From: Escherichia coli
Lineage (GTDB): Bacteria; Pseudomonadota; Gammaproteobacteria; Enterobacterales; Enterobacteriaceae
Reading direction: 5' to 3' (one strand)
DNA length: 64,000 bases
NCBI RefSeq assembly: GCF_001677475.2
Contig: NZ_CP015229.1
Part shown: positions 1 through 64,000 of the stretch, piece after piece
How positions within the stretch are numbered: position 1 is the first letter of the stretch
How the letters are laid out: each line of letters starts with the position of its first letter
Program-made: the position numbers and the translations under genes
Notes under the pieces: model-generated
The model's database searches: none
What the model saw: only the letters and a program-made list of their open reading frames with translations
Told to the model about the DNA's origin: nothing

Positions 1-1
1 C

Positions 2-280
2 CGTGAATATCGCCGCCGCCAGAAACAACTGAAATCTGCAACTAAAGCAGCCATTAAGGCGCAGAAACAAATGGACGCGCTGGAAGTTGCTGAACTGCTG
101 CCGCAGATAGCCGAACCAGCAGCACCAGAATCAAGGGTTGTTGGTATTTTCCGGCCTGTGGGTAACACAGTACGGGTTAAATATCGCACCCCCGATGATA
201 AATACGAACCCGCTCGTGATGAATATCTGAATCAGTCACTGGATATTCTGGAACAGAAAAGACGTAAAAAAGCCATTTAA
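2..280 (+). CDS. A: Mu-type DDE transposase A, C-terminal fragment (5' end upstream of window)
   Basis: Frame open from window edge to stop at 278-280; C-terminus ...LDILEQKRRKKAI matches the MuA tail as recalled; B-like gene follows. Confidence 0.75.
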   Translation, partial: REYRRRQKQLKSATKAAIKAQKQMDALEVAELLPQIAEPAAPESRVVGIFRPVGNTVRVKYRTPDDKYEPARDEYLNQSLDILEQKRRKKAI

Positions 281-318
281 TTAACGTTTAAACAAAATTT
301 AATTACGAGGTTATTTAG

Positions 319-1278
319 ATGAATATTTCCGATATTCGCGCAGGACTGCGCACGCTTGTAGACAATGGAGAAACCACGCTGACACGCATCGCCAGTGAAT
401 CAGGCGTGGCCCTGAGCACAGTCAGTGGTTTTGTGAATGATAAATATAACGGCAACATGGAATCAGTCGGGCGCACACTGGAACGCTGGCTGGAAAACTA
501 TCACCGCGCAGAAGAACTGCCGGAACCCCCGCGTTTTGTGGAAACTGCAACAGCCCGTCAAATCTGGACAAGTATGCGTTTTGCTAATCTGACCGGAACC
601 ATTGCTGTTATCTGTGGCAATCCAGGAGTGGGTAAAAGCGAAGCAGCCCGTGAATTTTGTCGCACTAATAATAATGTCTGGATGATCACCATCGCGCCAT
701 CCCGTGCCAGTACGCTGGAATGTCTGACTGAACTTGCCGAAGAGTTGGGAATGAATAATGCACCCTGTCGCAAAGGGCCGCTTTCCCGTAATCTGCGTCG
801 CCGCCTGAAAGGGACGCAGGGACTGGTCATTGTTGACGAAGCTGATCACCTTGACACCGAAGCGCTGGAAGAGCTCCGTCTGTTACAGGAGTCCGCCTGT
901 ATTGGTCTGGTTCTGATGGGGAATCACCGTGTTTATTCAAATATGACCGCTAATGGCGACAGAACAATTGAGTTTGCCCGTCTGTTTTCCCGTATTGCAA
1001 AGCGCACAGCAATTAATAAAACCAAAGAAGACGATGTAAACGCAATTGCGGATGCCTGGCAGATTACCGGGAAAAATGAACGGGAATTATTACAGCAGAT
1101 TGCACAAACGCCTGGTGCGCTCCGCATTATGAATCAAACGCTGCGCCTTGCTGTTATGAATGCCTTCGGTAAAGGCGAACGTGTTAATGAGGATTATCTG
1201 CGTGAGGCTTACAAAGAGTTAGACCAGGACGTTGATGTTTCGATGCTGCTGGGTGTGCAAGGGGATGCTGAATCATGA
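319..1278 (+). CDS. B: Mu B-like ATP-dependent target-DNA activator
   Basis: 319 aa; GAGG RBS; Walker A GNPGVGKS and VIVDEADHL; N-terminus [14 protein letters not shown] as in Mu B. Confidence 0.9.
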
Positions 1279-1502
1279 TGTCACGGAATATCAAAATGGC
1301 AACGGAAGTAAAGAGCTGGTTACAGGAGCGCGGCAGCCACGTCAACGAATCCTGGCTGGGCGTGGCCCGCCCGGTGCTTGAAATCACCTGCCCACCACCG
1401 GAGCTTGTCAGGAATGCTGTCAGGATTATGGAGCGTAAATCAGGGGTTGCCCGTTCAGTCTGGACGGCCCGCCTTAATGGTTGCCAGATTATCTGGCGTT
1501 AA
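1275..1502 (+). CDS. small early protein at the kil position (Kil-like by position only)
   Basis: 75 aa ORF; ATG overlaps B stop (ATGATG); position equals Mu kil. Confidence 0.45.
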
Positions 1503-1534
1503 TAACGGCTTATTTATTTGTGAGGAATAACAAA

Positions 1535-1804
1535 ATGGCAAAAGTAATCTTTGAATTTAACCGCATGGAAGATGTTGAGTTTCAGAAAAAAGGAGGTTTC
1601 TTTGTAGGAATGAGTGTGCAACTGGAAGAACAGTCTCCTAAGGAGCAAACCGGACCGCATGACGTGATGGCAGTCATTATCAAGAGCATGGCTCCTGAAA
1701 TTATTGAAAAAGCAACCCAGGAGTTGTTGAAGTCAGCCAGAGAACTTGGGCTGGAAGCCGAAGGCGAGTTATTCCGGTATAACCCGGATGCAGCTAAATA
1801 TTAA
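1535..1804 (+). CDS. hypothetical early-region protein
   Basis: 89 aa from ATG 1535 with GAGGAA RBS. Confidence 0.55.
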   Translation: MAKVIFEFNRMEDVEFQKKGGFFVGMSVQLEEQSPKEQTGPHDVMAVIIKSMAPEIIEKATQELLKSARELGLEAEGELFRYNPDAAKY

Positions 1805-1824
1805 TTCGCAAAGGAACGCTGACA

Positions 1825-2244
1825 ATGAAAGCCAAAATCAGAAACGAAATTCAGGCATTAATTCGGATTAAAGAGCGTAATAGCAATGGTGGAGACTTGC
1901 GCGAATTTATTTGCGCGCGCGAAGTTGAGGGATATGGCGAAAAGACTTACCTGATTGCATTCGACCATTACAGCATTTGTGCGCGTTATTGCGGGGAGGC
2001 GGTATTCCGCGCCATTACGTTTGGCAATGCCTTCAATGTGGATTTATGGGAATACGTCATGGACCGCGAATACATCAGCGCGTCAGACCCGGACGCACGG
2101 GAGCAGTGGAAGAACATCTGGCGCGATTACCGGCAAATGGCGAAAGGCTGGACGCAGGGGACGTATTCTTCCCTTGCCCTGAAAGCGGTTCAGCTATCTG
2201 TGCGGCATATGCTGTCGGCACGATTCGAACTCCCGGTGCACTGA
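1825..2244 (+). CDS. hypothetical early-region protein
   Basis: 139 aa; AAAGGAA RBS before ATG 1825. Confidence 0.55.
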   Translation: MKAKIRNEIQALIRIKERNSNGGDLREFICAREVEGYGEKTYLIAFDHYSICARYCGEAVFRAITFGNAFNVDLWEYVMDREYISASDPDAREQWKNIWRDYRQMAKGWTQGTYSSLALKAVQLSVRHMLSARFELPVH

Positions 2245-2260
2245 TAAGGAGGGCATCATC

Positions 2261-2548
2261 ATGATAATCCCTCGCAAAAGATGGTCACGTGAAGACCGGG
2301 AATTTATCGAAGCCAGTGTCGGGAAAATGACAGTTGAAGAAATGGCGAAAAAACTGAACGTTGCCACAAGCGCCCTGCGGGCACATGCCAGAAGGTACGG
2401 AATATCGTTGTGTGTATACAAAATCAGTGAGCACGACAAATATTTGTGTCGAGAACTTTATAAAGAAGGGGTGGCTATTCATGTCATTGCCCAAAAGATG
2501 GAATTAAGCAATCGGGCTGTATCCAGCGTTGTATACAGTGAATATTAA
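2261..2548 (+). CDS. hypothetical early-region protein, possible HTH
   Basis: 95 aa; strong AAGGAGG RBS. Confidence 0.55.
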   Translation: MIIPRKRWSREDREFIEASVGKMTVEEMAKKLNVATSALRAHARRYGISLCVYKISEHDKYLCRELYKEGVAIHVIAQKMELSNRAVSSVVYSEY

Positions 2549-2568
2549 TTAACAGGAGCTTTATTTAT

Positions 2569-3093
2569 ATGGCTAAACCAGCAAAACGAATCAGGAATGC
2601 CGCAGCAGCTTATGTTCCTCAATCCCGCGATGCCGTGGTGTGTGATATTCGCTGGATTGGTGACCTGCAACGCGAAGCGGTACGACTTGAAACGGAAATG
2701 AATGACGCTATTGCTGAAATTACGGAGAAATACGCCTCACGGATTGCGCCGCTTAAAACCCGTATTGAAACCCTTTCAAAAGGCGTTCAGGGGTGGTGTG
2801 AAGCGAACCGTGACGAACTGACGAACGGCGGCAAGGTGAAGACGGCCAACCTGGTAACCGGTGATGTGTCATGGCGTCAGCGCCCACCATCAGTAAGTAT
2901 TCGCGGTGTGGATGCGGTGATGGAAACGCTGGAGCGTCTTGGCCTGCAACGCTTTATTCGCACGAAACAGGAAATCAACAAGGAAGCGATTTTACTGGAA
3001 CCGAAAGCGGTCGCAGGTGTTGCCGGAATTACAGTTAAATCAGGCATTGAAGATTTTTCTATTATTCCGTTTGAACAGGAAGCCGGTATTTAA
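2569..3093 (+). CDS. gam: Gam host-nuclease inhibitor (DNA end-binding)
   Basis: 174 aa, same length as Mu Gam; MAKPAKRI...IIPFEQEAGI closely matches Mu Gam as recalled. Confidence 0.9.
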   Translation: MAKPAKRIRNAAAAYVPQSRDAVVCDIRWIGDLQREAVRLETEMNDAIAEITEKYASRIAPLKTRIETLSKGVQGWCEANRDELTNGGKVKTANLVTGDVSWRQRPPSVSIRGVDAVMETLERLGLQRFIRTKQEINKEAILLEPKAVAGVAGITVKSGIEDFSIIPFEQEAGI

Positions 3094-3191
3094 TACCACC
3101 ACGAATATTTAATTAGTTCACTTTCTTTTAATTATGGCGCGATGCGTCAGGGGATTGCTCGCGCCTGAATCTGATATACGGGATATAAAAA

Positions 3192-3734
3192 ATGATTAAT
3201 ACAAAAGTTCTGAGCGGCGTCAGCACATTATTACAGGTTTACGGGCGTCTGACCTGCGGCGTACTGGCTGAAAAAATGAAGATGCCACCTTCCTCAATGG
3301 TGTATTTCCTGCGTGATGCGGTTGATGCCGGAGTTCTCACTGAATGCAACGGATTTTATGACGTTCCGCGCCCTCGTCCGACGCCGCCAGTAATACGAAA
3401 CGCAACAACGGAGCACCCCGATGTTGATGATGCTCAATGGTGCGCGTTCCGCCGCTCTTTGCCCTGGCTGGAAGGCAATGCCATTCCGGCACTGGCAAAA
3501 GAATTTGCGACAGGCGTACTGACCTGCGAGTCGGTTTACATCGTTGCTGAAGTGGATGACGATATGTGCAAACAGGGAATGCCCCGTTTTGTGATGGCTT
3601 ATATCGATATCCGGCTGGGTCGTTTTATTTGTGGCTCCAGTGGCTGGAATATCACCGACCACATCCTGCGCTATCTCATTCTTGATTATTCACCAGCTCC
3701 GGCAGCAACACAGGAAGTCAGTGAACATGATTAA
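3192..3734 (+). CDS. hypothetical early-region protein
   Basis: 180 aa ORF; weak RBS. Confidence 0.5.
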   Translation: MINTKVLSGVSTLLQVYGRLTCGVLAEKMKMPPSSMVYFLRDAVDAGVLTECNGFYDVPRPRPTPPVIRNATTEHPDVDDAQWCAFRRSLPWLEGNAIPALAKEFATGVLTCESVYIVAEVDDDMCKQGMPRFVMAYIDIRLGRFICGSSGWNITDHILRYLILDYSPAPAATQEVSEHD

Positions 3735-3909
3735 GTCAACTGGCTTTGTCCTGCTGGTTGGCACCTGCGGGAATGATGCCTGCGATGCCATTCCGGTAAC
3801 GGAAAAAATCTGGCCCACAGAGCAGGCATGTATGCAGGTGATGGAGCGCATACAAAAACGTTATCCCAGTGAAATCTTTTATTGCGAAGAGGTATTACGA
3901 AATGAATAA
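3727..3909 (+). CDS. small hypothetical protein
   Basis: 60 aa from ATG 3727, overlapping previous stop. Confidence 0.4.
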   Translation: MIKSTGFVLLVGTCGNDACDAIPVTEKIWPTEQACMQVMERIQKRYPSEIFYCEEVLRNE

Positions 3910-4228
3910 ACCAGAGAATAAAGAAATGAAATTCACACCAGTTGATATTGATGGCGTCATGGCTAATTTAAAGATGCTGGAACGTATGCACGATATCGTT
4001 AAATATGGTATTGAGCATGACCTCACCGCCAGAGAAGTCCGGAGCATTATTAACCGTGAAATGAACCAGGTGGAAGCTGCCGTGGCGCTACAAAATGAAG
4101 CAGCCCGCGAGGAATACATTCGTCGCAGGCTGGGACTATCAAATAAAGATATTCTTACGGATGCTCAGATGGCTGAGGCTTTTGATATTCATCAGAATCT
4201 TGGTCTAACAAACGGATGGTATCAGTGA
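3902..4228 (+). CDS. hypothetical early-region protein
   Basis: 108 aa from ATG 3902 with GAGG RBS. Confidence 0.5.
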   Translation: MNKPENKEMKFTPVDIDGVMANLKMLERMHDIVKYGIEHDLTAREVRSIINREMNQVEAAVALQNEAAREEYIRRRLGLSNKDILTDAQMAEAFDIHQNLGLTNGWYQ

Positions 4229-4421
4229 TTAGCTGTGATATTTGCAGAATGGGATTATTCGTTGTTCTCAATGCCGGAGCCTCTGCCGCTCCGCTTGCTG
4301 CGGCTTCGAGGATCGTTTTGCCTTCCTCTGCGGTAATCAGCCCCTTTCTGACAAGGAGTATCAGCAACCTTGAAGCAATGACATACCCTGCAACATCATA
4401 AGGCTGTTCACTGTTTTTCAT
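4155..4421 (-). CDS. small convergent ORF in early region (88 aa), unknown function
   Basis: Minus-strand ATG at 4421 with AGGA RBS about 9 nt upstream; opposite to all surrounding Mu genes; overlaps 3' end of 3902..4228. Confidence 0.4.
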   Translation of the reverse strand: MKNSEQPYDVAGYVIASRLLILLVRKGLITAEEGKTILEAAASGAAEAPALRTTNNPILQISQLITDTIRLLDQDSDEYQKPQPSEHP

Positions 4422-4494
4422 AAAAAGTTTCCTCTGTTTAGTGAGTGGATTCTGGCGGTGTTGCCGCACCGCCCCCTTTTCTGGAGGTACGATA

Positions 4495-5046
4495 ATGAAT
4501 CGCACATCCCTGATTAAATTAATTCATGTCGCCCGTCGTGATCTACAACTCGACGATGACACTTACCGCGCCTTTCTGGTGCAGTGCACAGGCAAGACCA
4601 GCTGCCGCGAGCTGTCCGTTGCACAACTGGAACGTGTGCTCGATGCCATGAAAGAGTGCGGTTTTAAAAAGCAGAAAAAACATCCCCGCCGTCGCTTTAA
4701 GGGGCATGTCACACCGCGCGAGAAGATTTATAAAATCTGGCAGCAGATGTTTCAGGATGGCTTTATCGCTGATGGCAGCGATGTCGCGCTGGACAAATAC
4801 GTTGCACGCCTGACGGCCAGACGTAATGGCGGTCAGGGGGTTTCCACGCTGGCCTGGTGTCACGGGGAATCGTTGCAGGTTGTGCTCGAAACGCTCAAGC
4901 AGTGGCACATGCGCTGCATCCGGGAAGCCTTTGCCCGACATGGTGTGCCGTTACCTGCAAGCCCATCCGGGCGGGAACTACGCGGATATGATGCACTGAC
5001 CAGTGCATATGCCCGCGCACGAAACAGCGGGAGAATTGCTGTATGA
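4495..5046 (+). CDS. gemA: GemA-like protein (Mu gp16 family)
   Basis: 183 aa; GGAGG RBS; position before mor. Confidence 0.75.
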   Translation: MNRTSLIKLIHVARRDLQLDDDTYRAFLVQCTGKTSCRELSVAQLERVLDAMKECGFKKQKKHPRRRFKGHVTPREKIYKIWQQMFQDGFIADGSDVALDKYVARLTARRNGGQGVSTLAWCHGESLQVVLETLKQWHMRCIREAFARHGVPLPASPSGRELRGYDALTSAYARARNSGRIAV

Positions 5047-5492
5047 AACAGATGAAAGAGCAGGATTTATTCGAAGACCTTCGGGACGACAGCGTTCTGG
5101 AATATCTTCATGATTACCAGGAAAACACCGCTTATCCGGCGTTACTTTCTGAACTGAACGCACTGCTGCGTAAAGAGCTGGCCCGGATTGGCGCAGACCC
5201 TGCTCATTCCCTTGAGCTGGTTGTGGCGATTTGTCGCCATATCGGCGGGATGCAGGTTTATGTTCCGAGGGGGAATATTCTGGAGAATCTTGTCCGGGAT
5301 ATGCGTATCTGGCGTGATTTTAACGGTCATAATATTCCTGAACTGGTTCAGCGTTACGGGGTGACGTATAAAACCGTCTACAAGGCCATCAAACGGATGC
5401 GACGTCTGGAGCGCAATAAATACCAGCCGGATTTGTTTTACCCCTCCCCGAACCTGCCTCACCCCGTTCGTCGTCCACCACGACGCCCTTAA
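5043..5492 (+). CDS. mor: Mor-like middle operon regulator
   Basis: 149 aa; ATG overlaps gemA stop; ...GGMQVYVPRG...YGVTYKTVYKAIKRMRRL resembles Mu Mor with longer C-terminus. Confidence 0.8.
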   Translation: MKQMKEQDLFEDLRDDSVLEYLHDYQENTAYPALLSELNALLRKELARIGADPAHSLELVVAICRHIGGMQVYVPRGNILENLVRDMRIWRDFNGHNIPELVQRYGVTYKTVYKAIKRMRRLERNKYQPDLFYPSPNLPHPVRRPPRRP

Positions 5493-5498
5493 TCAATG

Positions 5499-5522
5499 AA
5501 GCCGGTAAATCCGGCTTTTTTT
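5499..5522 (+). terminator. rho-independent terminator-like hairpin (AAGCCGG-TAAAT-CCGGCTT plus T7)
   Basis: 7-bp stem, 5-nt loop, run of 7 T; 7 nt after mor stop; identical copy at 13234-13257. Confidence 0.55.
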
Positions 5523-5577
5523 ATGCCTCCGGCACCATGAAGCAGACCACGTTTAAATCTGCTTCACAGGTGCTTTT

Positions 5578-6174
5578 ATGGAAAATCAAAAATTCTCCCC
5601 GGCCTTTGAACATGCGCTGAATTTCATTCTGCGTCCCGATATCGAAGGCGTCTATGCCAATGACCCCACTGACCGTGGCGGTGAAACCAAATACGGCATT
5701 TCTGACCGCCGCGACGGTGTGACTGACGGCAAAACCGATGTCAACGGCGACGGCAAACCGGATACCCGCATCAGGGATTTAACCCGCGAACAGGTTGCTC
5801 AGATTTACTGGCGCGATTACTGGCTGCCTGCCGGATGTGACCAGTGGCCTGATGGCGTGGCGATGTTTGTGTTCGATGCGGCGGTTCAGCATGGCGTTAA
5901 AAAAGCTATCAGGATTTTGCAGGAAGCCGCGGATGTGGATGCTGACGGCATCATCGGCCCCCGTACCCGTAAGGCCGTGAGCCTGTCCACCCCGGACTGG
6001 CTGCTGGCCCGCTGCATTGTCCGTCGTTCCCGCTTTTATGCCGACATCATCAAGTCCAAACCCGCCCAGGGCAAATACCTGAACGGCTGGTTTAACCGCA
6101 TGGAAAAGCTGACCGACGCCTGTCTGGAAATCATCGATACCCCTCCAGGCATCATGTCCGCCACGCGGGGGTGA
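5578..6174 (+). CDS. endolysin, GH108-like N-terminal domain plus peptidoglycan-binding domain
   Basis: 198 aa; motif EGVYANDPTDRGGETKYGIS typical of GH108 muramidases. Confidence 0.8.
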   Translation: MENQKFSPAFEHALNFILRPDIEGVYANDPTDRGGETKYGISDRRDGVTDGKTDVNGDGKPDTRIRDLTREQVAQIYWRDYWLPAGCDQWPDGVAMFVFDAAVQHGVKKAIRILQEAADVDADGIIGPRTRKAVSLSTPDWLLARCIVRRSRFYADIIKSKPAQGKYLNGWFNRMEKLTDACLEIIDTPPGIMSATRG

Positions 6175-6175
6175 T

Positions 6176-6427
6176 ATGGGCAAAGGCTGGGATGCCTCTC
6201 TGAAAGCCGGGCGGCGCGACCGCCTGCGTCAGGAGGTTCTGCACCGCATGGCCGGAGGTCCGCCCCCGAAACCGCTGGACTATACCGGCCATGACGGCAC
6301 ACACGCCAGCTACTACATGCGTGGCTGGAACTCCGTGGATACACGGGACATTTTCTGGCAGTGCCAGAAGTACAGGGAAAAATTCAATGTGGAAAAAGGT
6401 TATGAACAAAATTTTAAAACTGTGTGA
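6176..6427 (+). CDS. hypothetical protein in lysis region
   Basis: 83 aa; ATG 2 nt after endolysin stop. Confidence 0.45.
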   Translation: MGKGWDASLKAGRRDRLRQEVLHRMAGGPPPKPLDYTGHDGTHASYYMRGWNSVDTRDIFWQCQKYREKFNVEKGYEQNFKTV

Positions 6428-6812
6428 CTGGCTGATTTGTTCCCGACTGATGAGAACCCCATGGCCGCTGGCCGGACTGACGCTCTGTATGTTCATCATC
6501 AGCATGTTATGTGGCTGGCGATCGTTCGTGTTGATGTTGTTGTCCTTTGCCGGGGTGGTGTTGTTTTCATACAGCGCAAGCCTCGGGAATGTGCCATTTC
6601 GCCTGCTGCCTGAGGTCCGTTACCGGGCTTTTGGTCGCCACATCATCGTGTGGTCATGGGTGGTCTGGGCGCTGGGATATTTCTGCTGCGTCTTCAGCAC
6701 GCTGATGATGATGTCACCGGCACACCCGGTGTTCTGGCTGTGTGGTGGCGGTTGCGGCGCTCTGCTCTGTCTTCAGCGTTATCTGTATGGAGGTTTCCCG
6801 TGGATCCGTTAA
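6387..6812 (+). CDS. multi-pass membrane protein, possible holin-like
   Basis: 141 aa, several hydrophobic segments, Cys-rich; next to endolysin. Confidence 0.45.
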   Translation: MWKKVMNKILKLCDWLICSRLMRTPWPLAGLTLCMFIISMLCGWRSFVLMLLSFAGVVLFSYSASLGNVPFRLLPEVRYRAFGRHIIVWSWVVWALGYFCCVFSTLMMMSPAHPVFWLCGGGCGALLCLQRYLYGGFPWIR

Positions 6813-7408
6813 CCCTTTCAGGCATCGCCTCCGTTCTGCTGAAAGCCGGGCCGGGGCTGATTCGTTCCGTCGGGCGCTGGTTTGGTGGCGGTACATCTGC
6901 CGCCGCTGACTCGGTGGCCGGTATGGTGGAAAGCGTCCGGGAAAGCCTGCCGGTGGCTGAACAGCAGCGCGTTCTGGAACAGAAGATGGCGATGTTACCA
7001 CCGGAACAACAGATACAACTGGAAACCCTGAAAATTCAGCTGCAACAACTGGAGGTGGAGCGGCAGAAGCTGGTGCTGGCTGACCAGCAGGCCGCACACC
7101 ACGAACAGCAGGAAACCATCCGCAATGGTGACAACGCCACGGACAGCTATGTGCGCCAGACGCGCCCGCTGCTGGCCCGCCTTTCCTGTTACAGCGGTCT
7201 GGCCTATGTGCTGTTGCTCTCCTGCGGCCAGATTGCCGGAGCCGTTGCCGGTGCCAGAGGTATCACGCTGCATATGCCAACACCGGACTGGGATATCACG
7301 CTGATGTTGCTTACCCCTGCGCTGGGCTATCTCGGCGTGCGAACCCTTGACGGCTTTGCCCGTTACAGCAAATCAAGCCGTCACAAAATGTCTGCGGGGC
7401 TGAAATGA
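6800..7408 (+). CDS. coiled-coil membrane protein (lysis or morphogenesis associated)
   Basis: GTG 6800 after GGAGG RBS; coiled coil QQIQLETLKIQLQQLEVERQKL and C-terminal hydrophobic segments; start uncertain. Confidence 0.45.
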   Translation: MDPLTLSGIASVLLKAGPGLIRSVGRWFGGGTSAAADSVAGMVESVRESLPVAEQQRVLEQKMAMLPPEQQIQLETLKIQLQQLEVERQKLVLADQQAAHHEQQETIRNGDNATDSYVRQTRPLLARLSCYSGLAYVLLLSCGQIAGAVAGARGITLHMPTPDWDITLMLLTPALGYLGVRTLDGFARYSKSSRHKMSAGLK

Positions 7409-7632
7409 CCGATGAAATCGACCGCATCAGTGAAGTGGTTCTGAACGAGCGTCAGTGCGTCGTTAAAGCCTGGCAGACGCGGACAAAAGAAGCGCCCCAC
7501 AGTCGGGGCTTCTGCAATGACTGCGGGAACGTTATTCCGGCACAGCGCCTTGCGGCGCTGCCGGATGTGGTGACCTGTATTGACTGCCAGCAGATGCGTG
7601 AGCGCAGGAGGAAGACATGTCCTGGGAAGTGA
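7405..7632 (+). CDS. TraR/DksA-family C4 zinc-finger protein
   Basis: 75 aa; CNDCGN...(17 aa)...CIDCQ. Confidence 0.75.
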   Translation: MTDEIDRISEVVLNERQCVVKAWQTRTKEAPHSRGFCNDCGNVIPAQRLAALPDVVTCIDCQQMRERRRKTCPGK

Positions 7633-7922
7633 TCCGGGCCAACTGGCCCATTTTATGGGCGCTGTTGATGACAGCGATAAATTTGCTTCAGCTGATTCTG
7701 GCAAAGACTTACGTCAAACGCGAAGAGTTTGATTCGCTGCGTTCCCGTGTGTCGGTGATGGAAGGTCTGGTGAATCAGCTCCCCGACCGCAATGAATTTC
7801 ACCGCCTGCAACTGGATATCAGCAACCTGCGGGGCGAAATCCGGGAACTGGGGCCATCCATACGCCAGGTTTCCCGCATCAGTGATTTGTTATTAGAGAA
7901 CGAGTTAAAGGTAAAAAATTAA
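7617..7922 (+). CDS. membrane-anchored coiled-coil protein (DUF2730-like)
   Basis: 101 aa; GGAGG RBS; N-terminal TM then heptad-rich region. Confidence 0.55.
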   Translation: MSWEVIRANWPILWALLMTAINLLQLILAKTYVKREEFDSLRSRVSVMEGLVNQLPDRNEFHRLQLDISNLRGEIRELGPSIRQVSRISDLLLENELKVKN

Positions 7923-8215
7923 TGGCGATGAAAGAGATCCTCACTGAAGACCGTCGTCTGGTGTTGCTGCGTTCCCTGCTGGACTGTGGCGACAGCGCGA
8001 ATGAATCCGTGTTGCAGACCTGCCTTCAGGCTTATGGTCATAAGGTATCCCGTGATGTGGTGCGCACCCAGCTTGCATGGCTTCGCGAGCAGGGGTTGGT
8101 TCGTCTGTCTGATGTGGGCGGCTGTTACGTGGCTGAAATCACCGGCAGCGGCGAGGATGTGGCAAACGGCCTGTCCAGCGTTCCGGGCGTTAAAAAACCC
8201 CGTGCGAGGGGCTGA
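7922..8215 (+). CDS. hypothetical protein, possible winged-helix regulator
   Basis: 97 aa; ATG at previous stop. Confidence 0.5.
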   Translation: MAMKEILTEDRRLVLLRSLLDCGDSANESVLQTCLQAYGHKVSRDVVRTQLAWLREQGLVRLSDVGGCYVAEITGSGEDVANGLSSVPGVKKPRARG

Positions 8216-8217
8216 GC

Positions 8218-8517
8218 ATGGCCCGAAAACTGAAGCCGTTAAGTCGCGGAGAACGGGCCGTCGTGCGGCAACTGGCGTACTGCCTTGTGCTGGCAGATAT
8301 TGAGCAAAACGCCATTGTCCGTGCATACGAACAACAGACCGGAAAGCCCTGGAGCCCGGATGCACCGGACAGCCCCATGAAACGCTTTCTGCGGTCATCA
8401 CCGGCATGTGCGCGGCTGTGGAAGCTGCTGGGTAAGGATATCCGGTCCGTTCGCGAAGAAATATACGCCGGTCTGAAAACACCGGGAACTGAAGACGGGG
8501 GCCGTCGTGAACCGTAA
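8218..8517 (+). CDS. hypothetical protein
   Basis: 99 aa; GAGGGG RBS. Confidence 0.5.
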   Translation: MARKLKPLSRGERAVVRQLAYCLVLADIEQNAIVRAYEQQTGKPWSPDAPDSPMKRFLRSSPACARLWKLLGKDIRSVREEIYAGLKTPGTEDGGRREP

Positions 8518-8654
8518 AAAGAATCCGATAAGTAAAGCGTCCCGTGATGAACTCCGCCGTCTGGCGCACAACCTGACATGGCGGGAAATCCAGAGCGGCG
8601 CGCTGAAATCTGCATACGAAAGTTTACAGCGTAGTGAGCAACAGGAGGGCAAAC

Positions 8655-9236
8655 ATGGAAAATGAACAACGCCCCACCCGTGGCCGTCTTTCCAAAGTGG
8701 ATTTACTCCCGGACAGCATCCGGGAGCAGTTGCATCAGATGCTGCGGGAAAAGCGGCACACGCAGGAAGAAATCCGCGAAGCCATCAACGCCCTGATTGA
8801 CGAACACAACCTGCCGGAAGAGATGCAGTTAAGCCGGACGGGTTTAAACCGTTATGCCAGCCGCATGGAAAAAGTCGGGGCCAAAATCCGCGCCTCCCGC
8901 GAAATGGCCGAAGTCTGGGCGGCAAAGCTGGGTTCCGCGCCAACATCAGACGTCGGCAGGCTGCTGATGGAGTTTGTAAAAACGCTGGCCTTTGAAACGT
9001 CCATGTCGATGGCAGAAGACGACAAACCTGTAGCACCAAAGGCGCTGGGGCAACTGGCGCTGGTTGCCCAGCGTCTGGAAGCGGCAGCCATGACCAGCCA
9101 TAAACGCGAGAAAGCGATCCGCGATGCGTTTGCACAGGAGATGGCTGAGAAAACCGAAGAGCTGGTCAGAACGGGTGGTCTGTCAGGCGGTGCGGCTGAC
9201 ACCATCAAACGAGACATTCTGGGGATTAGCGCATGA
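8655..9236 (+). CDS. terminase small subunit-like protein (Mu gp27 family)
   Basis: 193 aa from ATG 8655 with AGGAGG RBS; directly upstream of large terminase. Confidence 0.7.
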   Translation: MENEQRPTRGRLSKVDLLPDSIREQLHQMLREKRHTQEEIREAINALIDEHNLPEEMQLSRTGLNRYASRMEKVGAKIRASREMAEVWAAKLGSAPTSDVGRLLMEFVKTLAFETSMSMAEDDKPVAPKALGQLALVAQRLEAAAMTSHKREKAIRDAFAQEMAEKTEELVRTGGLSGGAADTIKRDILGISA

Positions 9237-10768
9237 CACAGATGAACACGTTCAGTGAATCCGATGTTCTGCTGCCGTATCAGAAACGCTGGGTGGCGGA
9301 TGATTCAAAACTGAAAATCGCCGAGAAATCACGCCGTACCGGGTTAACCTGGGCGGAAGCGGCAGATGCAGCACTGACCGCATCACTGAAGAAGGAAAAC
9401 GGCGGGCGCGATCACTTTTATATCGGTTCGAATAAGGAGATGGCCCGCGAATTTATCGACGCCGTAGCGATGTGGGCGAAAGCGTTTAATGCGGCAGCGG
9501 AAGAAATCCGCGAGGAAGTGATCACCGACGAAGACATGGACATTCTGACGTTCGTCGTGTACTTCGCCAGCGGTTTTAAGGTCAAGGCGCTGTCCAGCAA
9601 TCCGGGCAACATTCGCGGGATGCAGGGGAATGTCACCATCGACGAAGCGGCGTTTCATGAAAAACTGGATGAGGTACTCAAGGCGGTCACACCACTGACC
9701 ACGTGGGGCGGTAAGGTTCGCCTTATCTCCACCCATGACGGCGTGGACAACCCGTTTAACCAGCTGATTCAGGAGAGCCGCGCAGGCAAAAAAGATTACC
9801 GTATTCACACCATCACGCTGGATGACGCCTGCAGTGACGGGCTGTACCGGCGTATCTGTCAGGTACGCGGCATGGAGTGGTCACCGGAGGCCGAGGCGGA
9901 ATGGAAAGAAGGCCTGCTGCGAAATACCGCCACCCGCGAAGACGCCCTGGAGGAATATTACTGCGTCCCGAAAAACGGCGGCGGCACGTATATCCCCCGC
10001 TCAATGCGTGAACGTGCAGCCCGTGGCACCGGAAAAGTGTTGCGCTTTACCGGCACACCGGAATTTAACGCACTGACGGAAAGCCAGCGCCGGGCAGATA
10101 TCCGGGAATGGCTGGAAACGGTGGTGCGCCCTGAACTGGAAAAACTCCCACAGAACCTGCGCCACTGTCTGGGGGAAGACTTTGCGCGTTCGGGTGACCT
10201 GACTGTGCTGGCCCCGGTGACGGTGAACGACGACACCACCCGCGAGGTGCCGTTCCTGGTTGAGCTTGCCAATGTGCCGTTTAAACAGCAGGAGCAGGTA
10301 CTGTTCTGGCTTTGCGATCGTCTGCCCCGTCGTGACGGCATCAAAATGGATGCGCGGGGGAATGGTCAGTATCTGGCAGAACAGGCGGCGGAGCGGTACG
10401 GCGACGAGGTGGAACAGGTGATGCTGTCCGTGGCGTTTTACCGTGAAAACATGCCCCGTTTCCGTGCGGCGTTTGAAGATGATGAGCTGATCCTTCCGAA
10501 GCATGAAGACGTGATCAATGACCTCGGGGCCATTCAGTTACTGCGTGGCGTTCCCGGCATTGATGATTCACGAACCAGAGGCAGCGACGGTCACAAACGT
10601 CACGGCGACGCCGCTGTGGCCATTTTCCTGGGCTTCCTTGCCAGTAAAGATGACTGCCACCGTTACGAACTGCACCGTCTGAACCGCCCGGCGAAACCGG
10701 AAGAACGCAACGCGCGCCGCCAGCTGAAGCTGACGCGCGGCCTGAAAAATGAGGGAGGTTTACTGTGA
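9233..10768 (+). CDS. terminase large subunit
   Basis: 511 aa; overlapping ATGA start; Walker-like FYIGSNKE and nuclease-like motifs. Confidence 0.85.
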   Translation: MTQMNTFSESDVLLPYQKRWVADDSKLKIAEKSRRTGLTWAEAADAALTASLKKENGGRDHFYIGSNKEMAREFIDAVAMWAKAFNAAAEEIREEVITDEDMDILTFVVYFASGFKVKALSSNPGNIRGMQGNVTIDEAAFHEKLDEVLKAVTPLTTWGGKVRLISTHDGVDNPFNQLIQESRAGKKDYRIHTITLDDACSDGLYRRICQVRGMEWSPEAEAEWKEGLLRNTATREDALEEYYCVPKNGGGTYIPRSMRERAARGTGKVLRFTGTPEFNALTESQRRADIREWLETVVRPELEKLPQNLRHCLGEDFARSGDLTVLAPVTVNDDTTREVPFLVELANVPFKQQEQVLFWLCDRLPRRDGIKMDARGNGQYLAEQAAERYGDEVEQVMLSVAFYRENMPRFRAAFEDDELILPKHEDVINDLGAIQLLRGVPGIDDSRTRGSDGHKRHGDAAVAIFLGFLASKDDCHRYELHRLNRPAKPEERNARRQLKLTRGLKNEGGLL

Positions 10769-12336
10769 ACCAGAAACAACAGGCCGGGGCCGCACGCCGT
10801 CTGCTGAACCCGGCAACCGGTGAGGAAGACACGCTGAAAAAAGAGGCGCTCAACGAAGCACAGGCCCGTCCGCGTCAGGCTGGCGTGCGTCCGGCCTCGC
10901 CGGGCATCAGCATCGCCTCCGGGCTGAATCCCGGCAGGCTGGCAGGCATTCTGCGCAATGCCGCCAACGGTATCACGCGTGATTTTTTTATCCTTGCCGA
11001 AGAGATGGAAGAACGCGATTTGCATTACGCCTCGGTGCTGCGCACCCGCAAGCTGACGGTGGCGGGTATTGAACCGGTGGTGGTGGCTGCCAGTGATGAC
11101 GATGCCGACGTACAGCTGGCGGATGCCATACGTGCGCTGATGGAAGCCCCGCAAATCCCCGAGCTGATGTTTGATTTGCTCGACGGGCTGGGAAAAGGCG
11201 TGGCGGTCTGTGAAATTTTGTGGAACACCCGCAACAACCACTGGGTGCCCCGTGATTATGAGTGGGTTGATCCCCGTTTTCTGAAAGCCGAAAAGCCCAC
11301 TCTGCGCCGGTTCCGCCTGCTGACTGACGATGAACCGGTGGATGGCGTACCGCTGACACCGGGAAAATTCATTGTTCACCAGCCGCGTCTGAAATCCGGT
11401 CTGCCGCTGCGTAACGGTCTGGCCCGTCTGGTGGCTGTGATGTATATGCTGAAATCCTTTACCGTGCGTGACTGGTGGGCATTTGCGGAAAAATTCGGCA
11501 TTCCGGTTACGGTGGGGAAATACGGTCCCAACGCCACGGAGGAGCAAATCCGCGTGCTGATTGATGCGATTGCCTCCATTGCCTCAGATGCCGGGTGTGC
11601 CATTCCGCAGTCCATGCAACTGGAGATGCAGGAAACCGCCAGCCGGAATAACGGCGGCGCGCTGTTCCGTGAAATGGCTGAATGGTGCGATGCGCAAATC
11701 AGTAAAGCCGTACTGGGGCAGACCATGACCACAGATAATGGCAGTTCGCGTTCACAGGCGGACGTGCACAATCAGGTGCGCATGGACATTGTGCGCTGGG
11801 ACGCGCGACAGCTGGCTAACACGCTGAATGAATATCTGGTGCGTCCCTACATCGAGGCCAACTACGGGCCACAGGCGCACTATCCCCGTGTTGTTCTGCG
11901 TATCAGTGAAGCCGAAGATCTGAAGGCGCTGACTGATGCTCTGGTGCCACTGATTGACCGGGGGATGCGGGTTCAGGAATCGGAGCTGCGGGATCGGTTC
12001 GGCCTGGCGGAACCGGACGAAGGGGCTGATGTTCTGCATCCGGTGTCTGCCGGAATGTCAGGTGATATGGCGATGAACCACGAGCGCGTCGCCCTGAACC
12101 GGGAACACCCCGACGAACTGGCACAGATGGTGGATGATGCCCTGCGTGACTGGCAGAAAACCGGCGAGGCGTTCACAAACCCGGTGCTGACACTGGCGCA
12201 GGAATGCGACAGTTTTGATGACTTTCTGAAACGCCTGCCTGAGCTTCAGGAAACGCTGAACGCGGACGACTTTGCCCTGCAACTGGCGGAGGTGTGCTTT
12301 AAGGCCCGTGCGCTGGGAGACACTGGTCATGCGTGA
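10765..12336 (+). CDS. portal protein (Mu gp29 / DUF935 family)
   Basis: 523 aa; GTG start after GAGGGAGG RBS; after terminase. Confidence 0.8.
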   Translation: MNQKQQAGAARRLLNPATGEEDTLKKEALNEAQARPRQAGVRPASPGISIASGLNPGRLAGILRNAANGITRDFFILAEEMEERDLHYASVLRTRKLTVAGIEPVVVAASDDDADVQLADAIRALMEAPQIPELMFDLLDGLGKGVAVCEILWNTRNNHWVPRDYEWVDPRFLKAEKPTLRRFRLLTDDEPVDGVPLTPGKFIVHQPRLKSGLPLRNGLARLVAVMYMLKSFTVRDWWAFAEKFGIPVTVGKYGPNATEEQIRVLIDAIASIASDAGCAIPQSMQLEMQETASRNNGGALFREMAEWCDAQISKAVLGQTMTTDNGSSRSQADVHNQVRMDIVRWDARQLANTLNEYLVRPYIEANYGPQAHYPRVVLRISEAEDLKALTDALVPLIDRGMRVQESELRDRFGLAEPDEGADVLHPVSAGMSGDMAMNHERVALNREHPDELAQMVDDALRDWQKTGEAFTNPVLTLAQECDSFDDFLKRLPELQETLNADDFALQLAEVCFKARALGDTGHA

Positions 12337-13093
12337 AACCCTCATCCCGAAAGAGGCGCTGGCGTGGCTGAAGGCGAAGAAGCTGCGCCCCGGTTTTGAT
12401 TACCGGGATGTGTGGCGGGAAGAACACCGGAACAGCTTCACCGTGGCAAAAATGCTGCAACTGGATTTGTTGTCGGATGTGAAATCCCTTGTGGAAGACG
12501 CCCTGCAAAGCGGGCAGACGTTCAGCGAGTTCCGGGAGATGCTGCAACCGCTGCTGATAAAACGCGGATGGTGGGGCGTACAGGAGATGGATGATCCGCT
12601 GACGGGCGAAAGGCGCACCGTGCAACTGGGCAGCGACCGCCGCCTCCGCACGATTTTTGACACCAACATGCGCACCGCCCGCGCGGCGGGCCAGTGGGAA
12701 CGCATTCAGCGGACAAAGCGGGCCATGCCGTATCTGATTTATGAGCTGGGGCCATCCCGCGAGCACCGGGCGGAGCATGTGAAATGGGCGCGTCTGTGTC
12801 TGCCTGTAGACCACCCGTTCTGGCAGACGCATTTCGCCCCTAACGGCTGGGGCTGCAAATGCACCATCCGTCAGGTCAGCCGTGGTGAGTATGCGCAACT
12901 GGCGGCACAGGGCACCATTCACACCGAAGCGCCGGAAATCAGGACTGTCCGCTGGGTGAACAAACGTACGGGCGAAGAGGAAGAGGTGCCGGAAGGGATT
13001 GATCCGGGCTGGAACTACAATCCCGGTATAAACCGTGAGCAGGAGCTGGCGCGCCAGCTGGCGACAAAACAGGCCCGTTTTGACAGTGAGTAA
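12329..13093 (+). CDS. head morphogenesis protein (Mu F family)
   Basis: 254 aa from ATG 12329; after portal. Confidence 0.8.
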   Translation: MRETLIPKEALAWLKAKKLRPGFDYRDVWREEHRNSFTVAKMLQLDLLSDVKSLVEDALQSGQTFSEFREMLQPLLIKRGWWGVQEMDDPLTGERRTVQLGSDRRLRTIFDTNMRTARAAGQWERIQRTKRAMPYLIYELGPSREHRAEHVKWARLCLPVDHPFWQTHFAPNGWGCKCTIRQVSRGEYAQLAAQGTIHTEAPEIRTVRWVNKRTGEEEEVPEGIDPGWNYNPGINREQELARQLATKQARFDSE

Positions 13094-13115
13094 CCCTCCC
13101 GCCGTAAATCCCCCT

Positions 13116-13141
13116 GAAACGCATCAGAAACGCGTTTTTTA
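13116..13141 (+). terminator. terminator-like hairpin after F
   Basis: GAAACGC...GCGTTTT stem followed by T-run, 23 nt after F stop. Confidence 0.4.
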
Positions 13142-13168
13142 TTCTGATGGCGTGAATGTGCATTCTGA

Positions 13169-13210
13169 CGTTTTTGAAGATGCTGTGGCGTTTTTGAAGG
13201 GGTTTTGAAG
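13169..13210. repeat. three direct repeats of CGTTTTTGAAG-like motif
   Basis: Copies at 13169, 13189, 13202 between F and I. Confidence 0.4.
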
Positions 13211-13231
13211 GGGGTATTTCCCCGTTTTCAG

Positions 13232-13257
13232 TGAAGCCGGTAAATCCGGCTTTTTTT
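13232..13257 (+). terminator. second identical copy of the 26-bp hairpin plus T7 element
   Basis: TGAAGCCGGTAAATCCGGCTTTTTTT identical to 5497-5522; 50 nt upstream of I start. Confidence 0.55.
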
Positions 13258-13306
13258 CTGCCTTCCGCATACTGACCGTCGGTAACCCCAGACGACGGAG
13301 ACTGAC

Positions 13307-14263
13307 ATGCAACCGGAACTGCTGGCGCTGTGTTTTTCCCTGCCAGAACCCATCCCTGAGCTGACACCTGCTCAACTGCCGGAATGGCTCGAACTTGTCC
13401 CTGCGGGTGAGTTCACCGGGCGCGATGGCCGGACGTGGATTAACCGCAATCCGCATGAGGTGGTTGCCCGTTCGTCCGGCATCAAAATTCCGGTGGATAT
13501 TGAACACGCCACCGAAATTAAAGGCCCGCGTGGTGAAGATGCTCCGGCGTATGGCTGGGTGGAAGAACTGCGGGTGACGGACAGCAGCACCATTGAAGGG
13601 CGTGTTGTCTGGAGCGAGTCCGCCCGCTGGATGCTGAGCGAGCGCCGCTACCGCTATTACAGCCCGGCGTTTTTCTTTGACGCGGAAGGCGTAGTGACGC
13701 GCCTGTCCAGCGTCGGGCTGACCAACAAACCTAACCTGGATTTTCCTGCACTGAATACGGAGAAAAACCTGATGACAGTACCTGTGCAAATCACCGGCCT
13801 GCTTGGGCTGGCTGAATCTGCCACGGTGGACGATACCGTGGCCGCCATTAAACAACTTCAGGAGAACGAACAGGTGGCGCTGAACCGCGCACAGACACCT
13901 GATCTGACGAAGTTTGTGCCGGTGGAAACCCACAATCTGGCCCTGAACCGTGCCGAAACCGCAGAACAACGCCTTCAGCAACTTGAAGAGAAGGAAGCAG
14001 AAGCGCTTGTGGATGCGGCCATCGAAGCCGGAAAAGTGGCCCCGGCAAACCGTGACATGTTCCTTGCCACCTGCCGCACGGAAGAAGGCCGCAAACAGTT
14101 TGCGGAGTACACCAGAGGCGCACAGCCGCTGGTGAACAACGACAAGCCCAGCCAGGGCAAGGATAAACCCGCGCAGACACTGACCGACACCGAACTGGCG
14201 ATGTGCCGCAGCATGGGTATTACCGGGGAAGAGTTCCTCGCCGCTAAACCGAAACAGGAGTAA
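13307..14263 (+). CDS. head protease/scaffold protein (Mu I family)
   Basis: 318 aa; GGAG RBS; between F and major head gene. Confidence 0.8.
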   Translation: MQPELLALCFSLPEPIPELTPAQLPEWLELVPAGEFTGRDGRTWINRNPHEVVARSSGIKIPVDIEHATEIKGPRGEDAPAYGWVEELRVTDSSTIEGRVVWSESARWMLSERRYRYYSPAFFFDAEGVVTRLSSVGLTNKPNLDFPALNTEKNLMTVPVQITGLLGLAESATVDDTVAAIKQLQENEQVALNRAQTPDLTKFVPVETHNLALNRAETAEQRLQQLEEKEAEALVDAAIEAGKVAPANRDMFLATCRTEEGRKQFAEYTRGAQPLVNNDKPSQGKDKPAQTLTDTELAMCRSMGITGEEFLAAKPKQE

Positions 14264-14270
14264 GTAACAC

Positions 14271-15176
14271 ATGTCACAGACTATCAGTTCTGAAATCCTT
14301 CATGCACTGACCACCTGCCTGAGCGCCGCCTTTACCCGTGGACTGAGTGGTGTCGAACCGCAGTGGAATCGTATTGCTTCTGAGGTGCCGAGTTCGTCCG
14401 CCTCCAACACCTACGGCTGGATGAAAGATTTACCGGACATCAAAGAATGGGTCGGTGAGCGTCAGCTGGCAACGCTGGACGGTTATGGTTACACCATCAC
14501 CAACAAACTCTGGGAAAGTTCCATTCGCGTTAAGCGCGAACACATTGAAGATGACCAGATAGGTCAGTACAGCATTACCGCCGAACGCTATGGCCGTATG
14601 ACTGCTGTGTTCCCGGACAAGCTGTGTTACGCCCTGTTGTGTGCCGGGTTTAACACCCTGTGCTTTGACGGCCAGAACTTCTTTGATGAAGACCACCCGC
14701 TGGGCGACGGCACCTACAGCAACGTTGTCGGTACACCAGGAACGGACCAGGGCGAACCGTGGTTTCTGATTGATGAGTCGCAGGTGCTGAAACCCATCAT
14801 CTGGCAGACGCGACGCGCCTTTAAATTTGAAGCCCTGGACGATCTGAACAGCGAGCACACCTTCAAGAACCACGAGTTCCTGTACGGCGTGGACGGTCGC
14901 TGTAATGCGGGCTTCGGCTTCTGGCAGACCGCCGTCGGTTCCCGTGCAGCACTGACGGTGGAGAACTACAAAAAAGCCAATGAGTTGCTGCGGGGCATGA
15001 AGGGCACCAACGGTGAGCCGCTGGGCATCCGCCCGACCACCCTTGTGGTGGGGCCGAAAAACCGTGCGGACGCGAAGCTCATTATTGACGCCATGCTGGT
15101 TAACGGCGGCGATTCCAACATCTGGTACAAGGATGTGGAGATCGTGGACAGCCCGTACATCACCACCCCGGCATAA
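14271..15176 (+). CDS. major head subunit (Mu T family)
   Basis: 301 aa; AGGAG RBS; synteny. Confidence 0.85.
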   Translation: MSQTISSEILHALTTCLSAAFTRGLSGVEPQWNRIASEVPSSSASNTYGWMKDLPDIKEWVGERQLATLDGYGYTITNKLWESSIRVKREHIEDDQIGQYSITAERYGRMTAVFPDKLCYALLCAGFNTLCFDGQNFFDEDHPLGDGTYSNVVGTPGTDQGEPWFLIDESQVLKPIIWQTRRAFKFEALDDLNSEHTFKNHEFLYGVDGRCNAGFGFWQTAVGSRAALTVENYKKANELLRGMKGTNGEPLGIRPTTLVVGPKNRADAKLIIDAMLVNGGDSNIWYKDVEIVDSPYITTPA

Positions 15177-15210
15177 CCCGTCATCCGTAATCTGTAACCC
15201 GCAGTTAAAA

Positions 15211-15250
15211 GGCGCTGCGAATGCCCTTTTAACTGCCTTTTAAAAGGCAG
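15211..15250 (+). terminator. hairpin attenuator/terminator after major head gene
   Basis: 11-bp perfect stem CAGTTAAAAGG/CCTTTTAACTG then CTGCCTTTTAAAAGGCAG palindrome. Confidence 0.4.
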
Positions 15251-15254
15251 AGTC

Positions 15255-15566
15255 ATGAGTGAAAAAGCAGGAACCAAAGGCGCGAAAGCCGCAAAGAACA
15301 GCGCTGCACAGGAAAACCCGGCACCGCTGGCAGACGTTATTGTGGCTGACGGTCAGGCGAATGAACCACGTCCGGCTGAAGACCCGGTTGCTGTACAGGG
15401 TGACGCCCCTGTCCGGCTGAACGTCCGGGCCGTGTCTGAAAACGGGTTCTGGCGCTGTGGCCGTTTCTGGTCACATGCCGGTGAGAATGTGGCGGTGATC
15501 GCTGCGGTTGCCACCCGCCTGATGGCAGAGCCGAATCTGATTGTCCGGGAAGCGGAGAAAGGCTGA
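15255..15566 (+). CDS. hypothetical head-associated protein
   Basis: 103 aa; Ala/Pro-rich N-terminus. Confidence 0.55.
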   Translation: MSEKAGTKGAKAAKNSAAQENPAPLADVIVADGQANEPRPAEDPVAVQGDAPVRLNVRAVSENGFWRCGRFWSHAGENVAVIAAVATRLMAEPNLIVREAEKG

Positions 15567-16003
15567 TGGGGTACATCACGCAGGAAGACCTGTTACGCGC
15601 GGACGGCAATCTTGTCTGGAACATGGCGATTAACCGGGAAACCAACGGGCTGGACGAGGACAAAATCCGTCAGGCCATCAGTGATGCCGAAGCGGAAATT
15701 GATTCGTTTCTGTCCCGCCGCTACCAGCTGCCGCTGGGAGTGACGGAAATCCCGCGCCCGCTGCAACGCGTGGCAGTATCGCTGGCGTTTTACTGGTTGT
15801 CAGAGCGTGACAATCAAATCACTGAGCTGATCCAGAAACGCTACGACGACGCCATTAAAACCCTGCGTGAGATGGCGAACGGCACCCGTGACCTGGGTCT
15901 GCCGACGTATGCCACCCCGGCAGAAACCGACCACGGGAAGATCATTGTAGTGGGTGCCAATGCCCGGCTGTTCACCCGTAACAACCTGAAAGGGGTGCTG
16001 TGA
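15566..16003 (+). CDS. head-tail joining protein (Mu gp36-like)
   Basis: 145 aa; ATG overlaps previous stop. Confidence 0.6.
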   Translation: MGYITQEDLLRADGNLVWNMAINRETNGLDEDKIRQAISDAEAEIDSFLSRRYQLPLGVTEIPRPLQRVAVSLAFYWLSERDNQITELIQKRYDDAIKTLREMANGTRDLGLPTYATPAETDHGKIIVVGANARLFTRNNLKGVL

Positions 16004-16545
16004 TGGGGATTTCTGTACAGGTCAGCGGTGACCAGCGTCTGGAGGATATCCGCCGCGCCGTTGAAAAGCTGGCAGATGGTTCATTGCAGGCAGAGCTGCT
16101 GGAAAGCATCGGTGCGGTGGTGGAATCACAGACCCGCCGCCGCATCATCGATGAGAAAACCAGTCCGGGTGGCGAACGCTGGCCGGACTGGTCTGACGGG
16201 TACAAAAAGACCCGCCACGGCAACCAGAGTCTGCTGCGCGGTGAAGGCCATCTGCTGGAGAGTATCCAGTACATCGTGGAAAACCGTGTGGTGCGTATCG
16301 GTTCACCGCTGGATTATGCCCGCATCATGAATGACGGCTTTTCCGGCAGTGTGCCGGTCAGCGCCCACAAACGGCTTATCTCGCAGTGTTTCGGGCGGGC
16401 GCTGAAATATCCGGTCTGGCAGACCGTCGGCGCACATAACCGCATGATGAACATTCCACAACGTGAATTTCTGGGGCTGTCTTCTGCCAACCAGCAGGAG
16501 CTGCAACAGGTTATCAGTCATTTCTGGAAGGAGGTTCTGCCATGA
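16003..16545 (+). CDS. virion morphogenesis protein (Mu G-like)
   Basis: 180 aa from ATG 16003. Confidence 0.6.
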   Translation: MGISVQVSGDQRLEDIRRAVEKLADGSLQAELLESIGAVVESQTRRRIIDEKTSPGGERWPDWSDGYKKTRHGNQSLLRGEGHLLESIQYIVENRVVRIGSPLDYARIMNDGFSGSVPVSAHKRLISQCFGRALKYPVWQTVGAHNRMMNIPQREFLGLSSANQQELQQVISHFWKEVLP

Positions 16546-17153
16546 CAGAACAACGCCCTGAACTGCGCACACCGGGGAGCACCGTTGCGGCCGCAGAGCG
16601 CATTGTGGCCTGGCTGAAAACAGCACTTCAGGGGAAAACCCCTGACCGGGCCGACGTGGTGGAGCGTCACATCGGCCAGTTCAACAGCCCGGAAGAAGTG
16701 AAGCGCTATCTGTCCGGTCGTACCGGCTGTATCCGGGTAGCTGCCCTGCGTGTCCGGGATATCAACCCGCGCGGCGGGCTGTCCGGTCTGGTCACCTGGG
16801 TGGCTTACATCATGGCAACGGATTCGTGGGGGTATTCCCGCGACGTGCGCTGTGAAGTGCTGGCCGAAAAGGTGATCAAACGCCTGCTGTCGTCGGATGC
16901 CACAGCGGGCATGGGGGCTGAACGCATGGCCGCTGATGTGCGGGCAGACAACATTTACTCCGCCAGCCTCGACGGGCTGGGTGTCACCATGTGGGCGGTG
17001 ACGTGGGAGCAGGAATTTCAGCTGGATGAAGAGATTGATCTCGCCGCGCTCCCGGACTTCCTGCGCCTCGGAGCGACGCTGCGCAGCGGTGAACATACTG
17101 AGATTAACGACGTGATCCATGTACGGGGTGACGATGGAACAGAAACTGATTAA
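16542..17153 (+). CDS. tail completion-like protein
   Basis: 203 aa; GGAGG RBS. Confidence 0.6.
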   Translation: MTEQRPELRTPGSTVAAAERIVAWLKTALQGKTPDRADVVERHIGQFNSPEEVKRYLSGRTGCIRVAALRVRDINPRGGLSGLVTWVAYIMATDSWGYSRDVRCEVLAEKVIKRLLSSDATAGMGAERMAADVRADNIYSASLDGLGVTMWAVTWEQEFQLDEEIDLAALPDFLRLGATLRSGEHTEINDVIHVRGDDGTETD

Positions 17154-17337
17154 GCCAGCGCGGGAAAACGTCCGTGTCCGTAAACCGGATGGCGCGCATT
17201 TATCCCCGGAAGGGGAACGTCTCGACGTCGGGGCGTACTGGCGACGTCGTGAAGCCGAGGGGGATGTGGTGATTGCTGATGTTCCGGCAGAAACATCCCT
17301 CCCTGAAACCAAAAATCAGAAACGAAAGAGGAAGTAA
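17134..17337 (+). CDS. small hypothetical protein
   Basis: 67 aa from ATG 17134. Confidence 0.4.
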   Translation: MEQKLIKPARENVRVRKPDGAHLSPEGERLDVGAYWRRREAEGDVVIADVPAETSLPETKNQKRKRK

Positions 17338-17341
17338 ATCT

Positions 17342-18817
17342 ATGTCGCTGGGTTCAATTCCTGATGATATCCGCGTCCCGCTCGTCGTGATCGATATTGA
17401 CAATTCACAGGCGCTGGACAGTGCATCCGCGCAAAGCCGAAAAATTCTGGTCATGGGCCATGCGGTATCGTCCGGCAGCGCAGACGCCCTGTCACTGACC
17501 CGCATCACCAGTGACAGCCAGGCAGAGCAGCTTTATGGCAAAGGGTCTATGCTGGCTGAAATGCTCAAAATACTGCGTCGTGCCAACACGTACACGGAAA
17601 CCTGGGCAATGCCGGTTGCCGCACCTGTTGGCGCTGCCGCAAAAGCCACGCTGACCGTGCTGGGGACAGCAACAGAGGCCGGAACGGTGGCACTACTGAT
17701 TAACGGTGTCTCCGTTCAGGTGGGCGTGAGCGCCGGGGATACCAAAGAAAACATTGCAAAAGCCATTGCTGATGCGGTGACGAAAAAGCCTGCCACGCAG
17801 GTGGCCGCTGCGGTGAAGGATGATGCCACGGATACCGTGGAGCTGACCGTGAACTGGCACGGCGTCACCGGCAACGGTGCCGACGTTCGCCTGAACTACT
17901 ACACCGGTGAAGCCTTCCCGGCAGGTGTGAAGGTGACCGCAACCGCGTTTACCGGCGGCACCGGGACACCGGAAATGGCAGACGCCGTTGCGGCCATCGG
18001 CCCGGAGTGGTTTACCGATATCATCGCCCCGTTCACCGACACGCAAAGCCTGAACACCCTGCGTGATGAACTGCTGAACCGCTGGGGGCCGCTCAGGATG
18101 ATGGAAGCGCAGCTATGGACGGCGTTTCGTGGCACGCACGGCGAGACAGGCACGTTTGGTGAAACCCGCAATGACTGGCTGATTAGCTGTATCGGCACCA
18201 ACCTGTCACCGCATCCGGCGTGGATGTGGGCCGCGTCATACGGCGCAACGGCAGCGTATCACCTTGCCATTGACCCGGCGCGTCCGCTTCAGACGCTGGT
18301 CCTGACCGGCATTCTGCCGCCTGCGCGTAATGTTCGCTGGGATATGCCGGAACGTAACCTGCTGCTGCATGACGGCATTGCCACGCACATGGTGGACGCC
18401 GGGGATAACGTCTGCATAGAGCGTGAAATCACCATGTACCGGGTTAATCAGTACGGTGATGCGGATGTGTCGTACCTGGATGTGCAGTCGCCCGCCACGC
18501 TGGGCCGTATCCGTTACATCATCAAAAACCGTTTCTCGAACCGTTATCCGCGCCACAAGCTGGCGGATGATGACGTGCTGGACTCGCTGGATGCGGGGCA
18601 GCCGGTGATGACGCCGAAGCTGTGCACCGCAGAGCTGCTGGATATCTGCCAGACCGAACTTATCCCGGCAGGCCTTGTGGAGAACTTCAGCGATTACAGG
18701 GACACGCTTCAGGTGACACGCGACAGCAGCGATAAAAACCGCCTGAACTTTATCTGCCACCCGAATCTGGTGAACCAGCTGCGTGTGCTGGCAGGCCTGA
18801 TTCAGTTCAGAGTTTAA
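17342..18817 (+). CDS. contractile tail sheath protein (Mu L family)
   Basis: 491 aa; AGAGGAAG RBS; followed by tube gene. Confidence 0.85.
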   Translation: MSLGSIPDDIRVPLVVIDIDNSQALDSASAQSRKILVMGHAVSSGSADALSLTRITSDSQAEQLYGKGSMLAEMLKILRRANTYTETWAMPVAAPVGAAAKATLTVLGTATEAGTVALLINGVSVQVGVSAGDTKENIAKAIADAVTKKPATQVAAAVKDDATDTVELTVNWHGVTGNGADVRLNYYTGEAFPAGVKVTATAFTGGTGTPEMADAVAAIGPEWFTDIIAPFTDTQSLNTLRDELLNRWGPLRMMEAQLWTAFRGTHGETGTFGETRNDWLISCIGTNLSPHPAWMWAASYGATAAYHLAIDPARPLQTLVLTGILPPARNVRWDMPERNLLLHDGIATHMVDAGDNVCIEREITMYRVNQYGDADVSYLDVQSPATLGRIRYIIKNRFSNRYPRHKLADDDVLDSLDAGQPVMTPKLCTAELLDICQTELIPAGLVENFSDYRDTLQVTRDSSDKNRLNFICHPNLVNQLRVLAGLIQFRV

Positions 18818-18826
18818 GGGGGCCGC

Positions 18827-19183
18827 ATGGCAAAAATTCTTGGCATGGCGACCATTCGCGTGAATGGCCGCGAAATTAAAACCGAGGGGAAATCCACGCT
18901 GAATCCAGGCGGCTTCAGTCGCACCCAGCATATGGGCGGCGGCAAGGTCTGGGGCATCTCCAGCAAGATGGCCTCGCCGTCCATCAAAGTGACCATTGCG
19001 GCGGCTGCGGATATGGACGTGATTGAAATCAGCAGCTGGGAAGACGTCACGGTGATGTTCTACGGCGACAACGGCCTGAACTACATGATGACGGGGTCCG
19101 CCACGGATAACCCGGCGGAGCTGGACGAGGATTCCGGCACCATCAGTGCAAACTTTATCGGTGAAAAATGCGTGAAGGTGTGA
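18827..19183 (+). CDS. tail tube protein (Mu M family)
   Basis: 118 aa; directly after sheath. Confidence 0.8.
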   Translation: MAKILGMATIRVNGREIKTEGKSTLNPGGFSRTQHMGGGKVWGISSKMASPSIKVTIAAAADMDVIEISSWEDVTVMFYGDNGLNYMMTGSATDNPAELDEDSGTISANFIGEKCVKV

Positions 19184-19184
19184 C

Positions 19185-19580
19185 ATGGCCGCGATGGAAT
19201 TTGAACTGAAACACGGGCTTCTGACCGGCAAAGGCACGGCAGATGAAACCCTGCATAAAACCGTGAAGCTGCGCGAACTGACTGCCAGTGATGTGATTGA
19301 TGCGCAACTGGCCGCAGAACGCGTCGTCATGGGCGGGAACGGAAAGGCGGTGGCCTACTGCTCTGAAGTGCTGATGGGGCTGGAGATGATGCGCCGTCAG
19401 GTTGCGGCCATCGGCAGTATTCCCGGCCCGCTGGACATGAAACAGTTGCGAATGCTCCACCCCGCAGACCTTGAGCTTATCAGCACGAAAGCTGCTGCGC
19501 TGGATGACATGCTTGAGGAGGTGGCAACGCGGGGGCGAACTGATGCCGCTGGCGGCGGCACTGATGAACCTGCTGGTTAA
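19185..19580 (+). CDS. tail assembly chaperone-like protein
   Basis: 131 aa between tube and tape measure; overlapping ORF 19471..19680 in +1 frame. Confidence 0.55.
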   Translation: MAAMEFELKHGLLTGKGTADETLHKTVKLRELTASDVIDAQLAAERVVMGGNGKAVAYCSEVLMGLEMMRRQVAAIGSIPGPLDMKQLRMLHPADLELISTKAAALDDMLEEVATRGRTDAAGGGTDEPAG

Positions 19581-19666
19581 CCTGTCTTCGAGATTCAGCA
19601 TTCAGTACCTGGAACAGCTGCCCCTGCGGCAGCTGTTCCGCCTGATAAAGCAACTGGAGAAACAGC

Positions 19667-21514
19667 ATGGCAACAGGTAACCGTCTCAGCACGGAAATCA
19701 TGATCAACCTTGCCGGGAACCTGACCGCCAAAGCCCGGCAGTACGGCGCAAATATGTCGCAGTTCGCCCGGAACCATCAGAAGGCTATGAGCCTTGTCAA
19801 AGCCACAACGGAGGCCGCAGGACGCGGCCTTGATACGCTTGGTAACCGCTACACGGCAATGATAGCCGGGCTTGGCAGTAGTCTTACCATCAAACAGGTT
19901 GCCGATTTTGATGCGCAGATGCGCCGGATGGGTACGGATGCCCAGTTAACCACTGAACAGGTAAAGACGCTTCACGACAAAATCAGGGATGTATCGAACC
20001 AGAAAGATATTCGTATTGATGCTTCTGCGCTTGGTCAGGGGGCCAGCGAACTTCTGGGGAAAACCGGTGATTATCAGTATGTGGTGGACAACCTCCGCAA
20101 CATGGGGTTGATGATGCAGGCGTTCGGTGTTGACGGACAGGTTGCAGCCGGGCTGATGGCCCAGTTCTGGGAAAAAAACGTCCGGGGTGCTGAGGCGGTC
20201 AATAACATGATGGACAGGCTGTATTCGCAGTTCGCAGTGGGGTCTGTTAGCGTTGCCGATGTTGCCCGCGCTGCCCCGAAACTGTTTTCCATCATTCAGG
20301 ATCAGGGACCGGAAGCCATTGCCCAGATGGGGGCATTTGCTCAGGTGTTCGCCAAAAACAAAGGCAGCATTGATGAGACGGTAACCAGTATTCAGGCCAT
20401 GTATGCTTCCCTGTCGGACAAAAAGAACATCGAGTTCCTGAAAAAAAACGGCATTGACGTTTTTGTCAAAGGCACAAAAGACATCAAAAAGCCCTATGAG
20501 CTGATGATGGAAATCCTTAAACGGGCCAAATACGATCCGCTGAAACTTCAGGATGTGTTTGATCTGACCGGAATGCAGGGGATTAAGGCGCTGCTTAACC
20601 CTGAAAACCGGCAACTGATGGAACAAATGATTTACGGCACGATTGAGCTGGGTTCCACGCAAAAGGCCGCACAGACCAATGCCGAAGGCTTTAATGCCGC
20701 AATACAGTCACTGAATAACGAATGGCAACGTTTTGCTGAAGGACAACTGGCAAAACCCGTTCAGGAGCTGGCGGATGCGCTCAACAGCGTGGACCAGCAT
20801 ACCGTCCAGAACTGGTTGCAGGTCGGTAAATATATGGCGATTGCTGTGGGCGGCATTATCGCCATCAGAAAAACGTACCAGTTAGGTAAAACCCTCCACG
20901 ACATCATGAATCCCAAAGGGAAAGGCAAAGGAATACCCGGTGCCATTACTGACGTTTTTGGTTCCGGCGTGATACCTGTTTATGTGGTCAATATGGGCAG
21001 CTTTGGTCCGGGTAAGGACGGTGGTCTGCCGGATCTCCCTGACCTCCCGGAGTTACCGGAAAACTCCGGCGGTTCAGGTAACGGTCGGGGACGTTTTATA
21101 GGGAAAATCCTCGGTCCTGTGCTGGGGGCAATGGCTGTAAAAGAGCGTCTGGAAACACTATACGCCCTGCCGGATGAAACAGACTCACTCACGAAATCTG
21201 TGGCTGCTGACCCCAGCGCCAGCCCGTGGGAGCGCGAGTTCGCGCAACAAAGTCAGGACAACCAGAAAGCGCTCGAGTCCGTCTGGCGTAAGGTAACGGA
21301 CTGGTTCAGTTCGCTGGGTGACAAGAACATTGCTGACCCGCGACCGTGGGCAGGTATGCAGGGCACACAGAATTATCCTTTCCTTCCGCAGCAGTTGCAG
21401 GGGGAAATCCGTGTGGTGGTGGAAGGTGACGCCCGCGTGAAAAGTGTCAGAGTGGATCAACCCGGCGTCAGACTCAGTGCGCAGGCTGGCGTCACCAGCG
21501 TGGAGCAAGGGTAA
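19667..21514 (+). CDS. tail tape measure protein
   Basis: 615 aa, Ala/Gln-rich helical, Gly-rich C-terminal stretch. Confidence 0.8.
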   Translation: MATGNRLSTEIMINLAGNLTAKARQYGANMSQFARNHQKAMSLVKATTEAAGRGLDTLGNRYTAMIAGLGSSLTIKQVADFDAQMRRMGTDAQLTTEQVKTLHDKIRDVSNQKDIRIDASALGQGASELLGKTGDYQYVVDNLRNMGLMMQAFGVDGQVAAGLMAQFWEKNVRGAEAVNNMMDRLYSQFAVGSVSVADVARAAPKLFSIIQDQGPEAIAQMGAFAQVFAKNKGSIDETVTSIQAMYASLSDKKNIEFLKKNGIDVFVKGTKDIKKPYELMMEILKRAKYDPLKLQDVFDLTGMQGIKALLNPENRQLMEQMIYGTIELGSTQKAAQTNAEGFNAAIQSLNNEWQRFAEGQLAKPVQELADALNSVDQHTVQNWLQVGKYMAIAVGGIIAIRKTYQLGKTLHDIMNPKGKGKGIPGAITDVFGSGVIPVYVVNMGSFGPGKDGGLPDLPDLPELPENSGGSGNGRGRFIGKILGPVLGAMAVKERLETLYALPDETDSLTKSVAADPSASPWEREFAQQSQDNQKALESVWRKVTDWFSSLGDKNIADPRPWAGMQGTQNYPFLPQQLQGEIRVVVEGDARVKSVRVDQPGVRLSAQAGVTSVEQG

Positions 21515-22788
21515 TGACAACAAGCAACGGCAAATGGGACGGGCTGCGCGACGCTTCGTTTCGTGGCGTCCCCTTCTTTCTGGTGGATACGGAAGGCACC
21601 GGTGGCCGTCGTGCCATTCCCCGTGCGTATCCCCGGCGTGAAACCGCCTGGACGGATGATAACGGGGCCGTTCCGGGGCAACAGCAGATTAACGCAAAGC
21701 TGTTGGGTAAAAACTTCCAGGATGATTTAAACGCCCTTTTAGATGCACTCAATACCCCCGGCCCCGGTGAGCTTATCCACCCGTGGTTCGGAATACAGAC
21801 CGTACAGGTTGGCAAGGTCACCCATCGCCTCAGCACGGAGGAAGATGGCATTGCATATGTCACCTTTGAAGTGTTTGAGGCAGGCGAGCGCCTGTTCCCG
21901 TCTGCGGCGGATAACACGCAGCAGGAGGTGCTGACGGGTATTGATGCGGTAAAAGCGGCTATTGATGCTGGCGACTGGTTCGGTGTACCTGACGGGCTGG
22001 GTGACATGGCCGACAGCTTTCTGGCCGATATGGAAAACCTTGTGGCTAACCTGCCCACGTTACCGGCAGCACTGAATCAGTGGATGGACAGGCTGAACCA
22101 TTTTAAGGAGATGGCCGGAACCATCATTGCCACGCCGGGGCGTCTGGTCAGTGAGCTGTCCTCGTTCATTAACGGCGTGGTTGATCTGGTGACGGAAGCA
22201 CCCGAAGCACTGGCGGTTTACACGACATTACGCAACCAGTGGGCCGGAGAACGCTCCCGACAGGTTGCCACCGGCGCACTGCCGGAAGATATCACAGTGA
22301 AGCCAGGCAGCGTGGCAGACGGCGAACCTGGCTTTGCTATCGGGCTGTCACCGGATTATCAGCCTGTATCTGACAGCCTGCAAAAGAACATTGACGACTT
22401 CCGCCTGGTGGTTGTGCTGGAAACTCTGCTGGGACAGGCAAATGCCGTGGCCTCGATGACGTTCGATACCAGTGATGCGGCATTATCTGCCGGTGACGTG
22501 CTGGCGGCTGAACTGCATGAGCAGGCGGTGGCAGCAGTGGAAAATAACCAGCGGGCATTGTGGCGAACGCTGCGCGATTTACGGCAGGCCGTGATTACGG
22601 ATGCCCGCGAGCGTGCCGCCCGTCTGCCGGAAACCCGGCAGGTGACGCTGACCACAACCACATCTGCCGCATTGCTGGCATGGCGCGAGCATGGGGATAC
22701 AAGCCGACGGGATGAAATCGTGCAGCGTAACCGCCTGCGCCATCCATCATTCATTCTGCCGACGCAACCTGTGGAGATCACCGACTGA
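21514..22788 (+). CDS. DNA circularisation protein (Mu N family)
   Basis: 424 aa; ATG overlaps tape-measure stop. Confidence 0.75.
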   Translation: MTTSNGKWDGLRDASFRGVPFFLVDTEGTGGRRAIPRAYPRRETAWTDDNGAVPGQQQINAKLLGKNFQDDLNALLDALNTPGPGELIHPWFGIQTVQVGKVTHRLSTEEDGIAYVTFEVFEAGERLFPSAADNTQQEVLTGIDAVKAAIDAGDWFGVPDGLGDMADSFLADMENLVANLPTLPAALNQWMDRLNHFKEMAGTIIATPGRLVSELSSFINGVVDLVTEAPEALAVYTTLRNQWAGERSRQVATGALPEDITVKPGSVADGEPGFAIGLSPDYQPVSDSLQKNIDDFRLVVVLETLLGQANAVASMTFDTSDAALSAGDVLAAELHEQAVAAVENNQRALWRTLRDLRQAVITDARERAARLPETRQVTLTTTTSAALLAWREHGDTSRRDEIVQRNRLRHPSFILPTQPVEITD

Positions 22789-23858
22789 TGGGATCCGTGA
22801 TTCTTACCGTTGACGGTAAACTGTGGGAAGGCTGGACGGAAATGTCCGTCAGCCGTTCCCTGAAGGCGATTGCCGGTGAGTTTGATCTCAGTGTGACAAC
22901 ACGCTGGTCAGCGGCGGCACCGCGCGTGATTCGTGAGGGGCAACCCTGTACGGTCAGGCTGGGTGCGGATACCGTGCTGACGGGGTATATCGATGATTTT
23001 ATTCCCAGCTATGACGCGGACAATGTGGAAATTCGTGTCATGGGGCGCGACAAAACCGGCGACCTGGTGGACTGCTCTGTGGTGCATTCGTCCGGGAAAT
23101 GGAAAGGCGTGCGGCTTGAACAGGTGGCGGCGGATGTCTGCCGCCCGTTCGGAATAACCGTCATCACGGAAACCCCGACCGGGGAGGCGTTTGCGTCCGT
23201 TGTTCTGGAACAGGGTGAAACGGGTTTTGAACTGCTCGACCGGCTGGCAAAACAGCGCGGTGTTCTGCTGACGTCTGACGGAGCGGGTAACCTGATTATC
23301 ACCCGCGCTTCTTCCGTTCGCGCGGGCGTGTCACTGGTGCTGGGAAAAAATATCCTCGCCGCCCGTGGGCGCTTCAGCTGGCGGGAGCGTAACAGTCAGT
23401 ACATCATCAAGGGCACCACCAGTGCCGGTGGCAAACTGTGGGACAGCCAGCCTGCCCCGATGGTGGGCGGTCGCCAGTACATCACCGAAGACCCGGAAAT
23501 TAACCGTTACCGCCCGCGCATTCTGGTCAATGAAGACAGTCTGACCGTGGGCGGTGCCAGCATTCGCGGGGAATGGTACAAAGCCCGGATGCTGGGAGAG
23601 GCCCGCACGACGGAAATCACGGTGGCAGGCTGGCGCGAACAGGGCGACAGCGGTCCGCTGTGGCAGACCAACCGCCTTGTCGATATCGACGACAGCATTC
23701 AGAACCTGAAAACCACCTGGCTGATATCCGGGGTGACCTGGACGGATGGTGCACAGGGGCGGATGACGGTTCTGGCGCTGGTTCCGCCTGAATCACTGGA
23801 TATGCCGGAAATGAAAGCGAAGACGAAGAAAACAAAGGCGGTGGCCACATGGGATTAA
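22788..23858 (+). CDS. baseplate hub / tail protein (Mu P family)
   Basis: 356 aa; overlapping start. Confidence 0.75.
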   Translation: MGSVILTVDGKLWEGWTEMSVSRSLKAIAGEFDLSVTTRWSAAAPRVIREGQPCTVRLGADTVLTGYIDDFIPSYDADNVEIRVMGRDKTGDLVDCSVVHSSGKWKGVRLEQVAADVCRPFGITVITETPTGEAFASVVLEQGETGFELLDRLAKQRGVLLTSDGAGNLIITRASSVRAGVSLVLGKNILAARGRFSWRERNSQYIIKGTTSAGGKLWDSQPAPMVGGRQYITEDPEINRYRPRILVNEDSLTVGGASIRGEWYKARMLGEARTTEITVAGWREQGDSGPLWQTNRLVDIDDSIQNLKTTWLISGVTWTDGAQGRMTVLALVPPESLDMPEMKAKTKKTKAVATWD

Positions 23859-24385
23859 ACGCCATTGCCCGCCGTCTGCGACTGATGGTTGACCGTGCCA
23901 TTGTCCGCATGGTGTCTGACAGTCTGGAGCGGCAGAACCTGCAAATCCAGACGCTGGCAGATGCCACCGACGACGACGTGGAACGCTTCCAGAACTACGG
24001 TTTTACATCCGTGCCGCCGGAAGGTTCTGAAGCCATAGTGCTGGCCGTTAGCGGGCGGCGTGACGGGCTGGTTGCCATCGCGGTGGAGGACAAGCGATGT
24101 CGCCCGAAAGGGCTGTCCCCCGGCGACGTCCGGCTGTATCACCAGGACGGCAAATCACATATCACGTTAAGGAAAGGCGGAATTATTGAAATCACAGGGG
24201 AACAATTAAACGTTTCAGGGAAAACGGTAAATCTCACCGCCGACGAATTACTGGCTATAAATGCAGGAAATATGAAATTCGTCGGTCCCTGTGAGTTTAC
24301 TGAAGATGTCAGAATCAACGGCAAATCTTTCAGCGAACACATTCATAAGGACGGCGACAATGAGAATACATCACCGCCCGTATGA
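23849..24385 (+). CDS. baseplate spike protein (gpV-like)
   Basis: 178 aa. Confidence 0.65.
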   Translation: MGLNAIARRLRLMVDRAIVRMVSDSLERQNLQIQTLADATDDDVERFQNYGFTSVPPEGSEAIVLAVSGRRDGLVAIAVEDKRCRPKGLSPGDVRLYHQDGKSHITLRKGGIIEITGEQLNVSGKTVNLTADELLAINAGNMKFVGPCEFTEDVRINGKSFSEHIHKDGDNENTSPPV

Positions 24386-24834
24386 CGACAGGAATCCGCT
24401 GGAATAACATGCTCTCACGGGGTGACATCACCGTCACCCATAACGGCCTCTCACTGGATGAGGGGCTGGTCACTCAGGTTCTTATCTGCCTTTTCACCGA
24501 TGCCCGTGCTGATGACGATGATGTCATTCCTGATGGTTCCGGCGACCCGCGCGGATGGCCGGGCGACACGTACAGCGATTTTTCGTGGGGTTCCCGCCTG
24601 TGGCTGCTTGAGCGCGAAAAACTGACGGAAGATGTCCGCCTGCGCGTGGAAGACTACGCGCGGTTGTCCATGCAACCGCTGCTGCGGGCCGGTTACGCCC
24701 GTAACGCCACCGTCACGGCCAGAATCATCGTCCCTGACCGTATTGCCTTTCAGGTGGTGTTAACCCGCCCGGACAAAACCACGCTCACAATTGAAATCAC
24801 CCGCCGATGGGAGGCCACCATTAATGCCGTATGA
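24382..24834 (+). CDS. baseplate protein (gpW/gp25-like)
   Basis: 150 aa. Confidence 0.65.
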   Translation: MTTGIRWNNMLSRGDITVTHNGLSLDEGLVTQVLICLFTDARADDDDVIPDGSGDPRGWPGDTYSDFSWGSRLWLLEREKLTEDVRLRVEDYARLSMQPLLRAGYARNATVTARIIVPDRIAFQVVLTRPDKTTLTIEITRRWEATINAV

Positions 24835-25900
24835 AATCCCCACGCTGGGCAAACTGATTGCCGACGGCGAAAAAGATATTGCGTATGAACTCGGCCTGCA
24901 AAAGCTGCCGCCTGTCAGTGTTGAGCAGGCACTGAACGTGTCATTCAGCAGTCAGGTCCGGGATTTATACGACCATCAGAGCTGGATTAAGGACCAGATA
25001 ATTCCGTCCACCGCGTCTGATGATGAAACCATTATCAAAACAGCAACGTATGAAGGGGTTATCCGCAAGCAGGCCACCTTTGCCAGCGGGCCGGTGACCT
25101 TCACCAGTCAGTCCCCCATTCCGGCAGAAACCCGGATGCAGTACGACACGAATCAGGTGTATCAGGTACTCACATCCGGCGAGGTACAGAACGGCGAGGT
25201 CACTGTCATCGTGCAGGCTGAAGAAGCCGGTGTTGCGGGCAATCTTGCTGCCGGTGCCGTGCTGACCCTGCTGTCCCCGTTGCCCGGAACGGGCAGCACA
25301 GGCGCGGTGACTGAAAGTGGCATCACCGGTGGCGCAGATATCGAATCCATCGCAGAGCTGCTGGACCGTCTGCTGTATGTGCGCCGTAATCCCCCGGTAG
25401 GTGGTGCGCTGCATGACTACGTGATATGGGCGCGTGAAGTGCCGGGCGTCAGCCGTGCGTGGGCGTGGGATGCGTGGCACGGCCCCGGCACGGTCGGGCT
25501 GGCATGGCTTTATGATGACCGTGAAGACATTATCCCCACACGGGACGACCTGAAGACCATGGAGCAGTATCTGTTCTGCCACAAACACCCGGCCACCGGC
25601 GTGATGGTGGGCAAACCGGGCGGCATCGAGGTCTGGCCGGTACAGGTCAGGCTGAAGAAAATCGACCTGTCCATCCGTCTGACACCGGACAGCCAGGCGA
25701 ACAGGAACGCCGTCCGGGCAAACCTGACCGCATTACAGAAAACGCTGGCCCCCGGTCAGATGCTGCCGGTGTCCTCGCTGCGCACGGCCATCGGTATGAC
25801 GTCCGGTATCACGGATTACTTTCTTAACATCGGGGAAGACACCACCAGTGATGTGGATGAGCTTATCACCATCGGGGAGGTGACATGGCTCACAGCGTGA
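24824..25900 (+). CDS. baseplate J-like protein
   Basis: 358 aa from ATG 24824 after GGGAGG. Confidence 0.75.
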   Translation: MPYEIPTLGKLIADGEKDIAYELGLQKLPPVSVEQALNVSFSSQVRDLYDHQSWIKDQIIPSTASDDETIIKTATYEGVIRKQATFASGPVTFTSQSPIPAETRMQYDTNQVYQVLTSGEVQNGEVTVIVQAEEAGVAGNLAAGAVLTLLSPLPGTGSTGAVTESGITGGADIESIAELLDRLLYVRRNPPVGGALHDYVIWAREVPGVSRAWAWDAWHGPGTVGLAWLYDDREDIIPTRDDLKTMEQYLFCHKHPATGVMVGKPGGIEVWPVQVRLKKIDLSIRLTPDSQANRNAVRANLTALQKTLAPGQMLPVSSLRTAIGMTSGITDYFLNIGEDTTSDVDELITIGEVTWLTA

Positions 25901-26469
25901 CGGAATGGCTGACCGCACTGCAACAGGTCATGCCACGGGGTAAGGCATGGCCTCGTGATAACGACGCGGATTTAAACCGCTTTTTAAGGGCACTGGCAGA
26001 GCGTTTAACCCGCGTTGAATACGATGCCTCGCGCCTGCATGTGGAGATGCGACCGGAAACCACGCTCCAGCTGCTGCCGGAGTGGGAGCAATATCTGGCG
26101 CTGCCGGAATGCGGAATTGCCGCCACCACAACGGAAGCCCGCCGCCGGGCCGTTGTGGAGAAATACCGCCGCAAAGGCGGGCTGGCAACCTGGCAGATTG
26201 AAGCCGCTGCGGCGGCGCTGGGCTTCACCATTAAGGTGACGGCCGTTCTGCCGCACCACTGCCTGCGTGACTGCATGTACCCGCTGCATCCGGCACGGTA
26301 TCGCTGGCTGCTGAAAGTGGAAGTCCCGGACAACGATGCCGGGCGGTTTACCTGTATTGATGACGTCATGACGCCATTAATCAGCGAACGTACCCGCGAG
26401 CTGGAATGCCTGCTGAAGCATTACCGGCTGGCGGGTACGGAATATGAATATTATTACACCGGAGAATAA
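25885..26469 (+). CDS. tail protein (Mu gp48-like)
   Basis: 194 aa. Confidence 0.65.
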   Translation: MAHSVTEWLTALQQVMPRGKAWPRDNDADLNRFLRALAERLTRVEYDASRLHVEMRPETTLQLLPEWEQYLALPECGIAATTTEARRRAVVEKYRRKGGLATWQIEAAAAALGFTIKVTAVLPHHCLRDCMYPLHPARYRWLLKVEVPDNDAGRFTCIDDVMTPLISERTRELECLLKHYRLAGTEYEYYYTGE

Positions 26470-26472
26470 TTT

Positions 26473-27468
26473 ATGTTTCACGTGGACAATAATACGGGTG
26501 TGCCTGTTATGCCGCCTGTTGCGGCTGAATTAAGCAAAACAACGCTTTATTTCACCGAAGGCGGGAACGGTATTCCACCCACTTATCCAGGACCAGACTG
26601 GTTTAATATTATTCAGTCTGAATTACTGAAAATTCTCGAAGAAGCCGGAATAACGCCGGATAAAGCAGATACCGGTCAGATAATGGCAGCCCTGAAAAAA
26701 CAGTTTATTACGAACAGTGGTTCAGCCGGAGCTATTGCCGGATTAACCGGTGAGAATAATACGTTCCCGTATTTTACCGGCGAAGACACAATGGCATTAA
26801 CGCCGCTCAGTGCGTTTGTGCGCAGTATTCTTGGAAAAAACAGCGGCAGTGAGTTTATTAAAGCAATTGGCCTGTCACCGGACACCCTTTTATCATCAGG
26901 GCGAATAACAGCATTAAGCGGTGGCTCACAGGGAGCAACCGGACTTCAGATGTACGAAGCGTATAACAACGGCTATCCCATTCCATACGGCAATGTGCTG
27001 CATCTGAAGGGGGGGACAGCGTCAGGTGAAGGCGAATTACTGATTGGCTGGAGTGGCACAAGTGGTGCACATGCCCCGGTTTACATCCGCTCAAGACGAG
27101 ACAATGACGAGGCGGAATGGTCTGAATGGGCACAGGTTTTTACCTCAAAAGACAGTTTCAACGCAGCAACTGCTACAAAACTCCAGACAGCCCGCAAGAT
27201 TAATAATGTGGCATTTGATGGCACCAGCGATATCACCATCAGCAGTACCGATTCTGGTGCTGTGCGTGATTTCAGATACACCAGCGAAGTGTTTCACAAT
27301 CCCGGAGGTAACGAAATCACCTGGACGTTTCGCGCGCCCTCAGGTTGCGTTTTGTCAGGTATTTACGTTCAGGAAACGGGAAGAAGTTCTTCGGATAACA
27401 TCGGCGGCGTGTATTACAAACAAACTCAGGTTTATATCAATGGCTCATGGCGCACCGTATCCGGTTAA
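26473..27468 (+). CDS. tail fibre protein (short)
   Basis: 331 aa; GGAG RBS; followed by chaperone-like gene. Confidence 0.7.
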   Translation: MFHVDNNTGVPVMPPVAAELSKTTLYFTEGGNGIPPTYPGPDWFNIIQSELLKILEEAGITPDKADTGQIMAALKKQFITNSGSAGAIAGLTGENNTFPYFTGEDTMALTPLSAFVRSILGKNSGSEFIKAIGLSPDTLLSSGRITALSGGSQGATGLQMYEAYNNGYPIPYGNVLHLKGGTASGEGELLIGWSGTSGAHAPVYIRSRRDNDEAEWSEWAQVFTSKDSFNAATATKLQTARKINNVAFDGTSDITISSTDSGAVRDFRYTSEVFHNPGGNEITWTFRAPSGCVLSGIYVQETGRSSSDNIGGVYYKQTQVYINGSWRTVSG

Positions 27469-27482
27469 TTAAGGAGAAAATA

Positions 27483-28013
27483 ATGGAACTCAGAAACGTC
27501 ACGCGTTATTACCCGGAAGAAATGCCTTATGGTGAAAACATTCAGTATTTCCGCAGTGAAGACGGACAGGATTTTTATGAATCACTGGATAAATTCACGA
27601 AGAAATACAAATTGTGTATTCACCCTGACACAGGCGTGATTTTTTCGATGGCGGAAGATGTGTCCCGTCTTTATCCGGCTGGTTTCACTATTGTGGAAGT
27701 GGACGAACTGCCGGAGGGTTTTGGCATTGAAGCCTGCTGGTATTACCTGGATGGCGAAGTGCTGCCGGTTCCGGTTGATTATTCGCAACTGGCAGAAAAG
27801 CAACGCCAGCGTCTTCTGGCTGAAGCCAGGGACATCACCTCCGACTGGCGAACCGAGCTGGATCTGGGCACCATCAGCGACGATGACAAAGCCCGTCTTA
27901 CGCAGTGGATGGCATATATCAAAGCGGTGAAGGCGCTGGATTTAAGCACCGTTACTGATGAAGCCTCCTTTAATGCCATCAACTGGCCGGAGCGTCCCGA
28001 TGCCGCAGCTTAA
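27483..28013 (+). CDS. tail fibre assembly chaperone
   Basis: 176 aa; AAGGAG RBS. Confidence 0.7.
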   Translation: MELRNVTRYYPEEMPYGENIQYFRSEDGQDFYESLDKFTKKYKLCIHPDTGVIFSMAEDVSRLYPAGFTIVEVDELPEGFGIEACWYYLDGEVLPVPVDYSQLAEKQRQRLLAEARDITSDWRTELDLGTISDDDKARLTQWMAYIKAVKALDLSTVTDEASFNAINWPERPDAAA

Positions 28014-30249
28014 AGGTGTGATTAAAACGCCCACGGGAGAAGCGCTGGGCGGCGCAACCATTACTCTGACCTCCCTGCACAACCGTGCAGGGATCCTGAA
28101 AGGTGTTTTCAGCCACGTAACCACACAGAGCGGGGAGTACGACTTTTCCGTTCAGCCGGGTGTGTACAGCGTTCGCCTGACACAAAGCGAACAGCGCCTT
28201 TCAGAAATCGGTGTCATTCGTGTTTATGAAGATTCACAGGACGGTTCACTGAATGATTTTCTGGGTGCAACCGATATTGACCTGCGCCCGGAAGCCCTGA
28301 AGAAATTCGAAGAACTGGCGCAACAGGCGCAGCAAAGCGCGGAAGAAGCCGGAGAGCACGCGGACGCGGCTGAACAGGCCCGCCAGGATACAGAAACCCT
28401 CGCCGGGGAAATACGGCAGGATGCAGAAGAAATTGCAGGCAATGTGCAGAAAGCTGAAGAGCTTGCCTCTGAAACCAGTCAGAATGCAGCCCGCGCAGAG
28501 CAGGCCGTTAAGGATGCCGACACGATAGTCCGGAAAGCGGTCGATAAACTTGCTGATGCTGCAACGCTGACCGGCGAGGCAAAAGCCAGTGCCAAAGCTG
28601 CCGCACAAAGCGAACAGAATGCGGAAAATCACGCTGATAATGCAGCACAAAGCGCACAGCAGACCGCACAGGATGTGCAGGCAACGGTAACAGCCCGCAG
28701 TGATGCGGAACGTTTTGCGGGTGAGGCAGAAAACAGCGCACAGTCATCAGGCACAGCGCGGGACGAATCAGTCGATGCCGCCGAACGCGCCCGCCTTTAT
28801 CATAATGCCGCATCATCAGCTGCAACCAGCGCGGAAAATGCAGCAAATGCTGCACTCGGGCATGAAAACAGCGCCGCCGAATACGCCCGACAGGCTAAAG
28901 CCAGCCAGGATGCAGGTGCAGACAATGCGCAGGAAGCGAAACAGTACAGGGATGAGGCGCAGCAGATAGTTGATGACCTGAATGCAACAAATGCCTCCAC
29001 GACAGAAAAAGGTCTGGTGCAACTGTGTAGTGATACGGACAACGACAGCGAGGAACTGGCTGCCACGCCAAAGGCTGTCAAAACCGTCATGGACGAGACG
29101 AAAACAAAAGCGCCACTGGACAGCCCGGCCTTCACCGGCACCCCAACCACCCCAACCCCACCGGATGATGCCGCCGGTCTGGAAGCAGCGAACGCAGCGT
29201 TTGTGCGCAAACTGCTTGCTGCGCTGGTTGGCTCATCGCCGGAAGTTCTGGACACCCTGAACGAGCTGGCAGCGGCGCTGGGCAATGACCCGAACTTTGC
29301 GACGACAATCACAAACGCGCTGGCAGGCAAACAACCGCTTAATGACGTCTTAACGGCAATCAGCGCACTGACGCAACGGGCAGATAATCTTCTGTACTTC
29401 AATACAGACGGGAATGCCTCACTGTCTCTGCTGTCAGAGAAGGGCCGCGCATTGCTGGCGCATGACACGGCTGAAGCCATGCGCACGGAGCTTGAGCTGA
29501 GCACGGCTGCGACGATGGAACCCCAGAGTGATATCCGTGACCGCACACCGGGCAGGCTGGCCCTGTCCGGGATGTATGGGTTTGGACAGGCATTCACCAG
29601 CGCCGAAGCTCTGTCATTTAACGGACAGGCTGATTTCGTTATATGGCTGCAGACAGTCACCCCGGGGCGTTATGCGGTCAGTATTGCGGACTCCTCCACG
29701 CTGCTGGTGGGCACCACGAAATTTAACGGTATCATTGATGTGATGTGGTCACCCTCTGATAACGATGGTTCAGACTCAGCGCGTAAATTCAAAACGCTGC
29801 TGTACTACAACCAGTATTACGAGGATGAGCACAGCATACATTGTATGCGTTATCGCTACAGTGGTAACAGCTGGAATGCAACATCAAGCCTTATTGTGTA
29901 TGACGGCAACTCCCTGGCATATCTGATGTCCTCAACCGCCGGTAATGGTCCGTTCTCATATTACCAATACCCGGCCGTCGGTGTGCCGATTATGGCGGTA
30001 TATCAGGGAGAAAGTTTTGGTGAAAATGCTTCTCTGGGACTCGGTGATACTGTGCCGGGTTCCCGTCTTGGTCCTCTGGCCATGAGTGCACAGGTTAGTG
30101 ATACAGGGACATACGCATCCTCACCGCAGGTTGTGATTGGCGGTGCCGGTGAATACAACTTCCCCGGTCGTTACACGGCGCTTTCGGGCCTGGGTAACAA
30201 TTATGGTACTCAGCGTGGCTTTATCGGTCTTTTTGTACGCATTGAGTAA
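28000..30249 (+). CDS. tail fibre protein (long, Ala-rich helical shaft)
   Basis: 750 aa from ATG 28000; long Ala/Glu/Gln-rich region and C-terminal receptor-binding-like region. Confidence 0.8.
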   Translation: MPQLKGVIKTPTGEALGGATITLTSLHNRAGILKGVFSHVTTQSGEYDFSVQPGVYSVRLTQSEQRLSEIGVIRVYEDSQDGSLNDFLGATDIDLRPEALKKFEELAQQAQQSAEEAGEHADAAEQARQDTETLAGEIRQDAEEIAGNVQKAEELASETSQNAARAEQAVKDADTIVRKAVDKLADAATLTGEAKASAKAAAQSEQNAENHADNAAQSAQQTAQDVQATVTARSDAERFAGEAENSAQSSGTARDESVDAAERARLYHNAASSAATSAENAANAALGHENSAAEYARQAKASQDAGADNAQEAKQYRDEAQQIVDDLNATNASTTEKGLVQLCSDTDNDSEELAATPKAVKTVMDETKTKAPLDSPAFTGTPTTPTPPDDAAGLEAANAAFVRKLLAALVGSSPEVLDTLNELAAALGNDPNFATTITNALAGKQPLNDVLTAISALTQRADNLLYFNTDGNASLSLLSEKGRALLAHDTAEAMRTELELSTAATMEPQSDIRDRTPGRLALSGMYGFGQAFTSAEALSFNGQADFVIWLQTVTPGRYAVSIADSSTLLVGTTKFNGIIDVMWSPSDNDGSDSARKFKTLLYYNQYYEDEHSIHCMRYRYSGNSWNATSSLIVYDGNSLAYLMSSTAGNGPFSYYQYPAVGVPIMAVYQGESFGENASLGLGDTVPGSRLGPLAMSAQVSDTGTYASSPQVVIGGAGEYNFPGRYTALSGLGNNYGTQRGFIGLFVRIE

Positions 30250-30263
30250 TGAGGAAATCAGGC

Positions 30264-30839
30264 ATGAAAATCAGAGCGGTGAAAGGTATCAGAAACGCAC
30301 ATTATCTTGAAAATGGTGCGGTTGACTGCGAGGTGTTATTTGAAGGTGAAACGGAGTTCGCCCTGTATACTGCCATACAGGATGATATGGCCCCGACAGG
30401 CCAGCACATCTGGCAGGAGCTGCAAAGCGGGAAATGGGGCGAAATCGCCCCGTTCACCGTCACGCCGGAACTTATTGCAGCGGCAAAGGATGCCAAAAGG
30501 CGGGAAATTGAGGCATGGCGCGACAGTCAGGAAAACGTTGAGTTTATTTTCACGTTTGATGGCCGTCGTTTTGATGGCGGAAAAACCTCGCAGTCACGCC
30601 TTGCCCCCGTGGTTGCAGCAGCGCAGGCCGGACTGCTTCCGGAGGGATTTTTCTGGACTGATGCGGATAATAACAACGTCGTACTGACCAGGGAGAAACT
30701 TATTGCGCTGAACGATGCCATGATGGTGGCCATGGTGGCGGAGGGCTTTAAAATCCACGAACGCCAGCGCGAGATGAAAGAGCAACTTTCCCTGCTGTCC
30801 ACACTGAGCGATATAAGAGCGTTAACGCCCGGTTATTAA
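30264..30839 (+). CDS. tail fibre assembly chaperone (second copy)
   Basis: 191 aa; GAGGAA RBS. Confidence 0.7.
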   Translation: MKIRAVKGIRNAHYLENGAVDCEVLFEGETEFALYTAIQDDMAPTGQHIWQELQSGKWGEIAPFTVTPELIAAAKDAKRREIEAWRDSQENVEFIFTFDGRRFDGGKTSQSRLAPVVAAAQAGLLPEGFFWTDADNNNVVLTREKLIALNDAMMVAMVAEGFKIHERQREMKEQLSLLSTLSDIRALTPGY

Positions 30840-30863
30840 GTCATCATTTTGTATAGTTTATAA

Positions 30864-30887
30864 CGATCGATACAATCGTATCGATCG
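30864..30887. promoter_or_regulatory. palindrome with two GATC sites upstream of com-mom (candidate Dam-sensitive operator)
   Basis: CGATCGATA-CAATCG-TATCGATCG, perfect 9-bp inverted repeat, GATC at 30865 and 30883. Confidence 0.5.
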
Positions 30888-30961
30888 TCAGTTTGCATCA
30901 TCTGTGATTAAATACCCTGGCCCTCAGGGCTATCGTATCTGGTTAATACACAGGTGGGATC

Positions 30962-31147
30962 ATGGATGCTGTTCGTTGTAAAAACTGCAATAAATTGCTG
31001 TTTAAAGGAAGTTTTAAGCATATAGAAATCAAATGCCCTCGTTGTAAACGTTACATTGTCATGTCGAGTGCCCGGGAGCATCCCACGGAGCTGTATTGTG
31101 GGAAAAGAGAAGAAATCACGCATCCTTACAAAACCCTGCGTTATTGA
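30962..31147 (+). CDS. com: Com zinc-finger translational activator of mom
   Basis: 61 aa; [33 protein letters not shown]...THPYKTLRY closely resembles Mu Com. Confidence 0.85.
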
Positions 31148-31793
31148 GTATGAAGGCCGTATTGTCGGCTATGGTTCAAGGGAACTGCGCGTTGAAACCA
31201 TATCCTGCTGGCTGGCCCGCACAATCATTCAGACAAAGCACTATTCCCGCCGTTTTGTGAATAACTCCTGGTTGCATCTGGGGGTATTCAGCGGACGTGA
31301 TCTGGTTGGCGTTCTCCAGTGGGGATACGCCCTTAATCCCAACTCAGGGCGTCGGGTCGTGCTGGAAACGGATAACCGGGGCTATATGGAACTGAACCGC
31401 ATGTGGTTACACGACGACATGCCCCGCAACTCTGAATCACGGGCTATCAGCTACGCACTGAAAACCATCAGGTTACTGTATCCATCAGTGGAGTGGGTTC
31501 AGTCCTTTGCAGACGAACGCTGCGGACGTGCAGGTGTTGTGTATCAGGCATCTAATTTTGATTTTATTGGTAGCCATGAAAGCACGTTCTACGAGCTGGA
31601 CGGCGAGTGGTATCACGAGATAACGATGAACGCGATTAAGCGTGGAGGACAACGAGGCGAGTATTTGCGGGCTAATAAGGAGCGGGCGGTGGTACACAAA
31701 TTTAATCAGTATCGCTACATCAGATTCCTGAACAAGCGCGCAAAAAAGCGACTAAATACTAAGCTATTCAGGATTCAGCCATACCCGAAGTGA
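31098..31793 (+). CDS. mom: Mom DNA adenine modification protein
   Basis: No in-frame ATG near 5' end; GTG 31098 (GGAG 9 nt upstream) gives 231 aa; overlaps com by 50 nt. Confidence 0.8.
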
Positions 31794-31814
31794 TCCCACG
31801 TAATGAATAAAAAA

Positions 31815-31837
31815 GCAGCGGCCAATGCCGCTGTTTT

Positions 31838-31838
<1 letters not shown>
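31815..31838 (+). terminator. rho-independent terminator after mom
   Basis: GCAGCGGC-CAAT-GCCGCTG then TTTT. Confidence 0.55.
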
Positions 31839-32244
<406 letters not shown>

Positions 32245-32356
32245 TTGTCATTTGTTACCGGTCAGTCTACACATTTCAGATGCTGCGTTAAAAAACCCAA
32301 GTACTTCAAGTAGCACATCGTCATCAACACCCAGCCCCAAGATACGGTGATAAAAT

Positions 32357-33390
32357 TCAAGCCTTAAGAGGCTTTGTGTATGTTCGTGTAATCCATCCAG
32401 TAATAAACTCGTCCCCTGATTTAACCTGCACGAAAAGCCATTGGCGATCTTTTTTATCTAAAACAGCCACTATAGTATTTTTGCCAATGCATTCAATCAC
32501 CTCACTATTTATAGAAGGACTGACGTGTAATCTTACGTTCTCACCAGTTATAAAACGAAAACCATTGAGATCTTCCCAACTAATTTCTTTGTTTTCTTTA
32601 ATTAATTGTTGTTTTGATATTGGTTTATCCTCAAACAGAGATATAAAATATGATTCTGCCTTGTGTATTCCCAGCAAGGTTTTCTCTTTTCCGTAATCAA
32701 TAAAAGCACCAAACACAACTTGAGAAAATATAACCATTAGTAACCATTGCAGTGGATAAGGAAGCTCTTTAAATGAATCAACAAACTTTGAGCTAGGTTT
32801 ATTTAATCCTTTATTTTGAACATTACTTTTGGTGTGTGATGTTTCAGTAGCACCTTCAGCATAAGCCTGCGCAATAGATGAAATCCCCTGCTCTATTATT
32901 TGATGTAATGAAGCATTTCTTGTTCTAGCATAGTGATCTAGTACTTTCTTTATGTCTTGGCTTACATCTGTTTTATAACTTGCACTTTGTTGTAATTCTT
33001 TAAGTATCGCTTGCATGTTATTTAAACCAGCTTGCTTATTAAGCACCTCAAGCTGTTTTCGTAATGGCATAGCTATTTCGGCCTGTTTCCTTAGCATTTG
33101 AATATATCTATTTGCGTCATGAGGGAAAAGAGCCTGAGTCTGTTTCTGTAAAATCGCGATATGTTCACGATACTTGCTGCCTATTCCAGCCAAGTTCGGC
33201 ATACTAGCCAATTGTTTTCGAAGAGAGTTACTAATTACAGCTTGTCTATTCAATCTTGTCATATTTTGAAAAGAATGTTTTTCTATTCCTAATTGTTTTT
33301 GCAAGATCGCTACGTGATCTTTGTATGATGGAATGAGCACTGACTGTTTATACAGTAACTTCAACTCATTAGAATTAGTAATTTTTGTCA
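32357..33390 (-). CDS. membrane protein with internal repeats and SH3-like C-terminal domain (sim-region)
   Basis: AT-rich; repeats HVAILQKQ / EHIAILQKQ, one TM, C-terminal beta-rich domain; start uncertain. Confidence 0.45.
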
Positions 33391-33465
33391 TATTATTCCA
33401 TTTATATAATAGAATATTACGCAACCAATGTTTTATTGATTGCGTTAATCTTTAACACAGAAAGA

Positions 33466-33942
33466 TCATTTGCCTCGTTTAATACATCCATCCATTTTGG
33501 CTTGTTGATACAACTTACTTAGCCCAGAAAGAGGGAATGTAGCAATTTTTTCATTATCAACATAAGCATCAATCATATTAGCATTTGAATCTGCTGCATC
33601 TTGCCAAAAGGCATACCACCAAGAATCTCCAACCATTGATCCAAGATTGCTAAAAGGATATTGCTCACCATCTATAGTTAATACTATTTTATTCTTGTCA
33701 GCATTATACTCTTTTTTATTATTCGACGAACTTAGCAACAAGCCTAAACTACCTGCACTATCTGGTGAACCATACATGAATCCCATATCACATAAAAAAC
33801 TTATCTTATCACCATTATGATTATGGATTGTATATTCTCTCCCCCCTCTCTCTTCAATTACATTCCATTGTAGAGGATCAATTTTTGCAAATGTTCCTGC
33901 TGAAACTAACGATACAAATAATAAAAACCATCTCATATTCAT
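33466..33942 (-). CDS. secreted protein with signal peptide (sim-region)
   Basis: 158 aa; N-terminus MNMRWFLLFVSLVSAGTFA; AT-rich. Confidence 0.55.
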   Translation of the reverse strand: MNMRWFLLFVSLVSAGTFAKIDPLQWNVIEERGGREYTIHNHNGDKISFLCDMGFMYGSPDSAGSLGLLLSSSNNKKEYNADKNKIVLTIDGEQYPFSNLGSMVGDSWWYAFWQDAADSNANMIDAYVDNEKIATFPLSGLSKLYQQAKMDGCIKRGK

Positions 33943-33964
33943 TCTTTTCGCTTCTTATCTGTAA

Positions 33965-34315
33965 TTATTCTGCAATATCATTTGCCCATTGCACGGCAGC
34001 AAAATGAGTACCCAAACCACTCAGGAAAGCAATTACCCCCAAAACAATACTTGCTGCTGTTGATTCAAACAAAGTACCAATACTATAGCCAATAGCTCCC
34101 CATACTAAGCTAAATACAATCATCAATGGTATTGCCAGAAATTTTATTCTTAAACTAAAAATCAGTCCAAGAAAAGAACCGCCAAAGGCCCACCATGATT
34201 TAGACATTAAACCTATCAGTATTGACAGAATTCCTATTTCAATAAAGAGAATATTAGATTGCTCTTCATTGAATTTCGCATTTGTTACACCTTTACGAAC
34301 ATGTTCAGATGACAT
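33965..34315 (-). CDS. small multi-pass membrane protein (sim-region)
   Basis: 116 aa; AGGAG RBS; 3 hydrophobic segments. Confidence 0.55.
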   Translation of the reverse strand: MSSEHVRKGVTNAKFNEEQSNILFIEIGILSILIGLMSKSWWAFGGSFLGLIFSLRIKFLAIPLMIVFSLVWGAIGYSIGTLFESTAASIVLGVIAFLSGLGTHFAAVQWANDIAE

Positions 34316-34453
34316 GATTAACTATCTCCTGCCACAGATAAAACGCCTTAAAATAACATTTTGTAGCATAAAGTTTCACCATGCAATGGTCAAAATCTTT
34401 GACCCATATCAATTAAACTCATACATTTTAGTTACCAGGGAAATAATTTACAT

Positions 34454-34470
34454 GGTTACAAGTTGCTCTA
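34454..34470. promoter_or_regulatory. C1 repressor operator-like 17-mer upstream of immI
   Basis: GTTGCTCTAATTATTTT versus P1 consensus ATTGCTCTAATAAATTT. Confidence 0.45.
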
Positions 34471-34654
34471 ATTATTTTATTTTTTTAGCTTCATATGCTA
34501 CATTAACTTGCTTGCGTGCTAATGCATTTTCGGTTTATCCTAAACAGGCATCTTAGTAAAATGGATGCCGGGATTGGAACCCCGGATAATGCAAAAGGCG
34601 ACACAGACGCCAAAAGCGTCTTTTTTTGTGTCATGCCATCGCACAGCCATACGT

Positions 34655-34745
34655 AGCACATAGCTCCGAGATCAATGGTAGTGCTGGCTGGGCTGCCGAA
34701 AGGCAGGCCGGTTCCCTTTTGCGCCGGTAGTTCCAACCCAGTCAG
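34655..34745 (+). ncRNA. c4: c4-like antisense regulatory RNA region of immI (boundaries approximate)
   Basis: Segments complementary to GATTGGAACC / CCATTGAG elements present upstream (34571) and at the icd RBS (34754-34770); position between operator and icd. Confidence 0.4.
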
Positions 34746-34812
34746 TGCTACCGCCATTGAGATTGGAACCTCACGCGGTAGCTCCTTAAATTAGCAAAAG
34801 GAGGCTGCCATT

Positions 34813-35034
34813 GTGGCTACTATCCCTACCCCTACTCATCCTGAATTTATCTGGCGCTTTTACTCCTGCCAAAAACACCACTATCACTTCGTTATCGCAG
34901 CAACAGAAGACGAAGCACGCTCTCAATTGCCTGATGGCCCCTGCATTTTTACTGCCCGTTTTTCAACTAACTCGCGCAATTCACTTAGTTACTGGAACCT
35001 CCCCTTCTCTGCCGACGTTCAGGGGGGTTTATGA
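34813..35034 (+). CDS. icd: Icd-like cell-division interference protein
   Basis: 73 aa; GTG start after AAAGGAGG; stop overlaps ant start. Confidence 0.6.
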   Translation: MATIPTPTHPEFIWRFYSCQKHHYHFVIAATEDEARSQLPDGPCIFTARFSTNSRNSLSYWNLPFSADVQGGL

Positions 35035-36074
35035 AAAAACCTCTCGTCACCCGGAATGAAATAGCCGAAGCGATCGCCCTGCATACTGCCTGTATGCCGA
35101 CACGGGAGATCCCCGGCGCAATTGCCAACTATTTCATGATAACCAAGCGTTTTTATACCCGGATAGATAAGGCTGTGATCAACAGGCTACTGATAGCCGA
35201 GATCAGGGATTATTTGATTGAACAAGGACGTCTACGTTACGCAACAGTGGCAGCAGAAATGAGAAAGGAGGCACATAGAATGACCGGTAATAATTTGAAT
35301 GTTGAAAAACCAGCACCTGTTGCTTCAGCTACGCCAGCACCAGCCGTGAATGTCATCCCCAACACCGGAGACACAATCGACAGCCAAACATTGTTGAAGA
35401 TGGTCAATGAGGCACGCAAGTTATGTGGAGAACCATTGGTTAGAAACAATAAATTCATCGAAAAAATACTCGACGAATTAGAAGGTGAGGACGGTTACAC
35501 AAAAAGTGCAACCGTGCCGCCAGGTGGCGGTACGCCTATGGTTGTCATAACCATGACCTACAAACAAGCCCTGCGAGTTGCCGCGCGCGAGTCAAAAGCG
35601 GTCCGCCGTTCGCTGATCGACAAACTGGAAGAATTGCAGCAGGCAAACTCCCCTGCCCCATCGATCCCCCAAACATTACCAGAAGCTCTACGCCTGGCTG
35701 CCGAGTTGGCAGAACAGAAAATGCAGTTGGAACAACAGCTGGTGGCCGCAGCCCCTAAAGTCGATTTTGCCGACCGGGTATCAGTGGCCAATGGAATCCT
35801 GATCGGGAACTTTGCAAAGGTCGTTGGACTTAAGCAAAACGCCCTTTTCTCATGGTTGCGCCAGAGCGGCATTCTCATGGCTTTTGGTGAGCGCAAAAAC
35901 GTACCGCGCCAGCAATACATTAATGCCGGGTATTTCACGGTGAAAGAAGTGGTGCTGGATGATGAAAATGGCTACCAGATACGGCTGACGCCCCAATTAA
36001 CGGGTAAAGGCCAGCAGTGGTTAACTCGCAAGCTACTTGATGCTGGTTTGTTAAAACCAGTAGCAATAGGTTAA
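35031..36074 (+). CDS. ant: antirepressor Ant (KilAC-type C-terminal domain)
   Basis: 347 aa; C-terminal block AAPKVDFADRVSVANGILIGNFAKVVGLKQN; in-frame internal Met for a shorter form. Confidence 0.75.
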   Translation: MKKPLVTRNEIAEAIALHTACMPTREIPGAIANYFMITKRFYTRIDKAVINRLLIAEIRDYLIEQGRLRYATVAAEMRKEAHRMTGNNLNVEKPAPVASATPAPAVNVIPNTGDTIDSQTLLKMVNEARKLCGEPLVRNNKFIEKILDELEGEDGYTKSATVPPGGGTPMVVITMTYKQALRVAARESKAVRRSLIDKLEELQQANSPAPSIPQTLPEALRLAAELAEQKMQLEQQLVAAAPKVDFADRVSVANGILIGNFAKVVGLKQNALFSWLRQSGILMAFGERKNVPRQQYINAGYFTVKEVVLDDENGYQIRLTPQLTGKGQQWLTRKLLDAGLLKPVAIG

Positions 36075-36085
36075 TAAAAGAAAAA

Positions 36086-36112
36086 AACCTGCCAGCAAAC
36101 TGGCAGGTTTCT
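36086..36112 (+). terminator. terminator after ant
   Basis: AACCTGCCAG-CAAA-CTGGCAGGTT then T-rich. Confidence 0.5.
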
Positions 36113-36152
36113 GAGCAGATCGTCCAACCCGATCTGGATCGAGTTAGAAAAA

Positions 36153-36169
36153 TTTGCTCTAATAAATTT
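36153..36169. promoter_or_regulatory. C1 operator-like 17-mer upstream of kilA-repL
   Basis: TTTGCTCTAATAAATTT, 16/17 to P1 consensus. Confidence 0.55.
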
Positions 36170-36238
36170 CGTTTTATAAGTGCAAATAATCACCATTTCG
36201 AGCTGGTGATTGAAGGTTGATGCAAATTTGGAGAAAAA

Positions 36239-37039
36239 ATGCAACAAACATTCAATGCGGATATGAATATATCAAACCTTCATCAAAATGTCGATCCTTC
36301 AACCACTCTGCCCGTTATTTGTGGTGTTGAAATTACGACCGACCGCGCTGGCCGTTACAACCTTAATGCTCTACACAGAGCGAGCGGACTCGGTGCCCAT
36401 AAAGCGCCAGCTCAATGGCTAAGAACGCTGTCAGCCAAACAGCTCATCGAAGAGCTTGAAAAAGAAACTATGCAGAATTGCATAGTTTCGTTCGAAGGCC
36501 GTGGCGGCGGCACGTTTGCCCATGAATTGCTCGCTGTGGAGTACGCAGGCTGGATTTCTCCCGCGTTTCGGCTGAAGGTAAACCAGACATTTATCGACTA
36601 TCGAGCCGGAAGATTACAACCTGCTATTCCGCAGAGTCTCCCTGAAGCTCTCCGTTTGGCTGCCGACCTGGCAGAGCAAAAGCAACGGCTGGAGCAAAAA
36701 ATGCTTATGGATGCACCTAAAGTCGAATTCGCCGAACGCGTTGCTACCGCCAGCGGGGTTCTAATCGGCAACTATGCCAAAGTGCTCGGCCTGGGCCAAA
36801 ACTATCTCTTCACCTGGTTGCGTGATAACGGAATTCTGATCGCAACCGGTGAACGCAGGAACGTCCCCAAACAAGAATACATATCCCATGGGTATTTCAC
36901 CCTTAAAGAAACCGTGATCGATACAAGCAATGGAAGCAGGATTTCTTTCACGACTCGTATAACCGGCAAAGGTCAGCAGTGGCTGATGAAGCGATTGCTT
37001 GATGCTGGTGTGCTGGTACCTGTCGCGGCAACGCGCTAA
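36239..37039 (+). CDS. kilA: KilA (KilA-N plus KilAC domains)
   Basis: 266 aa; C-terminal half paralogous to Ant C-terminus. Confidence 0.7.
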   Translation: MQQTFNADMNISNLHQNVDPSTTLPVICGVEITTDRAGRYNLNALHRASGLGAHKAPAQWLRTLSAKQLIEELEKETMQNCIVSFEGRGGGTFAHELLAVEYAGWISPAFRLKVNQTFIDYRAGRLQPAIPQSLPEALRLAADLAEQKQRLEQKMLMDAPKVEFAERVATASGVLIGNYAKVLGLGQNYLFTWLRDNGILIATGERRNVPKQEYISHGYFTLKETVIDTSNGSRISFTTRITGKGQQWLMKRLLDAGVLVPVAATR

Positions 37040-37068
37040 CAGACGTAGTAAGAACCACCAGCATTGTA

Positions 37069-37914
37069 ATGCTGGCTAAAGTCACTTTCCTGAGCTGTAT
37101 AACGATGAGCGATTTTACTTTTTCTGGCTATGAATTGGCCTGCTTTGTAACACACTCCGGTCTATCCCGTAGCGCCGGGCATATCCTGTCGCAATGTGCA
37201 AATCTCGCGGCAACAACCAGTGAATACTTCATTCACAAGCCTCACCGCCTGATCGCGGCAGAAACTGGTTATAGCCAATCAACCGTCGTTCGTGCATTCC
37301 GTGAAGCTGTAAACAAAGGAATCCTGTCGGTAGAGATTGTTATCGGCGATCACCGTGAACGCCGCGCTAACCTGTACCGGTTTACACCATCCTTTTTAGC
37401 CTTTGCTCAACAAGCCAAAAATGCGCTAATTGAAAGCAAATTAAAGATCTCTTCAGCCGCAACCAAGGTTAAAGCTGTTCTCGCTAACACATTGGCTTTA
37501 TTTGATTTTTTATCCACACCCCCATGTCAAAATGATACCCCCTCCCCCTGTCAGGATGACGTGGCAATAAAGAATAAGAAGTCACAAATTAAAAAAACAA
37601 AAAGATCAGTTTCCGGCGGTACCGGAACGACCAGCCTCAAAAAACTGACTTCATGGATCGCTGAGGCAAAAGCAAAGGCTGACAATCTGCGGTTATCCAA
37701 AAAACGCGCTCAAAAACATGAGTTCAAGCAGAAAGTAGAGGCGGCAGCGCGGAAATATGCTTACCTGAAGAACAAGCGTTCTCCTGATATTGGCGGGATA
37801 TCAAACTTCGATAATCTGCCGCATTGCATGACGGTAAACGAAGCTCTTAATGAGGTTTTAGCCAAAAATAAAGATAACGAACAATGGGGTATACCGGCAG
37901 GATTCAGAGGTTAA
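37069..37914 (+). CDS. repL: RepL-like lytic replication initiator
   Basis: 281 aa; follows kilA; start uncertain (alternative ATG 37105). Confidence 0.65.
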   Translation: MLAKVTFLSCITMSDFTFSGYELACFVTHSGLSRSAGHILSQCANLAATTSEYFIHKPHRLIAAETGYSQSTVVRAFREAVNKGILSVEIVIGDHRERRANLYRFTPSFLAFAQQAKNALIESKLKISSAATKVKAVLANTLALFDFLSTPPCQNDTPSPCQDDVAIKNKKSQIKKTKRSVSGGTGTTSLKKLTSWIAEAKAKADNLRLSKKRAQKHEFKQKVEAAARKYAYLKNKRSPDIGGISNFDNLPHCMTVNEALNEVLAKNKDNEQWGIPAGFRG

Positions 37915-38082
37915 TGAATTGCTCTAATTAGAACTATACATACTTTCAACACTTCTAGTTTGCCATGAGGCAAACTCATAGGCGTCTTGGTAAGAGGACA
38001 CAGTTGCCAAAACTGGACGTCCCATTATTGCAATTAATAAACAACTAACGGACAATTCTACCTAACAATAAGTGGAGTTAAC

Positions 38083-38787
38083 ATGTTGAACCGAAGAACA
38101 TTTAATGTATTCTGCGATGAATCCTGTCACCTACTAAATGATCATAATAAAGTCATGGTATTGGGTGCGCTTTGGTGTCCAGGCACTATCACAAAAAAAA
38201 TTGCTAGAGACATCAAGGAATTAAAATTAAAACACAATCTAAAACCTGATTTCGAAATCAAGTGGACTAAAGTATCTGCGTCCAAAGTTGAATTTTACTT
38301 AGATGTCGTAGATTACTTCTTCAGCAACCCAGCATTGCGCTTTAGAGGTGTTGTTGTTCCTGATAAAGAGCAACTGGACCATGCTCGATTCCATCAAGAT
38401 CATAATACTTTCTATTATAAGATGTTTTTTTATGTCTTAAAAAACATAATAGAAAGTAACAACACATACAATATCTACCTAGATATAAAAGATACTTTAG
38501 GTATTGAAAAAATTGAGAAATTAAGAGGGGTTCTTCACAATGATCGCTATGATTACAATCATGAGTCGATAAACAGAATTCAACATATACGATCTCATGA
38601 AGTGCAACAATTGCAGCTAACGGATCTTTTCATTGGTGCGTTAGGCTACGTTCATCGAGGAATGAATAGCAACGCGGGAAAAATCCAAGTCATAAACAGG
38701 ATAAAATCACATACAAACAGGGAGTTACTAAAAAGCACTCTTCCAACAGAAAGTAAATTTAATATTTTCGTGTGGGAGGCTCGCTGA
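38083..38787 (+). CDS. DUF3800-like protein with N-terminal DES motif (rlfA position)
   Basis: 234 aa; GGAG RBS; MLNRRTFNVFCDESCHLLND; strongly AT-rich. Confidence 0.65.
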   Translation: MLNRRTFNVFCDESCHLLNDHNKVMVLGALWCPGTITKKIARDIKELKLKHNLKPDFEIKWTKVSASKVEFYLDVVDYFFSNPALRFRGVVVPDKEQLDHARFHQDHNTFYYKMFFYVLKNIIESNNTYNIYLDIKDTLGIEKIEKLRGVLHNDRYDYNHESINRIQHIRSHEVQQLQLTDLFIGALGYVHRGMNSNAGKIQVINRIKSHTNRELLKSTLPTESKFNIFVWEAR

Positions 38788-39251
38788 TGCTTCAAATGCC
38801 AGATTTATTGTACTTCAATGGAAGTTGGCAAGAGTATATAGACGATGTATATGATGTTGTCAGAGAAGATATTTTAATCTCTAATATAACGTTTAAGGGT
38901 CTCCCTGTTCGATTACGTTATTCACCGGAATATGATGGGAAAGAGTTCGGATTTTGGCATTTAGTATCAGAGGGAAAAATAGAAGAAGAACGTATACCCG
39001 ATCTTGAACGGTGCAAACGAATTCGCTGGATCGCGCATATGATAAGGAATTATAACCATTGCGATATATCATGTTGGTCTGAAAGACGAGGACCAACTGA
39101 AGAGTGGGTAATCTGGAATGAGTATGAAAACTACGTTGTTGTGCTATCCGCACGTAGAGACTATTGGCTTCTCAAAACAGCCTATGTTGTAACCTATGAC
39201 AGTAAAATCAGAACACTCAAACAAAGCAGAAAAAGAGCACTTGGGACATAA
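38787..39251 (+). CDS. partner protein of the DUF3800-like gene (rlfB position)
   Basis: 154 aa; ATG overlaps upstream stop (TGATG); GGGAGG RBS. Confidence 0.6.
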   Translation: MLQMPDLLYFNGSWQEYIDDVYDVVREDILISNITFKGLPVRLRYSPEYDGKEFGFWHLVSEGKIEEERIPDLERCKRIRWIAHMIRNYNHCDISCWSERRGPTEEWVIWNEYENYVVVLSARRDYWLLKTAYVVTYDSKIRTLKQSRKRALGT

Positions 39252-39257
39252 AAAGCT

Positions 39258-39289
39258 GAACCCGACACATATTACTATGTATCGGGTTC
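39258..39289. terminator. stem-loop between convergent genes
   Basis: GAACCCGA...TCGGGTTC 8-bp stem, 16-nt loop, no clear T-run. Confidence 0.35.
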
Positions 39290-39416
39290 GATCGCTCTTT
39301 CTACACATGGTAGATGAGTAAGGCAAATCTAACCGATCTACTTTAGCTTTTCAATAGCTAGCTATAACTTTCCGCACATATTCTTCTGATAATTACGGGA
39401 GAGCGGTTGGGTTTTC

Positions 39417-39713
39417 TCATGCTTTTCTGCGCAGAGAAGCACACTTATTCAGCAATAATAAATGCAATTCTTTGTTATCACTAAGTATTTCTACACACCA
39501 ATATCGTAACGTGTTCACTTCAAGTGTAGCCAGCACCTTATGTCGAAAAGCCCCCTCCCCTACACATAACGATGCCTGACATTCTGCTAAGGCACATAAC
39601 CATGTATTGGCATCATAGAGAATCCAATAATGCTCATCTGAAATAGTTATGCATCCAATTATTTCGAATCTTCTTTCTATCGTCTCAGGAGAGTATGAAA
39701 AATCAATTTCCAT
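39417..39713 (-). CDS. hypothetical small protein
   Basis: 98 aa ORF convergent with the AT-rich module. Confidence 0.45.
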   Translation of the reverse strand: MEIDFSYSPETIERRFEIIGCITISDEHYWILYDANTWLCALAECQASLCVGEGAFRHKVLATLEVNTLRYWCVEILSDNKELHLLLLNKCASLRRKA

Positions 39714-39796
39714 AACATGCTCAAAATCTATCTATACCGGCATAATTTAAGCACAAAAAAGCTCCCGTAGGAGCTTTAAAATACAAGGGATGACTT

Positions 39797-40306
39797 TTAA
39801 TCCCACTCAATCCAGTTGTAGACGATACGAAGTGACGGGCGCACAGCAGCATTCACATCTTCGGTACTAAAGTCGATTGCATCACTGTAGATTTTGCAGT
39901 CCAACATTTCAATTGTTGTAGCAGCTTTTGTCACGGCGTTAACCCCGGAAGATTTGGATTCAGGGGTCGCAGCCATCGTGATATCAACATAGTCCTTCGC
40001 CGCAATGCGATCTTTAATGAACTGAAGAATATCGCCTTCGATAGTCTCCACGCACTGGACCTGGATTTCCCCGGAGTTACGGATTGGACCGTGCTGGTTG
40101 AACTTCACACCATTCGGGCCATAGTCCTCCACATCCTCGCGGGTCATTTCAGGGATTTGCGACGTGCGAACCAGTACGCTGATATCTTCATGGCCTGCAA
40201 AAGTGAGCTGGAATTCAGAAGATACCAGTCGTTCGCCTTTGGCCGCGTTGGCAGTATAGCGGCCCTTAATAAATTTACGGTTTCCCTTAGTGTTATTGTG
40301 CCCCAT
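39797..40306 (-). CDS. virion structural protein, tail-tube candidate
   Basis: 169 aa; same operon and strand as sheath. Confidence 0.45.
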   Translation of the reverse strand: MGHNNTKGNRKFIKGRYTANAAKGERLVSSEFQLTFAGHEDISVLVRTSQIPEMTREDVEDYGPNGVKFNQHGPIRNSGEIQVQCVETIEGDILQFIKDRIAAKDYVDITMAATPESKSSGVNAVTKAATTIEMLDCKIYSDAIDFSTEDVNAAVRPSLRIVYNWIEWD

Positions 40307-40317
40307 ATAAAATCCTT

Positions 40318-40899
40318 TTACTGGAACGCCCGAACAATATCGGAGCTGTTATATATCGAAGAACCGGTCAACTGGAGGTTGACGGTGTTTTTCAGGAAAT
40401 ATCCATTACTGTCCCTTGGCGCATCGAGATCAAAACTTAAGTCCTGGATGGCGACATCGGTGATGTTGATCCGGCGACCAATGTTTAGCGTCACGCGCTC
40501 CGGGATTCGACCACCAACATTGGCCGCTTTTAGTTCCGGGCTAATCATGGCTGTCAACGCGGCGATAGCGCCTGAAACTTCAATGAATGGATTGTTCAAA
40601 GCAATGAAAGTTACAGGCAGCGTGAACGTCGGCGGAGTCCCCCCTTCCCAAACCATTAAGCTATTCCAACGGGCAACCGACGTTGTTTCAGTACCTACTT
40701 GCACAAAACCACCCAGAGCACCAGAAACAGATCCCATGGACATACCGGTAAACGGCGCTTCCCAATTCTGGGCCATGTTCATTGCCGCTCCCTGGCTGAT
40801 ATATCCGGTAACCTGGTACTGAGAGTTCGTTAAAGTAACTTTCAGATATGGCGATACACCGTCAGCCTGGCTGTAAACCCCATAAGCTATAGGAGCCAT
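40318..40899 (-). CDS. virion structural protein
   Basis: 193 aa; beta-rich, Gly/Ser/Thr-rich. Confidence 0.5.
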   Translation of the reverse strand: MAPIAYGVYSQADGVSPYLKVTLTNSQYQVTGYISQGAAMNMAQNWEAPFTGMSMGSVSGALGGFVQVGTETTSVARWNSLMVWEGGTPPTFTLPVTFIALNNPFIEVSGAIAALTAMISPELKAANVGGRIPERVTLNIGRRINITDVAIQDLSFDLDAPRDSNGYFLKNTVNLQLTGSSIYNSSDIVRAFQ

Positions 40900-40934
40900 T
40901 CAAGTTAAAGGCCGGAGTTCTCCGGCCTCCTCCT

Positions 40935-41750
40935 TTAGCCAAGGCGCTTACGGCGCAGTTTCATTGACTTTTTGCGGGCAAGTTTTGCCGCGCCGGTCTG
41001 GGCTTTTCGACGAGCTTTTTTCAGCGCCGATTTTTGAGCCGCAGTCAGACGTTTTTTACGCAGGCGTTTACGGATGAGTTTGATCTCACCGTTACGAACA
41101 ACCTTCTTAAATGCTTCAGTCAGCATTTCATCAGAAGTGCCAGCAACAACAAACGCCGCTTCCAGTTCGTCGCGGTCGTCGCTATCTAAACCAGCGATAG
41201 AGGCACCAACATCAGCAGCTGCGTCGTCGTCCTCATCGTCAGCCAGTGCTTCGATCAGGTCATCATCTACACCGCATGCTGCGAGGAAGTCAGCAACATT
41301 TGCCCATGCTTCGTTATAGGCATCGTCCTGTTCTTCTGTAACTTCGGAGTCGTCGTCGTCAGAGATACCAGCGATAGCTTGAACGAAACCATCAAGGGAG
41401 TCGAAAGTCAGATCACCGCTATCAGCCCAGGCGAAAACGGCGTCGGCCGCATCACTCAACGCATTCTGCATAGCACTTCGATTTGCAGCTTCCAGAATCA
41501 TCTGGTGCGCCTGTTCGACGGTCCATTCTTTACCGTCTTTCCCTTCCAGAATTTGCTCAGGAGCCGGGTCAGATGGAACGTTATCGTTAGTCTGTGCCGC
41601 CGGTTCCGGATTATTATTAATAACAGGATCTGTTAGCGGTTCGGCGCTTGCTCGGGCAGACTCCATCAGCTGCACAGGATCAGAGTTCAAAGCGAAACGG
41701 GACAGTCCATTCCCCAAAAATGCCCCGGATTGAAAAAAGTTTTTGCTCAT
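40935..41750 (-). CDS. acidic protein with highly basic C-terminus
   Basis: 271 aa; AGGGA RBS; Asp/Glu-rich centre, C-terminal KRLRKKRL...RRKRLG. Confidence 0.55.
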   Translation of the reverse strand: MSKNFFQSGAFLGNGLSRFALNSDPVQLMESARASAEPLTDPVINNNPEPAAQTNDNVPSDPAPEQILEGKDGKEWTVEQAHQMILEAANRSAMQNALSDAADAVFAWADSGDLTFDSLDGFVQAIAGISDDDDSEVTEEQDDAYNEAWANVADFLAACGVDDDLIEALADDEDDDAAADVGASIAGLDSDDRDELEAAFVVAGTSDEMLTEAFKKVVRNGEIKLIRKRLRKKRLTAAQKSALKKARRKAQTGAAKLARKKSMKLRRKRLG

Positions 41751-41759
41751 TGTATTCCC

Positions 41760-43349
41760 TTACTTAATAAGCAGCGGTACGCCCTGGATACGACGGGCTA
41801 CGCCAGTCGGGCAGCAGGCCCAGACTACTTCCCATTTATCGAATTCCGCCTGCGTAACTTTCAGCACATACGGTTCTGTACCGTCAGCATCAGGATCACG
41901 AGGAGCCACCAGAGCGCCGGAGGCGACAAAGCGATCTAAAAGTTTGGTCATCCCTTTAGTCAGTCCAGACTCAGTAATGCCGTCCGGGTTATGCTTCATC
42001 TGTCGGGCTAACTGGACAAAGAAACGGCTGATTGCGTTCATCAGGGATGGTACGTGCTGGAAATGCAGATAGTTGTCCTGCGTGCAACAAGTTAAAGCAT
42101 CATCGATGATCATCTGGCCCGAAGTACCTACAGATACTTTATTGAGTCGGCCCTTGACCATAGCTTCTTCGTCCGGGGTGTCTTCAGGATACAGCGGCTG
42201 AAGTGATGCACGAGCAATGACGGCACGTTCTTCACCAGCCGGTGAGTAATGCCAACCGCCGACATCGGAGTTTTTCTTAACGCCACGAGCTTTCGCCGCA
42301 TACGCCGCGCCAGACAGACCGAAGACCACACGGGATTGGGTCCATTTGTCTTTGCAGGAGAACGGGAAGTGATAGACAGAACAGCTTACATAATCGGTAC
42401 CAAGTAAACCGGTATCCTCAACAGCTGGTAGTGCTTCTGCGTACGTTAATGTCGGTTTGACATCAAAGAAGCCATCAATCAGGCGATCTGCACAGATTTT
42501 ACCTAATGCGGTGATAGCCGCATTGTCATAGCAGCCCAGGCCAAGAACAGCGGTGTACATGTACGGCGCATTGTTCAGCACTTTCACCGCACGCAGGTAC
42601 GCAGCGGTTGAGATTTTCGACTGATCACCGTTGGTACCACCAGTGAACGCCAACGATTTTTTATTTGTTACTTTCGCCGTCGAAATCAGCTCTTCATTAA
42701 CAACCGCGCGCAGATATTTAGAACGGGCTTCCAGAGCCGTAGGCAGATAACACAAGCGGCCCATGTCATCTTTCGCTTCTTCCGCCAAAGACACAGTGTG
42801 TGTCTCCAGGGTCGTTACCACGCCGAGCGAAGTCGTCTGGGTCAGTTTCAGGAGGAAGCGTTCATTACCTGCGCTGTCCGCTGTTGCCGTTTCGATGGTT
42901 AACTCACGGGTAGGTGAAATACACGGATCACCATCATCAACGTAGATAGCAAAGGCTTCGCCGCTATCAAGTTCAATTTCAGAACCGTATGGCAACGCAC
43001 TGTAAGCCGGTTCGCCTGATTCATCGAACATAATAACCGGGAACTTCGCATCATCCGGAACAGCACGGACAACATAACCAGACGTTTGCTGAATAGCTTC
43101 GTATACATGGCGAATTGGTTCGAACTGTGAGCCGGAAGACGGCTTCAGCGGTTCGCCGAGAACATCTTCGTAATTGGACTCAGTAACCGCAAGAACAGTA
43201 AACGGCTTGCCACGCGCAAATACGCCAATACCAGCCCACAAGCTGCTATTTAATGCAACACCGGTAGATAACGTCGCATCTGCATTGATCGGGCTAACCG
43301 CGACGCCGGATGCATTACCTAATGACTGTTGAATTGAATATTGAGACAT
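41760..43349 (-). CDS. contractile tail sheath protein (P1 gene 22 position)
   Basis: 529 aa; AGGGA RBS; size and position as P1 sheath. Confidence 0.7.
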   Translation of the reverse strand: MSQYSIQQSLGNASGVAVSPINADATLSTGVALNSSLWAGIGVFARGKPFTVLAVTESNYEDVLGEPLKPSSGSQFEPIRHVYEAIQQTSGYVVRAVPDDAKFPVIMFDESGEPAYSALPYGSEIELDSGEAFAIYVDDGDPCISPTRELTIETATADSAGNERFLLKLTQTTSLGVVTTLETHTVSLAEEAKDDMGRLCYLPTALEARSKYLRAVVNEELISTAKVTNKKSLAFTGGTNGDQSKISTAAYLRAVKVLNNAPYMYTAVLGLGCYDNAAITALGKICADRLIDGFFDVKPTLTYAEALPAVEDTGLLGTDYVSCSVYHFPFSCKDKWTQSRVVFGLSGAAYAAKARGVKKNSDVGGWHYSPAGEERAVIARASLQPLYPEDTPDEEAMVKGRLNKVSVGTSGQMIIDDALTCCTQDNYLHFQHVPSLMNAISRFFVQLARQMKHNPDGITESGLTKGMTKLLDRFVASGALVAPRDPDADGTEPYVLKVTQAEFDKWEVVWACCPTGVARRIQGVPLLIK

Positions 43350-43409
43350 AACTTTCCCTGTTATGCGCCCCGCACGGGGGCGCTATGTTAAACGGAGAAC
43401 TTCCCCTGA

Positions 43410-45137
43410 TTACTCAGAGTCACCGGCATCAATCGTGTCGCCGCTTATGAAGTTAAGCCCGCCTTTTTTGGCCATTGTCAGCGTTACACGAGTGAAGTAA
43501 TCAGCGCCGTTGCGTGGGTGCATATCGTTGATAGCCGAACCCCACAGCGTGGTACGGTTGACCAGCGCCGGAGTGGTCGGATGCTGGAACGGGATGGCCG
43601 GGACAGCATCACCAGTCACGAAGCCTGCTTTACCCGGATTTTCATCACGGACGTAGCACAGCACATCCATCGAGCTGAACTGAATGTTCTCTGTCGTTAA
43701 GTTCTTACAAATACCAGCAGGTACTTCGTACACTTTCACGTTACCGAACAGGGTACCGATGTAGTGAACATACGGAGTCTGGATATAGTCTTCGGCTGGC
43801 TGGAAGAAATCCTTCGGCAACTGTTTGAAGAAAGATGCTGCATCAGCACCAGCAAACATCCCCATCGCACCAGAAGATTTAACGCGCTCAATAATGTCGC
43901 GATATACAGTCTGGAATTTGCCACGAATGATGGTTGCCCATACATCAAAGGACTGGTTAACCGGCAGAGCGATGTCAAAGGTGTCGGTCGCAAGAGTGCG
44001 CCAGATCATGATGCGAAGACGCAGCATATCCTGTTCATGAGACAGGTATTCCTTCAGGGTGCGGAACTGTAGGGAACCCAGGTCCAGACCAAATTCACGC
44101 TGTGCTTCATACGCCGCCTGTACCGTGTGCTCAGCCGCGATAACGAACTGGCTTGGGAACAGGGTGTATTTCTTCATTTCGTGGTTGATCAGCGGGATCA
44201 GCTCAGGAGCGGCTTCAATATTGATTTCCGTCTCAATTGCGATCTCAGTGCCTTTATCCGGCGCTTTGGAGAACGACAGGGCAATCTGACCAATGTTGTA
44301 GTTCAGAGAGCAAGTAACAGTGATTTGCTCACCAGCAGCATTAGTAAACGAGTGAAGTAGGCTGCCGGAACCGTTATCAACAACAGACTTAATACGGTTA
44401 ACGTAGATGTTAGTGCGACCTTTTCGGATTGGTACATTCTGGCCTTCGAAGTCTTCCATCTTGAAGGTTGCGGTTTTGCTGGTGCCATCGGAGCTTGCCA
44501 CCAGCACATAGCGGCGGCGTAACTGGCTGTACACACCGACGGATTGCATGTCCAGAACATCACCAGCAGCATAAGAACCAAAAGAGGAACCTGCCACGTT
44601 AAAGACTTCATAGATGTCGGACTGGTCACGCGTAACCGGAATGAAGGTACACGCATCAGCGGTAGCTGCCCCCAACTGAACAGGCAGGATCATCGCGAGG
44701 AATAAAGGCAGACGCATAACACCGTCAGAAACGCTCATCATCTCTGCTGCGACGGATTCCAGCATCGCTTTATTAGTGGCATCCATGCTATTGCGGGTGG
44801 ACTCAATCAGGCAGTTTTCCAGCGTCTGGTGGCAGGAGGCCAGAATTTCCGGACGCGGCATAGATTTATGTGCTGCGGCGTAGTCAGCCAGTGCACTTGC
44901 CCACGCTGTAGCGATTTGAGCGGTGGCATTATCAGAGATACCCGCAAAAATCGGGTCTTTGCGTGCAGCTTCAAGGATAGATGCGGCACGCGCGGCATCA
45001 TCTTTGATGAATTGGTTATCAGTACCGAACTGTGCTGCACTTGCCCAGCCAAGAACGGCTTTAGAGCGTTTTGCGATATCTGCAATACGATTCTGGTATT
45101 CGCGTAAGTTACTCAAGTTACTCTTCCTTAAACACAA
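43410..45137 (-). CDS. major structural protein, capsid candidate (P1 gene 23 position)
   Basis: 575 aa ORF next to par locus; start is TTG, true start uncertain. Confidence 0.55.
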   Translation of the reverse strand: MCLRKSNLSNLREYQNRIADIAKRSKAVLGWASAAQFGTDNQFIKDDAARAASILEAARKDPIFAGISDNATAQIATAWASALADYAAAHKSMPRPEILASCHQTLENCLIESTRNSMDATNKAMLESVAAEMMSVSDGVMRLPLFLAMILPVQLGAATADACTFIPVTRDQSDIYEVFNVAGSSFGSYAAGDVLDMQSVGVYSQLRRRYVLVASSDGTSKTATFKMEDFEGQNVPIRKGRTNIYVNRIKSVVDNGSGSLLHSFTNAAGEQITVTCSLNYNIGQIALSFSKAPDKGTEIAIETEINIEAAPELIPLINHEMKKYTLFPSQFVIAAEHTVQAAYEAQREFGLDLGSLQFRTLKEYLSHEQDMLRLRIMIWRTLATDTFDIALPVNQSFDVWATIIRGKFQTVYRDIIERVKSSGAMGMFAGADAASFFKQLPKDFFQPAEDYIQTPYVHYIGTLFGNVKVYEVPAGICKNLTTENIQFSSMDVLCYVRDENPGKAGFVTGDAVPAIPFQHPTTPALVNRTTLWGSAINDMHPRNGADYFTRVTLTMAKKGGLNFISGDTIDAGDSE

Positions 45138-45189
45138 GGCACTTGTGTGAATCCCTTTTCGGAAGAGATTTTATTGAAAGTCACTTGTT

Positions 45190-45345
45190 GACTTTCTCGC
45201 GAAAAGTAATTTTTTAAATTTTTTATGCGGGGAAGTGGACGGTGAAAGCAGGCGTTAAATCGTGGGAATTTCAGTCTGAAATTTTTCTAAAAAATATATT
45301 TAAATCATAATGTTATCAATGAAATTGGCGCAGGACATTTTAGGC
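45190..45345. other. parS: parS-like centromere region
   Basis: AT-rich region downstream of parB with ATTTCAG/CTGAAAT heptamers and TGGCGC box; boundaries approximate. Confidence 0.4.
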
Positions 45346-45381
45346 AGGGGAGGAGGCTAAAACCACCTCCCACCAGCGGGA

Positions 45382-46347
45382 TTATTCCCCAGCAGACATT
45401 TTCCCAATGATTTTTTTTATTGCTTCGTCAATTTCAGTTTGCACTTCAGACGGGAGTCTGGAGAACTCGTAGGCGACTACCCGTTTTTTCGGATCGGACT
45501 TCTTTCTGGCGTATTGACGACGGTCAGAGAAGTCTCGCAGCTTCTCAATCACCACAGATTTAACCGGCGCGGGCTTCAGGCTTTTGCTTTCCGCTTTGAA
45601 GATAGCCAGTATCTTCGATTTATCCTCTTTCGCGCCCTCAGTCTCTGCAATTCGTTCGCGCACCGTATCAACCAGCTCTTCAATCGGCACGCTTTTAGCG
45701 TTAGCATCCTCGGCGATCTGGAGCAGTAACTGGTAATCTGGCAGGGCGAGATCGCTGGCAACAGGGAAGACAGCAATCATCTCATCCGGCACCGCGGCAG
45801 CCTGGAAAGCTCGCGTCACTTTAGCCTTTGAGATGTTCTCAGCTCGGGCGATCTCTTCTTTGGTCATATTCTTACCGTACATAACCTCGAAGCGTTTACC
45901 CAGCTCGCGCAGAGTGTGTTCGCGGGCTGTCTGGATATCAATGGCCAGCTGGCGGGCATCTGCCAGGCTGATCTCATCTTTCGTCACCAGAATCTCAAAT
46001 TTCGTTTCATTGAAGATACACGCAGCGCGGCGACGTGATCCGTCCAATACCTCAATGCGCTCCCCAACCATACGACCGATAGCCGGGAAGAACTGTTGCA
46101 ATTTAATGGTGCGGGAAATATCGCTTACCGACTCAGGGGTGAGCAGAGACTGATCGCGGCCGTTAACTGCCGGGTCAACGAACGTGCGCGACTCAATCTC
46201 ACCACTCAGCACAACGGTAAGCAAAAATTTAGCCTGGCGGCCAGATTTTAGGGTAAAGGTTTTGGTGCCTTCACTGCCTTCAAGCATGCGAGCAAACTCG
46301 GAGCTATTCTTGCCCAGCACTCGTCCACGGGAAACTATTTTTTTCAT
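45382..46347 (-). CDS. parB: partition protein ParB
   Basis: 321 aa; ParB/Spo0J-like; overlaps parA stop. Confidence 0.8.
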   Translation of the reverse strand: MKKIVSRGRVLGKNSSEFARMLEGSEGTKTFTLKSGRQAKFLLTVVLSGEIESRTFVDPAVNGRDQSLLTPESVSDISRTIKLQQFFPAIGRMVGERIEVLDGSRRRAACIFNETKFEILVTKDEISLADARQLAIDIQTAREHTLRELGKRFEVMYGKNMTKEEIARAENISKAKVTRAFQAAAVPDEMIAVFPVASDLALPDYQLLLQIAEDANAKSVPIEELVDTVRERIAETEGAKEDKSKILAIFKAESKSLKPAPVKSVVIEKLRDFSDRRQYARKKSDPKKRVVAYEFSRLPSEVQTEIDEAIKKIIGKMSAGE

Positions 46348-47555
46348 GCCGCCTCACCCCTAACAAACTCAATTCGATCAAACACAGCCTTAGTGAAACG
46401 CTCGGCCTCGGTTCGTGCCTTCTTCAGCGCCTCTGCACTGCCTGGATACGATTGCGGGTTGGCACTGATTACGGTGTCGAAAGACTCGCCGCATCGCTCA
46501 AAGCCATCCAGACGAGGCAGAGAAGAGTCCAGAATGTTGCTGGCGTAAACCTCACGCGCAAGGCTGTGTGATGTCTCGTGATCGCGCTTGCCGGTCATCT
46601 TCGACATAAAACCAATGCTGGCGCTCAAACGCGGTTCTACGCCTTCCTCCTCCAGTTGCTCCAGCATTTCTGGCAGACGGGTGAGATATTTCAGTGTTGA
46701 GTGGAAGTCAACCTGGGCTGGTGGGGTAGGGGTAAGCAGCAAATCGCTGGCCGCCAGACCGTTGAGCAGGAACGGATCCAGGTGTGGACCGGTATCAATA
46801 AAGATAAAGTCATAATCATCCGCAACACGATCAATGATATTGCGTCGAAGGATTTCGTACTGATTTTGTCCGGGAAGATGCTCTTCAACCAGCTCTTTCC
46901 ATTGGCTGGCAACAAAGCCATCGTCGATAGAGGCTGGAATCACGTCTACGCCAGGAACGATGGTCGGACGAATCACCTCTTTGCGTAGCGTCTCCGCGTC
47001 CAGGTCGTTCAGCATCGCCTGCGCGGCGGTTTCCAGGATGGAACCAATACTGTGAGTATGGTCGAGGAACATTGTGCTGGATGCCTGAGGGTCAAGGTCA
47101 ATTACCAGAATGCGCAGATCGTGACGCAGTAAATCCTGATGCACACGCAGAGCGTGCGCCAACGTAACTGTGGAAACCGTTTTGGATACGCCACCCTTCA
47201 GGTTTACGACAAAAATAACGTAAGGCGATTTGTGAATGTCGCGATATTTGGGGATCTTACGGTGGGCATAGATATCAATGACGTTCTGGATGGTCAGCGC
47301 GTACTGTTCAACGTTACCGACCTGTTTCTTGTTGAACTGGTACCCATCATCTTCCATCTCTTTGATGGCCTGCTCCACAATGCGGCGGCTCAGCTTCGGC
47401 AACTTTGCCACAGCGTTACGAGTGAACGTCTGATAATACTCGGTCTGATTGAACTCTTTGCGCTGATCTTCAATATCCTGACTCATGGCCTTAAGTAATG
47501 CGCTTGCACGAAGAGCTATGGTGCCAACACCGCCGTAATCGCGTTTCATCATCAT
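46344..47555 (-). CDS. parA: partition ATPase ParA (type Ia, N-terminal extension)
   Basis: 403 aa; deviant Walker A NLKGGVSKT; architecture as P1 ParA but sequence divergent. Confidence 0.85.
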   Translation of the reverse strand: MMMKRDYGGVGTIALRASALLKAMSQDIEDQRKEFNQTEYYQTFTRNAVAKLPKLSRRIVEQAIKEMEDDGYQFNKKQVGNVEQYALTIQNVIDIYAHRKIPKYRDIHKSPYVIFVVNLKGGVSKTVSTVTLAHALRVHQDLLRHDLRILVIDLDPQASSTMFLDHTHSIGSILETAAQAMLNDLDAETLRKEVIRPTIVPGVDVIPASIDDGFVASQWKELVEEHLPGQNQYEILRRNIIDRVADDYDFIFIDTGPHLDPFLLNGLAASDLLLTPTPPAQVDFHSTLKYLTRLPEMLEQLEEEGVEPRLSASIGFMSKMTGKRDHETSHSLAREVYASNILDSSLPRLDGFERCGESFDTVISANPQSYPGSAEALKKARTEAERFTKAVFDRIEFVRGEAA

Positions 47556-47659
47556 CTCCTTATCATTTCGTATGAGTGAATTGTACGTTTGATTCTGCTA
47601 CGTGCAACTTTTTTTGATTCGTGCGTCAATTATTGCACGTAAAGAAATGGCGATGAGGC

Positions 47660-47952
47660 TATTAGATGTGTGCTGGAGGGATGATGCAGGACCAGAATGT
47701 GCGATAGAGGGAAGTCGCATTGAATTATGTGCTGTGGAGGGATCGCTGGTATCAAATATGTGTGCTGGAGGGAAAGGCAGAGAATTACATGTGCACTGGA
47801 GGGAAAAACGGATGGACAGATGTGTGCTGGAGGGAAAGTCTGGGCAAACTGCGGGGCGTCCCCCTCCAGCGCACATCAAAAACAGGAAATTGGACAAGCC
47901 TTCCCGTCAGCACACATTTTTTTAATGCAGCTTCCCTCCAGCACACACTTAT
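47660..47952. repeat. incA-like iteron array downstream of repA
   Basis: About 8-9 copies of GATGTGTGCTGGAGGGAAA-type 19-mers in both orientations. Confidence 0.7.
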
Positions 47953-48809
47953 TCGGGAAGTTTCAGCTTTGGATTGCGAGAATGGACGATTACAAAACTT
48001 TCCCGGCCTTTCTTCTCAATTGAACAGTCGAGATAGCCGATTGTTTTAAGCTGTTCTATCGCTTTCTTAATGATACGGTTTTGCTCGCCAACAGCTGACT
48101 GCAAAGCCAAGCGCTCACGGATTCGCGCGAACGATAGGGGCAACGGGTTCTGCGGAAGGCTTTCGATGAAAGTGTAAATGGCTTGTGCAGCTTCTTTCTT
48201 CGGAAGGGCACGCAAGGCGTGGTGTTGCAACAGAACGCGATAATCAAGCTGGAACAGCTCCCACAGCTTCGAATCAGCCTCCAGCTCTATCAGATCAAGG
48301 TCAGCATCAAAACGCCCGACCTTCAGCAGACCAGTCTGATAGCCGCCTTTAGCATCTTTTCCGCGCTTAAAGGCGATACCCTTGTTACGCAAGCGACCAA
48401 GTGATTCATGAATGGTTAAACGCAGTTTCGCATCCAGACGTTTTGAGGGGAAACCACAGGCTTTAGCGAATTCCTGAAACGATAACTGGATGGTGTTTGA
48501 GGACAAGCCGTATTTGCTGAACGCGTAGATGACACCGATCCACGTTTTGAAATCAGTATCCATATCGAGTCGAGGACCAGTGATTTTAATATCATCGTAA
48601 CCCTCGGCTTTAGCTATCTCCAGCTGGGAAAACGCTTTGGTGGCATCAATCTCTTTACTTTCTCCTTTGCTCTTTGATGGCTTCGGCACGAATACCCCCA
48701 AGCGCATCAACGCTACAGGCTGCACAGTGTTGTTTGAATTAACTGTTAGTTCTTTTGCCTTACTTTCAATGTCTGCGTAAAGAATATCGGAGATAAATGA
48801 TTGATTCAT
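47949..48809 (-). CDS. repA: plasmid replication initiator RepA
   Basis: 286 aa; flanked by iteron arrays; matches P1 RepA as recalled. Confidence 0.85.
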   Translation of the reverse strand: MNQSFISDILYADIESKAKELTVNSNNTVQPVALMRLGVFVPKPSKSKGESKEIDATKAFSQLEIAKAEGYDDIKITGPRLDMDTDFKTWIGVIYAFSKYGLSSNTIQLSFQEFAKACGFPSKRLDAKLRLTIHESLGRLRNKGIAFKRGKDAKGGYQTGLLKVGRFDADLDLIELEADSKLWELFQLDYRVLLQHHALRALPKKEAAQAIYTFIESLPQNPLPLSFARIRERLALQSAVGEQNRIIKKAIEQLKTIGYLDCSIEKKGRESFVIVHSRNPKLKLPE

Positions 48810-48865
48810 ATTACTTTTTCCGAATTATGTGGATAGTTTTTATTAGTGGTGATAACTACCCAGGC

Positions 48866-48972
48866 TTTCCCGTCAGCACACATCCTATATCCCGCCAGCA
48901 CACATTAGCAACCCGTCAGCACACATTTTTATCCCTCCAGCACACATCGTTTTCCCTCCAGCACACATCGCG
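48866..48972. repeat. incC-like iterons (5 direct copies) within origin
   Basis: CCCKYCAGCACACAT repeated 5 times at 21-22 bp spacing. Confidence 0.7.
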
Positions 48973-48999
48973 ATACACTTCTAAGCCAGACGTGACGCG

Positions 49000-49090
49000 G
49001 CCTGCAACGATCAGGGATCTATATGGATCTAATTGGGATCTGTATGGACCTAATTATTGGATCTACCCAGTGGATAATGTGGATAAGTGA
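49000..49090. other. oriR-like plasmid origin core: five GATC sites plus tandem DnaA boxes
   Basis: GATC at 49009, 49016, 49026, 49037, 49060; TGTGGATAA at 49078-49086 with a second box adjacent. Confidence 0.6.
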
Positions 49091-49113
49091 AAAACCGGCC
49101 AACATAGCCGGTT
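49086..49113 (-). terminator. rho-independent terminator of minus-strand operon
   Basis: AACCGGC-CAACATA-GCCGGTT with T-run on minus strand. Confidence 0.45.
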
Positions 49114-49126
49114 GGAAGGAAGGGTA

Positions 49127-49519
49127 TTATTCTACGCTTTCGATAAGAAGACCATGTTCATAACATTTAAGCTCATCGCCTTCGTACAGGAATTGGTATC
49201 CAATACCACCATTTTCATGGACATTAGGGAATAACTCATAACTCACTGAAGAGCAAATCACACCAATGCAACGATCAACGCCTTCTCGTTCTTCAGTGCT
49301 GAAAAAATCCTCTTCGGTAAGAACATGAGTACATTGCTCATCAGCATAGGTCGGAAATACATGCTCGATGCAATCCGGGTGTTTTAAACCAAGCTGATCG
49401 GCAAGCTCGAAAGCATGACGGTATTGTTCAGATCCTGGCTTGCCAACAGTGATGTGCTCAATTTTGTAGATTGAAGTCGCTTTGTTGATAGTTTGCTTTA
49501 CTGTTACTTTATCAGACAT
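49127..49519 (-). CDS. hypothetical protein
   Basis: 130 aa ORF. Confidence 0.55.
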   Translation of the reverse strand: MSDKVTVKQTINKATSIYKIEHITVGKPGSEQYRHAFELADQLGLKHPDCIEHVFPTYADEQCTHVLTEEDFFSTEEREGVDRCIGVICSSVSYELFPNVHENGGIGYQFLYEGDELKCYEHGLLIESVE

Positions 49520-49530
49520 AAAAATCCCTT

Positions 49531-49782
49531 TTAGTTACCGCTGATAGCGCGGTTGTAATCATTAACGTTGCGATTCTTCCTGTTAATCCCCATCAGCATC
49601 GTTTCTGTATCGAGGATATACGCTGGCAGATCATCAAAATATTCACTGCTAAACTCTGGCATTCTGCACATAAATGCACTTTTGGGGGCAGGGTGGTTAA
49701 CCTTTGTCGGCGTCGGCGTTAAATTCGCTGATCGACTCCCGGAGCAACCGCTGAGTGTCAGCAGGAATGCGCTGGCGAACAT
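49531..49782 (-). CDS. putative lipoprotein
   Basis: ATG 49782; MFASAFLLTLSGC with lipobox LSGC. Confidence 0.5.
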   Translation of the reverse strand: MFASAFLLTLSGCSGSRSANLTPTPTKVNHPAPKSAFMCRMPEFSSEYFDDLPAYILDTETMLMGINRKNRNVNDYNRAISGN

Positions 49783-50119
49783 TACCCGCCGCAACCAGTT
49801 GTTTCTGAACTTCAGCTTTTCGTTCCATTTGCCTGTCAGCATATTTGGCTTGTTCTGATTCATTTTTCACTTCCTGGCTGTGAAAATGTTGCTCTGCTTT
49901 GTTCATCGTCTCAATGGTCTGGTTAAGATCCATTATTGACTTATCACGTTCCTTAACAGCCTGATCAAGACTGCCAATTTTCTCCATGGCTTGCTTTAGC
50001 TGATGACGTTCCCATGCAAACCCAGCACCAACAAGTGCGCAAATCAGAACAAGAACACCAGTAGCAGCAAGTTTCTCCTTCAAAGACAAAGCTGTTTTTA
50101 ACGTAGAAAAGAATGACAT
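49697..50119 (-). CDS. membrane-anchored coiled-coil protein
   Basis: ATG 50119 after AGGAGGA RBS; TM then helical region; overlaps lipoprotein gene out of frame. Confidence 0.55.
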   Translation of the reverse strand: MSFFSTLKTALSLKEKLAATGVLVLICALVGAGFAWERHQLKQAMEKIGSLDQAVKERDKSIMDLNQTIETMNKAEQHFHSQEVKNESEQAKYADRQMERKAEVQKQLVAAGNVRQRIPADTQRLLRESISEFNADADKG

Positions 50120-50418
50120 GTCTTCCTCCTGAAGAAAAATTATCAATGAAGTCCTTTGTTACTGTGCCGCTTTGTTTAATTCATCAAGAACAGAATCAGG
50201 AACCAAAGCGGCGACTGCGCTGGCTGTGCTGGTCTTATTTGCTGATGCTTCCGCAAGCGCGGTACCAATAGCATGGCCATAAGCAGTTATGGCTATGCTG
50301 GCGCTTTCCTTCGCCCGTTCATACTGCTGTTGCAATGCAACAGTGGGCGCTGTTGTTTGGTTGAAAACTCCCCCAAACTGTTCAGTTGCTACTTTCAGAG
50401 CTTCAATTTGCTTTTCTG

Positions 50419-50946
50419 TTAGTGCTGGTGGGGGAATGGCAGTGCCGCCGCCTGAACCAGTGCCTGACGAGCTTTCAGAGCCAGTGTTAAGGGTCTGGTT
50501 AATCTCCCCATAGCAGCGACTAAACTTGATGTATTAAGCGCGTTTACAGCGTCCTCAAGCGATTTAGTAATAGTCACATCACCAATGGCAATAGAGATTG
50601 GCAGTTCTGAAACTTCTCGCTCATTAGCACGGCAGTAAACATCCCAACCAATATCGAGTTGAAGCAGCATTGACAGATCTGCATAACCAGCCAACAGGTC
50701 CGCGTGCTTAGTTGCCAGTTCTCCAATGTTCGTTAAGCCGGTTGTGGTTGTTCTGATCGTTGAAACATAGCTGGTAATAGTGTCAGGATAGACAATTGTA
50801 TCCAAAATTAATCCGGTCAATTCTTCTGCAAGCTGTTTTGCCGTGTTAGCACTGCTTCGTGCCGATGTTATGGCACCTGGTGTTTTCATCCCACCGGCTG
50901 CGGCCAATTTTTTATATGCGGATAATTGGTAGTCTTTTTCCAGCAT
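50419..50946 (-). CDS. hypothetical protein, possibly frameshifted with downstream open frame to 50159
   Basis: 175 aa ORF; the -1 frame stays open about 124 further codons with no start codon. Confidence 0.45.
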   Translation of the reverse strand: MLEKDYQLSAYKKLAAAGGMKTPGAITSARSSANTAKQLAEELTGLILDTIVYPDTITSYVSTIRTTTTGLTNIGELATKHADLLAGYADLSMLLQLDIGWDVYCRANEREVSELPISIAIGDVTITKSLEDAVNALNTSSLVAAMGRLTRPLTLALKARQALVQAAALPFPHQH

Positions 50947-50954
50947 GATATCTC

Positions 50955-51239
50955 CTAACTTACCTGAACCAGGCCGTCACCTGACGCTACGGTAGAGCCG
51001 CATGAAACAGGGTCACCAACGCATACGATCCCTTTACCATTGACGGTAAACCATGCCCTGGTTGATATAGCTTGCCCACCGTGCGTACTGTTTCCATCGG
51101 TATGCTGTGCATATTGCTTACCATCAACTAACACTTCGACTCCGTTGACTTTAAGTAGTGGTTCACTCTCTACAGGAGGCCTGGATGGGAATCCTCCGTG
51201 CCCCGAACAAATGCTGTCTTTTGTTGCAATACTTGCCAC
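50955..51239 (-). CDS. PAAR-like small protein
   Basis: 94 aa; Gly/His/Cys-rich with ...VCVGDPVSCGSTVASGDGLVQV resembling PAAR repeats. Confidence 0.6.
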   Translation of the reverse strand: MASIATKDSICSGHGGFPSRPPVESEPLLKVNGVEVLVDGKQYAQHTDGNSTHGGQAISTRAWFTVNGKGIVCVGDPVSCGSTVASGDGLVQVS

Positions 51240-51319
51240 GTAATCACCAATTATTTGCTCTGGTTTTCGTTATTTTAACCTATGTTACTTGTGGTCTACA
51301 TAGCGTTCACTATTGCATA

Positions 51320-51336
51320 ATTGCTCTAATGAATAT
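51320..51336. promoter_or_regulatory. C1 operator-like 17-mer in divergent promoter region
   Basis: ATTGCTCTAATGAATAT, 15/17 to consensus. Confidence 0.45.
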
Positions 51337-51407
51337 TGTTTTTTATGTAGTATTTTCGGTACCATTCAGCCATCGCCCTTCAATGGGCATTTGTTTGGAG
51401 TCGTCAG

Positions 51408-51692
51408 ATGCAGATGGAGCTAATAAGCCGCAAGGAGTTCGATAGCCGTGTAACCAGCGGTGAACTCGACAACTTGCAGGCTATCAAGGTGAAAGAAGGC
51501 TTTTGCCTCATTGGGAATCAGAGCGGAACAAATCGCGTTTTTATGCTTCGCCGTACGGATTTGAAGCCATTTGTCTGGAAGAACGAAATTGGTCCCAGCT
51601 CATACGCTCAAACGAGGGGGTGCCACAACTTGGCCTTTTTCTACAAAGACGAGCTTTCTGTGGTTGATATTCAAGGGTTACAACATGTTTAA
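51408..51692 (+). CDS. hypothetical protein
   Basis: 94 aa ORF upstream of RdgC-like gene. Confidence 0.45.
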
Positions 51693-52590
51693 GCACTGGA
51701 AAAACATTACTATTTATAAACTTTCTCGTGAGGCGGATCTGACCGACTTAGAAGATAAAAAGAAAATGATCCTTTTCACGCCATGCGGTAGTCAGGATAT
51801 GGCCAAGTTCGGTTTTGTATCGCCATTTGGTGATAATTCCGAAGTTATCGCTATGCATGGAAATGGTTTTATCCTTGTTGAAGCAAAGCGCGAAACAAAA
51901 ATTCTTCCCCCGCCGGTTATCCAGCGAGCTATTCAAGAAAAAATTGAAAAACTTGAGCAAGAACAAGCGCGTAAACTGAAGAAAACAGAGAAGGATTCCC
52001 TGAAAGACGAAGTTCTGCATTCTCTTCTGCCACGGGCTTTTTCAAAGTTTTCTGTTATCCAGGCGATCTACGATGGTTCAACTAAACGTATCTATATCAA
52101 TGCCAGCGCGCGGCAGGCAGAGGATATGCTCGCACTTATGCGTAAGTCTCTGGGTTCTCTTCCTGTTGTTCCCCTAAGTGTTGAAAATCCCATTGAATTA
52201 ACGCTGACCGACTGGGTACGTGATGGTAGTGCTCCACAGGGATTTCAAATGGGGGATGCGGCAGAACTTAAGGCAGTGCTTGAGGATGGCGGTATTGCCC
52301 GAGTGAAAAAGCAGGATTTGGGAAGCGATGAAATTTCCACACACCTGGAAGCTGGCAAGCTCGTCACTAAGTTGGCACTCGACTGGCAGAACCGCATTAA
52401 ATTTACACTGGACCATAACTTCAGCCTTACCAGCGTCAAATTTGCGGATGAATTGCTTGAGCAGAACTCTGATATTGATAGTGAAGATGTTGCGCAGCGA
52501 CTGGACGCAGATTTCTTCCTGTTGACCAGTGAAATTTCGTGCCTGGTTGATGCTCTGGTAAATGCCCTTGGCGGAGAGGCTAAGCAGTGA
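51685..52590 (+). CDS. RdgC-like recombination-associated protein (hrdC position)
   Basis: 301 aa from ATG 51685; N-terminus [15 protein letters not shown] like RdgC MLWFKNLMVYRL. Confidence 0.7.
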
Positions 52591-55500
52591 AAGAGCTGTG
52601 CTATGGATCTGTTTGCAGTGGAATTGAAGCCGCGAGTATTGCCTGGGAACCGTTGGGTATGCGTCCGGCGTGGTTTGCTGAAATCGAGCCTTTTCCATCT
52701 GCCGTTCTTGCGCTCCGCTGGCCCCATGTCGCCAACCTTGGCGACATGACAAAACTTGCCAAAAAAGTCTTGGCTGGGGAAATCGAATCCCCTGACGTGC
52801 TCGTCGGGGGAACACCATGTTTTACCGCGGGGCATATGGTTCTTTGTAAAAATGGTTATAAACCAATAGAAGATGTTTGCCCTGGCGATTACGTAGTCAG
52901 TCATCTCGGGCGGTTACAACAAGTAAAAAGAGTTGGTTCAAAAATAGCTAATACGGGGTTACTTAATGCCGTTGGGCAGCCTTTAGGTATAAGAACAACC
53001 AATGACCATCCCTTCCTGGCTGTTCGGTGGAAAGCCCAAAACACCCGGAAAAATGGCACATATTTTAAGAGAGAGTTGTTGTCTGAACCGGAATGGCGAG
53101 CAGCATGTGATATGCCGGGATATCAATGGTGCGCTCTAACTAATTTCAATATTGCATCTCCAGATATTTGTTCTCGGTTCTTGTCTGAAGAACAGGCTAT
53201 GTATCTTGCGGGCGCTTATGTTGGCGATGGATATATTAGGAGATGGAGAGGTAAATCTAAGAAGGCGGTTGTTTTTGGCATAAATTGCCAGAAATTGAGA
53301 AAGTTTCATTGCCGCATACCAGAAAACATATTTTCCGTGGCAAGCGAAATCCGAGGGAGCATCAAAGTAACCTTGAATGATACGTGTTATGCCAATTGGC
53401 TTAATGAACATTTTGGCGAGTTAAGCCATGCTAAGCGTATCCCTGCATGGGTGATGTCGCATCCATTGCGTCATGTGTTTTTACAAGGCTATCTTGATAC
53501 TGATGGGACACCAAGTGGTAAAGCGGGATTTAGAATTAATAGTGTTAGTCCTGCGCTTGCTTGGGGCGTTGCGGGGTTGTCACAGACTTGTGGTTATGTT
53601 TCTTCGGTCAGCTTTATTGAAGTTGAGCCCAAAAAAGTGATCGAGGATCGCGTGGTAAATCAACGGAATTATTATCAGGTAACAATCTGCCCGCAGAAAT
53701 TGTCACGTAAATCAAGATTGGCTCATGGAATGCTTTTACGAACAGTCAAAGAGTTTAAATCGGTAGGCCTAGATACTGTATACAACATAGAAGTCGAAGG
53801 TGATCATTCCTATATCCTCAATGGTGCGGTGGTCCATAACTGTCAGGCATTCAGTATCGCGGGCTTACGTGGTGGGCTTGATGATGAACGCGGCGCGCTA
53901 ACTTTGAAGTATGTGGAGCTTGCAAATGCAATTGACGACAAACGGTCTGAGTCCTTCCTCAAACCGACAGTTATCGTCTGGGAAAATGTCCCAGGAGTCC
54001 TGTCATCGGCAGATAACGCCTTCGGATGTTTCCTTGCCGGATTGGCTGGAGAAGATGCGCCATTTGAACCAGGTGATCGACCTGAATCAGGAAAAAGTAA
54101 CGCGTTCTGGCGGTGGGATGGCAAAACCGGTTGCCATGCTCCAAAGTGGCCGCAGTGTGGTTGTATTTATGGACCGCAGCGAAAGGTGGCCTGGAGAATC
54201 CTTGATGCCCAATACTTCGGAGTGGCACAACGACGCCGACGCGTGTTTGTTGTCGCAAGTGCTCGAACAGACCTCGATCCCGCAACGGTACTTTTTGAGT
54301 TCGAAGGCGTGCGCCGGAATATTGCGCCGAGCCGAAAAAAGAAGGAAATCGCTTCCGCCATTATTGCAAATGGCGCTGCAATCAGTGGCGAAAGCCTAAA
54401 TCCATGCCTACACGCTGACATGCCACCCGGTATGAAATCGACGAAAGCCGTAAACGCTTTCAGGATGGCGGCATTTGGGGAATATATTGACGATGAAACC
54501 GCATCGACAGTAAAGGCAAGAGATTTTAAAGATGCCACTGACCTTGCCGTTTTTAGCAGCACAGGAGCAGGTTTTTGGTCAGAAGGGCATGGTACATTGC
54601 GGGCACGTGAGCAAGAAAGCCATGAGCATCTTGTTACATTGGCTTTTCCTGAGCGTATGAGCGGTACACAACATGCTGCAACTAAGAATACTTCACCATC
54701 TCTAATGGCTAAAAATCCAACAGCTGTTTGCTATGAAGTAAGAAACGCAGAAGTAGCTGTCCGCCGTCTTACCCCTGTCGAATGTGAAAGGCTGCAAGGT
54801 TTTCCTGATGGGCATACGTTGATCCCGACGGAAAAGCGTAAAAAAGTTAATTCAGATGAACTGGCATATCTTCGCAATCACTATCCAGATTTAAGCGAAG
54901 AAGAGGCCGCGATGCTTGCAGCTGACGGACCGCGTTACAAAGCGATCGGCAATAGTATGGCAATACCAGTAATGCGCTGGATTGGCGATCGGATTACTAA
55001 GGCCGTATGTCGGCAGAAAGAAGGAAGTGAAACAAAAGAGCGAAAAGTTAAACCAGCGGCAGAATTCGAACGGTCCATATTCAAATGGGCTGGTGGAAAA
55101 TTTGGTGTTCTGGAACAAATCTTTCGCTATTTGCCAGAAGGGAAGCGCCTGATTGAACCTTTCGTTGGTGGCGGAGCTGTCTTCATGAATGCCGGATACC
55201 AGGAAAATCTGCTAAATGATGTGAATGCTGACCTGATTAACTTTTACAAGACTCTGCAACGCGAGGCGCATTCACTTATCACTCTGGCACATCGTTTCTT
55301 CCAGGACTACAACACACAGGAAGGATACCTGGCAGTACGGAATGCGTTTAACAAACAAGTCTATGATGATTTACATCGCGCAGCGGCGTTTTTGTTCCTG
55401 AACCGACATTGTTTTAACGGATTGACGCGTTACAACCAGGCCGGTGAGTTCAATGTCGGTTACGGGAAGTATAAAACTCCGTATTTCCCATTACAGGAGA

Positions 55501-55844
55501 TGGAAGCCTTCCTCGGTGCGGAAGGGCGGTCTGAGTTTGTATGCGGTGATTTTGCAGCGGTGATTGAAGCTGCCGGAGAAGGAGATGTCATCTTTTGCGA
55601 TCCGCCGTATGAACCGCTTCCAAATACAGAGGGATTCACGAACTATTCCGGTCATGACTTTAAGTTTGAAGAGCAAAAACGCCTGGTGTCTCTGTTGACG
55701 GATGCTCATCGTCGAGGTGCAAAGGTTCTCATTACTAACAGTGGCGCGCCAAACATCAGAGAGCTTTATCATGACAGTGGCTTCAGAGTGGAACCTCTTT
55801 TTGCCAGACGTTCTGTGTCTTGTAAGGGGACACTCGAGGTGTAG
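52587..55844 (+). CDS. bifunctional DNA methyltransferase: C5-cytosine domain (interrupted by intein) fused to Dam-like N6-adenine domain
   Basis: 1085 aa; C5 motifs GGTP/CQAFS, ENV, QRRRR, RLQGFP, GNS; Dam motifs [10 protein letters not shown] and DPPY. Confidence 0.8.
52818..53840 (+). other. intein with LAGLIDADG homing-endonuclease domain inside the methyltransferase
   Basis: 341 aa from CFTAGHMV to GAVVHN followed by +1 Cys; TTNDH block; [11 protein letters not shown] and [11 protein letters not shown]. Confidence 0.7.
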
Positions 55845-55863
55845 CTCATGACGTTTTGGGTAT

Positions 55864-55880
55864 ATTGCTCTAATAAATTT
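55864..55880. promoter_or_regulatory. C1 operator 17-mer, perfect consensus, upstream of tRNA-tci-ban operon
   Basis: ATTGCTCTAATAAATTT. Confidence 0.55.
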
Positions 55881-56053
55881 ATTAGTGTAATATCGCCTCA
55901 ATGAATCGTGATTTATAGAGCGATTTAGCTGTTAGCCGCGACAGGCGCGGCGGTAAGCATGGCTGGGCCTAGTCCTCCCAGACAAACCACCGAGTTGCCA
56001 GGTTGACCATGCGCCTAAGTGGCAACGCCGAAGTGCGTTACGAGCTTCCAGTT

Positions 56054-56080
56054 TGCCCATCTTCGGGTGGGCGTTTTTTT
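56054..56080 (+). terminator. terminator-like hairpin in operon leader
   Basis: GCCCATC-TTCG-GGTGGGC then T7. Confidence 0.4.
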
Positions 56081-56545
56081 CAGGGTTTTCGTCATAGTTA
56101 GCGACTTTGCGGCGGTTTAGAAACTGACCATTAAAGTAAATGCAAACGATGATCTGATGATGGTAGCGGCCTAAGAAGCCAGATGCCACGGGGTATGAGT
56201 CGTCCCCCGTCAAAAAATCGACCGCAGAGTGTCCCCGTCTGTGTATTAGGGAACGGGGAGGCACAACAGGTAAGGGCGCTGGTGTGATTAACCAGATGAA
56301 CGAGAAGGGGCCATCTGTTGGTCAGCGTCCTTTCCTGTTGCGTTTTCTTTTCAGCGTAACAGCGGTGCTTAACAGCACTTTGGGTACAGTTCCACGAATT
56401 TACGGGTATATCCCGTCATGCTGAAGGCGCTAATCACGCTGGAAGCCAGGGTTGTGCATCCCCTGTTACCGAATTGCAGCCAGGGCGCGGTGCGCCGAAA
56501 AGCATACGGAGGTGGAAGCCCTCGCCGGAGACGTACCCGGCAAGT

Positions 56546-56621
56546 GATGGTGTAGCTCAGCGGTTAGAGCGGTTGACTGTTAATCAACGGGTCGATGGTT
56601 CAAATCCATCCACCATCGCCA
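56546..56621 (+). tRNA. tRNA-Asn (anticodon GTT)
   Basis: Cloverleaf folded by hand; anticodon loop CTGTTAA; T-loop GGTTCAAATCC; encoded CCA. Confidence 0.85.
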
Positions 56622-56623
56622 AT

Positions 56624-56699
56624 GCCGGTTTAGCTCAGTTGGTAGAGCGCCTGCCTTGTAAGCAGGATGTCAGCGGTTCGAGTCCGTTAATCGGCACCA
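56624..56699 (+). tRNA. tRNA-Thr (anticodon TGT)
   Basis: Cloverleaf folded by hand; anticodon loop CTTGTAA; T-loop GGTTCGAGTCC; encoded CCA. Confidence 0.85.
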
Positions 56700-57626
56700 G
56701 CACAACAGGTAAGGGTATTTTGCGACGTCGGAGATCGCCGAGCTTGGCAGAGGGTTCGAATCCCTACGAAGTACCCTTACCGTTGTGATGAATGCGCAGG
56801 CTGATGCGCGAAAGACATTGCAGCTATTGCGGAAAAGAGCTGTTCGGCGGGGCAATTAAACGCCCGTGAGAGTCTGAAATAACCGCAAGCCGGAGATCAG
56901 CACCGGTCATCACAACACAACAGGTAAGGGCATTCTCCCTTATGGGGCTTGGCTTAAATGCATCGAGTGCTCTTACCGTTGTGATGAAGTGCAGCTCTTT
57001 GAAGCAACCAGAAGATAAGCATCTGGCTTCACAACATAAACCGCAGGAACGACCAATAAACGGTAGTCCGTATGGAGAACACCCCGTTGAGGAAGAGGCC
57101 TGGCCGGAACCGTAACCGGCACTACAACGTTGAGAACACTGGCGTAACGGGGTCATATCCCAATCTACGAATAAATGTTGCGTTGCAGCGTGACAACCAG
57201 TGTTCTCAACATTGTGGTGAATGCACAGGCTGATGTGCCGCAACTACAGTAGTGCGCGCTTTGCGGGGCTTGCTACAACCCTGTGTCGGAGTTCAGCACC
57301 GACCATCACAGTTTGATTCTCTGGCATGAGCATAACGCTGAAATAAGTCCAGTCTGGTGCGGCCCGATCACCCGCCGTTAGCTCCACGAAACGGAGCACG
57401 TAACAGGTAAGAGCATTCTCCTGTAACGGGTTCATATCCCAATCTACAGGTCCACCAGGAATGCTCTTTCCGTTGCGGTGAATGCGGCTAAGCGCACGCG
57501 GGGAAATGGTTATATCTGTCCATTATTTCTCCTTATTTCCCCGTCCACGGTGGATAACCAGCCAAAGGACACCGGGAGGCACCCGGCACCGCAACCTTAT
57601 TTCCCAACCAGTAATGAGGTTAATAA

Positions 57627-58052
57627 ATGCTCGGTATTCTCAAAAAGAAATTCCGCAAAGCGGCTGGCGGAGTCAAGAAGATGGAAAACCGTGATGCGGT
57701 GGAAGCGACTGTCTGGGGCGCATATTCCATTGCATACTCTGACGGCACCTGCGATGCGAAAGAAATTGCAGTATTGGAAAAAACCATTGCAGCACTTCCT
57801 GCCTTTGCGCCGTTCTCCGGTGAAATTGCCCAGATGAGCGCCAATATTCGCGCTCAATATGAAGCCTCGCCGCGCCGAGCGAATGCCCAGGCTTTACGTG
57901 AACTGGCTGACGTGTCTGGAACTAATGATGCGGTAGATGTTCTGTGCCTATGCATTGATATTGCTGACCAGGATGGCATTGGGGCAGAAGAGCAGGAGCA
58001 ATTGAAGAAAATTGCCCAGGCTCTTCAATTGCCACTGGAACAGTATATCTGA
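57627..58052 (+). CDS. TerB-like domain protein (tciA position)
   Basis: 141 aa; GAGG RBS; helical, acidic. Confidence 0.65.
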   Translation: MLGILKKKFRKAAGGVKKMENRDAVEATVWGAYSIAYSDGTCDAKEIAVLEKTIAALPAFAPFSGEIAQMSANIRAQYEASPRRANAQALRELADVSGTNDAVDVLCLCIDIADQDGIGAEEQEQLKKIAQALQLPLEQYI

Positions 58053-58216
58053 TGGTTATAAAAGCACGTCTAATTCTGGCTTTGGTTTTTCTCGTGCTAT
58101 CTGTGCTGGTGGATTTCACCAGCACAATCCTGTCGGTTTTATCCGACGGGGCGTTGGTAGCAGTAGCTGTAACATTGGTATGGCCGATATTTAAACCAGC
58201 CTCGAAGGATCAGTGA
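58052..58216 (+). CDS. small hydrophobic membrane peptide
   Basis: 54 aa; ATG overlaps previous stop; two hydrophobic helices. Confidence 0.45.
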   Translation: MVIKARLILALVFLVLSVLVDFTSTILSVLSDGALVAVAVTLVWPIFKPASKDQ

Positions 58217-58323
58217 TGAGCTTCTGGGATTTTGCAGATAAGTATCCAATTGTTCTCATTATCATTGTTGCCATAGTTGTAGGCGGTATTGTTAGCGCCA
58301 TTGAAGCACTTAGGAAACAGTAA
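58216..58323 (+). CDS. small hydrophobic membrane peptide
   Basis: 35 aa; ATG overlaps previous stop (TGATG); one TM. Confidence 0.4.
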   Translation: MSFWDFADKYPIVLIIIVAIVVGGIVSAIEALRKQ

Positions 58324-58326
58324 TCC

Positions 58327-58402
58327 GGCCCTTTAGCTCAGTGGTTAGAGCTGGCGACTCATAATCGCACGGTCACCGGTTCAAGTCCGGTAGGGGCCAC
58401 CA
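58327..58402 (+). tRNA. tRNA with CAT anticodon (Met or lysidine-dependent Ile)
   Basis: Cloverleaf folded by hand; anticodon loop CTCATAA; T-loop GGTTCAAGTCC; encoded CCA. Confidence 0.8.
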
Positions 58403-58687
58403 TATTTGGTTGTAACACGGCGTCTGGCACATGCGTCGTTAGCGGTCTGGTAACGTTAAAGGGGTTACCTTTTCCCCTAGCTCAGGCAACAAACCAGGTA
58501 GCCGAAATGTGCAAGTCACCGTTGGAGGGATAGCGGATACAGGGACTCACCATCCTGGCGATTCGGTGTGACAGCCGGGAAGAGTCCGGCGCATTAATCC
58601 TGATTTTCTGGTGATGACTCATATCGTTAGGAGTGATTTGAGTATGCCGATTATATCTGACATTCAGCACGCCTGGGTGGAGTGCTA

Positions 58688-60052
58688 ATGTCTGCATCCC
58701 CTCTTGAATCCATGCCAAATTCCCTTAGTGCAGAACAAGCTGTACTTGGTGGCTTAATGCTTGATAACTGCCGCTGGGATGAAGTTGCAGATCGTATAGT
58801 TGCTGATGATTTTTATACCAGTGCTCATCGTGAAATTTTCAGTGAGATGGAGAGGTTATTAAGTCATGGCAAACCGATTGATTTGATAACACTTGCTGAA
58901 GCACTTGAACAGAACGGTAAATTAGAACGCGCCGGTGGTTTTGCGTACCTTGCGGAGATGTCAAAGAACACGCCCAGCGCGGCAAATATTTGTGCTTATG
59001 CGGATATCGTTCGTGAACGCGCGGTTGTTCGTGAAATGATTTCCGTCGCAAATGAAATAGCTGAAGCTGGATATGCGCAGGATGGCAGGGGCAGCAATGA
59101 ATTGCTGGATATGGCCGAGCGCCGCGTTTTTGAAATAGCTGAAAAACGACAAAAGAGCGGTAGTGGTCCAAAAGATATCGCCAGCATTCTCGATGCAACG
59201 GTATCTCGCATAGAAGAGTTGTTTCAGCGACCGCATGATGGTGTAACGGGGCTTGATACCGGATTTACCGATCTCAATAAGAAGACGGCAGGACTTCAGG
59301 CGTCCGATCTCATTATTGTCGCCGCCCGCCCATCGATGGGGAAGACTACGTTTGCGATGAATCTCGTCGAAAATGCCGCAGTCCGTAACGATAAGCCCGT
59401 ATTGGTTTTTAGCCTTGAGATGCCGAGCCACCAGCTGATGATGCGCTCACTGGCTTCTCTTGCACGCGTTGATCAGACTCGTATTCGAACAGGGCAACTT
59501 AACGACGAGGATTGGGCGCGGGTTTCTGGCGCAATGGGGATTCTGTTGGACAAGCAGAATATTTTTATTGATGACTCAAGCGCCCTGACACCTACAGAGC
59601 TTCGTTCCCGCGCTCGTCGTGTTTATAAAGAAAATGGTGGTTTGAGCATGATTATGATCGACTACCTGCAACTTATGCGCGTCCCCGAGCTGCAAGATAA
59701 CCGAACGCTGGAAATTGCCGAGATTTCTCGCTCACTGAAGGCTTTGGCGAAGGAATTACAAGTACCGGTGGTGGCATTGTCACAACTTAATCGATCGCTT
59801 GAACAGCGTGCGGACAAACGACCGGTAAATTCAGATTTACGTGAATCAGGAGCAATTGAGCAGGACGCAGACCTGATCATGTTTCTGTATCGTGACGAAG
59901 TTTATCACCCGGATAGCGAAATGAAGGGCATTGCCGAGGTAATTATCGGTAAGCAACGAAATGGCCCAATTGGCACGGTGAGATTGGCTTTTAACGGCCA
60001 ATACTCACGGTTTGATAACTATGCCGGTGCTGACTGGCAAGAGGATTATTAA
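58688..60052 (+). CDS. ban: DnaB-like replicative helicase Ban
   Basis: 455 aa from ATG 58688; Walker A GKT, DnaB-family C-terminal motifs. Confidence 0.85.
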   Translation: MSASPLESMPNSLSAEQAVLGGLMLDNCRWDEVADRIVADDFYTSAHREIFSEMERLLSHGKPIDLITLAEALEQNGKLERAGGFAYLAEMSKNTPSAANICAYADIVRERAVVREMISVANEIAEAGYAQDGRGSNELLDMAERRVFEIAEKRQKSGSGPKDIASILDATVSRIEELFQRPHDGVTGLDTGFTDLNKKTAGLQASDLIIVAARPSMGKTTFAMNLVENAAVRNDKPVLVFSLEMPSHQLMMRSLASLARVDQTRIRTGQLNDEDWARVSGAMGILLDKQNIFIDDSSALTPTELRSRARRVYKENGGLSMIMIDYLQLMRVPELQDNRTLEIAEISRSLKALAKELQVPVVALSQLNRSLEQRADKRPVNSDLRESGAIEQDADLIMFLYRDEVYHPDSEMKGIAEVIIGKQRNGPIGTVRLAFNGQYSRFDNYAGADWQEDY

Positions 60053-60075
60053 TGCAATGGAATGAGGAAAAGCCG

Positions 60076-61050
60076 ATGAACATCCTGATCATTGGGCGAA
60101 AATTTGAAGCTATCAGTGATGTGAAAACATATACGGAAATGTGGGCTTATAACCTGGCCTGCGCCTTTAGTGAGGCAGGGGTAACATTGCAATACCATCG
60201 TCCATATTCCCCCAGCGTCGAAAGCCCGGAGGATTATGTTGAAGCTGTGTTGACCGCTGCGACCTCGTGTTCTGCGAAAGCCATTTTAGCGCCAGGATTG
60301 CGGTATTTTACTACGGTGCCCAGGGAAATAGGCGTGCAACTGCGTCGTCGATTCACTGGATGGGTAGCCCAGGTATACGACGGTTCTATGCTGGATTCGG
60401 CACCAGTCGATATTACTTTTACTGTCCGCGATGATACCTGGCGGTACCTGGATAATCCCGGCAGGTTAGAGCGTCATAATCGCTTTAACAAACATGTTGG
60501 ATGGGCAGCGAATCAGGATCTGTTCCATCTGGAAACCAAAACAGACGATGTTCTGCGTATTTTTGTAGACCACGCTGCATTTGATGTTAGTGGTTTTGAT
60601 CACTCCTTAAGTATCCTTATGAACCTTCAGCGTCTGACCGTTCCGTATGAGGCCAGAACGTTGACTGATGACGGATTGGTTACCATTGATCCGGGGAATA
60701 TTTCGGTAATTCCATACAGACGGACGCCGGTGCCAGCAACCGAATTTGCAGCTGAATTGCGTAAGAGTGACGTTTTTATCGTTACGCATCCCGAAAGCCT
60801 TGGATTAACTGTTCTTGAGGCGGCAATGTGCGGGGCGTTGGTATTAACGCCTCCCGATTGCCTTCCGCCAGATCGCCTGGCTTTGGTGAACCATATGGTT
60901 ATCAAGTCGCGGATTGATTGGGATGAGGTTATTGCTCGCGTTGATCGCGTGAAAAATGCTGAAAAGGTCCAGTGTCACACCTGGTCGGCAATTGCGGAAA
61001 AGATGCTTGAGACGTTTATCACGCAGAAACCGTCGTGCGGTAACGGATAA
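60076..61050 (+). CDS. glycosyltransferase-like protein (GT-B C-terminal domain), downstream of ban
   Basis: 324 aa from ATG 60076 with GAGGAA RBS (alternative ATG 60052); motif HPESLGLTVLEAAMCGALVLTPP. Confidence 0.55.
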   Translation: MNILIIGRKFEAISDVKTYTEMWAYNLACAFSEAGVTLQYHRPYSPSVESPEDYVEAVLTAATSCSAKAILAPGLRYFTTVPREIGVQLRRRFTGWVAQVYDGSMLDSAPVDITFTVRDDTWRYLDNPGRLERHNRFNKHVGWAANQDLFHLETKTDDVLRIFVDHAAFDVSGFDHSLSILMNLQRLTVPYEARTLTDDGLVTIDPGNISVIPYRRTPVPATEFAAELRKSDVFIVTHPESLGLTVLEAAMCGALVLTPPDCLPPDRLALVNHMVIKSRIDWDEVIARVDRVKNAEKVQCHTWSAIAEKMLETFITQKPSCGNG

Positions 61051-61071
61051 AAATTGAACCCATTATAAAAG

Positions 61072-61095
61072 AAAAGCCCGATCGCCGGGCTTTTC
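61072..61095. terminator. bidirectional rho-independent terminator
   Basis: AAAAGCCCG-ATCGC-CGGGCTTTT between convergent genes. Confidence 0.5.

Positions 61096-64000
<2,905 letters not shown>

Follow-up and report, generated by a model that had tools for sequence, protein, structure and literature searches.

The left end of the window (by which is meant the whole 64,000-nucleotide stretch of Escherichia coli DNA analysed here) lies inside a Mu-like prophage, in which the genes listed from MuB to the endolysin are all carried on the plus strand: MuB at 319-1278, Gam at 2569-3093, a gp11-like gene at 3192-3734 after which come the small early genes, gemA at 4495..5046 (PF06252, E=3.8e-33), mor at 5043-5492 and, downstream of it, the endolysin. 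Within this unidirectional array there is an open reading frame on the minus strand (4155..4421), and the question that it raises is whether it is a gene and, if so, which gene it is and what it might do against the flow of an early operon. The frame encodes 88 amino acids, beginning MKNSEQPYDVAGY and ending SEHP, and its ATG at 4421 is preceded by the Shine-Dalgarno sequence AGAGGA (4435-4430, minus strand, 8 nt before the ATG), a signal of similar strength being present in all seven of the lineages compared. On one side lies gemA and on the other the homologue of E15, or Mu gp14 (3902..4228, plus strand; phrog_6075, E=1.7e-42), the 3' end of which is overlapped by 74 nt on the opposite strand, such that the last ~24 codons of the minus-strand frame are plain antisense of E15. 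Antisense ORFs of 88 codons are unexceptional by length, many of them appearing in the window's ORF list, and the frame stands above chance because the positions of its ATG and stop are conserved across clades.

As judged from homology and gene order, the ORF is this prophage's copy of Mu gene 15, a member of a family that is already known but uncharacterised. Its product and Mu gp15 (Mup15, NP_050619.1), both of 88 aa, are 53% identical over 87 aa (tblastn, E=7e-18), residues 1-86 match phrog_8747 (E=5.6e-25), and the only significant viral Foldseek match is the Mu protein Q38493. The two loci also agree in start and stop positions, in the overlap with the 3' end of E15 and in their flanking hairpins. 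Indeed, in Mu, SfMu, vB_YpM_Tongde and E. coli prophages gp15 is convergent and sits between E15 (gp14) and gemA (gp16), and the gene is also present in several Yersinia Mu-like phages. The gp15 region is matched in 59 of 5,426 complete E. coli genomes, and a HMMER search over 1.84 billion representatives gave genuine matches only among enterobacterial Mu-prophage relatives. The repeat proteins that also appeared among the HMMER matches (an ankyrin protein, P0007-P0009) were rejected as spurious.

The public annotations of this locus disagree over its coding strand, even in the model phage Mu. The 1991 Mu left-end record, M64097, has a minus-strand 'F-134' here and RefSeq Mu has the minus-strand Mup15 at the same locus; the updated AF083977.1 carries instead a plus-strand 55-aa 'Mu_54' and no longer lists gp15. 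The homologues are called hypothetical by PGAP (for the E. coli prophages) and by RefSeq, and a search of the literature on Mu gp15/Mup15, the gem operon and Mu RNA-seq brought up no data on function or expression.

In this regard, an alignment of three clades, namely the window type, the Mu/SfMu type and a Salmonella type, which came from searching 1.84 billion proteins with a profile and was afterwards placed on contigs, allows the two strands to be compared. Across these clades, the gene-specific DNA of which is about 60-63% identical, the minus-strand ORF retains the same ATG and stop (88, 88 and 86 aa). Moreover, in the Mu clade the ATG is closely preceded by an in-frame stop, which fixes the start and rules out the 116-aa version that results when the ORF is extended mechanically to GTG 4505. 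Between the window and Salmonella types the substitutions in codons 1-38 fall 8/10/23 at codon positions 1/2/3, pN/pS over these codons is 0.26-0.38, and dN/dS, where computable, is about 0.1-0.2 with saturated synonymous sites. This pattern of substitution shows purifying selection on the first ~40 codons of the gp15-like gene; codons 39-64 are almost neutral (pN/pS 0.63-0.95). When every frame was scored against the codon usage of the prophage's own long genes, the minus frame gave an LLR of +0.175 bit/codon, in the company of gemA (+0.16) and mor (+0.27), and the five other frames gave -0.34 to -0.80.

The plus-strand frame that corresponds to Mu_54 (4216..4401, 61 aa), which was judged non-coding, scores -0.34 bit/codon, a value typical of antisense frames. 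Its boundaries shift between clades, from 61 aa in the window to 55 aa in Mu, the plus frame carries 1-3 stops in Salmonella and Mu across the same region, and its amino-acid identity is 0.44 vs 0.55 for the minus frame. Searches of Pfam, NCBIfam and PHROGs gave no family match for the 61-aa product. The wobble position of the plus frame is also that of the minus frame, and substitution tests can therefore tell the strands apart only moderately. Taken together, the comparative evidence makes it very probable that the minus-strand gp15-like gene is the real gene here.

Much of what had been claimed for the locus is thereby borne out. The original prediction had placed an 88-aa minus-strand ORF with its ATG at 4421 and a Shine-Dalgarno sequence between the last small early gene and gemA, all of which agrees with the ORF listing, with the translation, with AGAGGA at 4435-4430 and with the positions of the E15 homologue and gemA. 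It had further regarded the ORF as a convergent gene within an otherwise rightward early region, for which ORF conservation, dN/dS and codon usage all now speak, and had proposed conservation in related prophages as a check, to which the common ATG and stop of three clades and the N-terminal dN/dS of about 0.1-0.2 are the answer. The insert is not a novel one, being a homologue of Mu gp15, a gene annotated since the original Mu genome.

Beyond the three clades, more distant relatives were found by tblastn and a second profile search. These are a 79-aa type (phrog_32893; hhalign E=4e-7) and the 119-aa type of phage D108 (phrog_38610), the latter linked by PHROG cross-hits that connect phrog_8747, phrog_32893 and phrog_38610; both have the site and the orientation of gp15, upstream of gemA. 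Both have in common with gp15 an N-terminal helical-hairpin motif of ~35 residues, the core of which reads G-[YF]-x5-L-x3-L-x3-G-h-I-[TSN]-x-[ED]-[ED], as well as the Shine-Dalgarno sequence, the TAA stop codon and, downstream of it, a terminator-like hairpin on the minus strand. For the rest, the similarity of the two types to gp15 is remote only (hhalign E=4e-7 and 4e-3), with differing lengths and C-termini, and an acidic stretch of 30 aa extends the D108 type at its N-terminus. In D108 (NC_013594.1) the ORF is on the minus strand at 7853..8212 of the record (L030 812..1171), and two lineages of this type (D108 and L031), in which 78 of 360 nt differ, keep it open with pN/pS of 0.38-0.45, which indicates purifying selection. 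RefSeq leaves the 376 bp between gp14 and gemA of D108 unannotated, a gap that the 119-aa ORF fills. Four subfamilies were looked up, and each is carried on roughly 760-910 contigs (E. coli, Salmonella, Citrobacter rodentium, E. albertii), where the names given are all 'hypothetical' or 'Mu prophage protein'.

Several observations on individual copies are added here. In the 79-aa subfamily several copies (P0021, P0022, P0025, P0026) are frameshifted after residue ~43-50 and run into an alternative C-terminus, which suggests, from the sequences, either a constraint confined to the N-terminal domain or the decay of some copies. An IS256-family transposase (PF00872) lies in the 3' end of the gp15-like gene of a Salmonella Aberdeen prophage (L027 4236..5444) and alters the C-terminus of the product (P0005). 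In the window itself the E15 homologue has lost its stop codon, the AAC TGA of relatives being AAC GGA here (4214 T>G), such that read-through adds four codons (GWYQ) up to a TGA at 4226-4228; the same SNP turns gp15 residue 70 from Ser to Arg.

The gene is not carried by every relative. A variable segment of ~223-224 bp (4218..4440; GC 46.8%), which contains the Shine-Dalgarno sequence, the ATG and the first ~66 codons, is missing from Yersinia phage vB_YpM_3 (L006) and from the E. coli prophage OZ040490 (L019), the deletion junction being a TGAT microhomology, such that the E15 stop is followed after ~15 nt by the gemA hairpin. Since vB_YpM_3 is an isolated phage, gp15 is dispensable and hence accessory. 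It also diverges quickly: the gp15-specific DNA is only 63% identical to that of Mu vs 79% for E15, with residues 39-58 largely replaced, and against a closer relative (L020/L012) there are 20 substitutions in the gp15-specific 192 bp (4229-4421) vs 1 in the adjacent 228 bp of E15. Such clustering points, on this comparison, to local recombination, or else to faster change, in the middle of the protein (residues 39-58).

The slot is filled in Klebsiella phage Kp4866-3 (OK490420.1) by a 134-aa ORF (L029 767..1171, minus strand; phrog_585, E=1.5e-15, with a weak match to DUF2513) that is unrelated to gp15; it is oriented as gp15 is and stands 30 nt away from the conserved hairpin in front of gemA. 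Leftward cargo is also found at a second place, between gemA and mor, where some Salmonella and E. coli prophages have ORFs of 111 and 140 aa on the gp15 strand (L022 3052..3387 and L031 464..886), opposite to that of their neighbours, with no Pfam match.

The conserved hairpin just mentioned is a GC-rich stem, GGCGGTG..CACCGCC, followed by a T-run (4454..4483, plus strand), which stands directly 5' of the gemA Shine-Dalgarno sequence (GGAGG, 4483-4487); the stem itself, at 4454-4473, has eight pairs, six of them G-C, and the tail is CCCTTTTCTG. Its energy is not unusual with respect to shuffled sequences (z = -0.5). The stem is the same in every lineage, the deletion variants, D108 and the Klebsiella phage among them, and throughout the lineages 30-35 nt separate it from the cargo ATG, upstream of which it stands, and ~10 nt from the gemA Shine-Dalgarno sequence that comes after it. 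As it is kept in relatives without gp15, the hairpin is part of the gemA leader and lies outside the variable segment. The scans score it as a terminator on the plus strand in the window, on both strands in Salmonella (one lineage having an unbroken run of eight T's) and on the cargo strand in Klebsiella, and in the Mu record it is spanned by an annotated 'semi-early promoter', for which PMID 9454718 is cited. Of what the original prediction had said, then, the GC hairpin with its T-run does exist; the tie that was drawn between it and the minus-strand ORF does not hold, the hairpin being retained in relatives without the gene. The suggestion that the ORF is accessory cargo fares better, given the absence of 4218-4440 in vB_YpM_3 and an E. 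coli prophage, the faster divergence and the unrelated Klebsiella cargo in the slot.

At the other end of the gene, an intrinsic-terminator-like hairpin lies on the minus strand within the E15 coding sequence (4132->4101, with a U-rich tract at 4100->4090). It begins 23 nt past the gp15 stop, has 10+3 bp and is followed by CUUCAUUUUGU. The same arrangement after a TAA stop is found in Mu, Salmonella, the 79-aa type and D108, and the hairpin is present throughout the five subfamilies; terminator scans pick out the hairpin in D108 and Salmonella, and it corresponds to the TransTermHP feature 7839..7873 of AF083977. The E15 protein differs between lineages, yet the hairpin embedded in its gene is kept. 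In the alignment, 87% of the pair cells are standard on the minus strand vs 75% on the plus strand, three pairs of the stem change on both sides in a compensatory fashion, 22 cells that are G.U on the minus strand become A.C mismatches on the plus strand, and the U-tract is on the minus side only; with only 11 related sequences, the shuffle statistics for this hairpin are just indicative. The predicted hairpin is an indirect but strand-specific indication that leftward transcripts cross gp15 and are then terminated. No comparable downstream terminator was found in the Klebsiella phage with unrelated cargo. A further minus-strand terminator-like site, GCCTGCTCTGTGGGC and then CAGATTTTTT, occurs at 3813-3827 in the E14 homologue, ~330 nt downstream of the gp15 stop.

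The search for a start to any such transcript was negative. Within 400 nt upstream of the gene, in seven lineages, consensus, relaxed-hexamer and PWM scans found no sigma-70 promoter above chance: the best weak candidate, TTAATC-17-TATCGT (4517-4489, minus strand), has a PWM score of 6.8 vs a shuffled median maximum of 7.15 and is weaker still in Mu and D108. The upstream region has no similarity to the Mor-dependent Pm, and Rfam has no match in 3700-4800.

The protein itself is predicted by AlphaFold2 to form three helices (8-25, 31-47 and 57-74), the first two of which turn at K26-G27, with pLDDT values of 84-88 for residues 11-40 and of 70 on average. Searches of Pfam, NCBIfam, PHROGs and PADLOC returned only uncharacterised PHROG families and a sub-threshold similarity to SHOCT, the best match being PF22746 (18.6 bits vs a cut-off of 27, E=1.4e-3); SHOCT-like matches, all below threshold, occur in four of eight family members. 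The SHOCT domain is described as an indel-free pair of amphipathic helices, of ~30 residues, in which a Gly and a Glu are conserved (Eberhardt et al. 2013, PMC3581485). The likeness of gp15 to these entries (the PF09851 family, PF22746 and SHOCT_2, PF20612) would lie in the predicted pair of helices and in the Gly and acidic residues, LLVRKGLITAEEGKTIL; unlike them, the gp15 motif is N-terminal, and G27 is Ala in Mu. E32/E33 are kept in most family members, but are HD in D108. PADLOC-DB gave no match at E<=1 for any of the eight family members, sequence searches of the PDB nothing below E=0.29, and structure searches of the PDB and of viral models no informative fold match. The hydrophobic helix 10-24 was considered as a transmembrane segment and rejected on a reading of the sequence, as it is no longer than ~15 residues and includes a charged or polar residue whose position varies. 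None of these results singles out a role for gp15 in anti-defence or exclusion, which the original prediction had raised for opposite-strand inserts of this kind and which would at present be a guess.

The reading that best accommodates these observations, to which we give a probability of about 0.65, is that the ORF is a leftward copy of Mu gene 15, protein-coding against the flow of the early operon, which forms a moron-like unit with a helical product that binds a partner. The gene, its Shine-Dalgarno sequence and the terminator would together make up a small self-contained leftward transcription unit after the fashion of a moron. Such a unit would not depend on the early promoter Pe for its expression, which would most plausibly be low and take place in the lysogen; after induction, convergent early transcription would shut the unit down. 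The product would be a soluble three-helix protein of ~10 kDa with a SHOCT-like N-terminal helical hairpin at ~8-47, which probably binds a protein partner and is not a catalyst; candidate outcomes of such binding are exclusion, host modulation or the tuning of gemA-mor. What counts against this reading is the lack of a promoter, the neutrality of codons 39-64, the frameshifted variants of the 79-aa type and the removal of gp15 from the updated Mu record.

A broader proposal is that enterobacterial Mu-like phages possess a conserved leftward slot, reaching from the gemA-leader hairpin to the E15 terminator, in which interchangeable cargo is expressed from the repressed prophage and either protects the lysogen or gates read-through into gemA-mor. 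The cargo would be a member of the gp15 superfamily or, in Klebsiella, the DUF2513-like gene; the protection would take the form of exclusion or defence, and the gating that of convergent transcription. This seems unlikely. If it is true, then to our knowledge the slot would hold the only leftward unit in the Mu early region besides the repressor gene.

It is improbable, too, that gp15 is a regulator internal to the phage, one that binds GemA, Mor or the early transcription complex and so times the early-to-middle switch or stabilises lysogeny. Such a role would suit a gene whose place directly upstream of gemA-mor is fixed in every lineage and which neighbours the annotated 'semi-early promoter' of Mu, but it sits poorly with the absence of the gene from vB_YpM_3, its exchange for an unrelated protein in the Klebsiella phage and the fast divergence of gp15, and Pfam and PDB searches found no DNA-binding or other regulatory domain.

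The persistence of both the gemA-leader hairpin and the E15 minus-strand terminator in relatives without the ORF, the acceptance of unrelated cargo by the slot and the barely constrained C-terminal half of the protein could also be understood if the functional product were an RNA. In that case a leftward transcript from the gemA leader to the E15 terminator would throttle read-through into gemA-mor, by convergent transcription or antisense pairing, and the ORF would be incidental or secondary. An RNA would not, however, call for an N-terminal domain with purifying selection on its amino acids and gene-like codon usage, nor for a Shine-Dalgarno sequence and ATG kept in every lineage, nor for a protein domain kept over five subfamilies whose DNA no longer aligns; there is also no Rfam match, and no promoter was found for the RNA either. 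Such an account is distinctly improbable.

Still less can be said for a decaying or functionless ORF that is open only through neighbouring signals and recent common ancestry. Deletion variants, an IS-disrupted copy and frameshifted copies do exist, the C-terminal half is near neutral and the mean AlphaFold2 pLDDT is 70; nevertheless, the ORF is intact in five subfamilies, four of which are each on roughly 760-910 contigs, and an N-terminal dN/dS of about 0.1-0.2 with saturated synonymous sites, together with gene-like codon usage, makes decay very improbable. That Mu_54 is translated from the early transcript and the minus ORF is its antisense shadow, as might be argued from its replacement of gp15 in AF083977.1, from the fit of a plus-strand gene to a unidirectional operon and from its wobble positions, shared with the minus frame, and its pN/pS values of 0.40-0.65, below 1, is hardly credible in view of boundaries that shift from a 61-aa frame in the window to a 55-aa one in Mu, interruption by stops in Salmonella, the LLR of -0.34 bit/codon, the lower amino-acid identity, the lack of a family match, an annotated Mu_54 RBS of only 3 nt, and stops in all opposite-strand frames at the D108-type and 79-aa-type loci.

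For Mu itself, the comparative tests favour the minus-strand gp15 where the public annotations differ. Further results of the comparison are the unannotated homologue in D108, the link to two further PHROG families and the strand-specific terminator-like hairpin in E15. Should lysogens express the leftward copy of gene 15, Mu-like phages would have in it an accessory gene active in the prophage, comparable to the morons of lambda, and one that could readily be put through screens for exclusion or host modulation; without such expression, gp15 would be a routine conserved hypothetical gene.

The morons of lambdoid phages are reportedly autonomous units of promoter, gene and terminator that lie as insertions among conserved genes and are expressed by the prophage. 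The gp15 locus differs from these in that no promoter was identified, in that its GC content is not distinctive and in that its predicted terminator lies inside the neighbouring gene, outside the insert. It resembles them as a small accessory gene that some relatives have and others lack in the space between conserved neighbours, with a predicted terminator of its own and an orientation that, to judge from the map, would permit expression while the surrounding operon is off. A second comparison is with the Pseudomonas Mu-like phage Fc02, which reportedly has two small opposite-strand overlapping genes, olg1 and gene 10, at the edge of the early operon (PMC9936078). The Fc02 genes adjoin the repressor/ner switch, in contrast to gp15, which adjoins gemA, and the likeness between the two loci is one of arrangement. 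One of olg1 and gene 10 is transcribed in the lysogen and has superinfection-exclusion activity, a function shown experimentally in Fc02 (PMC9936078).

Follow-up and report, generated by a model that had tools for sequence, protein, structure and literature searches.

In the textbook cascade of bacteriophage Mu, Mor turns on C, and C in turn turns on the late genes. Specifically, Mu transcribes its lysis and head operons from two promoters that depend on C, Plys and PI, and Pm, the middle promoter that Mor activates, is present once and serves a short operon of middle genes with C at its end. The Mor site at Pm is a 16-bp imperfect dyad that spans -51 to -36 with its centre at -43.5 and is built from two 5-bp repeats flanking a GC-rich hexanucleotide; the Mor footprint extends from -56 to -33, the promoter has a -10 hexamer and no -35, and the bases named in addition are -57G, -56T and the AAA of -55 to -53 (PMC4390567, PMC4287176). 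A 2025 cryo-EM preprint describes Mor/C as bound in the form of a tetramer, with the exact contacts still under revision. The GenBank record of Mu gives the sequence after mor two annotations, one for Pm as a middle promoter activated by Mor and one for a predicted terminator. This terminator, which overlaps Pm, goes by the name t9.2 in older literature.

Two other described systems are close to the locus at the level of RNA folding. In the fold-back inhibition of IS10/Tn10, upstream sequence that is present in read-through RNA alone pairs with the translation start region, which shields the transposase from outside promoters and plays no part in the timing of phage late genes. In phage T4, long transcripts of gene e hide the Shine-Dalgarno (SD) sequence or the AUG in a helix whose 5' strand contains the late promoter and is therefore missing from late transcripts, and the same arrangement of a promoter within a hairpin at the ribosome-binding site (RBS) is found at soc, 49 and I-TevI (PMC3014915).

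The locus described here lies in a stretch of Escherichia coli DNA of 64,000 nucleotides, hereafter the window, in which a 26-bp sequence occurs twice within a Mu-like prophage. The analysis indicates that each copy quite probably makes up the upstream half of a Mu Pm-type promoter that depends on Mor, combined with an intrinsic terminator, in a phage whose late genes would be run by a two-tier cascade with Mor as the only activator.

Results

The surroundings of the 26-mer copies are those of a Mu-like prophage according to Pfam. MuB (319-1278), GemA (4441-5046) and Gam were identified, together with a mor orthologue upstream of copy 1 (5043..5492, + strand; PF08765, E 3.6e-30) and a GH108 endolysin gene (5578..6174, + strand; PF05838 and PF09374), which is the first gene of the operon after site 1. 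A Mu F-like gene (12272-13093) stands upstream of copy 2, and the first gene after site 2 encodes a Mu-type head protease I (13307..14263, + strand; PF10123), in agreement with the flanking genes proposed in the initial annotation. Further Mu-like genes recognized by Pfam encode the terminase, the portal, capsid protein T, tail and baseplate proteins and com-mom. The lysis/packaging operon also contains, at 7405-7632, the gene of a DksA/TraR-type C4 zinc-finger protein of 75 amino acids, which could modulate late transcription because such proteins bind RNA polymerase.

The 26-mer (TGAAGCCGGTAAATCCGGCTTTTTTT) has exactly two copies on the + strand, at 5497-5522 and 13232-13257, and the exact duplication reported in the initial annotation is indeed a pair with 100% identity. 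No third copy was found in the window at up to three mismatches, none arose in 100 shuffles, and the chance expectation is 0. The similarity of the two places extends over 49 nt at 86% (5486-5534 versus 13221-13269), and the predicted promoters of sites 1 and 2 agree at 45 of 61 positions from -60 to +1. Both copies fold into the same hairpin, hairpin-1, with an 8-bp stem and a 5-nt loop followed by a run of seven T (T7), at -12.6 kcal/mol and a z of -3.6. At site 1, the hairpin and its T-run occupy 5498..5522 on the + strand (stem 5498-5505 with 5511-5518, loop TAAAT, T7 5516-5522), which corresponds to promoter positions -48 to -24; the terminator-like counterpart at site 2 occupies 13233..13257 on the + strand (T7 13251-13257). 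A terminator scan lists both copies, and both have the form of an intrinsic (Rho-independent) terminator, a GC-rich stem-loop with U7 at the end of a transcription unit. Hairpin-1 of copy 1 begins 6 nt past the mor stop codon, and that of copy 2 lies about 140 nt past the F stop codon, within the 213-nt gap between F and I.

The F-I gap contains further structure. Two more terminator-like hairpins stand ahead of copy 2 within 13100-13225, the one directly after F formed by AAACGC..GCGTTTTTT (with the alternative pairing CATCAGAA..TTCTGATG) and the second by GGGGGTATTTCCCC, which is followed by GTTTTC; with copy 2 included, three hairpins are thus stacked at the end of the lys-to-F operon. The gap also carries three copies of GTTTT(T)GAAG, at 13170-13179, 13190-13199 and 13202-13210. 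Relatives have TTTTAAAC three times at this position, Mu has TTTTTAAA-type repeats round its annotated gyrase cut site (AF083977 17879), and the repeats of the window (13170-13210) may be the equivalent of the central strong gyrase site of Mu. Nested hairpins in the gap after the major capsid gene T, at 15177-15254 (CAGTTAAAAGGC..GCCTTTTAACTG and CTGCCTTTTAAAAGGCAG), look like the usual attenuator after a capsid gene.

The 26-mer matches Mu Pm (TAAAGCCGGTTAATCCGGCTTTTTTT), which lies directly 3' of mor in Mu, and the Mu DNA immediately past mor (CAGTAAAGCCGGTTAATCCGGCTTTTTTTACGTCCTCAATATCCTG) is nearly the window sequence. The Mor element of Mu was mapped from the positions quoted in later papers and from the GenBank Pm feature, which ends at +10 and therefore makes AF083977 position 9224 the Mu +1. 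By this mapping, the Mu element corresponds to AGTAAAGCCGGTTAAT (AGTAA-AGCCGG-TTAAT), with TATCCT as the -10. Base for base, the window copies can be aligned with Mu Pm: the Mor element comprises the four bases ahead of the hairpin, the left arm and the loop (A-TGA AGCCGG TAAAT in the window), and the right arm and T-run occupy the promoter spacer (-35 to -24). The Mor-type element of site 1, AATGAAGCCGGTAAAT (5495..5510, + strand; predicted -51 to -36), is identical to that of Mu at 13 of 16 positions, and that of site 2, AGTGAAGCCGGTAAAT (13230..13245, + strand), at 14 of 16.

The predicted -10 hexamers, CACCAT at site 1 (5533..5538, + strand) and CATACT at site 2 (13268..13273, + strand), each lie 22 nt past the 16-bp element, at the same offset as TATCCT in Mu. 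The similar stretches that had been seen downstream of the two copies are therefore present, and they correspond to the putative promoter spacer and -10 hexamer at the spacing of Mu. Transcription is predicted by homology with Mu to start at about 5546 and 13281, and at about 24268 for the third site described below. CACCAT is a weak hexamer that matches TATAAT at 3 of 6 positions, and relatives have CAnnAT-type hexamers there; the -35 region, CCGGCT, matches TTGACA at only 2 of 6 positions, so there is no -35 hexamer.

Sites 1 and 2 thus share with Mu Pm the Mor element, an identical GC stem and T7, the element-to--10 spacing, the lack of a -35 and an orthologous activator, and copy 1 shares its position after mor. 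They differ in the loop, which is TAAAT in the window and TTAAT in Mu, and in their number and use: whereas Mu has one copy, three copies here would drive the lysis/packaging, head/tail and baseplate genes directly, and C is absent. Judged from this alignment, the 26-mer is a homologue of Mu Pm with its Mor site and overlapping terminator, and as the homologue of an experimentally defined Mu element it is therefore not categorically new. The exact duplication, which had seemed odd for a terminator, would follow from the sequence-specific constraint that an activator site imposes.

The third site became apparent both in a search with the 16-mer and in a PWM scan, in which sites 1, 2 and 3 score 33.8, 33.1 and 31.0 bits and the next best match on the + strand 13.3. 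Its Mor-type element, AGGGAAAACGGTAAAT (24217..24232, + strand), lies inside the gp45 (Q) baseplate gene, and the predicted -10, TATAAA (24256..24261, + strand), keeps the 22-nt spacing; relatives have TATTAT, ATTAAT or ATAAAT at this place. Both the element and the AT-rich hexamer are kept in gp45 homologues down to about 60% amino acid identity. Third-codon-position entropy is 0.36 over the element versus a gene mean of 1.02, and codon 24224, which encodes different amino acids among the homologues (A, K, R, S, T), has an invariant third base, the G of CGGT. Site 3 is without a terminator hairpin, which suggests that the activator function is separable from the terminator function. A 10-bp perfect inverted repeat, CCGACGAATT / AATTCGTCGG (24240..24285, + strand; -14.9 kcal/mol, z -2.5), encloses the predicted -10 and start, and one relative has compensatory CCAGCGA / TCGCTGG there, with non-synonymous changes. 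A further candidate at 8229 (ACTGAAGCCGTTAAGT) was rejected, with a PWM score of 7.6 and no -10 at the right spacing.

The short inverted repeats that had been noticed ahead of each RBS also exist, and they form a covarying hairpin, hairpin-2, that straddles the predicted start site. At site 1, hairpin-2 spans 5528..5582 on the + strand (-21.8 kcal/mol, z -4.6). Its outer stem pairs GGCACC (5531-5536), which overlaps the -10, with GGTGCT (5569-5574), which covers the SD sequence AGGTG (5568-5572), and its inner stem pairs GAAGCAGA with UCUGCUUC (5538-5546 with 5558-5566); the leader from the predicted +1 reaches just -5.7 kcal/mol (z -0.5). At site 2, hairpin-2 (13267..13310, + strand) is weak in the window (-11.6 kcal/mol, z -1.6). 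Here CCGTCG (13276-13281) pairs with CGACGG (13293-13298), which overlaps the SD sequence GGAG (13297-13300), and an outer pairing joins GCAT (13267-13270) to ATGC (13307-13310) at the start codon; the leader from the predicted +1 folds at -1.8 kcal/mol. In relatives, hairpin-2 of the I site covaries, as the pair counts over 43 I-site sequences given below show, and G-U pairs are tolerated.

At the lys site, the inner stems of relatives are of many unrelated sequences with the structure conserved, and the leaders were folded one by one because these stems are too different in length and sequence for one alignment. Over 58 distinct lys leaders, the mean folding energy is -18.1 kcal/mol for the read-through form (mean z -3.1) versus -4.9 kcal/mol from the predicted +1. 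In 74% of them at least three SD bases are paired with bases upstream of +1, and one leader has the paired change GGAAT/GGTTCC. In the minimum-energy folds, the long and the short forms have the same share of their SD bases paired, 0.69, so that the proposed lock rests on the energies and on the identity of the pairing partner. In Mu, whose starts are mapped, both Pm and PI have +1 at the 3' edge of the left hairpin arm. With the 5' arm of hairpin-2 placed upstream of where transcription is predicted to begin, the RBS should be hidden in read-through RNA only.

This arrangement resembles that of T4 gene e in that the protected gene encodes an endolysin and the SD sequence or AUG lies in a helix of the longer transcript, here in silico. 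It differs in the promoter, which is a gp55 late promoter in T4 and, by homology, a sigma-70 promoter dependent on the Mor activator here, and in the terminator stacked directly upstream; the effect of the lock is a prediction for the window. The repeats might, however, form no translational lock at all and instead act on the DNA level in promoter melting, stabilise the 5' end of the late mRNA or serve as RNase processing sites, an explanation that we consider unlikely while giving it real weight. A true start a few bases upstream of those placed by homology would allow a stabiliser role, and the site 3 repeat, which encloses a -10 in a coding region with no RBS nearby, as well as Mu Plys, where both arms lie upstream of +1, indicate that one RBS-hiding model is insufficient for all sites. 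The pairing of the SD sequence with the -10 region by the lys outer stem, which holds across the same 74% of distinct leaders and includes the GGAAT/GGTTCC change, argues for a lock nonetheless, as do the tolerated G-U pairs, which favour RNA, and the likeness to a T4 arrangement that also precedes an endolysin.

The activator that would act at these sites is a Mor orthologue. The window Mor is 63% identical to Mu Mor and 32% identical to Mu C, and its C-terminal helix-turn-helix is near-identical to that of Mu Mor (TVYKAIKRMRR versus TVYKAIRRMRR). A tblastn search of the 64-kb window with Mu Mor, Mu C and the window Mor revealed no second gene of the Mor/C family; the Mu C query matched the mor gene only and thus found no gene for a C activator, and no other activator family was detected in the late region. 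The sites before the lysis gene and before I occupy the genomic positions of Mu Plys and PI, with a terminator just upstream as in Mu, whereas the upstream sequences of the two Mu promoters differ from those of the window. Upstream of the -35 region, where the C-type recognition sequence was looked for at the window sites, a Mor-type element stands in place of the C box, as would be expected in a phage without a C gene.

Downstream of this element, site 2 is close to Mu PI: TTCCGCATACTGAC matches the Mu PI -10 region, TCCCGCAAACTGAC, at 12 of 14 positions, and the downstream hairpin is homologous to the CTGCTCA..TGAGCAG of PI. The head promoter therefore looks like PI with a Mor-type site in place of the C-type site. 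The endolysins differ as well, that of the window belonging to GH108 and that of Mu being a SAR muramidase.

C homologues were seen only in true Mu/D108-like genomes, which keep a single Pm, and in some Yersinia phages with C, Pm still lies ahead of a GH108 homologue. One example is Yersinia phage vB_YpM_5 (13112-15040), a C phage in which a GH108 homologue comes first after Pm and a SAR endolysin follows Plys. Mu itself lost the GH108 gene, and its middle operon starts with E18, homologues of which come after GH108 in all Mor-only relatives.

The com-mom operon of the window (30840-31793) has its com start at 30962 and Mom (PF25680) at 31056-31793, with GATC sites ahead of it at 30865, 30883 and 30958. 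Whereas mom needs C in Mu, the window phage has com-mom without C. The PWM scan of the window found no Mor-type site before com-mom or before gene P, and with none before com-mom, Mor may not be the sole late regulator.

A separate reading is that the 16-mer is bound by a factor other than Mor, from the phage or the host, or activates by a mechanism unlike that of Mu Pm, which we regard as improbable. The late region encodes the DksA/TraR-type protein (7405-7632) and several proteins without a family match, and the tetramer of the cryo-EM preprint leaves the exact contacts of Mor/C under revision. In sequence, in spacing and in lying after mor, however, the element corresponds to the site on which Mor leaves its footprint in Mu, and the recognition helix of the window Mor is almost unchanged, with no other DNA-binding activator family detected beside it.

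The comparison with relatives separates the activator half of the element from its terminator half. A pattern scan of viral contigs gave about 90 matches with the loop TAAAT or TTAAT, all adjoining Mu-like genes; the pattern required the hairpin, and loci were therefore also gathered by protein homology alone. The initial annotation had suggested a search for the 26-mer in other Mu-like prophages, and the version with the T[A/T]AAT loop is found there at fixed positions. At the lys site, the exact sequence AAGCCGGTWAATCCGGCTTTTTT, that is, AAGCCGGT[A/T]AATCCGGCTTTTTT, lies upstream of the gene in 78 of 80 loci chosen by homology to the GH108 endolysin, at 58-98% amino acid identity.

At the I site, 78 of 80 loci collected through homology to protease I have a related 16-mer upstream of the gene, 22-23 nt ahead of a CAnACT-type hexamer. 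The right arm and T-run are exact in the group of the window and in a few diverged phages. Elsewhere the stem is kept by compensation (AAGGCGG/CCGCCTT, AAACCGG/CCGGTTT, AAAGCGG/CCGCTTT), and in other lineages the right arm and T-run are absent (…GGTTAATCCACCTGAG…). Over 43 distinct I-site sequences, 81% of cells are paired versus 27-49% with slid partners, and 44 cells are double changes versus 23 in shuffles (0/500).

The variation of the I sites in the right arm and T-run therefore makes the activator half universal and the terminator half optional. As judged from these pair counts, hairpin-1 at I sites is selected as a structure in many lineages and yet dispensable, which fits a terminator of greatest importance where early genes give way to late ones, ahead of the endolysin, and of less importance between one late operon and the next. 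The same 26-mer is present at both sites in 20 of the 64 contigs that have both. In 52 of these 64, the phage has the same loop variant (TAAAT or TTAAT) at both of its sites, a number that we discount as evidence because shared ancestry confounds it. Upstream of its GH108 gene, IMGVR_UViG_2531839192_000008 carries a partial tandem duplication of the Pm module (…GCCGGTTAATCCGGGAATCCGGCTTTTTTTACGCCCTCAATGCCGGTTAATCCGGCTTTTTTT…), which suggests that slippage or recombination can occur at the hairpin.

Do the two copies, then, constitute intrinsic terminators only, one efficient copy having spread by recombination to two operon ends while the late transcripts start elsewhere? The canonical hairpin and T7 after stop codons are compatible with this, and the covariation of the I-site stem signals selection on pairing. 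In two Bacteroidota genomes (Adhaeribacter and a Flavobacteriia MAG), moreover, the exact 24-mer GAAGCCGGTTAATCCGGCTTTTTT is present with no Mu-like gene in its neighbourhood and is apparently an independent plain terminator. A plain stem may drift, however, whereas the lys-site hairpin is identical in 78 of 80 relatives whose adjacent protein has diverged to about 60%, and the left arm and loop of the I site persist where the right arm and T-run are gone. A third 16-mer inside a gene and without a hairpin, a -10 hexamer at a fixed 22-nt spacing and the experimentally defined promoter at the homologous Mu sequence make a role in termination only very improbable.

Outside the window, the 24-mer occurs in 16 stretches among 100,044 species representatives. 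Fourteen of them lie in Mu-like prophages, all from Enterobacterales (Serratia, Brenneria, Raoultella, Klebsiella, Kluyvera, Trabulsiella and Pluralibacter). A host terminator in the map-glnD intergenic region of E. coli CFT073, AATGAAGCCGGCGAATGCCGGCTTTTTTAATGC, resembles the 26-mer even in its flanks; this terminator, which 731 E. coli genomes carry, differs in the stem extension and the loop and is without GGTWAAT. In Rfam, the terminator shape matched only sroD, below threshold (22 bits, where the gathering score is 50).

The idea of a generic dispersed repeat, either REP/BIME-like or a miniature mobile element, that landed in the prophage by chance is scarcely credible even with host look-alikes that match at 88% in 731 E. 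coli genomes, since these matches are the map-glnD terminator (AAGCCGGCGAATGCCGGCTTTTTT), with another stem and loop and one copy per genome, the exact 34-mer is present in just 45 of 5426 complete E. coli genomes, and 14 of the 16 stretches among species representatives are in Mu-like prophages. A dispersed repeat of the REP, BIME or MITE kind was rejected accordingly, given two exact copies in the window, matches in viral contigs that always lie beside Mu-like genes and a host look-alike of different sequence. The widespread generic repeat that the initial annotation had kept in view thus gives way to a T[A/T]AAT-loop version tied to Mu-like prophages.

Discussion

The data presented here are compatible with a model in which phage Mor would bind, by homology with Mu Pm, the 16-bp imperfect-dyad element at -51 to -36 and bring sigma-70 RNA polymerase to the weak -10 hexamer that follows after 22 nt, with no -35 element. 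RNA arriving from upstream would fold into GAAGCCGG-UAAAU-CCGGCUUU followed by U7 and thereby stop transcription, so that copy 1 would end the early operon and copy 2 the lys-to-F operon. The third Mor-type site, in gp45, would serve the baseplate and fibre genes. As such, the cascade would have two tiers, from the early genes to Mor and from Mor to all late genes, versus three tiers in Mu.

The model also assigns a role to hairpin-2, the 5' arm of which would overlap the -10 and discriminator while its 3' arm would lie at the Shine-Dalgarno sequence or start codon. RNA that leaks past the terminator would carry the whole of hairpin-2 and be poorly translated, whereas RNA begun at the promoter that Mor activates would be free of the 5' arm and accessible. 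The initial annotation had considered a terminator joined either to the site of a late promoter or activator or to a hairpin for translational control, and all three find support here, with function deduced from homology and conservation.

Tentatively, and at somewhat less than an even chance, a large group of related Mu-like prophages in enterobacteria may run all late genes from Mor via three composite modules of about 90 nt, with the Mor-then-C cascade of Mu as the derived form. Each proposed module would combine a terminator for the operon upstream with an activator site, a promoter that has no -35 and a hairpin divided by the start site, and its -10/discriminator would double as an anti-Shine-Dalgarno sequence, with translation limited to RNA that starts at the promoter; the derived state of Mu would reflect the replacement of Mor-type sites by C-type sites at homologous promoters. 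In the literature searched, the use of several copies as late promoters in C-less Mu-like prophages appears to be undescribed, and the same appears to hold for the independence of the activator half from the terminator half among relatives and for a conserved hairpin split by the start site.

These findings have implications for the annotation and the biology of Mu-like phages. The 16-mer with a -10 hexamer 22 nt later offers a simple annotation marker for the starts of late operons in Mu-like prophages of Enterobacterales. The relatives, in turn, constitute a natural series of sites for defining the requirements of Mor, some with the terminator half, some without it and one in coding sequence. 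A terminator and a translational lock combined before the endolysin gene could plausibly guard twice over against premature lysis, in a manner similar to that of T4 gene e and of unrelated origin. Taken together, the textbook cascade from Mor to C to the late genes is perhaps no general rule, as many relatives of Mu appear to rely on Mor alone at their late promoters.

Follow-up and report, generated by a model that had tools for sequence, protein, structure and literature searches.

A single Mor-type activator probably switches on the late genes of this Mu-like prophage by itself, in a two-step cascade (early to late) instead of the three steps of Mu. The analysis covered the whole 64 kb stretch of DNA, referred to as the window. 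The observations behind this reading are the gene content, the lack of a second Mor/C gene, the match to a mapped Mu site, and a conserved signature of site, spacing, and -10 hexamer.

A single Mor/C-family activator

5043-5492, + strand: mor, 149 aa, a Mor orthologue and the only Mor/C-family activator gene of the prophage

The window Mor matched the Pfam family PF08765 (Mor) with 104.6 bits against a cut-off of 24.9 (E = 3.6e-30), and phrog_532 (late transcriptional activator) with E = 5e-41. The hallmarks of the Mor/C family are the invariant linker G-G-x-x-x-Y-x-P-x-G and a C-terminal helix-turn-helix (PMC2582627). Both are present, as IGGMQVYVPRG and VTYKTVYKAIKRMRR, and residues G65, G66, Y70, P72, and G74 were invariant in the Mor alignment. 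The recognition helix reads TVYKAIKRMRR, compared with TVYKAIRRMRR in Mu Mor. The C-termini differ: Mu Mor has QPSLL, whereas the window Mor has a QPDLF motif and a Pro/Arg-rich tail. An assignment as the Mu C orthologue was rejected. The protein shares 63% identity with Mu Mor but only 32% with Mu C, and the C-type sites are missing before the late operons. No TTAT-N5-6-ATAA site was found before lys, I, the tail genes, or com, and the matches to the Mu C-type consensus in the window lie at positions irrelevant to the late operons.

The earlier note had placed no C gene between mor and the endolysin, and regarded a clear C homologue elsewhere in the prophage as evidence against its view. The 64 kb were searched in six frames with phmmer/hmmsearch, the queries being Mor and C of Mu and the Mor of the window, and the result agreed with the note on both points. 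The search returned one Mor/C ORF and no second Mor/C gene in any frame (next-best E > 2). The positive controls for the same search, Mu and a Yersinia Muvirus, yielded two Mor/C ORFs each, whereas two complete relatives, the STEC388 prophage of E. coli and Klebsiella phage Kp4866-3, yielded one each. In 58 related loci, there was likewise no second Mor/C gene; two matches in locus L065 turned out to be the halves of one frameshifted gene. The Yersinia vB_YpM phages, considered as C-less relatives, are ordinary Muvirus members with C.

As the note had described, mor is followed only by a hairpin (5498-5518) and then by a GH108 endolysin (5578-6174), within a gap of 85 bp. In Mu, mor and lys are separated by 1.3 kb carrying gp18, gp19, gp20, and C, a block missing from the window gap. 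The lysis/late-control block is thus unlike that of Mu, as the note held, and this difference is real but ordinary. Among 72 phage records, two Mor/C genes were confined to the genus Muvirus; a single one is the rule among Mu-like phages. Most relatives of Mu make do with one Mor-type activator, and the missing C gene is explained by the prophage belonging to a lineage of this kind. A three-step cascade of the Mu type was rejected, as the window has neither two Mor/C paralogues nor a middle operon between mor and lys.

The combination of mor and a GH108 lys without C is not new, as it has been published for Pasteurellaceae Mu-like phages (PMC4553209). In 3927AP2, phiMhaMu2, and SuMu, a GH108 + PG_binding_3 lys lies directly 3' of mor, and middle genes such as C are missing according to the authors (PMC4553209). 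These phages have other hosts and low sequence similarity and, unlike the window prophage, no com-mom.

Closer relatives were collected as 58 viral contigs from IMG/VR (Mor identity 61-100%) and phage Kp4866-3, which are non-independent samples. Gene order was the same in all of them. Kp4866-3 shares about 71% DNA identity with the window and, together with the related IMG/VR prophages, the GemA-to-I gene order and both promoter modules described below; in this phage, mor and the module are separated by an additional small gene for a membrane protein. These relatives bear on the notion that the prophage is a defective Mu derivative from which C and its neighbours were deleted. Compared with Mu, it does lack the middle-operon genes gp20 and C, the SAR lysin, and the spanin, and some E. 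coli copies, e.g., STEC388, contain pseudogenes. The same arrangement with intact ORFs was, however, conserved in the 58 contigs and in approximately 44 E. coli genomes, as Mor identity fell from 100% to 61%. It also occurs in the phage record Kp4866-3 and is common to the inducible Pasteurellaceae phages. We therefore regard a defective origin as highly improbable; the prophage is part of an enterobacterial lineage of Mu-like phages that is widespread.

Predicted Mor-dependent promoters

5495-5510, + strand: Mor-type site AATGAAGCCGGTAAAT of P_lys, the predicted promoter before the endolysin; equivalent of -51 to -36 in Mu Pm
5498-5523, + strand: intrinsic-terminator hairpin at the early operon end (8-bp stem, 5-nt loop, T7), overlapping the Mor-type site
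5533-5538, + strand: -10-like hexamer CACCAT of P_lys, at the offset from the site of TATCCT in Mu Pm
13221-13273, + strand: P_I module (terminator, Mor site, -10) before the head protease gene (I) at 13307
13230-13245, + strand: Mor-type site AGTGAAGCCGGTAAAT of P_I, identical to the Mu site at 14 of 16 positions
13233-13253, + strand: P_I hairpin (8-bp stem, 5-nt loop, T7 to 13258), an intrinsic terminator
13268-13273, + strand: P_I hexamer CATACT, at the same distance from the site as TATCCT in Mu
24217-24261, + strand: candidate third Mor-type promoter (site AGGGAAAACGGTAAAT, -10-like TATAAA), inside a baseplate-V-like gene

The Mor site of Mu was placed exactly through the published primer JM6 and the -57G/-54A numbering. 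The P_lys site matched this Mu site, AGTAAAGCCGGTTAAT, at 13 of 16 positions, and the homologous Mu element is the experimentally mapped Mor-dependent promoter Pm. Both window modules have the sequence attributes of Pm, namely a dyad like AGTAAAGCCGGTTAAT and a -10 hexamer 22-23 bp downstream, with no -35 element. Further features shared with Pm are the 16-bp length of the site, its GC-rich AGCCGG core and TWAAT half-site, the weakness of the -10 at the same spacing, and an A/T-rich stretch at -55/-54. The -10-like hexamers match TATAAT at 3-4 of 6 positions. From these features, we infer binding by Mor, the start sites (P_lys at about 5546, placed as in Mu; P_I near 13281), and the Mor dependence of the late operons. 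No sigma-70 consensus promoter was found on the + strand between 4900 and 9300, and consensus sigma-70 matches across the late region were fewer than expected.

The element occurs twice in the 64 kb, each time in the gap preceding a late operon. The segment 13221-13269 repeats 5486-5534 (49 nt) with 86% identity, and the P_I copy is the sole exact occurrence of AGCCGGTAAATCCGGCT besides P_lys. The terminator scan identified the hairpin at 5498-5518 and the T7 run after it as an intrinsic terminator, and RNA folding of 5498-5523 gave -12.6 kcal/mol (z = -3.5). The overlap of terminator and Mor site is common to Mu Pm and P_lys.

Both modules, before lys and before I, were kept in 58/58 related contigs and in Kp4866-3, where the P_I copy has lost its clean T-run. 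The P_lys-type site lies 80-110 bp upstream of lys in all related loci, and the module stays just before lys even when 350-550 bp of extra DNA separates mor from lys. The P_I module is found 77-99 bp upstream of I in all relatives. The P_lys hexamer varies, with nine variants among the relatives, but A2 and T6 were kept at the exact offset in 42 of 44 unique relatives and within 1 nt in all 44, against a background of 3.5%. For P_I, both bases were kept within 1 nt in 37/37 unique sequences.

These patterns also bear on the possibility that both copies serve solely as terminators and that the late genes have no dedicated promoters, being reached when the early transcript is extended by read-through or antitermination. 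Both copies fold as canonical terminators, and the lack of consensus sigma-70 promoters fits this explanation. Compensatory changes maintain the stem in the relatives; therefore, part of the conservation of the element is unrelated to Mor. The bases that never vary, however, cover the left arm in its 3' half and the loop (CGGTWAATCC), which is not the pattern required of a plain terminator. C15 was retained even where its pairing partner was lost, and conservation was higher in the loop and in the unpaired 5' flank than in the right arm. The hexamer signature, which all relatives keep with the spacing of Mu Pm, and the mapped promoter function of the Mu element also argue against a plain terminator, and no antiterminator candidate was identified. 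We consider this explanation unlikely.

The candidate third site, about 165 bp upstream of a gp46-like gene, was the third-best match to the position weight matrix (PWM) in the window (17.7 bits) and the best match of the locus in 42/44 related loci. Codons are frozen there, with Gly as GGG in 38/39 and Asn as AAT in 38/38 sequences. The site lies within coding sequence, and protein constraint could explain its conservation. Another PWM match, at 8229-8246 inside the gene of a 99-aa protein, was rejected as a promoter because it has no -10 at the required offset. Before com-mom, neither the PWM nor inspection by eye revealed a Mor-type site. The Mu C site ATTATGCCCCAATAAC is missing there as well, although the upstream region retains the GATC cluster of Mu. 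Therefore, at least one late unit is not accounted for by the cascade model.

Genes from the endolysin to the small terminase

5578-6174, + strand: GH108 + PG_binding_3 endolysin, 198 aa, soluble, no TM segment
6176-6427, + strand: Mu gp18 homologue, 83 aa, 69% identity, E = 6e-38; phrog_2121 at positions 3-85
6402-6812, + strand: 136-aa protein at the Mu gp19 position, three membrane segments predicted; phrog_12596
6800-7408, + strand: holin candidate, 202 aa, coiled coil plus C-terminal membrane segment; phrog_1544, E = 1e-58
7405-7632, + strand: TraR/DksA-type C4 zinc finger, 75 aa; PF01258, E = 6.5e-11, 42.5 bits vs. 24.9
7617-7922, + strand: DUF2730 protein, 101 aa, N-terminal membrane anchor; PF10805, E = 1.6e-29; family of Mu gp25
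7922-8215, + strand: Mu gp26 orthologue, 97 aa, 60% identity, E = 2e-42; VpaChn25_0724 family, NF050184, 122 bits
8218-8517, + strand: 99-aa protein, phrog_8988, a predicted three-helix hairpin, not Mor/C-like
8507-8665, + strand: 52-aa ORF, truncated, paralogous to the 99-aa protein in its N-terminal part
8655-9236, + strand: Mu gp27-type small terminase, PF11985, E = 1.5e-54; end of the block

Eight ORFs lie between the endolysin and gp27, as annotated by PGAP in the relatives, and not the seven small genes counted earlier. The smallest, the 52-aa ORF, matched phrog_8988 over residues 1-39 (E = 7e-4) and is PGAP-annotated in STEC388. The endolysin matched PF05838 (E = 3.2e-23) and PF09374 (E = 3.2e-17), both above the cut-offs, as well as phrog_315, and is thus of the GH108 type. 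Its neighbour is the homologue of gp18, which in Mu is a middle-operon protein and here sits after the endolysin.

The zinc finger, the coiled-coil membrane protein, and the two membrane proteins were found as the note had described them. In BLASTP, the 136-aa protein weakly resembled Mu gp19 (E = 0.011). The 202-aa protein is conserved in all relatives; it scored 20.4 bits against PF11351 (GTA_holin_3TM), under the cut-off of 24.8, and a simple hydropathy scan gave one clear TM segment. The DUF2730 protein is 29% identical to Mu gp25, which is a releasin (PMC9239132). No spanin, two-component or unimolecular, was detected in 5400-9300, where there was no Rz homologue and no lipobox ORF. The 75-aa protein combines the PF01258 match with the four Cys of a TraR/DksA zinc finger, and its score for the narrower TIGR02419 (58.6 bits) is just below the cut-off of 59.7. 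The gene is present in all relatives whose sequence reaches its position and has no Mu counterpart.

Two proteins of about 100 aa had been proposed as possibly DNA-binding. This may hold for the 97-aa gp26 orthologue, a possible winged helix with weak HTH matches (E ~ 0.02); the 99-aa protein gave no DNA-binding sign. As a candidate for C, the 97-aa protein was rejected because it is a Mu gp26 homologue. The 99-aa protein was ruled out as a cryptic C by profile-profile comparison, PDB sequence search, structure prediction, and fold search. The comparison with Mor/C profiles that the note had suggested indicated no relation (hhalign probability 0.25% for the 99-aa family against the Mor/C alignment), and its AlphaFold model (pLDDT 85.8) had no PDB fold match at E < 1, with Mor 1RR7 included in the search.

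The note had also suggested that the late activator may be one of the small proteins of this block, so that the zinc finger, the 97-aa gp26-like protein, or the 99-aa protein would replace C. The TraR-like gene does occur in every C-less relative and not in Mu, and a Vibrio phage homologue of the 97-aa protein is annotated as an ArsR-family regulator, next to its faint HTH matches. All three genes, like the other small ORFs of the block, are, however, located 3' of the first late promoter; therefore, their products cannot start late transcription. The homologues of gp18, gp25, and gp26 coexist with C in Mu, and neither profile comparison nor fold links the 99-aa family to Mor/C. Members of the TraR family target RNA polymerase and do not bind DNA. 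Profile searches returned no Ogr/Delta-type match. Altogether, we find such a replacement very unlikely.

Candidate fold-back hairpin at the predicted start

5539-5565, + strand: inverted repeat GAAGCAGA...TCTGCTTC covering the predicted P_lys start, a candidate fold-back hairpin

The geometry of the inverted repeat was the same in relatives with more than 10 different stem sequences. The energy needed to open the endolysin ribosome-binding site rose from 6.5 kcal/mol for the native transcript to 13.7 kcal/mol for the read-through transcript; a shuffle control was included. Folding of the hairpin with its upstream context picked other helices and was uninformative, and a direct pairing check was used instead.

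The 5' arm would lie between the -10 hexamer and the start, so transcripts initiated at the promoter would lack it and be translatable. In read-through RNA the arm would be present, and the RNA would fold onto the region where ribosomes bind the first gene, which at P_lys is the endolysin gene. The conserved hairpin over each predicted start may thus block the translation of read-through transcripts. It would resemble the fold-back inhibition by which IS10 shields its transposase from outside transcription. We put forward only tentatively the idea that the Mor-dependent promoters of this lineage and Mu Pm are double insulators, with a terminator/Mor site followed by a fold-back hairpin. If true, fold-back would be a way to keep the endolysin silent directly after the early operon.

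Proposed cascade and its implications

In the two-step cascade, Mor would be produced from the early operon and would bind Pm-type sites (consensus A-R-K-G-A-A-G-C-C-G-G-T-W-A-A-T) whose centres lie about 43.5 bp upstream of the start. Its first target would be the lysis/terminase/portal operon (start near 5546), and its second the head protease and downstream genes (start near 13281). A possible third promoter within the baseplate gene would start near 24268. Since the site overlaps an intrinsic terminator, the 30-nt element would end the upstream transcript and restart transcription only with Mor present.

The suggestion that late control may work differently from Mu is supported in a mundane sense, by the predicted Pm-type sites at lys and I. 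Mu Pm drives only gp18-gp19-gp20-C, whereas its predicted equivalent, in at least two copies, would drive the endolysin and head genes directly. The window Mor belongs to the same family as Mu C and has the same proposed role for the lysis, head, and tail operons. The promoters before lys and I occupy equivalent map positions in both systems, but the window has no C orthologue and no C-type sites before the late operons.

In annotation, the lack of C is no ground for calling a Mu-like prophage defective or exotic, and the late-activator role should be assigned to the Mor gene of such a prophage. The comparison suggests that the "middle" genes gp18 and gp19 of Mu belong to the lysis/late block in Mu relatives. 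It also suggests that the three-step cascade of Mu is a genus-specific elaboration.

Prophage layout and the lysis block

The Mu-like prophage occupies bases 1 to ~31,900, and its left end is cut by the window edge.

Features of the prophage (window coordinates)
319-1278: B-type ATPase
Ends at 5046: GemA-like gene
5043-5492: Mor-family gene, mor (Pfam PF08765, E 3.6e-30)
5495-5510: Mor-type site, predicted promoter P_lys, AATGAAGCCGGTAAAT
5539-5565: inverted repeat, P_lys
5578-6174: endolysin (GH108 and PG_binding_3)
6176-6427: 83-aa Mu gp18 homologue, 69% identity
6402-6812: 136-aa protein, three membrane segments; gp19 position, weak similarity
6800-7408: 202-aa protein, coiled coil and membrane segment; sub-threshold GTA_holin_3TM match
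7405-7632: 75-aa TraR/DksA zinc finger
7617-7922: 101-aa DUF2730 protein, family of the Mu gp25 releasin
7922-8215: 97-aa Mu gp26 homologue, 60% identity
8218-8517: 99-aa protein, phrog_8988
8507-8665: 52-aa ORF, truncated paralogue of the 99-aa protein
8655-9236: small terminase, Mu gp27-type
13230-13245: Mor-type site, predicted promoter P_I, AGTGAAGCCGGTAAAT
13276-13298: inverted repeat, P_I
24217-24232 (to 24261 with hexamer): third candidate Mor-type site, AGGGAAAACGGTAAAT, inside a baseplate-V-like gene
30962-31793: com-mom pair

The interval between mor and the endolysin is 85 bp and contains a canonical terminator hairpin (5498-5518) followed by T7, whereas the 1.3 kb mor–lys interval of Mu holds gp18, gp19, gp20, and C. 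The earlier note was thus correct in describing mor as followed only by a hairpin and then a GH108 endolysin, without C. Unlike in Mu, the endolysin precedes the gp18 and gp19 homologues, and instead of the Mu block gp20–C–Plys–SAR lysin–spanin–gp24, the window has the 202-aa and TraR-like proteins. The same block was found at 90-96% identity in ~44 complete E. coli genomes.

The small genes noted earlier before the small terminase are present, but they number eight rather than seven between the endolysin and gp27, according to the PGAP annotation of close E. coli relatives. The 52-aa ORF overlaps the end of the 99-aa gene and is paralogous to its N-terminal 39 residues, which makes it a partial tandem duplication; in some relatives, a 95-aa form of the 99-aa protein is followed directly by gp27. 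DUF2730 proteins accompany many endolysin types in Mu-like phages, cytoplasmic ones included (Chamblee et al. 2022, PMC9239132). The phrog_2121 profile (284 positions) is matched by the gp18-like (positions 3-85), 202-aa (91-273), and 136-aa (198-259) proteins (window 6176-7408). These are apparently one fused protein in other phages, so a membrane or lysis protein may have Mu gp18 as its soluble domain. Although the block encodes a soluble endolysin and a holin-like protein, neither homology nor lipobox searches of 5400-9300 turned up a spanin, whether Rz/Rz1 or unimolecular.

The DNA immediately right of the prophage (31920-36700 and onward) is 98-99.7% identical to E. coli plasmids of 91-100 kb, with 1177 of 1282 matching places on plasmids. 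KilAC antirepressors, Icd-like, and ash genes identify these as P1-like phage-plasmids, so a phage-plasmid seems to be the carrier of the prophage. Its relative in E. coli STEC388, the closest annotated E. coli copy, is chromosomal, inside a DUF945 gene. In STEC388 (its own coordinates 6499-7323 and 9579-10175), gam is frameshifted and the endolysin has an internal stop, which indicates that some chromosomal copies are decaying; the window endolysin is intact.

A single Mor/C gene

Six-frame phmmer and profile searches, using Mu Mor, Mu C, and the window Mor as queries, found one Mor/C ORF in the 64 kb window (next best E > 2). No C homologue was thus found elsewhere in the window, and the observation that C is missing is confirmed. 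The complete STEC388 prophage and the complete Klebsiella phage Kp4866-3 each have exactly one such gene, while the positive controls, Mu and a Yersinia Muvirus, gave two each. A viral-contig search with the window Mor yielded 58 loci (Mor 61-100% identical), none with a second Mor/C gene. The window Mor shares 63% identity with Mu Mor and 32% with Mu C, and its recognition helix, VTYKTVYKAI(K/R)RMR, hardly varies among the Mor proteins of the 58 loci and Mu.

The suggestion that a small late-block protein might be the late activator was not supported. The 99-aa family is unrelated to Mor/C: profile comparison between them gave an hhalign probability of 0.25%, and its predicted fold (three-helix hairpin, pLDDT 85.8) matched no PDB entry, the Mor structure included. 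The 97-aa protein is not a replacement for C, because its orthologue gp26 coexists with C in Mu.

Near its C-terminus (encoded within 5418-5492), the window Mor carries QPDLF, where Mu Mor has QPSLL. For MuC, QPDLF has been reported as the clamp-binding consensus at the C-terminus (PMC12867686). In the window Mor it is followed by a 17-residue Pro/Arg-rich tail, which occurs in the E. coli subgroup only; other relatives end in QLDLF, QPELF, QMPLF, or QYSLD.

Mor-type sites before lys and I

Mor binds the Mu middle promoter Pm at a 16-bp dyad spanning -51 to -36 (PMC4390567, PMC4287176). The numbering was placed on the Mu sequence with the help of a published primer, JM6, and two mutations, -57G and -54A, giving AGTAAAGCCGGTTAAT as the site and Mu base 9224 as +1; a primer named "Mu Pm nt9163" is consistent with this (PMC9239132). 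In Mu, the early-operon terminator has its left arm and loop within reach of this site, so that the two overlap. Likewise, the hairpin after mor is more than a hairpin, being also a putative Mor-type promoter site. AGCCGGTAAATCCGGCT occurs exactly twice in 64 kb, at the P_lys and P_I sites, which lie within a 49-nt repeat (86% identical). The second copy is intergenic, with the F-like gene before it and the head protease gene I after it, at the map position of the Mu late promoter P_I. The hexamer at the matching offset is TATCCT in Mu Pm and CACCAT and CATACT in the window; on the Mu analogy, transcription would start near 5546 (P_lys) and 13281 (P_I).

As far as each locus extends, gene order is the same in all except L038, which has a deletion between gp18 and portal: GemA-Mor-GH108-gp18-(membrane protein)-202 aa-TraR-DUF2730-gp26-(99 aa)-gp27-TerL-portal-F-I. 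The 99-aa gene is missing from three loci only. The Mor-type element lies 80-110 bp upstream of the endolysin and 77-99 bp upstream of I in every locus, even with 350-550 bp of extra DNA between mor and lys. In many relatives, mor is followed by one more small gene before the terminator/Mor-site module (L003 7958-8290; equivalent inserts of 350-550 bp in L020-L064), making this the last gene of the early operon; its product in the Klebsiella phage is a 110-aa membrane protein.

Across 31 representative sequences, Mu included, the invariant bases are A..GAA..CGGTWAATCC. These cover the Mor dyad and two further bases and take in the loop, while the right stem arm is variable. The terminator stem is kept (92% of cells paired, both-sided changes in two pairs), and C15 is unchanged even where its pairing partner is lost. 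Two constraints thus seem to bear on the element, one as terminator and one as protein site. The P_lys hexamer has nine variants, with A2 and T6 in 42 of 44 unique sequences when the offset is exact and in all 44 when a shift of 1 nt is allowed; at P_I, they occur in 37/37 (background rate 3.5-5% per offset).

Inverted repeats over the predicted starts

Both predicted promoters have an inverted repeat between hexamer and start codon in every relative, with its 5' arm starting at the last one or two hexamer bases and more than ten unrelated stem sequences among the relatives; such a repeat also lies at 2575-2612 in L002. The Mu Pm repeat has a 3' arm covering the gp18 start codon. With starts placed as in Mu, the 5' arm would be absent from native transcripts and present in read-through ones.

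Computed cost of opening the RBS (kcal/mol; medians for P_lys and P_I)
P_lys: native 6.7; read-through 12.3; upstream 40 nt shuffled 7.8
P_I: native 4.4; read-through 12.9; upstream 40 nt shuffled 6.8
Mu Pm: native 5.1; read-through 13.0

The read-through effect was not seen at the window's own P_I (8.5 vs 7.9). On the assumed start site, these values hint that the repeat may inhibit translation by folding back, as a second layer of insulation.

Other late units

The candidate site at 24217, with TATAAA at the right distance, is the third-best PWM match in the window and the best in 42 of 44 related loci. Synonymous codons are frozen there (Gly GGG 38/39, Asn AAT 38/38), and other conserved Gly columns have 0.7-1.9 bits of codon entropy. 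Since the protein motif is also conserved, an internal Mor-type promoter at 24217-24261 is suggestive only.

Mu Pmom has a GATC cluster, its OxyR/Dam region, that is retained upstream of com in the window (30840-30961). Both a Mu C site and a Mor-type site are absent from this upstream region; a short palindrome, CCCTGGCCCTCAGGG, is present. On the + strand of the late region, no strong terminators were found beyond the two modules and one after mom, and, these set aside, sigma-70 consensus promoters were fewer than expected.

Probable late control through Mor

Among 72 records with a Mor/C homologue in a phage collection, two copies occurred only in Muvirus records (Mu, D108, SfMu, Mu_3F6, PhiR68_1, and Yersinia vB_YpM phages); Mu-like phages of Vibrio, Burkholderia, Pseudomonas, Shewanella, Klebsiella, and other Escherichia had one. 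Mannheimia 3927AP2 and phiMhaMu2 and Haemophilus SuMu share with the window prophage a GH108 lys directly downstream of mor (Niu et al. 2015, PMC4553209, who also point out that middle genes such as C are missing there). A single Mor/C gene with this arrangement is therefore not very unusual and already known elsewhere.

Late control does appear to differ from Mu, one of the two options that the earlier note had offered. The single Mor/C gene and the sites at lys and I suggest that it most likely runs through Mor alone at Pm-type terminator–promoter modules: Mor would act at the modules before lys and I, switching on the late genes.

Follow-up and report, generated by a model that had tools for sequence, protein, structure and literature searches.

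The lysis and packaging operon of a Mu-like prophage

The window analysed here is a stretch of 64,000 nucleotides from Escherichia coli (contig NZ_CP015229.1, assembly GCF_001677475.2). The gene under study, a small TraR-like gene on the + strand (7405..7632), lies in its left part, within a Mu-like prophage. Upstream of it, GemA (4441-5046) is followed by a Mor-family transcription activator (5043..5492, +; Pfam Mor E 3.6e-30), which is closer to Mu Mor (phmmer 2e-54) than to Mu C (1e-16). This is the single Mor/C homolog of the window, in which phmmer searches with Mu Mor and Mu C retrieved no second one. The next coding sequence is that of an endolysin with GH108 and peptidoglycan-binding domains (5578..6174, +; Pfam Glyco_hydro_108 E 3.2e-23 and PG_binding_3; PHROG 315), the first gene of the operon. 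It is followed by a Mu gp18 homolog (6176..6427, +; phmmer with Mu gp18 E 1.4e-33), by a membrane protein (about 6402-6812) and by a holin-like membrane/coiled-coil protein (6800..7408, +). The start of the latter at 6800 follows its RefSeq homolog; the protein matches PHROG 1544 (E 1.2e-57) and weakly Pfam GTA_holin_3TM (E 8e-4), and its counterpart in phage HS6 has been annotated as “holin.”

Downstream of the TraR-like gene lies a DUF2730 gene (7617..7922, +; Pfam DUF2730 E 1.6e-29), whose product belongs to the family of the Mu gp25 releasin (phmmer with Mu gp25 7e-9). The function of this DUF2730/gp25 family has been described (PMC9239132). Next come a homolog of Mu gp26 of the VpaChn25_0724 family (7928..8215, +; NCBIfam NF050184 E 7e-36; phmmer with Mu gp26 3e-36), two small open reading frames, a small terminase subunit (TerS) of the Mu gp27 type (8655..9236, +; Pfam Phage_Mu_Gp27 E 1.5e-54; PHROG 426) and the large terminase subunit (TerL; 9233..10768, +), which is named after the RefSeq annotation of a 96%-identical locus. 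This succession of GemA, Mor and endolysin, then DUF2730 (gp25), gp26, gp27 and TerL, is also that of Mu and of Vibrio, Shewanella and Pseudoalteromonas phages, and the region can thus be read as the lysis/packaging module of a Mu-like transposable phage. The sequence-only reading had placed the gene among late genes, and this placement holds: the gene is found between endolysin/holin-like genes and terminase genes, downstream of a Mor-family activator.

The short intergenic region between the Mor and endolysin genes (5498..5577, +) contains a strong terminator-like hairpin (5498-5518) followed by a T run. The sequence found there after the Mor gene, aagccggtaaatccggcttttttt, closely resembles aaagccggttaatccggcttttttt, which directly follows mor in Mu, where Pm lies. 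We infer that 5498..5577 includes a Mor-dependent, Pm-like promoter for the operon of the TraR-like gene. Between this region and the TraR-like gene no consensus sigma-70 promoter was detected; within 4000-11000, this consensus is matched just once, at 4708-4736, a site of the GemA gene that precedes Mor. Since no separate C gene is present, the operon looks Mor-driven, as if the “middle” class of Mu had been fused to the lysis/late genes, and a single Mor-dependent operon combining the middle and lys/late genes of Mu is the likely arrangement. Taken together, the Pm-like hairpin after Mor, the missing C gene and the gp18 homolog in the lysis operon suggest a two-tier cascade (early, then Mor-dependent), instead of the three-tier cascade of Mu.

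The right end of the prophage, close to which a mom-type gene is found, falls at 31919/31920, so that the prophage occupies positions 1..31919 of the window. The remainder (31920..64000) is about 98-100% identical to E. coli plasmids of roughly 75-112 kb and corresponds to a P1-like phage-plasmid, as judged from icd, KilAC antirepressor genes, ParB, isrK (34548-34626), a C4 antisense RNA (34671-34758) and genes for tRNA-Asn, tRNA-Thr and tRNA-Met (56546-58402). The transposable phage appears to have inserted in a gene of this P1-like phage-plasmid; no record of the plasmid or E. coli collections spans the 31919/31920 junction.

The TraR-like gene and its product

The gene starts with an ATG at 7405 and encodes a protein of 75 residues, MTDEIDRISEVVLNERQCVVKAWQTRTKEAPHSRGFCNDCGNVIPAQRLAALPDVVTCIDCQQMRERRRKTCPGK, the stop codon being included in the span given above. 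No earlier start is available after the preceding in-frame stop, and the ATG shares bases with the stop codon of the upstream holin-like gene (ATGA). At the other end, the DUF2730 gene begins at 7617, 16 nt inside the TraR-like frame. These overlaps indicate that the gene is part of a translationally coupled string. The TraR-like gene appears to share a transcript, as well as translational coupling, with the lysis and packaging genes that follow the single Mor-type activator of the phage.

Comparison with 12 related, intact prophage copies gave dN/dS values of 0.04-0.37. Purifying selection thus acts on the gene, which is a real one. An antisense frame of 107 residues (7381..7704, -) was dismissed, as the family and purifying-selection signals belong to the + frame. 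A GC-rich hairpin with a 5-bp stem, GGGCCAACTGGCCC, followed by ATTTTAT, is found at 7636-7649, 4 nt past the TraR-like stop and within the DUF2730 coding sequence. It was considered as a terminator and is likely a chance occurrence, given its 5-bp stem, its four T's only and its position inside a coding sequence, and because the frequency of such sites exceeds that of shuffled sequences by a factor of only about two. Frameshifted or truncated copies of the TraR-like gene also occur in several E. coli genomes (protein clusters P0014-P0019 and P0025). They keep 28-47 intact N-terminal residues, which are followed by out-of-frame sequence, and this points to decay in some of the prophage copies.

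Several independent models were used to assign the protein to a family. Pfam PF01258 (zf-dskA_traR) matches residues 33-67 with 42.5 bits, for a gathering cutoff of 24.9 (E 6.5e-11), and PHROG 54 (“DksA-like zinc-finger protein”) covers residues 1-73 (E 2.8e-19). The NCBIfam model of the phage/conjugal plasmid TraR subfamily, TIGR02419 (C4_traR_proteo), aligns over its full length (3-66 versus 1-64, E 6.8e-16), with a score of 58.6 bits that falls 1.1 bits short of the 59.7 cutoff. The models of DksA proper remain far under their cutoffs (29.7 versus 289 bits for NF008045; 28.9 versus 115.5 bits for TIGR02420), and just their C-terminal third aligns to the 75-residue protein. A sequence search of the PDB returned TraR (5w1s/6n57) and DksA (1tjl) with E about 4e-6, the significant matches being limited to TraR, DksA and YbiI. 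The identity to F TraR reaches 35% over 72 aa, from residue 1 to residue 70 (BLASTP).

The sequence-only reading had described a 75-residue C4 zinc-finger protein of the TraR/DksA type. The open reading frame does exist, and PF01258, PHROG 54 and the PDB matches to TraR and DksA agree on this assignment. RefSeq already names a 97%-identical protein (cluster P0001) “TraR/DksA C4-type zinc finger protein,” and the window gene is thus an ordinary, already-annotated member of the TraR/DksA family.

Functional residues and predicted structure

Four features define a working TraR homolog in PMC9239242: RNA polymerase binding, an N-terminal helix that carries a DxxDxA motif, a C4 zinc globule bearing R48/R49, and a helix at the C-terminus. 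When 1.84 billion representative proteins were scanned with HMMER, 429 proteins were retrieved at E <= 0.001. The residue counts given below refer to 105 aligned sequences, namely the window protein, F TraR and 103 hits of TraR length; a wider alignment contains 112 homologs.

The N-terminus of the window protein, read from its first possible start, is MTDEIDR, to be compared with MSDEADE in TraR. The counterpart of the DxxDxA tip is here DxxDxI (D-E-I-D-R-I, codons 3-8, 7411..7428, +), in register with D3, D6 and A8 of F TraR. Both acidic residues, which are required for the activity of TraR and lambda Orf73 (PMC9239242), are kept; D3 is found in 97 of the 105 sequences and D6 in 98. Position 8 is an Ile, a residue shared by five sequences only, the usual one being Ala (85/105). 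It is Ile or Val throughout the E. coli clade of the window protein, and I8 can be described as a minority state of the family that is fixed in this clade. P2 Orf82, which has no A8 either, remains able to bind RNA polymerase and to inhibit rrnB P1, if less well, and its weaker activity has been linked to the missing alanine (PMC9239242).

The C4 zinc ribbon (7513..7587, +) extends from C37 to C61 with the spacing C37-x2-C40-x17-C58-x2-C61, and includes R48 and L49. The four cysteines have the same numbering as in F TraR and are invariant in the 112 aligned homologs. So is R48, whose counterpart in TraR contacts the beta-prime rim helices (PMC9239242). In F TraR, activation and the contact with beta-prime Si3 both require R49 (PMC9239242). 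At this position the window protein has a Leu, which is the commonest residue (56/105, versus 31/105 for Arg) and thus appears as the family norm. E66 is kept, as in 99 of the 105 sequences. Compared with F TraR, Ile8 and Leu49 may make the protein less potent, or weaken its activating (beta-prime Si3) branch.

An AlphaFold2 model of the 75-residue protein was built from 112 sequences and is of moderate confidence (pLDDT 71). Helices are predicted at residues 3-27, 46-51 and 59-71, the first and the last flanking the zinc-ribbon globule. The predicted C-terminal helix (7579..7617, +) belongs to a block where pLDDT rises up to about 80; in TraR, the corresponding helix contacts beta Si1 (PMC9239242). 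The model reproduces the three elements of TraR (2-27, 28-57 and 58-73; PMC6970531). A Foldseek search of the PDB placed only DksA, TraR, DksA2, YbiI and chlamydial Dks chains among its ten best matches (probability 0.92-1.0). Leading them are DksA in RNA polymerase complexes (7khi_M, 5vsw_M), DksA 1tjl and TraR (6n57_M/5w1s_M), with probabilities of 0.98-1.0; the TM-scores are only about 0.5, including those for TraR.

Both the sequence and the model thus designate the protein as homologous to F TraR and to DksA, with the length of TraR and its predicted three-part architecture: an N-terminal helix with the acidic tip D3/D6, a C4 zinc globule with R48, and a C-terminal helix. The initial TraR/DksA-family reading is borne out at both the sequence and the fold level, where all tests agree, and D3/D6, R48 and the predicted C-terminal helix are present.

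Conservation of the gene and its position

The prophage region is found in 50 of 5,426 complete E. coli genomes, with a TraR/DksA zinc-finger gene directly upstream of DUF2730, and up to four copies of the 5-kb lysis/packaging region were counted in one genome. In other E. coli genomes (H67-H70), the right end of this prophage type adjoins unrelated host genes, such as fliH, alr and a T6SS vgr gene. Unrelated flanks and multiple copies are consistent with random transposition in the manner of Mu. A megablast search of positions 5000-10000 of the window against a phage collection gave no match, and this type of prophage was found only in bacterial genomes and IMG/VR contigs.

Broader sampling relied on 31 IMG/VR loci fetched by TerS similarity, mostly close relatives, whose ATG-start reading frames were scanned with a TraR-like profile; diversity was added by tblastn with the DUF2730 protein and by individual records. 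The profile matched in 23 of the 31 loci, the gene again being directly upstream of DUF2730, and these include lineages at just 55-57% TerS identity, and one more locus (L025) scored once the ATG-start requirement was dropped. Two loci are cut off upstream of TerS, and five, at 26% TerS identity, gave no match. A TraR-like gene directly upstream of DUF2730 was also observed in a second E. coli Mu-like lineage, in Klebsiella Kp4866-3, in two Vibrio lineages, in Shewanella MuM16-2 and in Pseudoalteromonas HS6. DksA/TraR zinc fingers at the same position have already been listed in the literature for FluMu of Haemophilus (HI1497) and Burkholderia KS10 (gp7). Six genera or more thus have Mu-like phages in which the gene and its slot are conserved, and the acidic N-terminal tip is mostly retained among these Mu-like copies.

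Neither a TraR-like nor a DUF2730 reading frame was found in the regions examined of D3112 and BcepMu, which were taken as Mu-like outgroups. Because both genes are missing together, these outgroups cannot separate linkage from common descent.

Proposed function and alternative explanations

[quoted passage not shown] Experiments on five phage homologs of TraR have shown that they bind RNA polymerase, inhibit rRNA and r-protein promoters, including rrnB P1, and can replace DksA in a dksA-null strain (PMC9239242). The yield of phage is increased 3- to 4-fold by lambda Orf73 in a way that depends on D3/D6, and substitutions of these residues cut its in vitro activity and lower the yield 3- to 4-fold (PMC9239242). 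Because the family, residue and fold tests agree and five phage homologs bind RNA polymerase, an RNA polymerase function is the default expectation for the window protein. The sequence-only reading, which expected binding to the secondary channel and a possible reprogramming of host transcription in lytic growth, is supported in this sense. By analogy, it is most likely a small factor plugging into the host RNA polymerase and diverting transcription toward the phage.

The following sequence of events can be proposed. Upon induction, Mor would switch on the operon that holds the TraR-like gene. The protein would then bind the host RNA polymerase directly, requiring neither DNA nor ppGpp, and its N-terminal helix would enter the secondary channel toward the active site. 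The resulting shift in initiation kinetics would inhibit rRNA and ribosomal-protein promoters. Polymerase and nucleotides would thereby be freed for late transcription of the phage, with a greater phage yield, as observed for lambda Orf73. We hold it probable that the gene as a whole is to be explained in this way, by a Mor-switched TraR-like protein that binds RNA polymerase, inhibits rRNA/r-protein promoters and favours the phage.

Some observations stand against this explanation. The DxxDxA motif is incomplete (I8), position 49 is a Leu, the TIGR02419 score is slightly under its cutoff, and the structural model combines moderate confidence with TM-scores to TraR of about 0.5. Moreover, the tested phage homologs of known context are genes of early or lysis-lysogeny regions, and not of a late operon. 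Mu itself keeps just a degenerate zinc ribbon in the slot, so that one successful Mu-type phage at least can do without a TraR-like function.

The constant neighbourhood of the gene raises another explanation, in which a protein with the TraR fold would mainly work in the lysis cassette. Together with a DUF2730/gp25-family or holin-like partner, it would time or license lysis, its RNA polymerase binding being secondary or absent. In every DUF2730-bearing Mu-like phage examined, the TraR-like gene is indeed always directly upstream of DUF2730 and usually overlaps it, be it in E. coli (two lineages), Klebsiella, Vibrio (two lineages), Shewanella, Pseudoalteromonas or metagenomic contigs. In D3112 and BcepMu, the equivalent regions also lack both genes, and yet common descent of one syntenic module accounts equally well for such a co-occurrence. 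The slot of Mu keeps a zinc ribbon while D3/D6, R48 and the C-terminal helix have been lost; however, the acidic tip is mostly kept among the Mu-like copies, and the retention of D3, D6 and E66 in nearly all TraR-length sequences, together with the invariant R48, is hard to explain if RNA polymerase is not the target. As for partners, VP882 TraR acts in complex with the phage protein QisA, but the growth arrest caused in the VP882 system still requires the RNA polymerase-binding motif. One published model of gp25 action invokes an unknown partner (PMC9239132). According to the same paper on Mu lysis (Chamblee et al.), however, SAR endolysins from other phages are released by Mu gp25 as well, and the paper contains no mention of gp24, zinc or TraR. 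A main role in lysis is on balance unlikely.

The protein could also bind RNA polymerase mainly to boost the Mor-dependent late promoters of the phage itself, instead of turning off the synthesis of host rRNA. It sits in an operon whose expression it could reinforce, and F-element promoters are stimulated by TraR in vitro (PMC9239242). Activation by F TraR, however, involves R49, where the window protein has a Leu, and we regard promoter boosting as the main role as distinctly unlikely. It is compatible with the preferred explanation, inhibition of host rRNA/r-protein promoters in favour of the phage, and does not exclude it.

More speculatively, the TraR-like and DUF2730 “releasin” genes of Mu-like phages might form a conserved functional pair, through which the host RNA polymerase would be shut down or retargeted in step with lysis. 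Alternatively, the zinc ribbon might interact with another partner in the lysis cassette, independently of RNA polymerase, and Mu gp24 would be a pared-down remnant that has kept this second role. This reading is clearly improbable.

That the gene is a decaying or functionless prophage passenger, as the frameshifted or truncated copies in some E. coli genomes (P0014-P0019, P0025) and the degenerate Mu counterpart gp24 might suggest, is very improbable in view of the low dN/dS across intact copies, of the intact frame with the conserved residues of the family in the window, and of its retention across several genera of gamma- and betaproteobacteria.

The gene has little significance beyond its annotation, being one more member of a family with an established mechanism. 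The mildly new point is its late-operon placement beside lysis genes, conserved across Mu-like phages, whereas the four tested homologs of known context are early genes. This late timing, if functional, points to a reprogramming of host transcription at the stage of morphogenesis. It would also provide a natural set of motif variants for structure-function work (A8I, R49L, short C-termini and the degenerate Mu gp24).

Comparison with known systems

E. coli DksA (PDB 1TJL) shares with the window protein the zinc-ribbon globular domain and the C-terminal helix, which align (residues 14-72 versus 91-149), as well as the DxxD tip chemistry. In contrast to the small window protein, it has 151 residues and a full coiled coil, and needs ppGpp.

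F-plasmid TraR (PDB 5W1S, 6N57) is far closer in length, with 73 residues for 75. D3, D6, the four Cys, R48, E66, R67, R69 and K70 are in register, and the three predicted structural elements match. Both genes lie within a long operon of structural/assembly genes, and not in a regulatory region. The two proteins differ by their limited identity (35%) and by the replacement of A8 by Ile and of R49 by Leu in the window protein; furthermore, TraR is encoded by a conjugative plasmid and the window protein by a transposable phage.

The five tested homologs, lambda Orf73, P2 Orf82, VP882 Orf61 (TraR_VP882), VHML Orf8 and X. bovienii Gp34, are likewise small TraR-family proteins encoded by phages (PMC9239242). 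P2 Orf82 lacks A8, as does the window protein, and a homolog from a P2-like Klebsiella phage is about 38% identical to the latter. The genes of lambda Orf73, P2 Orf82, VP882 Orf61 and VHML Orf8 belong to early, lysis-lysogeny or replication regions, whereas the window gene belongs to a putative Mor-dependent lysis/packaging operon. Its position between holin-like and releasin-family genes is unlike that of these four tested homologs of known context.

In Mu itself, gp24 (Mup24, 64 aa, annotated “hypothetical protein”; L003 3525-3719) occupies the slot directly upstream of gp25 and has the same CxxC-x17-CxxC spacing. Unlike the window protein, it has neither D3/D6 (its sequence being MNEDQNRA), nor R48, nor the C-terminal helix. 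Pfam PF01258 does not recognise it, and its hhalign match to the TraR alignment is weak and covers the zinc ribbon only (probability 84%, E 8e-6). One gp24 variant has even lost the fourth Cys. Mu gp24 is thus probably a degenerate TraR-type zinc ribbon.

The closest parallels are found among the annotated genes of other Mu-like phages. WP_042856712.1 (from E. coli prophages), FluMu HI1497, KS10 gp7 and the genes of Vibrio martha 12B12, Shewanella MuM16-2 (p23) and Pseudoalteromonas HS6 (gp35) belong to the same family. They also share the same slot, in the order lysis genes, TraR-like, DUF2730/gp26-like, TerS and TerL. Judged by its sequence, the window gene is one more copy of these annotated Mu-like TraR/DksA genes, from which it differs in no essential respect.

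Follow-up and report, generated by a model that had tools for sequence, protein, structure and literature searches.

A predicted Mu-type strong gyrase site between genes F and I of a Mu-like prophage in Escherichia coli

The central strong gyrase site (SGS) of phage Mu serves as the standard substrate in studies of the mechanism and structure of DNA gyrase, and is the textbook case of a phage that recruits a host topoisomerase to organise its own genome. A Mu phage deprived of the site shows a delay of about 100 min. The site extends over some 150 bp. Its core of 50 bp is flanked by a left arm (−65 to −26), which is dispensable, and by a right arm that is protected from +26 to +85; the first 40 nucleotides of the right arm are essential and contain phased bending signals (PMC6463007). 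Repeat motifs in the right arm induce bending, and the arm wraps around the GyrA pinwheel (PMC10052514). In cryoEM structures the minor grooves of the right-arm AT repeats are directed toward the CTD and the GC repeats face out (PMC11626157). The central position of the SGS is needed for optimal transposition, and the site helps to pair the prophage ends (PMC10052514, PMC3820752). According to a review, when other strong gyrase sites and sites from Mu-like prophages were put in place of the Mu SGS, only the site from O157:H7 Sakai promoted Mu replication (PMC10052514). Homology is thus no guarantee of the strength of a site.

Two activators of Mu transcription also matter here. Mor binds a dyad at −51 to −36 in the promoter Pm (PMC4287176), and the consensus for MuC is TTAT-N5-6-ATAA (PMC12867686).

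The prophage and the repeats between F and I

How does the region between genes F and I of a prophage of Escherichia coli compare with these systems? The stretch of DNA analysed, hereafter the window, is 64,000 nucleotides long. It opens about 3 kb inside a Mu-like transposable prophage, the left end of which lies outside the window and the right end of which is at 31919. According to Pfam the prophage carries a Mu-like gene set that includes a Mu-type portal, F, I and a Mor-family gene. Three of these genes frame the present account:

12272–13093, + strand: gene F, a Mu F-like head morphogenesis gene (open reading frame; Pfam PF04233 Phage_Mu_F, E = 1e-14)
13307–14263, + strand: gene I, a Mu-like protease/scaffold gene (Pfam PF10123, E = 4e-44)
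5043–5492, + strand: Mor-family transcription activator gene (Pfam PF08765, E = 3.6e-30), whose product is the candidate binder of the dyad element described below

The stop codon of F forms the left boundary of the F–I intergenic region. The homologue of gene G is located elsewhere in this lineage, so that the gene upstream of the site is F. Of 5,426 complete E. coli genomes, 45 carry close relatives of the prophage, 95–99% identical to it, and such relatives are also found on 19 IMG/VR contigs. One relative (L002) has Mu-type left and right ends, which delimit a prophage of 33,990 bp (4497–38486), and in this prophage the repeats lie about 900 bp left of the centre. In seven near-full-length IMG/VR contigs gene I starts at 46–49% of the length. 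The site is found at about 48% of the genome length in the Klebsiella phage Kp4866-3, and at about 46% in the window's own prophage, as estimated from the right end at 31919. In location, then, the region agrees with the SGS of Mu: it belongs to a Mu-like phage, is intergenic, lies upstream of I and is close to the centre.

A preliminary description of this DNA had reported three direct repeats, at 13169, 13189 and 13202. They are as follows:

13169–13179, unstranded: direct repeat 1, CGTTTTTGAAG, homologous to Mu ATTTTTTAAAAC (17890–17901)
13189–13199, unstranded: direct repeat 2, CGTTTTTGAAG, homologous to Mu ATTTTTAAAC (17911–17920)
13200–13210, unstranded: direct repeat 3, GGGTTTTGAAG, one T shorter, homologous to Mu TATTTAAC (17925–17932)

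The sequence C-GTTTTTGAAG is exact at repeats 1 and 2; the third copy, GGTTTTGAAG at 13201–13210, is short of one T. The exact 10-mer of the repeats has no further copy in the 64-kb window. None of 300 first-order Markov simulations of the window produced three matches inside 50 bp when one mismatch was allowed, and a stricter three-unit spacing pattern, sought on both strands, occurs in the window once. The reported cluster is therefore present, and it is far beyond chance.

Are the repeats no more than the neutral product of slippage or tandem duplication, devoid of function? Repeats 2 and 3 do constitute an 11-bp tandem duplication. The pattern of variation, however, speaks against neutrality. 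Among 20 close relatives only two columns, both singletons, are variable from 13185 to 13213, as against 29–35% of third codon positions. Inside repeat 2 there are no variable columns, and the two singleton variants are those of repeat 3, at 13200 and 13210. Moreover, phages with 27–57% identity between their I proteins retain the arrangement of three units. We find a functionless origin of the array scarcely credible.

Correspondence with the Mu strong gyrase site

The record of phage Mu has a ‘gyrase cut site’ annotated at 17879/17880, in the G–I intergenic region. Immediately to the right of this cut stand three T-run/AAA units, ATTTTTTAAAAC-gcgccacggg-ATTTTTAAAC-cgg-TATTTAAC, separated by an N10 spacer and then by CGG. 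They occupy +10 to +55 relative to the annotated cut, with the same spacing as in the window. This spacing, of about 20–21 and then 11–13 bp, is common to the window, Mu, the SE11 variant of Mu, Kp4866-3 and several IMG/VR contigs. In all, three T-run/RAA(G/C) units upstream of gene I were found in the window, in Mu, in the SE11 variant (L001), in Kp4866-3 (L004), in L049, L050 and L056 and in L093, L103 and L108. The I proteins of L049, L050 and L056, which are IMG/VR contigs, are 56–57% identical to that of the window; those of L093, L103 and L108 are about 27% identical, and two of these three carry a fourth unit. Among 60 more distant Mu-like loci the strict three-unit pattern was present in only six.

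A short match, not expected beforehand, came from a BLAST search of E. coli genomes. The segment 13171–13216 is 96% identical (44 of 46 bases) to the G–I intergenic region of the SE11 Mu variant, and the same 46-bp match was obtained in SE11 and in two other strains. The I proteins of this phage and of the Mu lineage, the SE11 variant included, are only 27% identical. In the SE11-type prophage, which is otherwise Mu-like (85% identical), the 46 bp form a mosaic patch. This right-arm cassette looks exchangeable between lineages. In Kp4866-3 the units are TTTTTGAAC, and the spacer GCGCCACGGC has 9 of the 10 bases of the Mu spacer GCGCCACGGG. Kp4866-3 bridges the window and Mu forms of the array.

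Where might gyrase cut? We aligned nine phages, with repeat 2 as the anchor, and carried the Mu cut over to the window at an offset of 4721 bp. By this homology, cleavage is predicted near 13158/13159, to within a few bp. With the published anatomy of the Mu site (PMC6463007) the region then divides as follows:

13117–13149, unstranded: imperfect inverted repeats AAACGC/GCGTTT and CATCAGAA/TTCTGATG, by position the equivalent of the SGS left arm
13134–13184, unstranded: predicted SGS core (−25 to +25), from the anchored alignment to Mu
13185–13245, unstranded: predicted SGS right arm (+26 to +85), phased A/T tracts alternating with G/C blocks

The right half of the predicted core contains repeat 1. 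In the right arm the tracts comprise repeats 2 and 3, TATTT and TTTTCA; the part from +26 to +65, corresponding to about 13185–13225, holds repeats 2 and 3, TATTT and TTTTC. In the window the A/T tracts are centred at +16, +36, +47.5, +58.5 and +69, and in Mu at +16, +36, +48.5, +59.5 and +71, an agreement within 2 bp. To the left of the cut a purine-rich block, RTRNRAT(G/C), is shared by Mu, Kp4866-3, L049, L056, L093 and the window, where it reads GTGAATG. Within the left-arm equivalent, by our own reading, 14 of the 15 bases of CATCAGAAACGCGT agree with Mu 17823–17837, which in Mu belongs to the 3′ end of G. Homology to the core and right arm of the Mu site is found in the register of the cut. 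The immediate surroundings of the cut are less uniform. In the 18 bp around the predicted cleavage point 50% of the columns vary among close relatives, and the 10 bp to its right differ between phages as well as among members of the family. The cleavage preference of gyrase is degenerate; the variable flank fits this preference and leaves the exact cut point uncertain.

Scored for AT/GC periodicity, the segment 13187–13228 comes first among the roughly 32,000 positions in the 32-kb prophage part of the window, with a period of 11.3 and a power of 12.0 (mean 1.9, s.d. 1.5); this top rank holds for a scan length of 42 bp only, the segment lying outside the top five at 53–84 bp. In Mu, taken as the control, the right arm ranks second to fourth. 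Phased anisotropic bending signals are thus present in the right arm at the 42-bp scan length. A scan with the published 133-bp gyrase consensus (exact and S/W) was discarded, since its positive control failed: the Mu SGS was not top-ranked in Mu.

The right arm also contains an inverted repeat that the preliminary description had listed as a hairpin:

13211–13223, unstranded: inverted repeat GGGG-TATTT-CCCC (fold z = −2.0 against shuffles, marginal)

The sequence is as described, but it folds only marginally better than its shuffles. Among close relatives 8 of 15 alignment columns across 13214–13227 are variable, an indel included. It is probably one A/T tract of the right arm between G/C blocks, and not a conserved hairpin.

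Phased A/T tracts produce curvature, and this raises another reading. The tracts may constitute curved DNA, or a site for Fis, IHF or HU, that stimulates the promoter of the I operon (P_I) or organises the domain independently of gyrase. All three proteins contribute to the domain of the Mu prophage (PMC3820752). Nevertheless, the homologous Mu sequence is by experiment part of the gyrase-protected right arm (PMC6463007, PMC11626157), and no IHF consensus was seen by eye. Such roles are, besides, compatible with the binding of gyrase and would be additions to it more than alternatives. As an explanation independent of gyrase we think curvature improbable.

Do the repeats act rather at the level of RNA, as part of a small RNA between F and I, of an attenuator or of a structured 3′ end? 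The interval as a whole is somewhat more stable than its shuffles (z = −2.0), repeats 1 and 2 can pair by way of many G–U pairs, and a scan of 12900–13500 gave a weak Rfam match to sroD (22 bits, E = 0.065). But this match is far under the gathering score of 50 bits and was probably driven by the terminator hairpin described below. In Mu, with the units TTTTTTAAAAC and TTTTTAAAC, repeat 1 could not pair with repeat 2. What is conserved across the phages is the A/T–G/C phasing and composition, not complementarity. We consider a function in RNA very unlikely.

The TTTTGAAG repeats, on the other hand, match the DNA-wrapping arm of the central SGS of Mu. Most likely they represent the core-proximal part and the right arm of a predicted Mu-type SGS. 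We base this reading on homology, spacing, phasing, conservation and central position, and from these we infer the binding and cleavage by gyrase. The host DNA gyrase would bind the F–I site and cleave near 13158, with the right arm (about 13185–13245) wrapped around a GyrA C-terminal domain. The three T-run/GAAG repeats, together with TATTT and TTTTCA, recur every 10.5–11.5 bp between G/C blocks, and these phased tracts would serve as the bending signals by which the minor grooves of the A/T tracts come to face the protein. If the site works as in Mu, processive supercoiling that starts from this near-central position would help to unite the prophage ends for replicative transposition after induction.

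The duplicated element and the candidate promoter of gene I

If the repeats are a gyrase site, what controls the expression of gene I? Between the repeats and the start of I lie three further features, the first of which has a second copy elsewhere in the window:

13228–13267, + strand: 40-bp element, of which 26 bp (13232–13257) are exact, with the dyad AAGCCGG-TAAAT-CCGGCTT, a hairpin, a T7 tail and a spacer
5493–5531, + strand: second copy of the 40-bp element, between the stop codon of the Mor-family gene (5492) and the ATG of lys (5578)
13267–13272, + strand: CATACT, candidate −10 of P_I, the promoter of the I operon; CAnACT(G) is conserved across lineages
13276–13299, + strand: leader hairpin CCGTCG...CGACGG, whose 3′ arm enters the GGAG Shine–Dalgarno sequence (13297–13300) of I

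The lysis gene, lys, with its ATG at 5578, comes just after the Mor-family gene. A 26-bp duplication had been reported; it is real, and larger than was thought. The 26 exact bases (13232–13257, identical to 5497–5522) sit inside a 40-bp match of 92.5%. The window holds two copies of the element, with zero expected by chance, and 3 of its 40 columns vary in the family.

The element has the properties of an intrinsic terminator. The sequence GAAGCCGG-TAAAT-CCGGCTT followed by T7 (13233–13257) gives an 8-bp stem with a 5-nt loop (−12.8 kcal/mol, z = −3.9). This structure (13233–13253 plus T7) is the sole canonical intrinsic terminator called in the interval, and the sole hairpin that is clearly above shuffles. 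A G+C-rich stem-loop, a U run and a position at the end of an operon are all found, the two copies following the mor stop codon and the F gene. A literature search found no paper on the lys terminator. The preliminary description had instead placed a terminator after F, at 13116–13141. Imperfect inverted repeats do occur there, AAACGC/GCGTTT at 13117–13137 and CATCAGAA/TTCTGATG at 13122–13149, but the label lacks support: the terminator scan made no call on them, their fold (z = −1.6) is not above shuffles, and stem-breaking changes are found at 13124 in relatives. As a terminator, that structure was rejected.

The same element closely resembles the operator of a Mor-dependent promoter. Of 24 bases, the window sequence AAGCCGGTAAATCCGGCTTTTTTT shares 23 with AAGCCGGTTAATCCGGCTTTTTTT, from the Pm dyad region of Mu (L003, 9177–9200). 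The Pm region of Mu contains no dyad but AGTAAAGCCGGTTAATCCGGCTTTTTTT, which directly follows mor. The window encodes a single Mor-family protein, with an identity of 63% to Mu Mor and of 32% to Mu C. Thus a site of dyad symmetry is accompanied by a cognate Mor-family activator encoded in the prophage. In Kp4866-3 and L049 AAAGCGGTTAATCC is kept without a perfect stem or a T-run, an argument that selection acts on recognition by a protein as well as on termination. The best reading of the duplicated element is that a Mor-type operator and an intrinsic terminator are combined in it. The copy at 5493–5531 would close the early/mor unit and open lys; that at 13228–13267 would close the lys-to-F unit and open I. 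On the + strand no Mor-type dyad was found further on, ahead of the tail/baseplate genes or of mom. On the minus strand two partial palindromes within coding regions (26738–26750 and 13437–13445) were judged to be chance. Pm-type (Mor) dyads at both lys and I suggest a two-tier, and not a three-tier, transcription cascade.

No sigma-70 −35/−10 pair was found in the F–I interval. We take CATACT as the −10 of P_I on two grounds, the conservation of CAnACT and its placement in Mu. The corresponding position reads CAAACT in Mu, CACACT in both SE11 and L049, and GACACT in Kp4866-3. By our own reading, the Mu CAAACT stands at ATAA-N24, as do the −10 sequences TAGACT of Plys and TAAGAT of Pmom. The dyad centre of the element lies 24 bp from CATACT, which would correspond to about −36; that of Mu Pm is at −43.5. 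A comparison with the PI region of Mu, proposed in the preliminary description, shows that the CAnACTG −10 and the hairpin before the ribosome binding site are shared and that the activator half-site differs. Within repeat 1, GTTTTTGAAGAT resembles GTTTTTTAAGAT of Mu Pmom. A Pmom-like −10 at this point was rejected: the SGS of Mu itself lacks the last T of the hexamer (TAAAAC), and no promoter was called.

The inverted repeat CCGTCG/CGACGG, described as preceding the ribosome binding site of I, occupies 13276–13281 and 13294–13299. In every lineage a hairpin follows the −10 in the same place with a different sequence (the stems are CCGTCG/CGACGG, CTGCTCA/TGAGCAG, TGTCCGTC/GACGGACA, TCTGCAT/ATGCGGA and TCTGCAC/GTGTGGA), and there is a parallel hairpin upstream of lys. 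The fold is marginal in the window (z = −1.7) and reaches −3.8 in Mu and −4.3 in Kp4866-3. Four of 20 close relatives carry a change that breaks a pair. A transcript starting 7 nt past the −10 would begin within the 5′ arm. Possible roles of the leader hairpin are in leader stability, in translational control or as the 3′ end of read-through transcripts.

With the promoter so placed, we can ask whether the direct repeats are themselves an array of binding sites for a late activator of the Mor/C family that drives P_I, as the preliminary description had suggested. They do lie upstream of the I operon, they are helically phased and under constraint, and each unit has a TTGAAG that, in our own reading, is loosely like a −35 hexamer. 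But Mor/C dimers bind dyads centred at −43.5 (PMC2582627, PMC4287176), and the units, being direct repeats, are neither dyads nor of the MuC type TTAT-N5-6-ATAA (PMC12867686). They would be situated at about −111 to −67 from the inferred P_I start, and at Mu Plys the region from −60 to +8 suffices for C-dependent activation (PMC2582627). No copy of the repeats occurs upstream of lys, which has the duplicated element, or elsewhere in the window; the motif thus neither recurs at other promoters of the regulon nor fits the type of site known for the activator. Moreover, 46 bp of the array are near-identical in a Mu variant, and yet the activator differs (63% identity to Mor, 32% to C). A better candidate, the Pm-like dyad, lies 25 bp downstream. 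The proposed array is probably wrong, and we allow it only a small chance; the duplicated 26/40-bp element is more likely to be the site of the late activator. The broader expectation, that a dense, functional and helically phased protein–DNA interface lies beside the I promoter, was right.

Taken together, the sequence comparisons make it likely that the F–I region consists of two adjoining and slightly overlapping elements: a predicted SGS and, from 13228 to 13306, the close of the lys-to-F unit together with the opening of the I unit, composed of terminator, Mor-type operator, P_I, leader hairpin and ribosome binding site. How far might the two interact? Only about 70–95 bp from the predicted cut, the Mor dyad and the terminator share sequence with the distal part of the predicted right arm (+66 to +85). 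It is conceivable, although we think it rather unlikely, that this lineage has a physical fusion of its SGS with the signals for late transcription, such that the wrapping of gyrase and the binding of Mor or termination are mutually exclusive or coupled. If they are fused, the terminator could shield SGS-bound gyrase against read-through transcription, or the occupancy of the site by gyrase could gate the expression of the head genes until replication is under way.

The F–I site would be a new example of an element already known, the Mu-type SGS, and current understanding is not overturned by any of these results. It is a natural variant, in which the spacing and phasing of Mu are kept, the unit has changed from TTTTTAAAC to TTTTTGAAG, the core is variable and the promoter is nearer. 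As such it provides a ready test of which features of the right arm matter. It also counsels caution in annotation: phased, central, intergenic repeats in Mu-like prophages point to a gyrase site, not to operator arrays.

Comparison with known systems

The sites of pSC101 and pBR322, and the genome-wide gyrase motif (Sutormin et al. 2018), resemble the present site in the general principle that AT/GC signals with a period of about 10.5 bp lie on either side of a cleavage core (PMC6379681). The pSC101 and pBR322 sites differ from it in being without sequence homology, and a review reports them as unable to replace the Mu SGS (PMC10052514).

The Sp18-type SGS of O157:H7 Sakai (Oram and Pato 2004) is likewise upstream of I, between G and I, and has the phased units TTTCTAAC/TATTTAAC/CTTTAAAA. 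In Sp18, unlike the window, all three units are about 11–13 bp apart, without the 20-bp gap. A BLAST comparison of the window site with Sakai-type prophages of O157:H7 gave no match at the level of sequence; the architecture alone is similar.

With Mu Pm (Artsimovitch and Howe 1996) the duplicated element shares a dyad alike at 23 of 24 bases, a copy right after mor and an activator that is 63% identical. It differs in that the cassette of the window precedes lys and I, which in Mu are C-dependent late genes; between mor and lys the window has no C gene. The distance from the dyad centre to the −10 candidates is 24–25 bp here and about 30 bp in Mu Pm. With the C-dependent P_I of Mu the likeness extends to the position relative to gene I, the CAnACTG −10 and the hairpin before the ribosome binding site. 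The MuC-type half-site (ATAA-N24), on the other hand, is replaced in the window by a Mor/Pm-type dyad.

The closest of the known systems is the Mu SGS itself. Both sites are intergenic, just upstream of the protease/scaffold gene I and near the centre of the genome, with three T-run/RAA units to the right of the cut and a purine-rich block to its left. They differ in the unit, which is TTTTTGAAG in the window and TTTTTAAA(C) in Mu, in the gene upstream, here F, and in the flanking proteins, which are only about 27% identical to those of Mu. Finally, the interval from the cut to the −10 of P_I is some 30 bp shorter in the window, and it is this shortening that makes the predicted distal right arm overlap the activator dyad and the terminator.

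Activator gene and lys leader

How might the lys (lysis) and I operons be driven? Between 5043 and 5581 the window holds one Mor-family gene, followed directly by the dyad/terminator cassette, the 40-bp Mor-type element duplicated before lys and before I, and then by lys itself. No separate gene resembling C, the other Mu-type transcription activator, lies between the Mor-family gene and lys. This absence suggests that the two operons would be driven directly by the Mor-type activator. By comparison, in the related prophage L002 (12157-13154) the Mor gene and lys are separated by an additional 'hypothetical' gene of 165 aa, which the window lacks. About 8 nt past the duplicated element begins a hairpin that is the counterpart of the one in the I leader:

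5539-5565: lys leader hairpin, GAAGCAGA...TCTGCTTC, z -2.8

Right end and apparent insertion site

The prophage's E. coli relatives are homologous to the window as far as position 31836 and no further, and their Mu-type attR is not present in the window. The next 83 bp, from 31837, contain three ATCTTGAA(T/A)A repeats and end in ...GCGCGCTTTA. From 31920 to at least 36000 the window is 98-100% identical to P1-like phage-plasmids (~95-100 kb); this part carries Icd-like, KilAC antirepressor and ash genes. On this evidence a P1-like phage-plasmid appears to carry the Mu-like prophage as an insertion, and the right end of the prophage appears divergent.

Sequence between gene F and the predicted gyrase site

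At 13122-13136 the non-coding sequence after F, CATCAGAAACGCGT, matches phage Mu (L003 17823-17837, CATCAGAAAACGCGT) at 14 of 15 bases, and in Mu this is the 3' end of gene G. The segment may be a relic of a G gene that formerly adjoined the predicted strong gyrase site (SGS). The window's lineage has its G-like gene farther downstream, in the group of head-completion genes (L002 23402-23944). Directly past the F stop, 13100-13112 (GCCGTAAATCCCC) contains GTAAATCC, which recurs in the Mor-type dyad located 136 bp further downstream; the Klebsiella Mu-like phage Kp4866-3 likewise has AGGCGGTAATCCGCCT at the position directly following its own F stop codon. Either the likeness is due to chance, or the SGS could have a second site for the activator or for termination, in degenerate form, on its other side. 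Separately, in a Mu-like prophage of Sp18 type from E. coli O157:H7, L109 556-635 (minus strand), between F and G, is annotated 'tRNA-OTHER' in RefSeq.

Possible exchange of the predicted gyrase-site right arm

The Mu variant of E. coli SE11 (L001) is about 85% identical to Mu over the G-I region. Its right arm is of the window type, TTTTTGAAG, whereas Mu itself has TTTTTAAAC units there; 44 of 46 bases are identical between window 13171-13216 and L001 4001-4046. The right arm in the SE11-type variant is a small mosaic patch, which suggests that this SGS arm has been exchanged among distantly related Mu-like phages.
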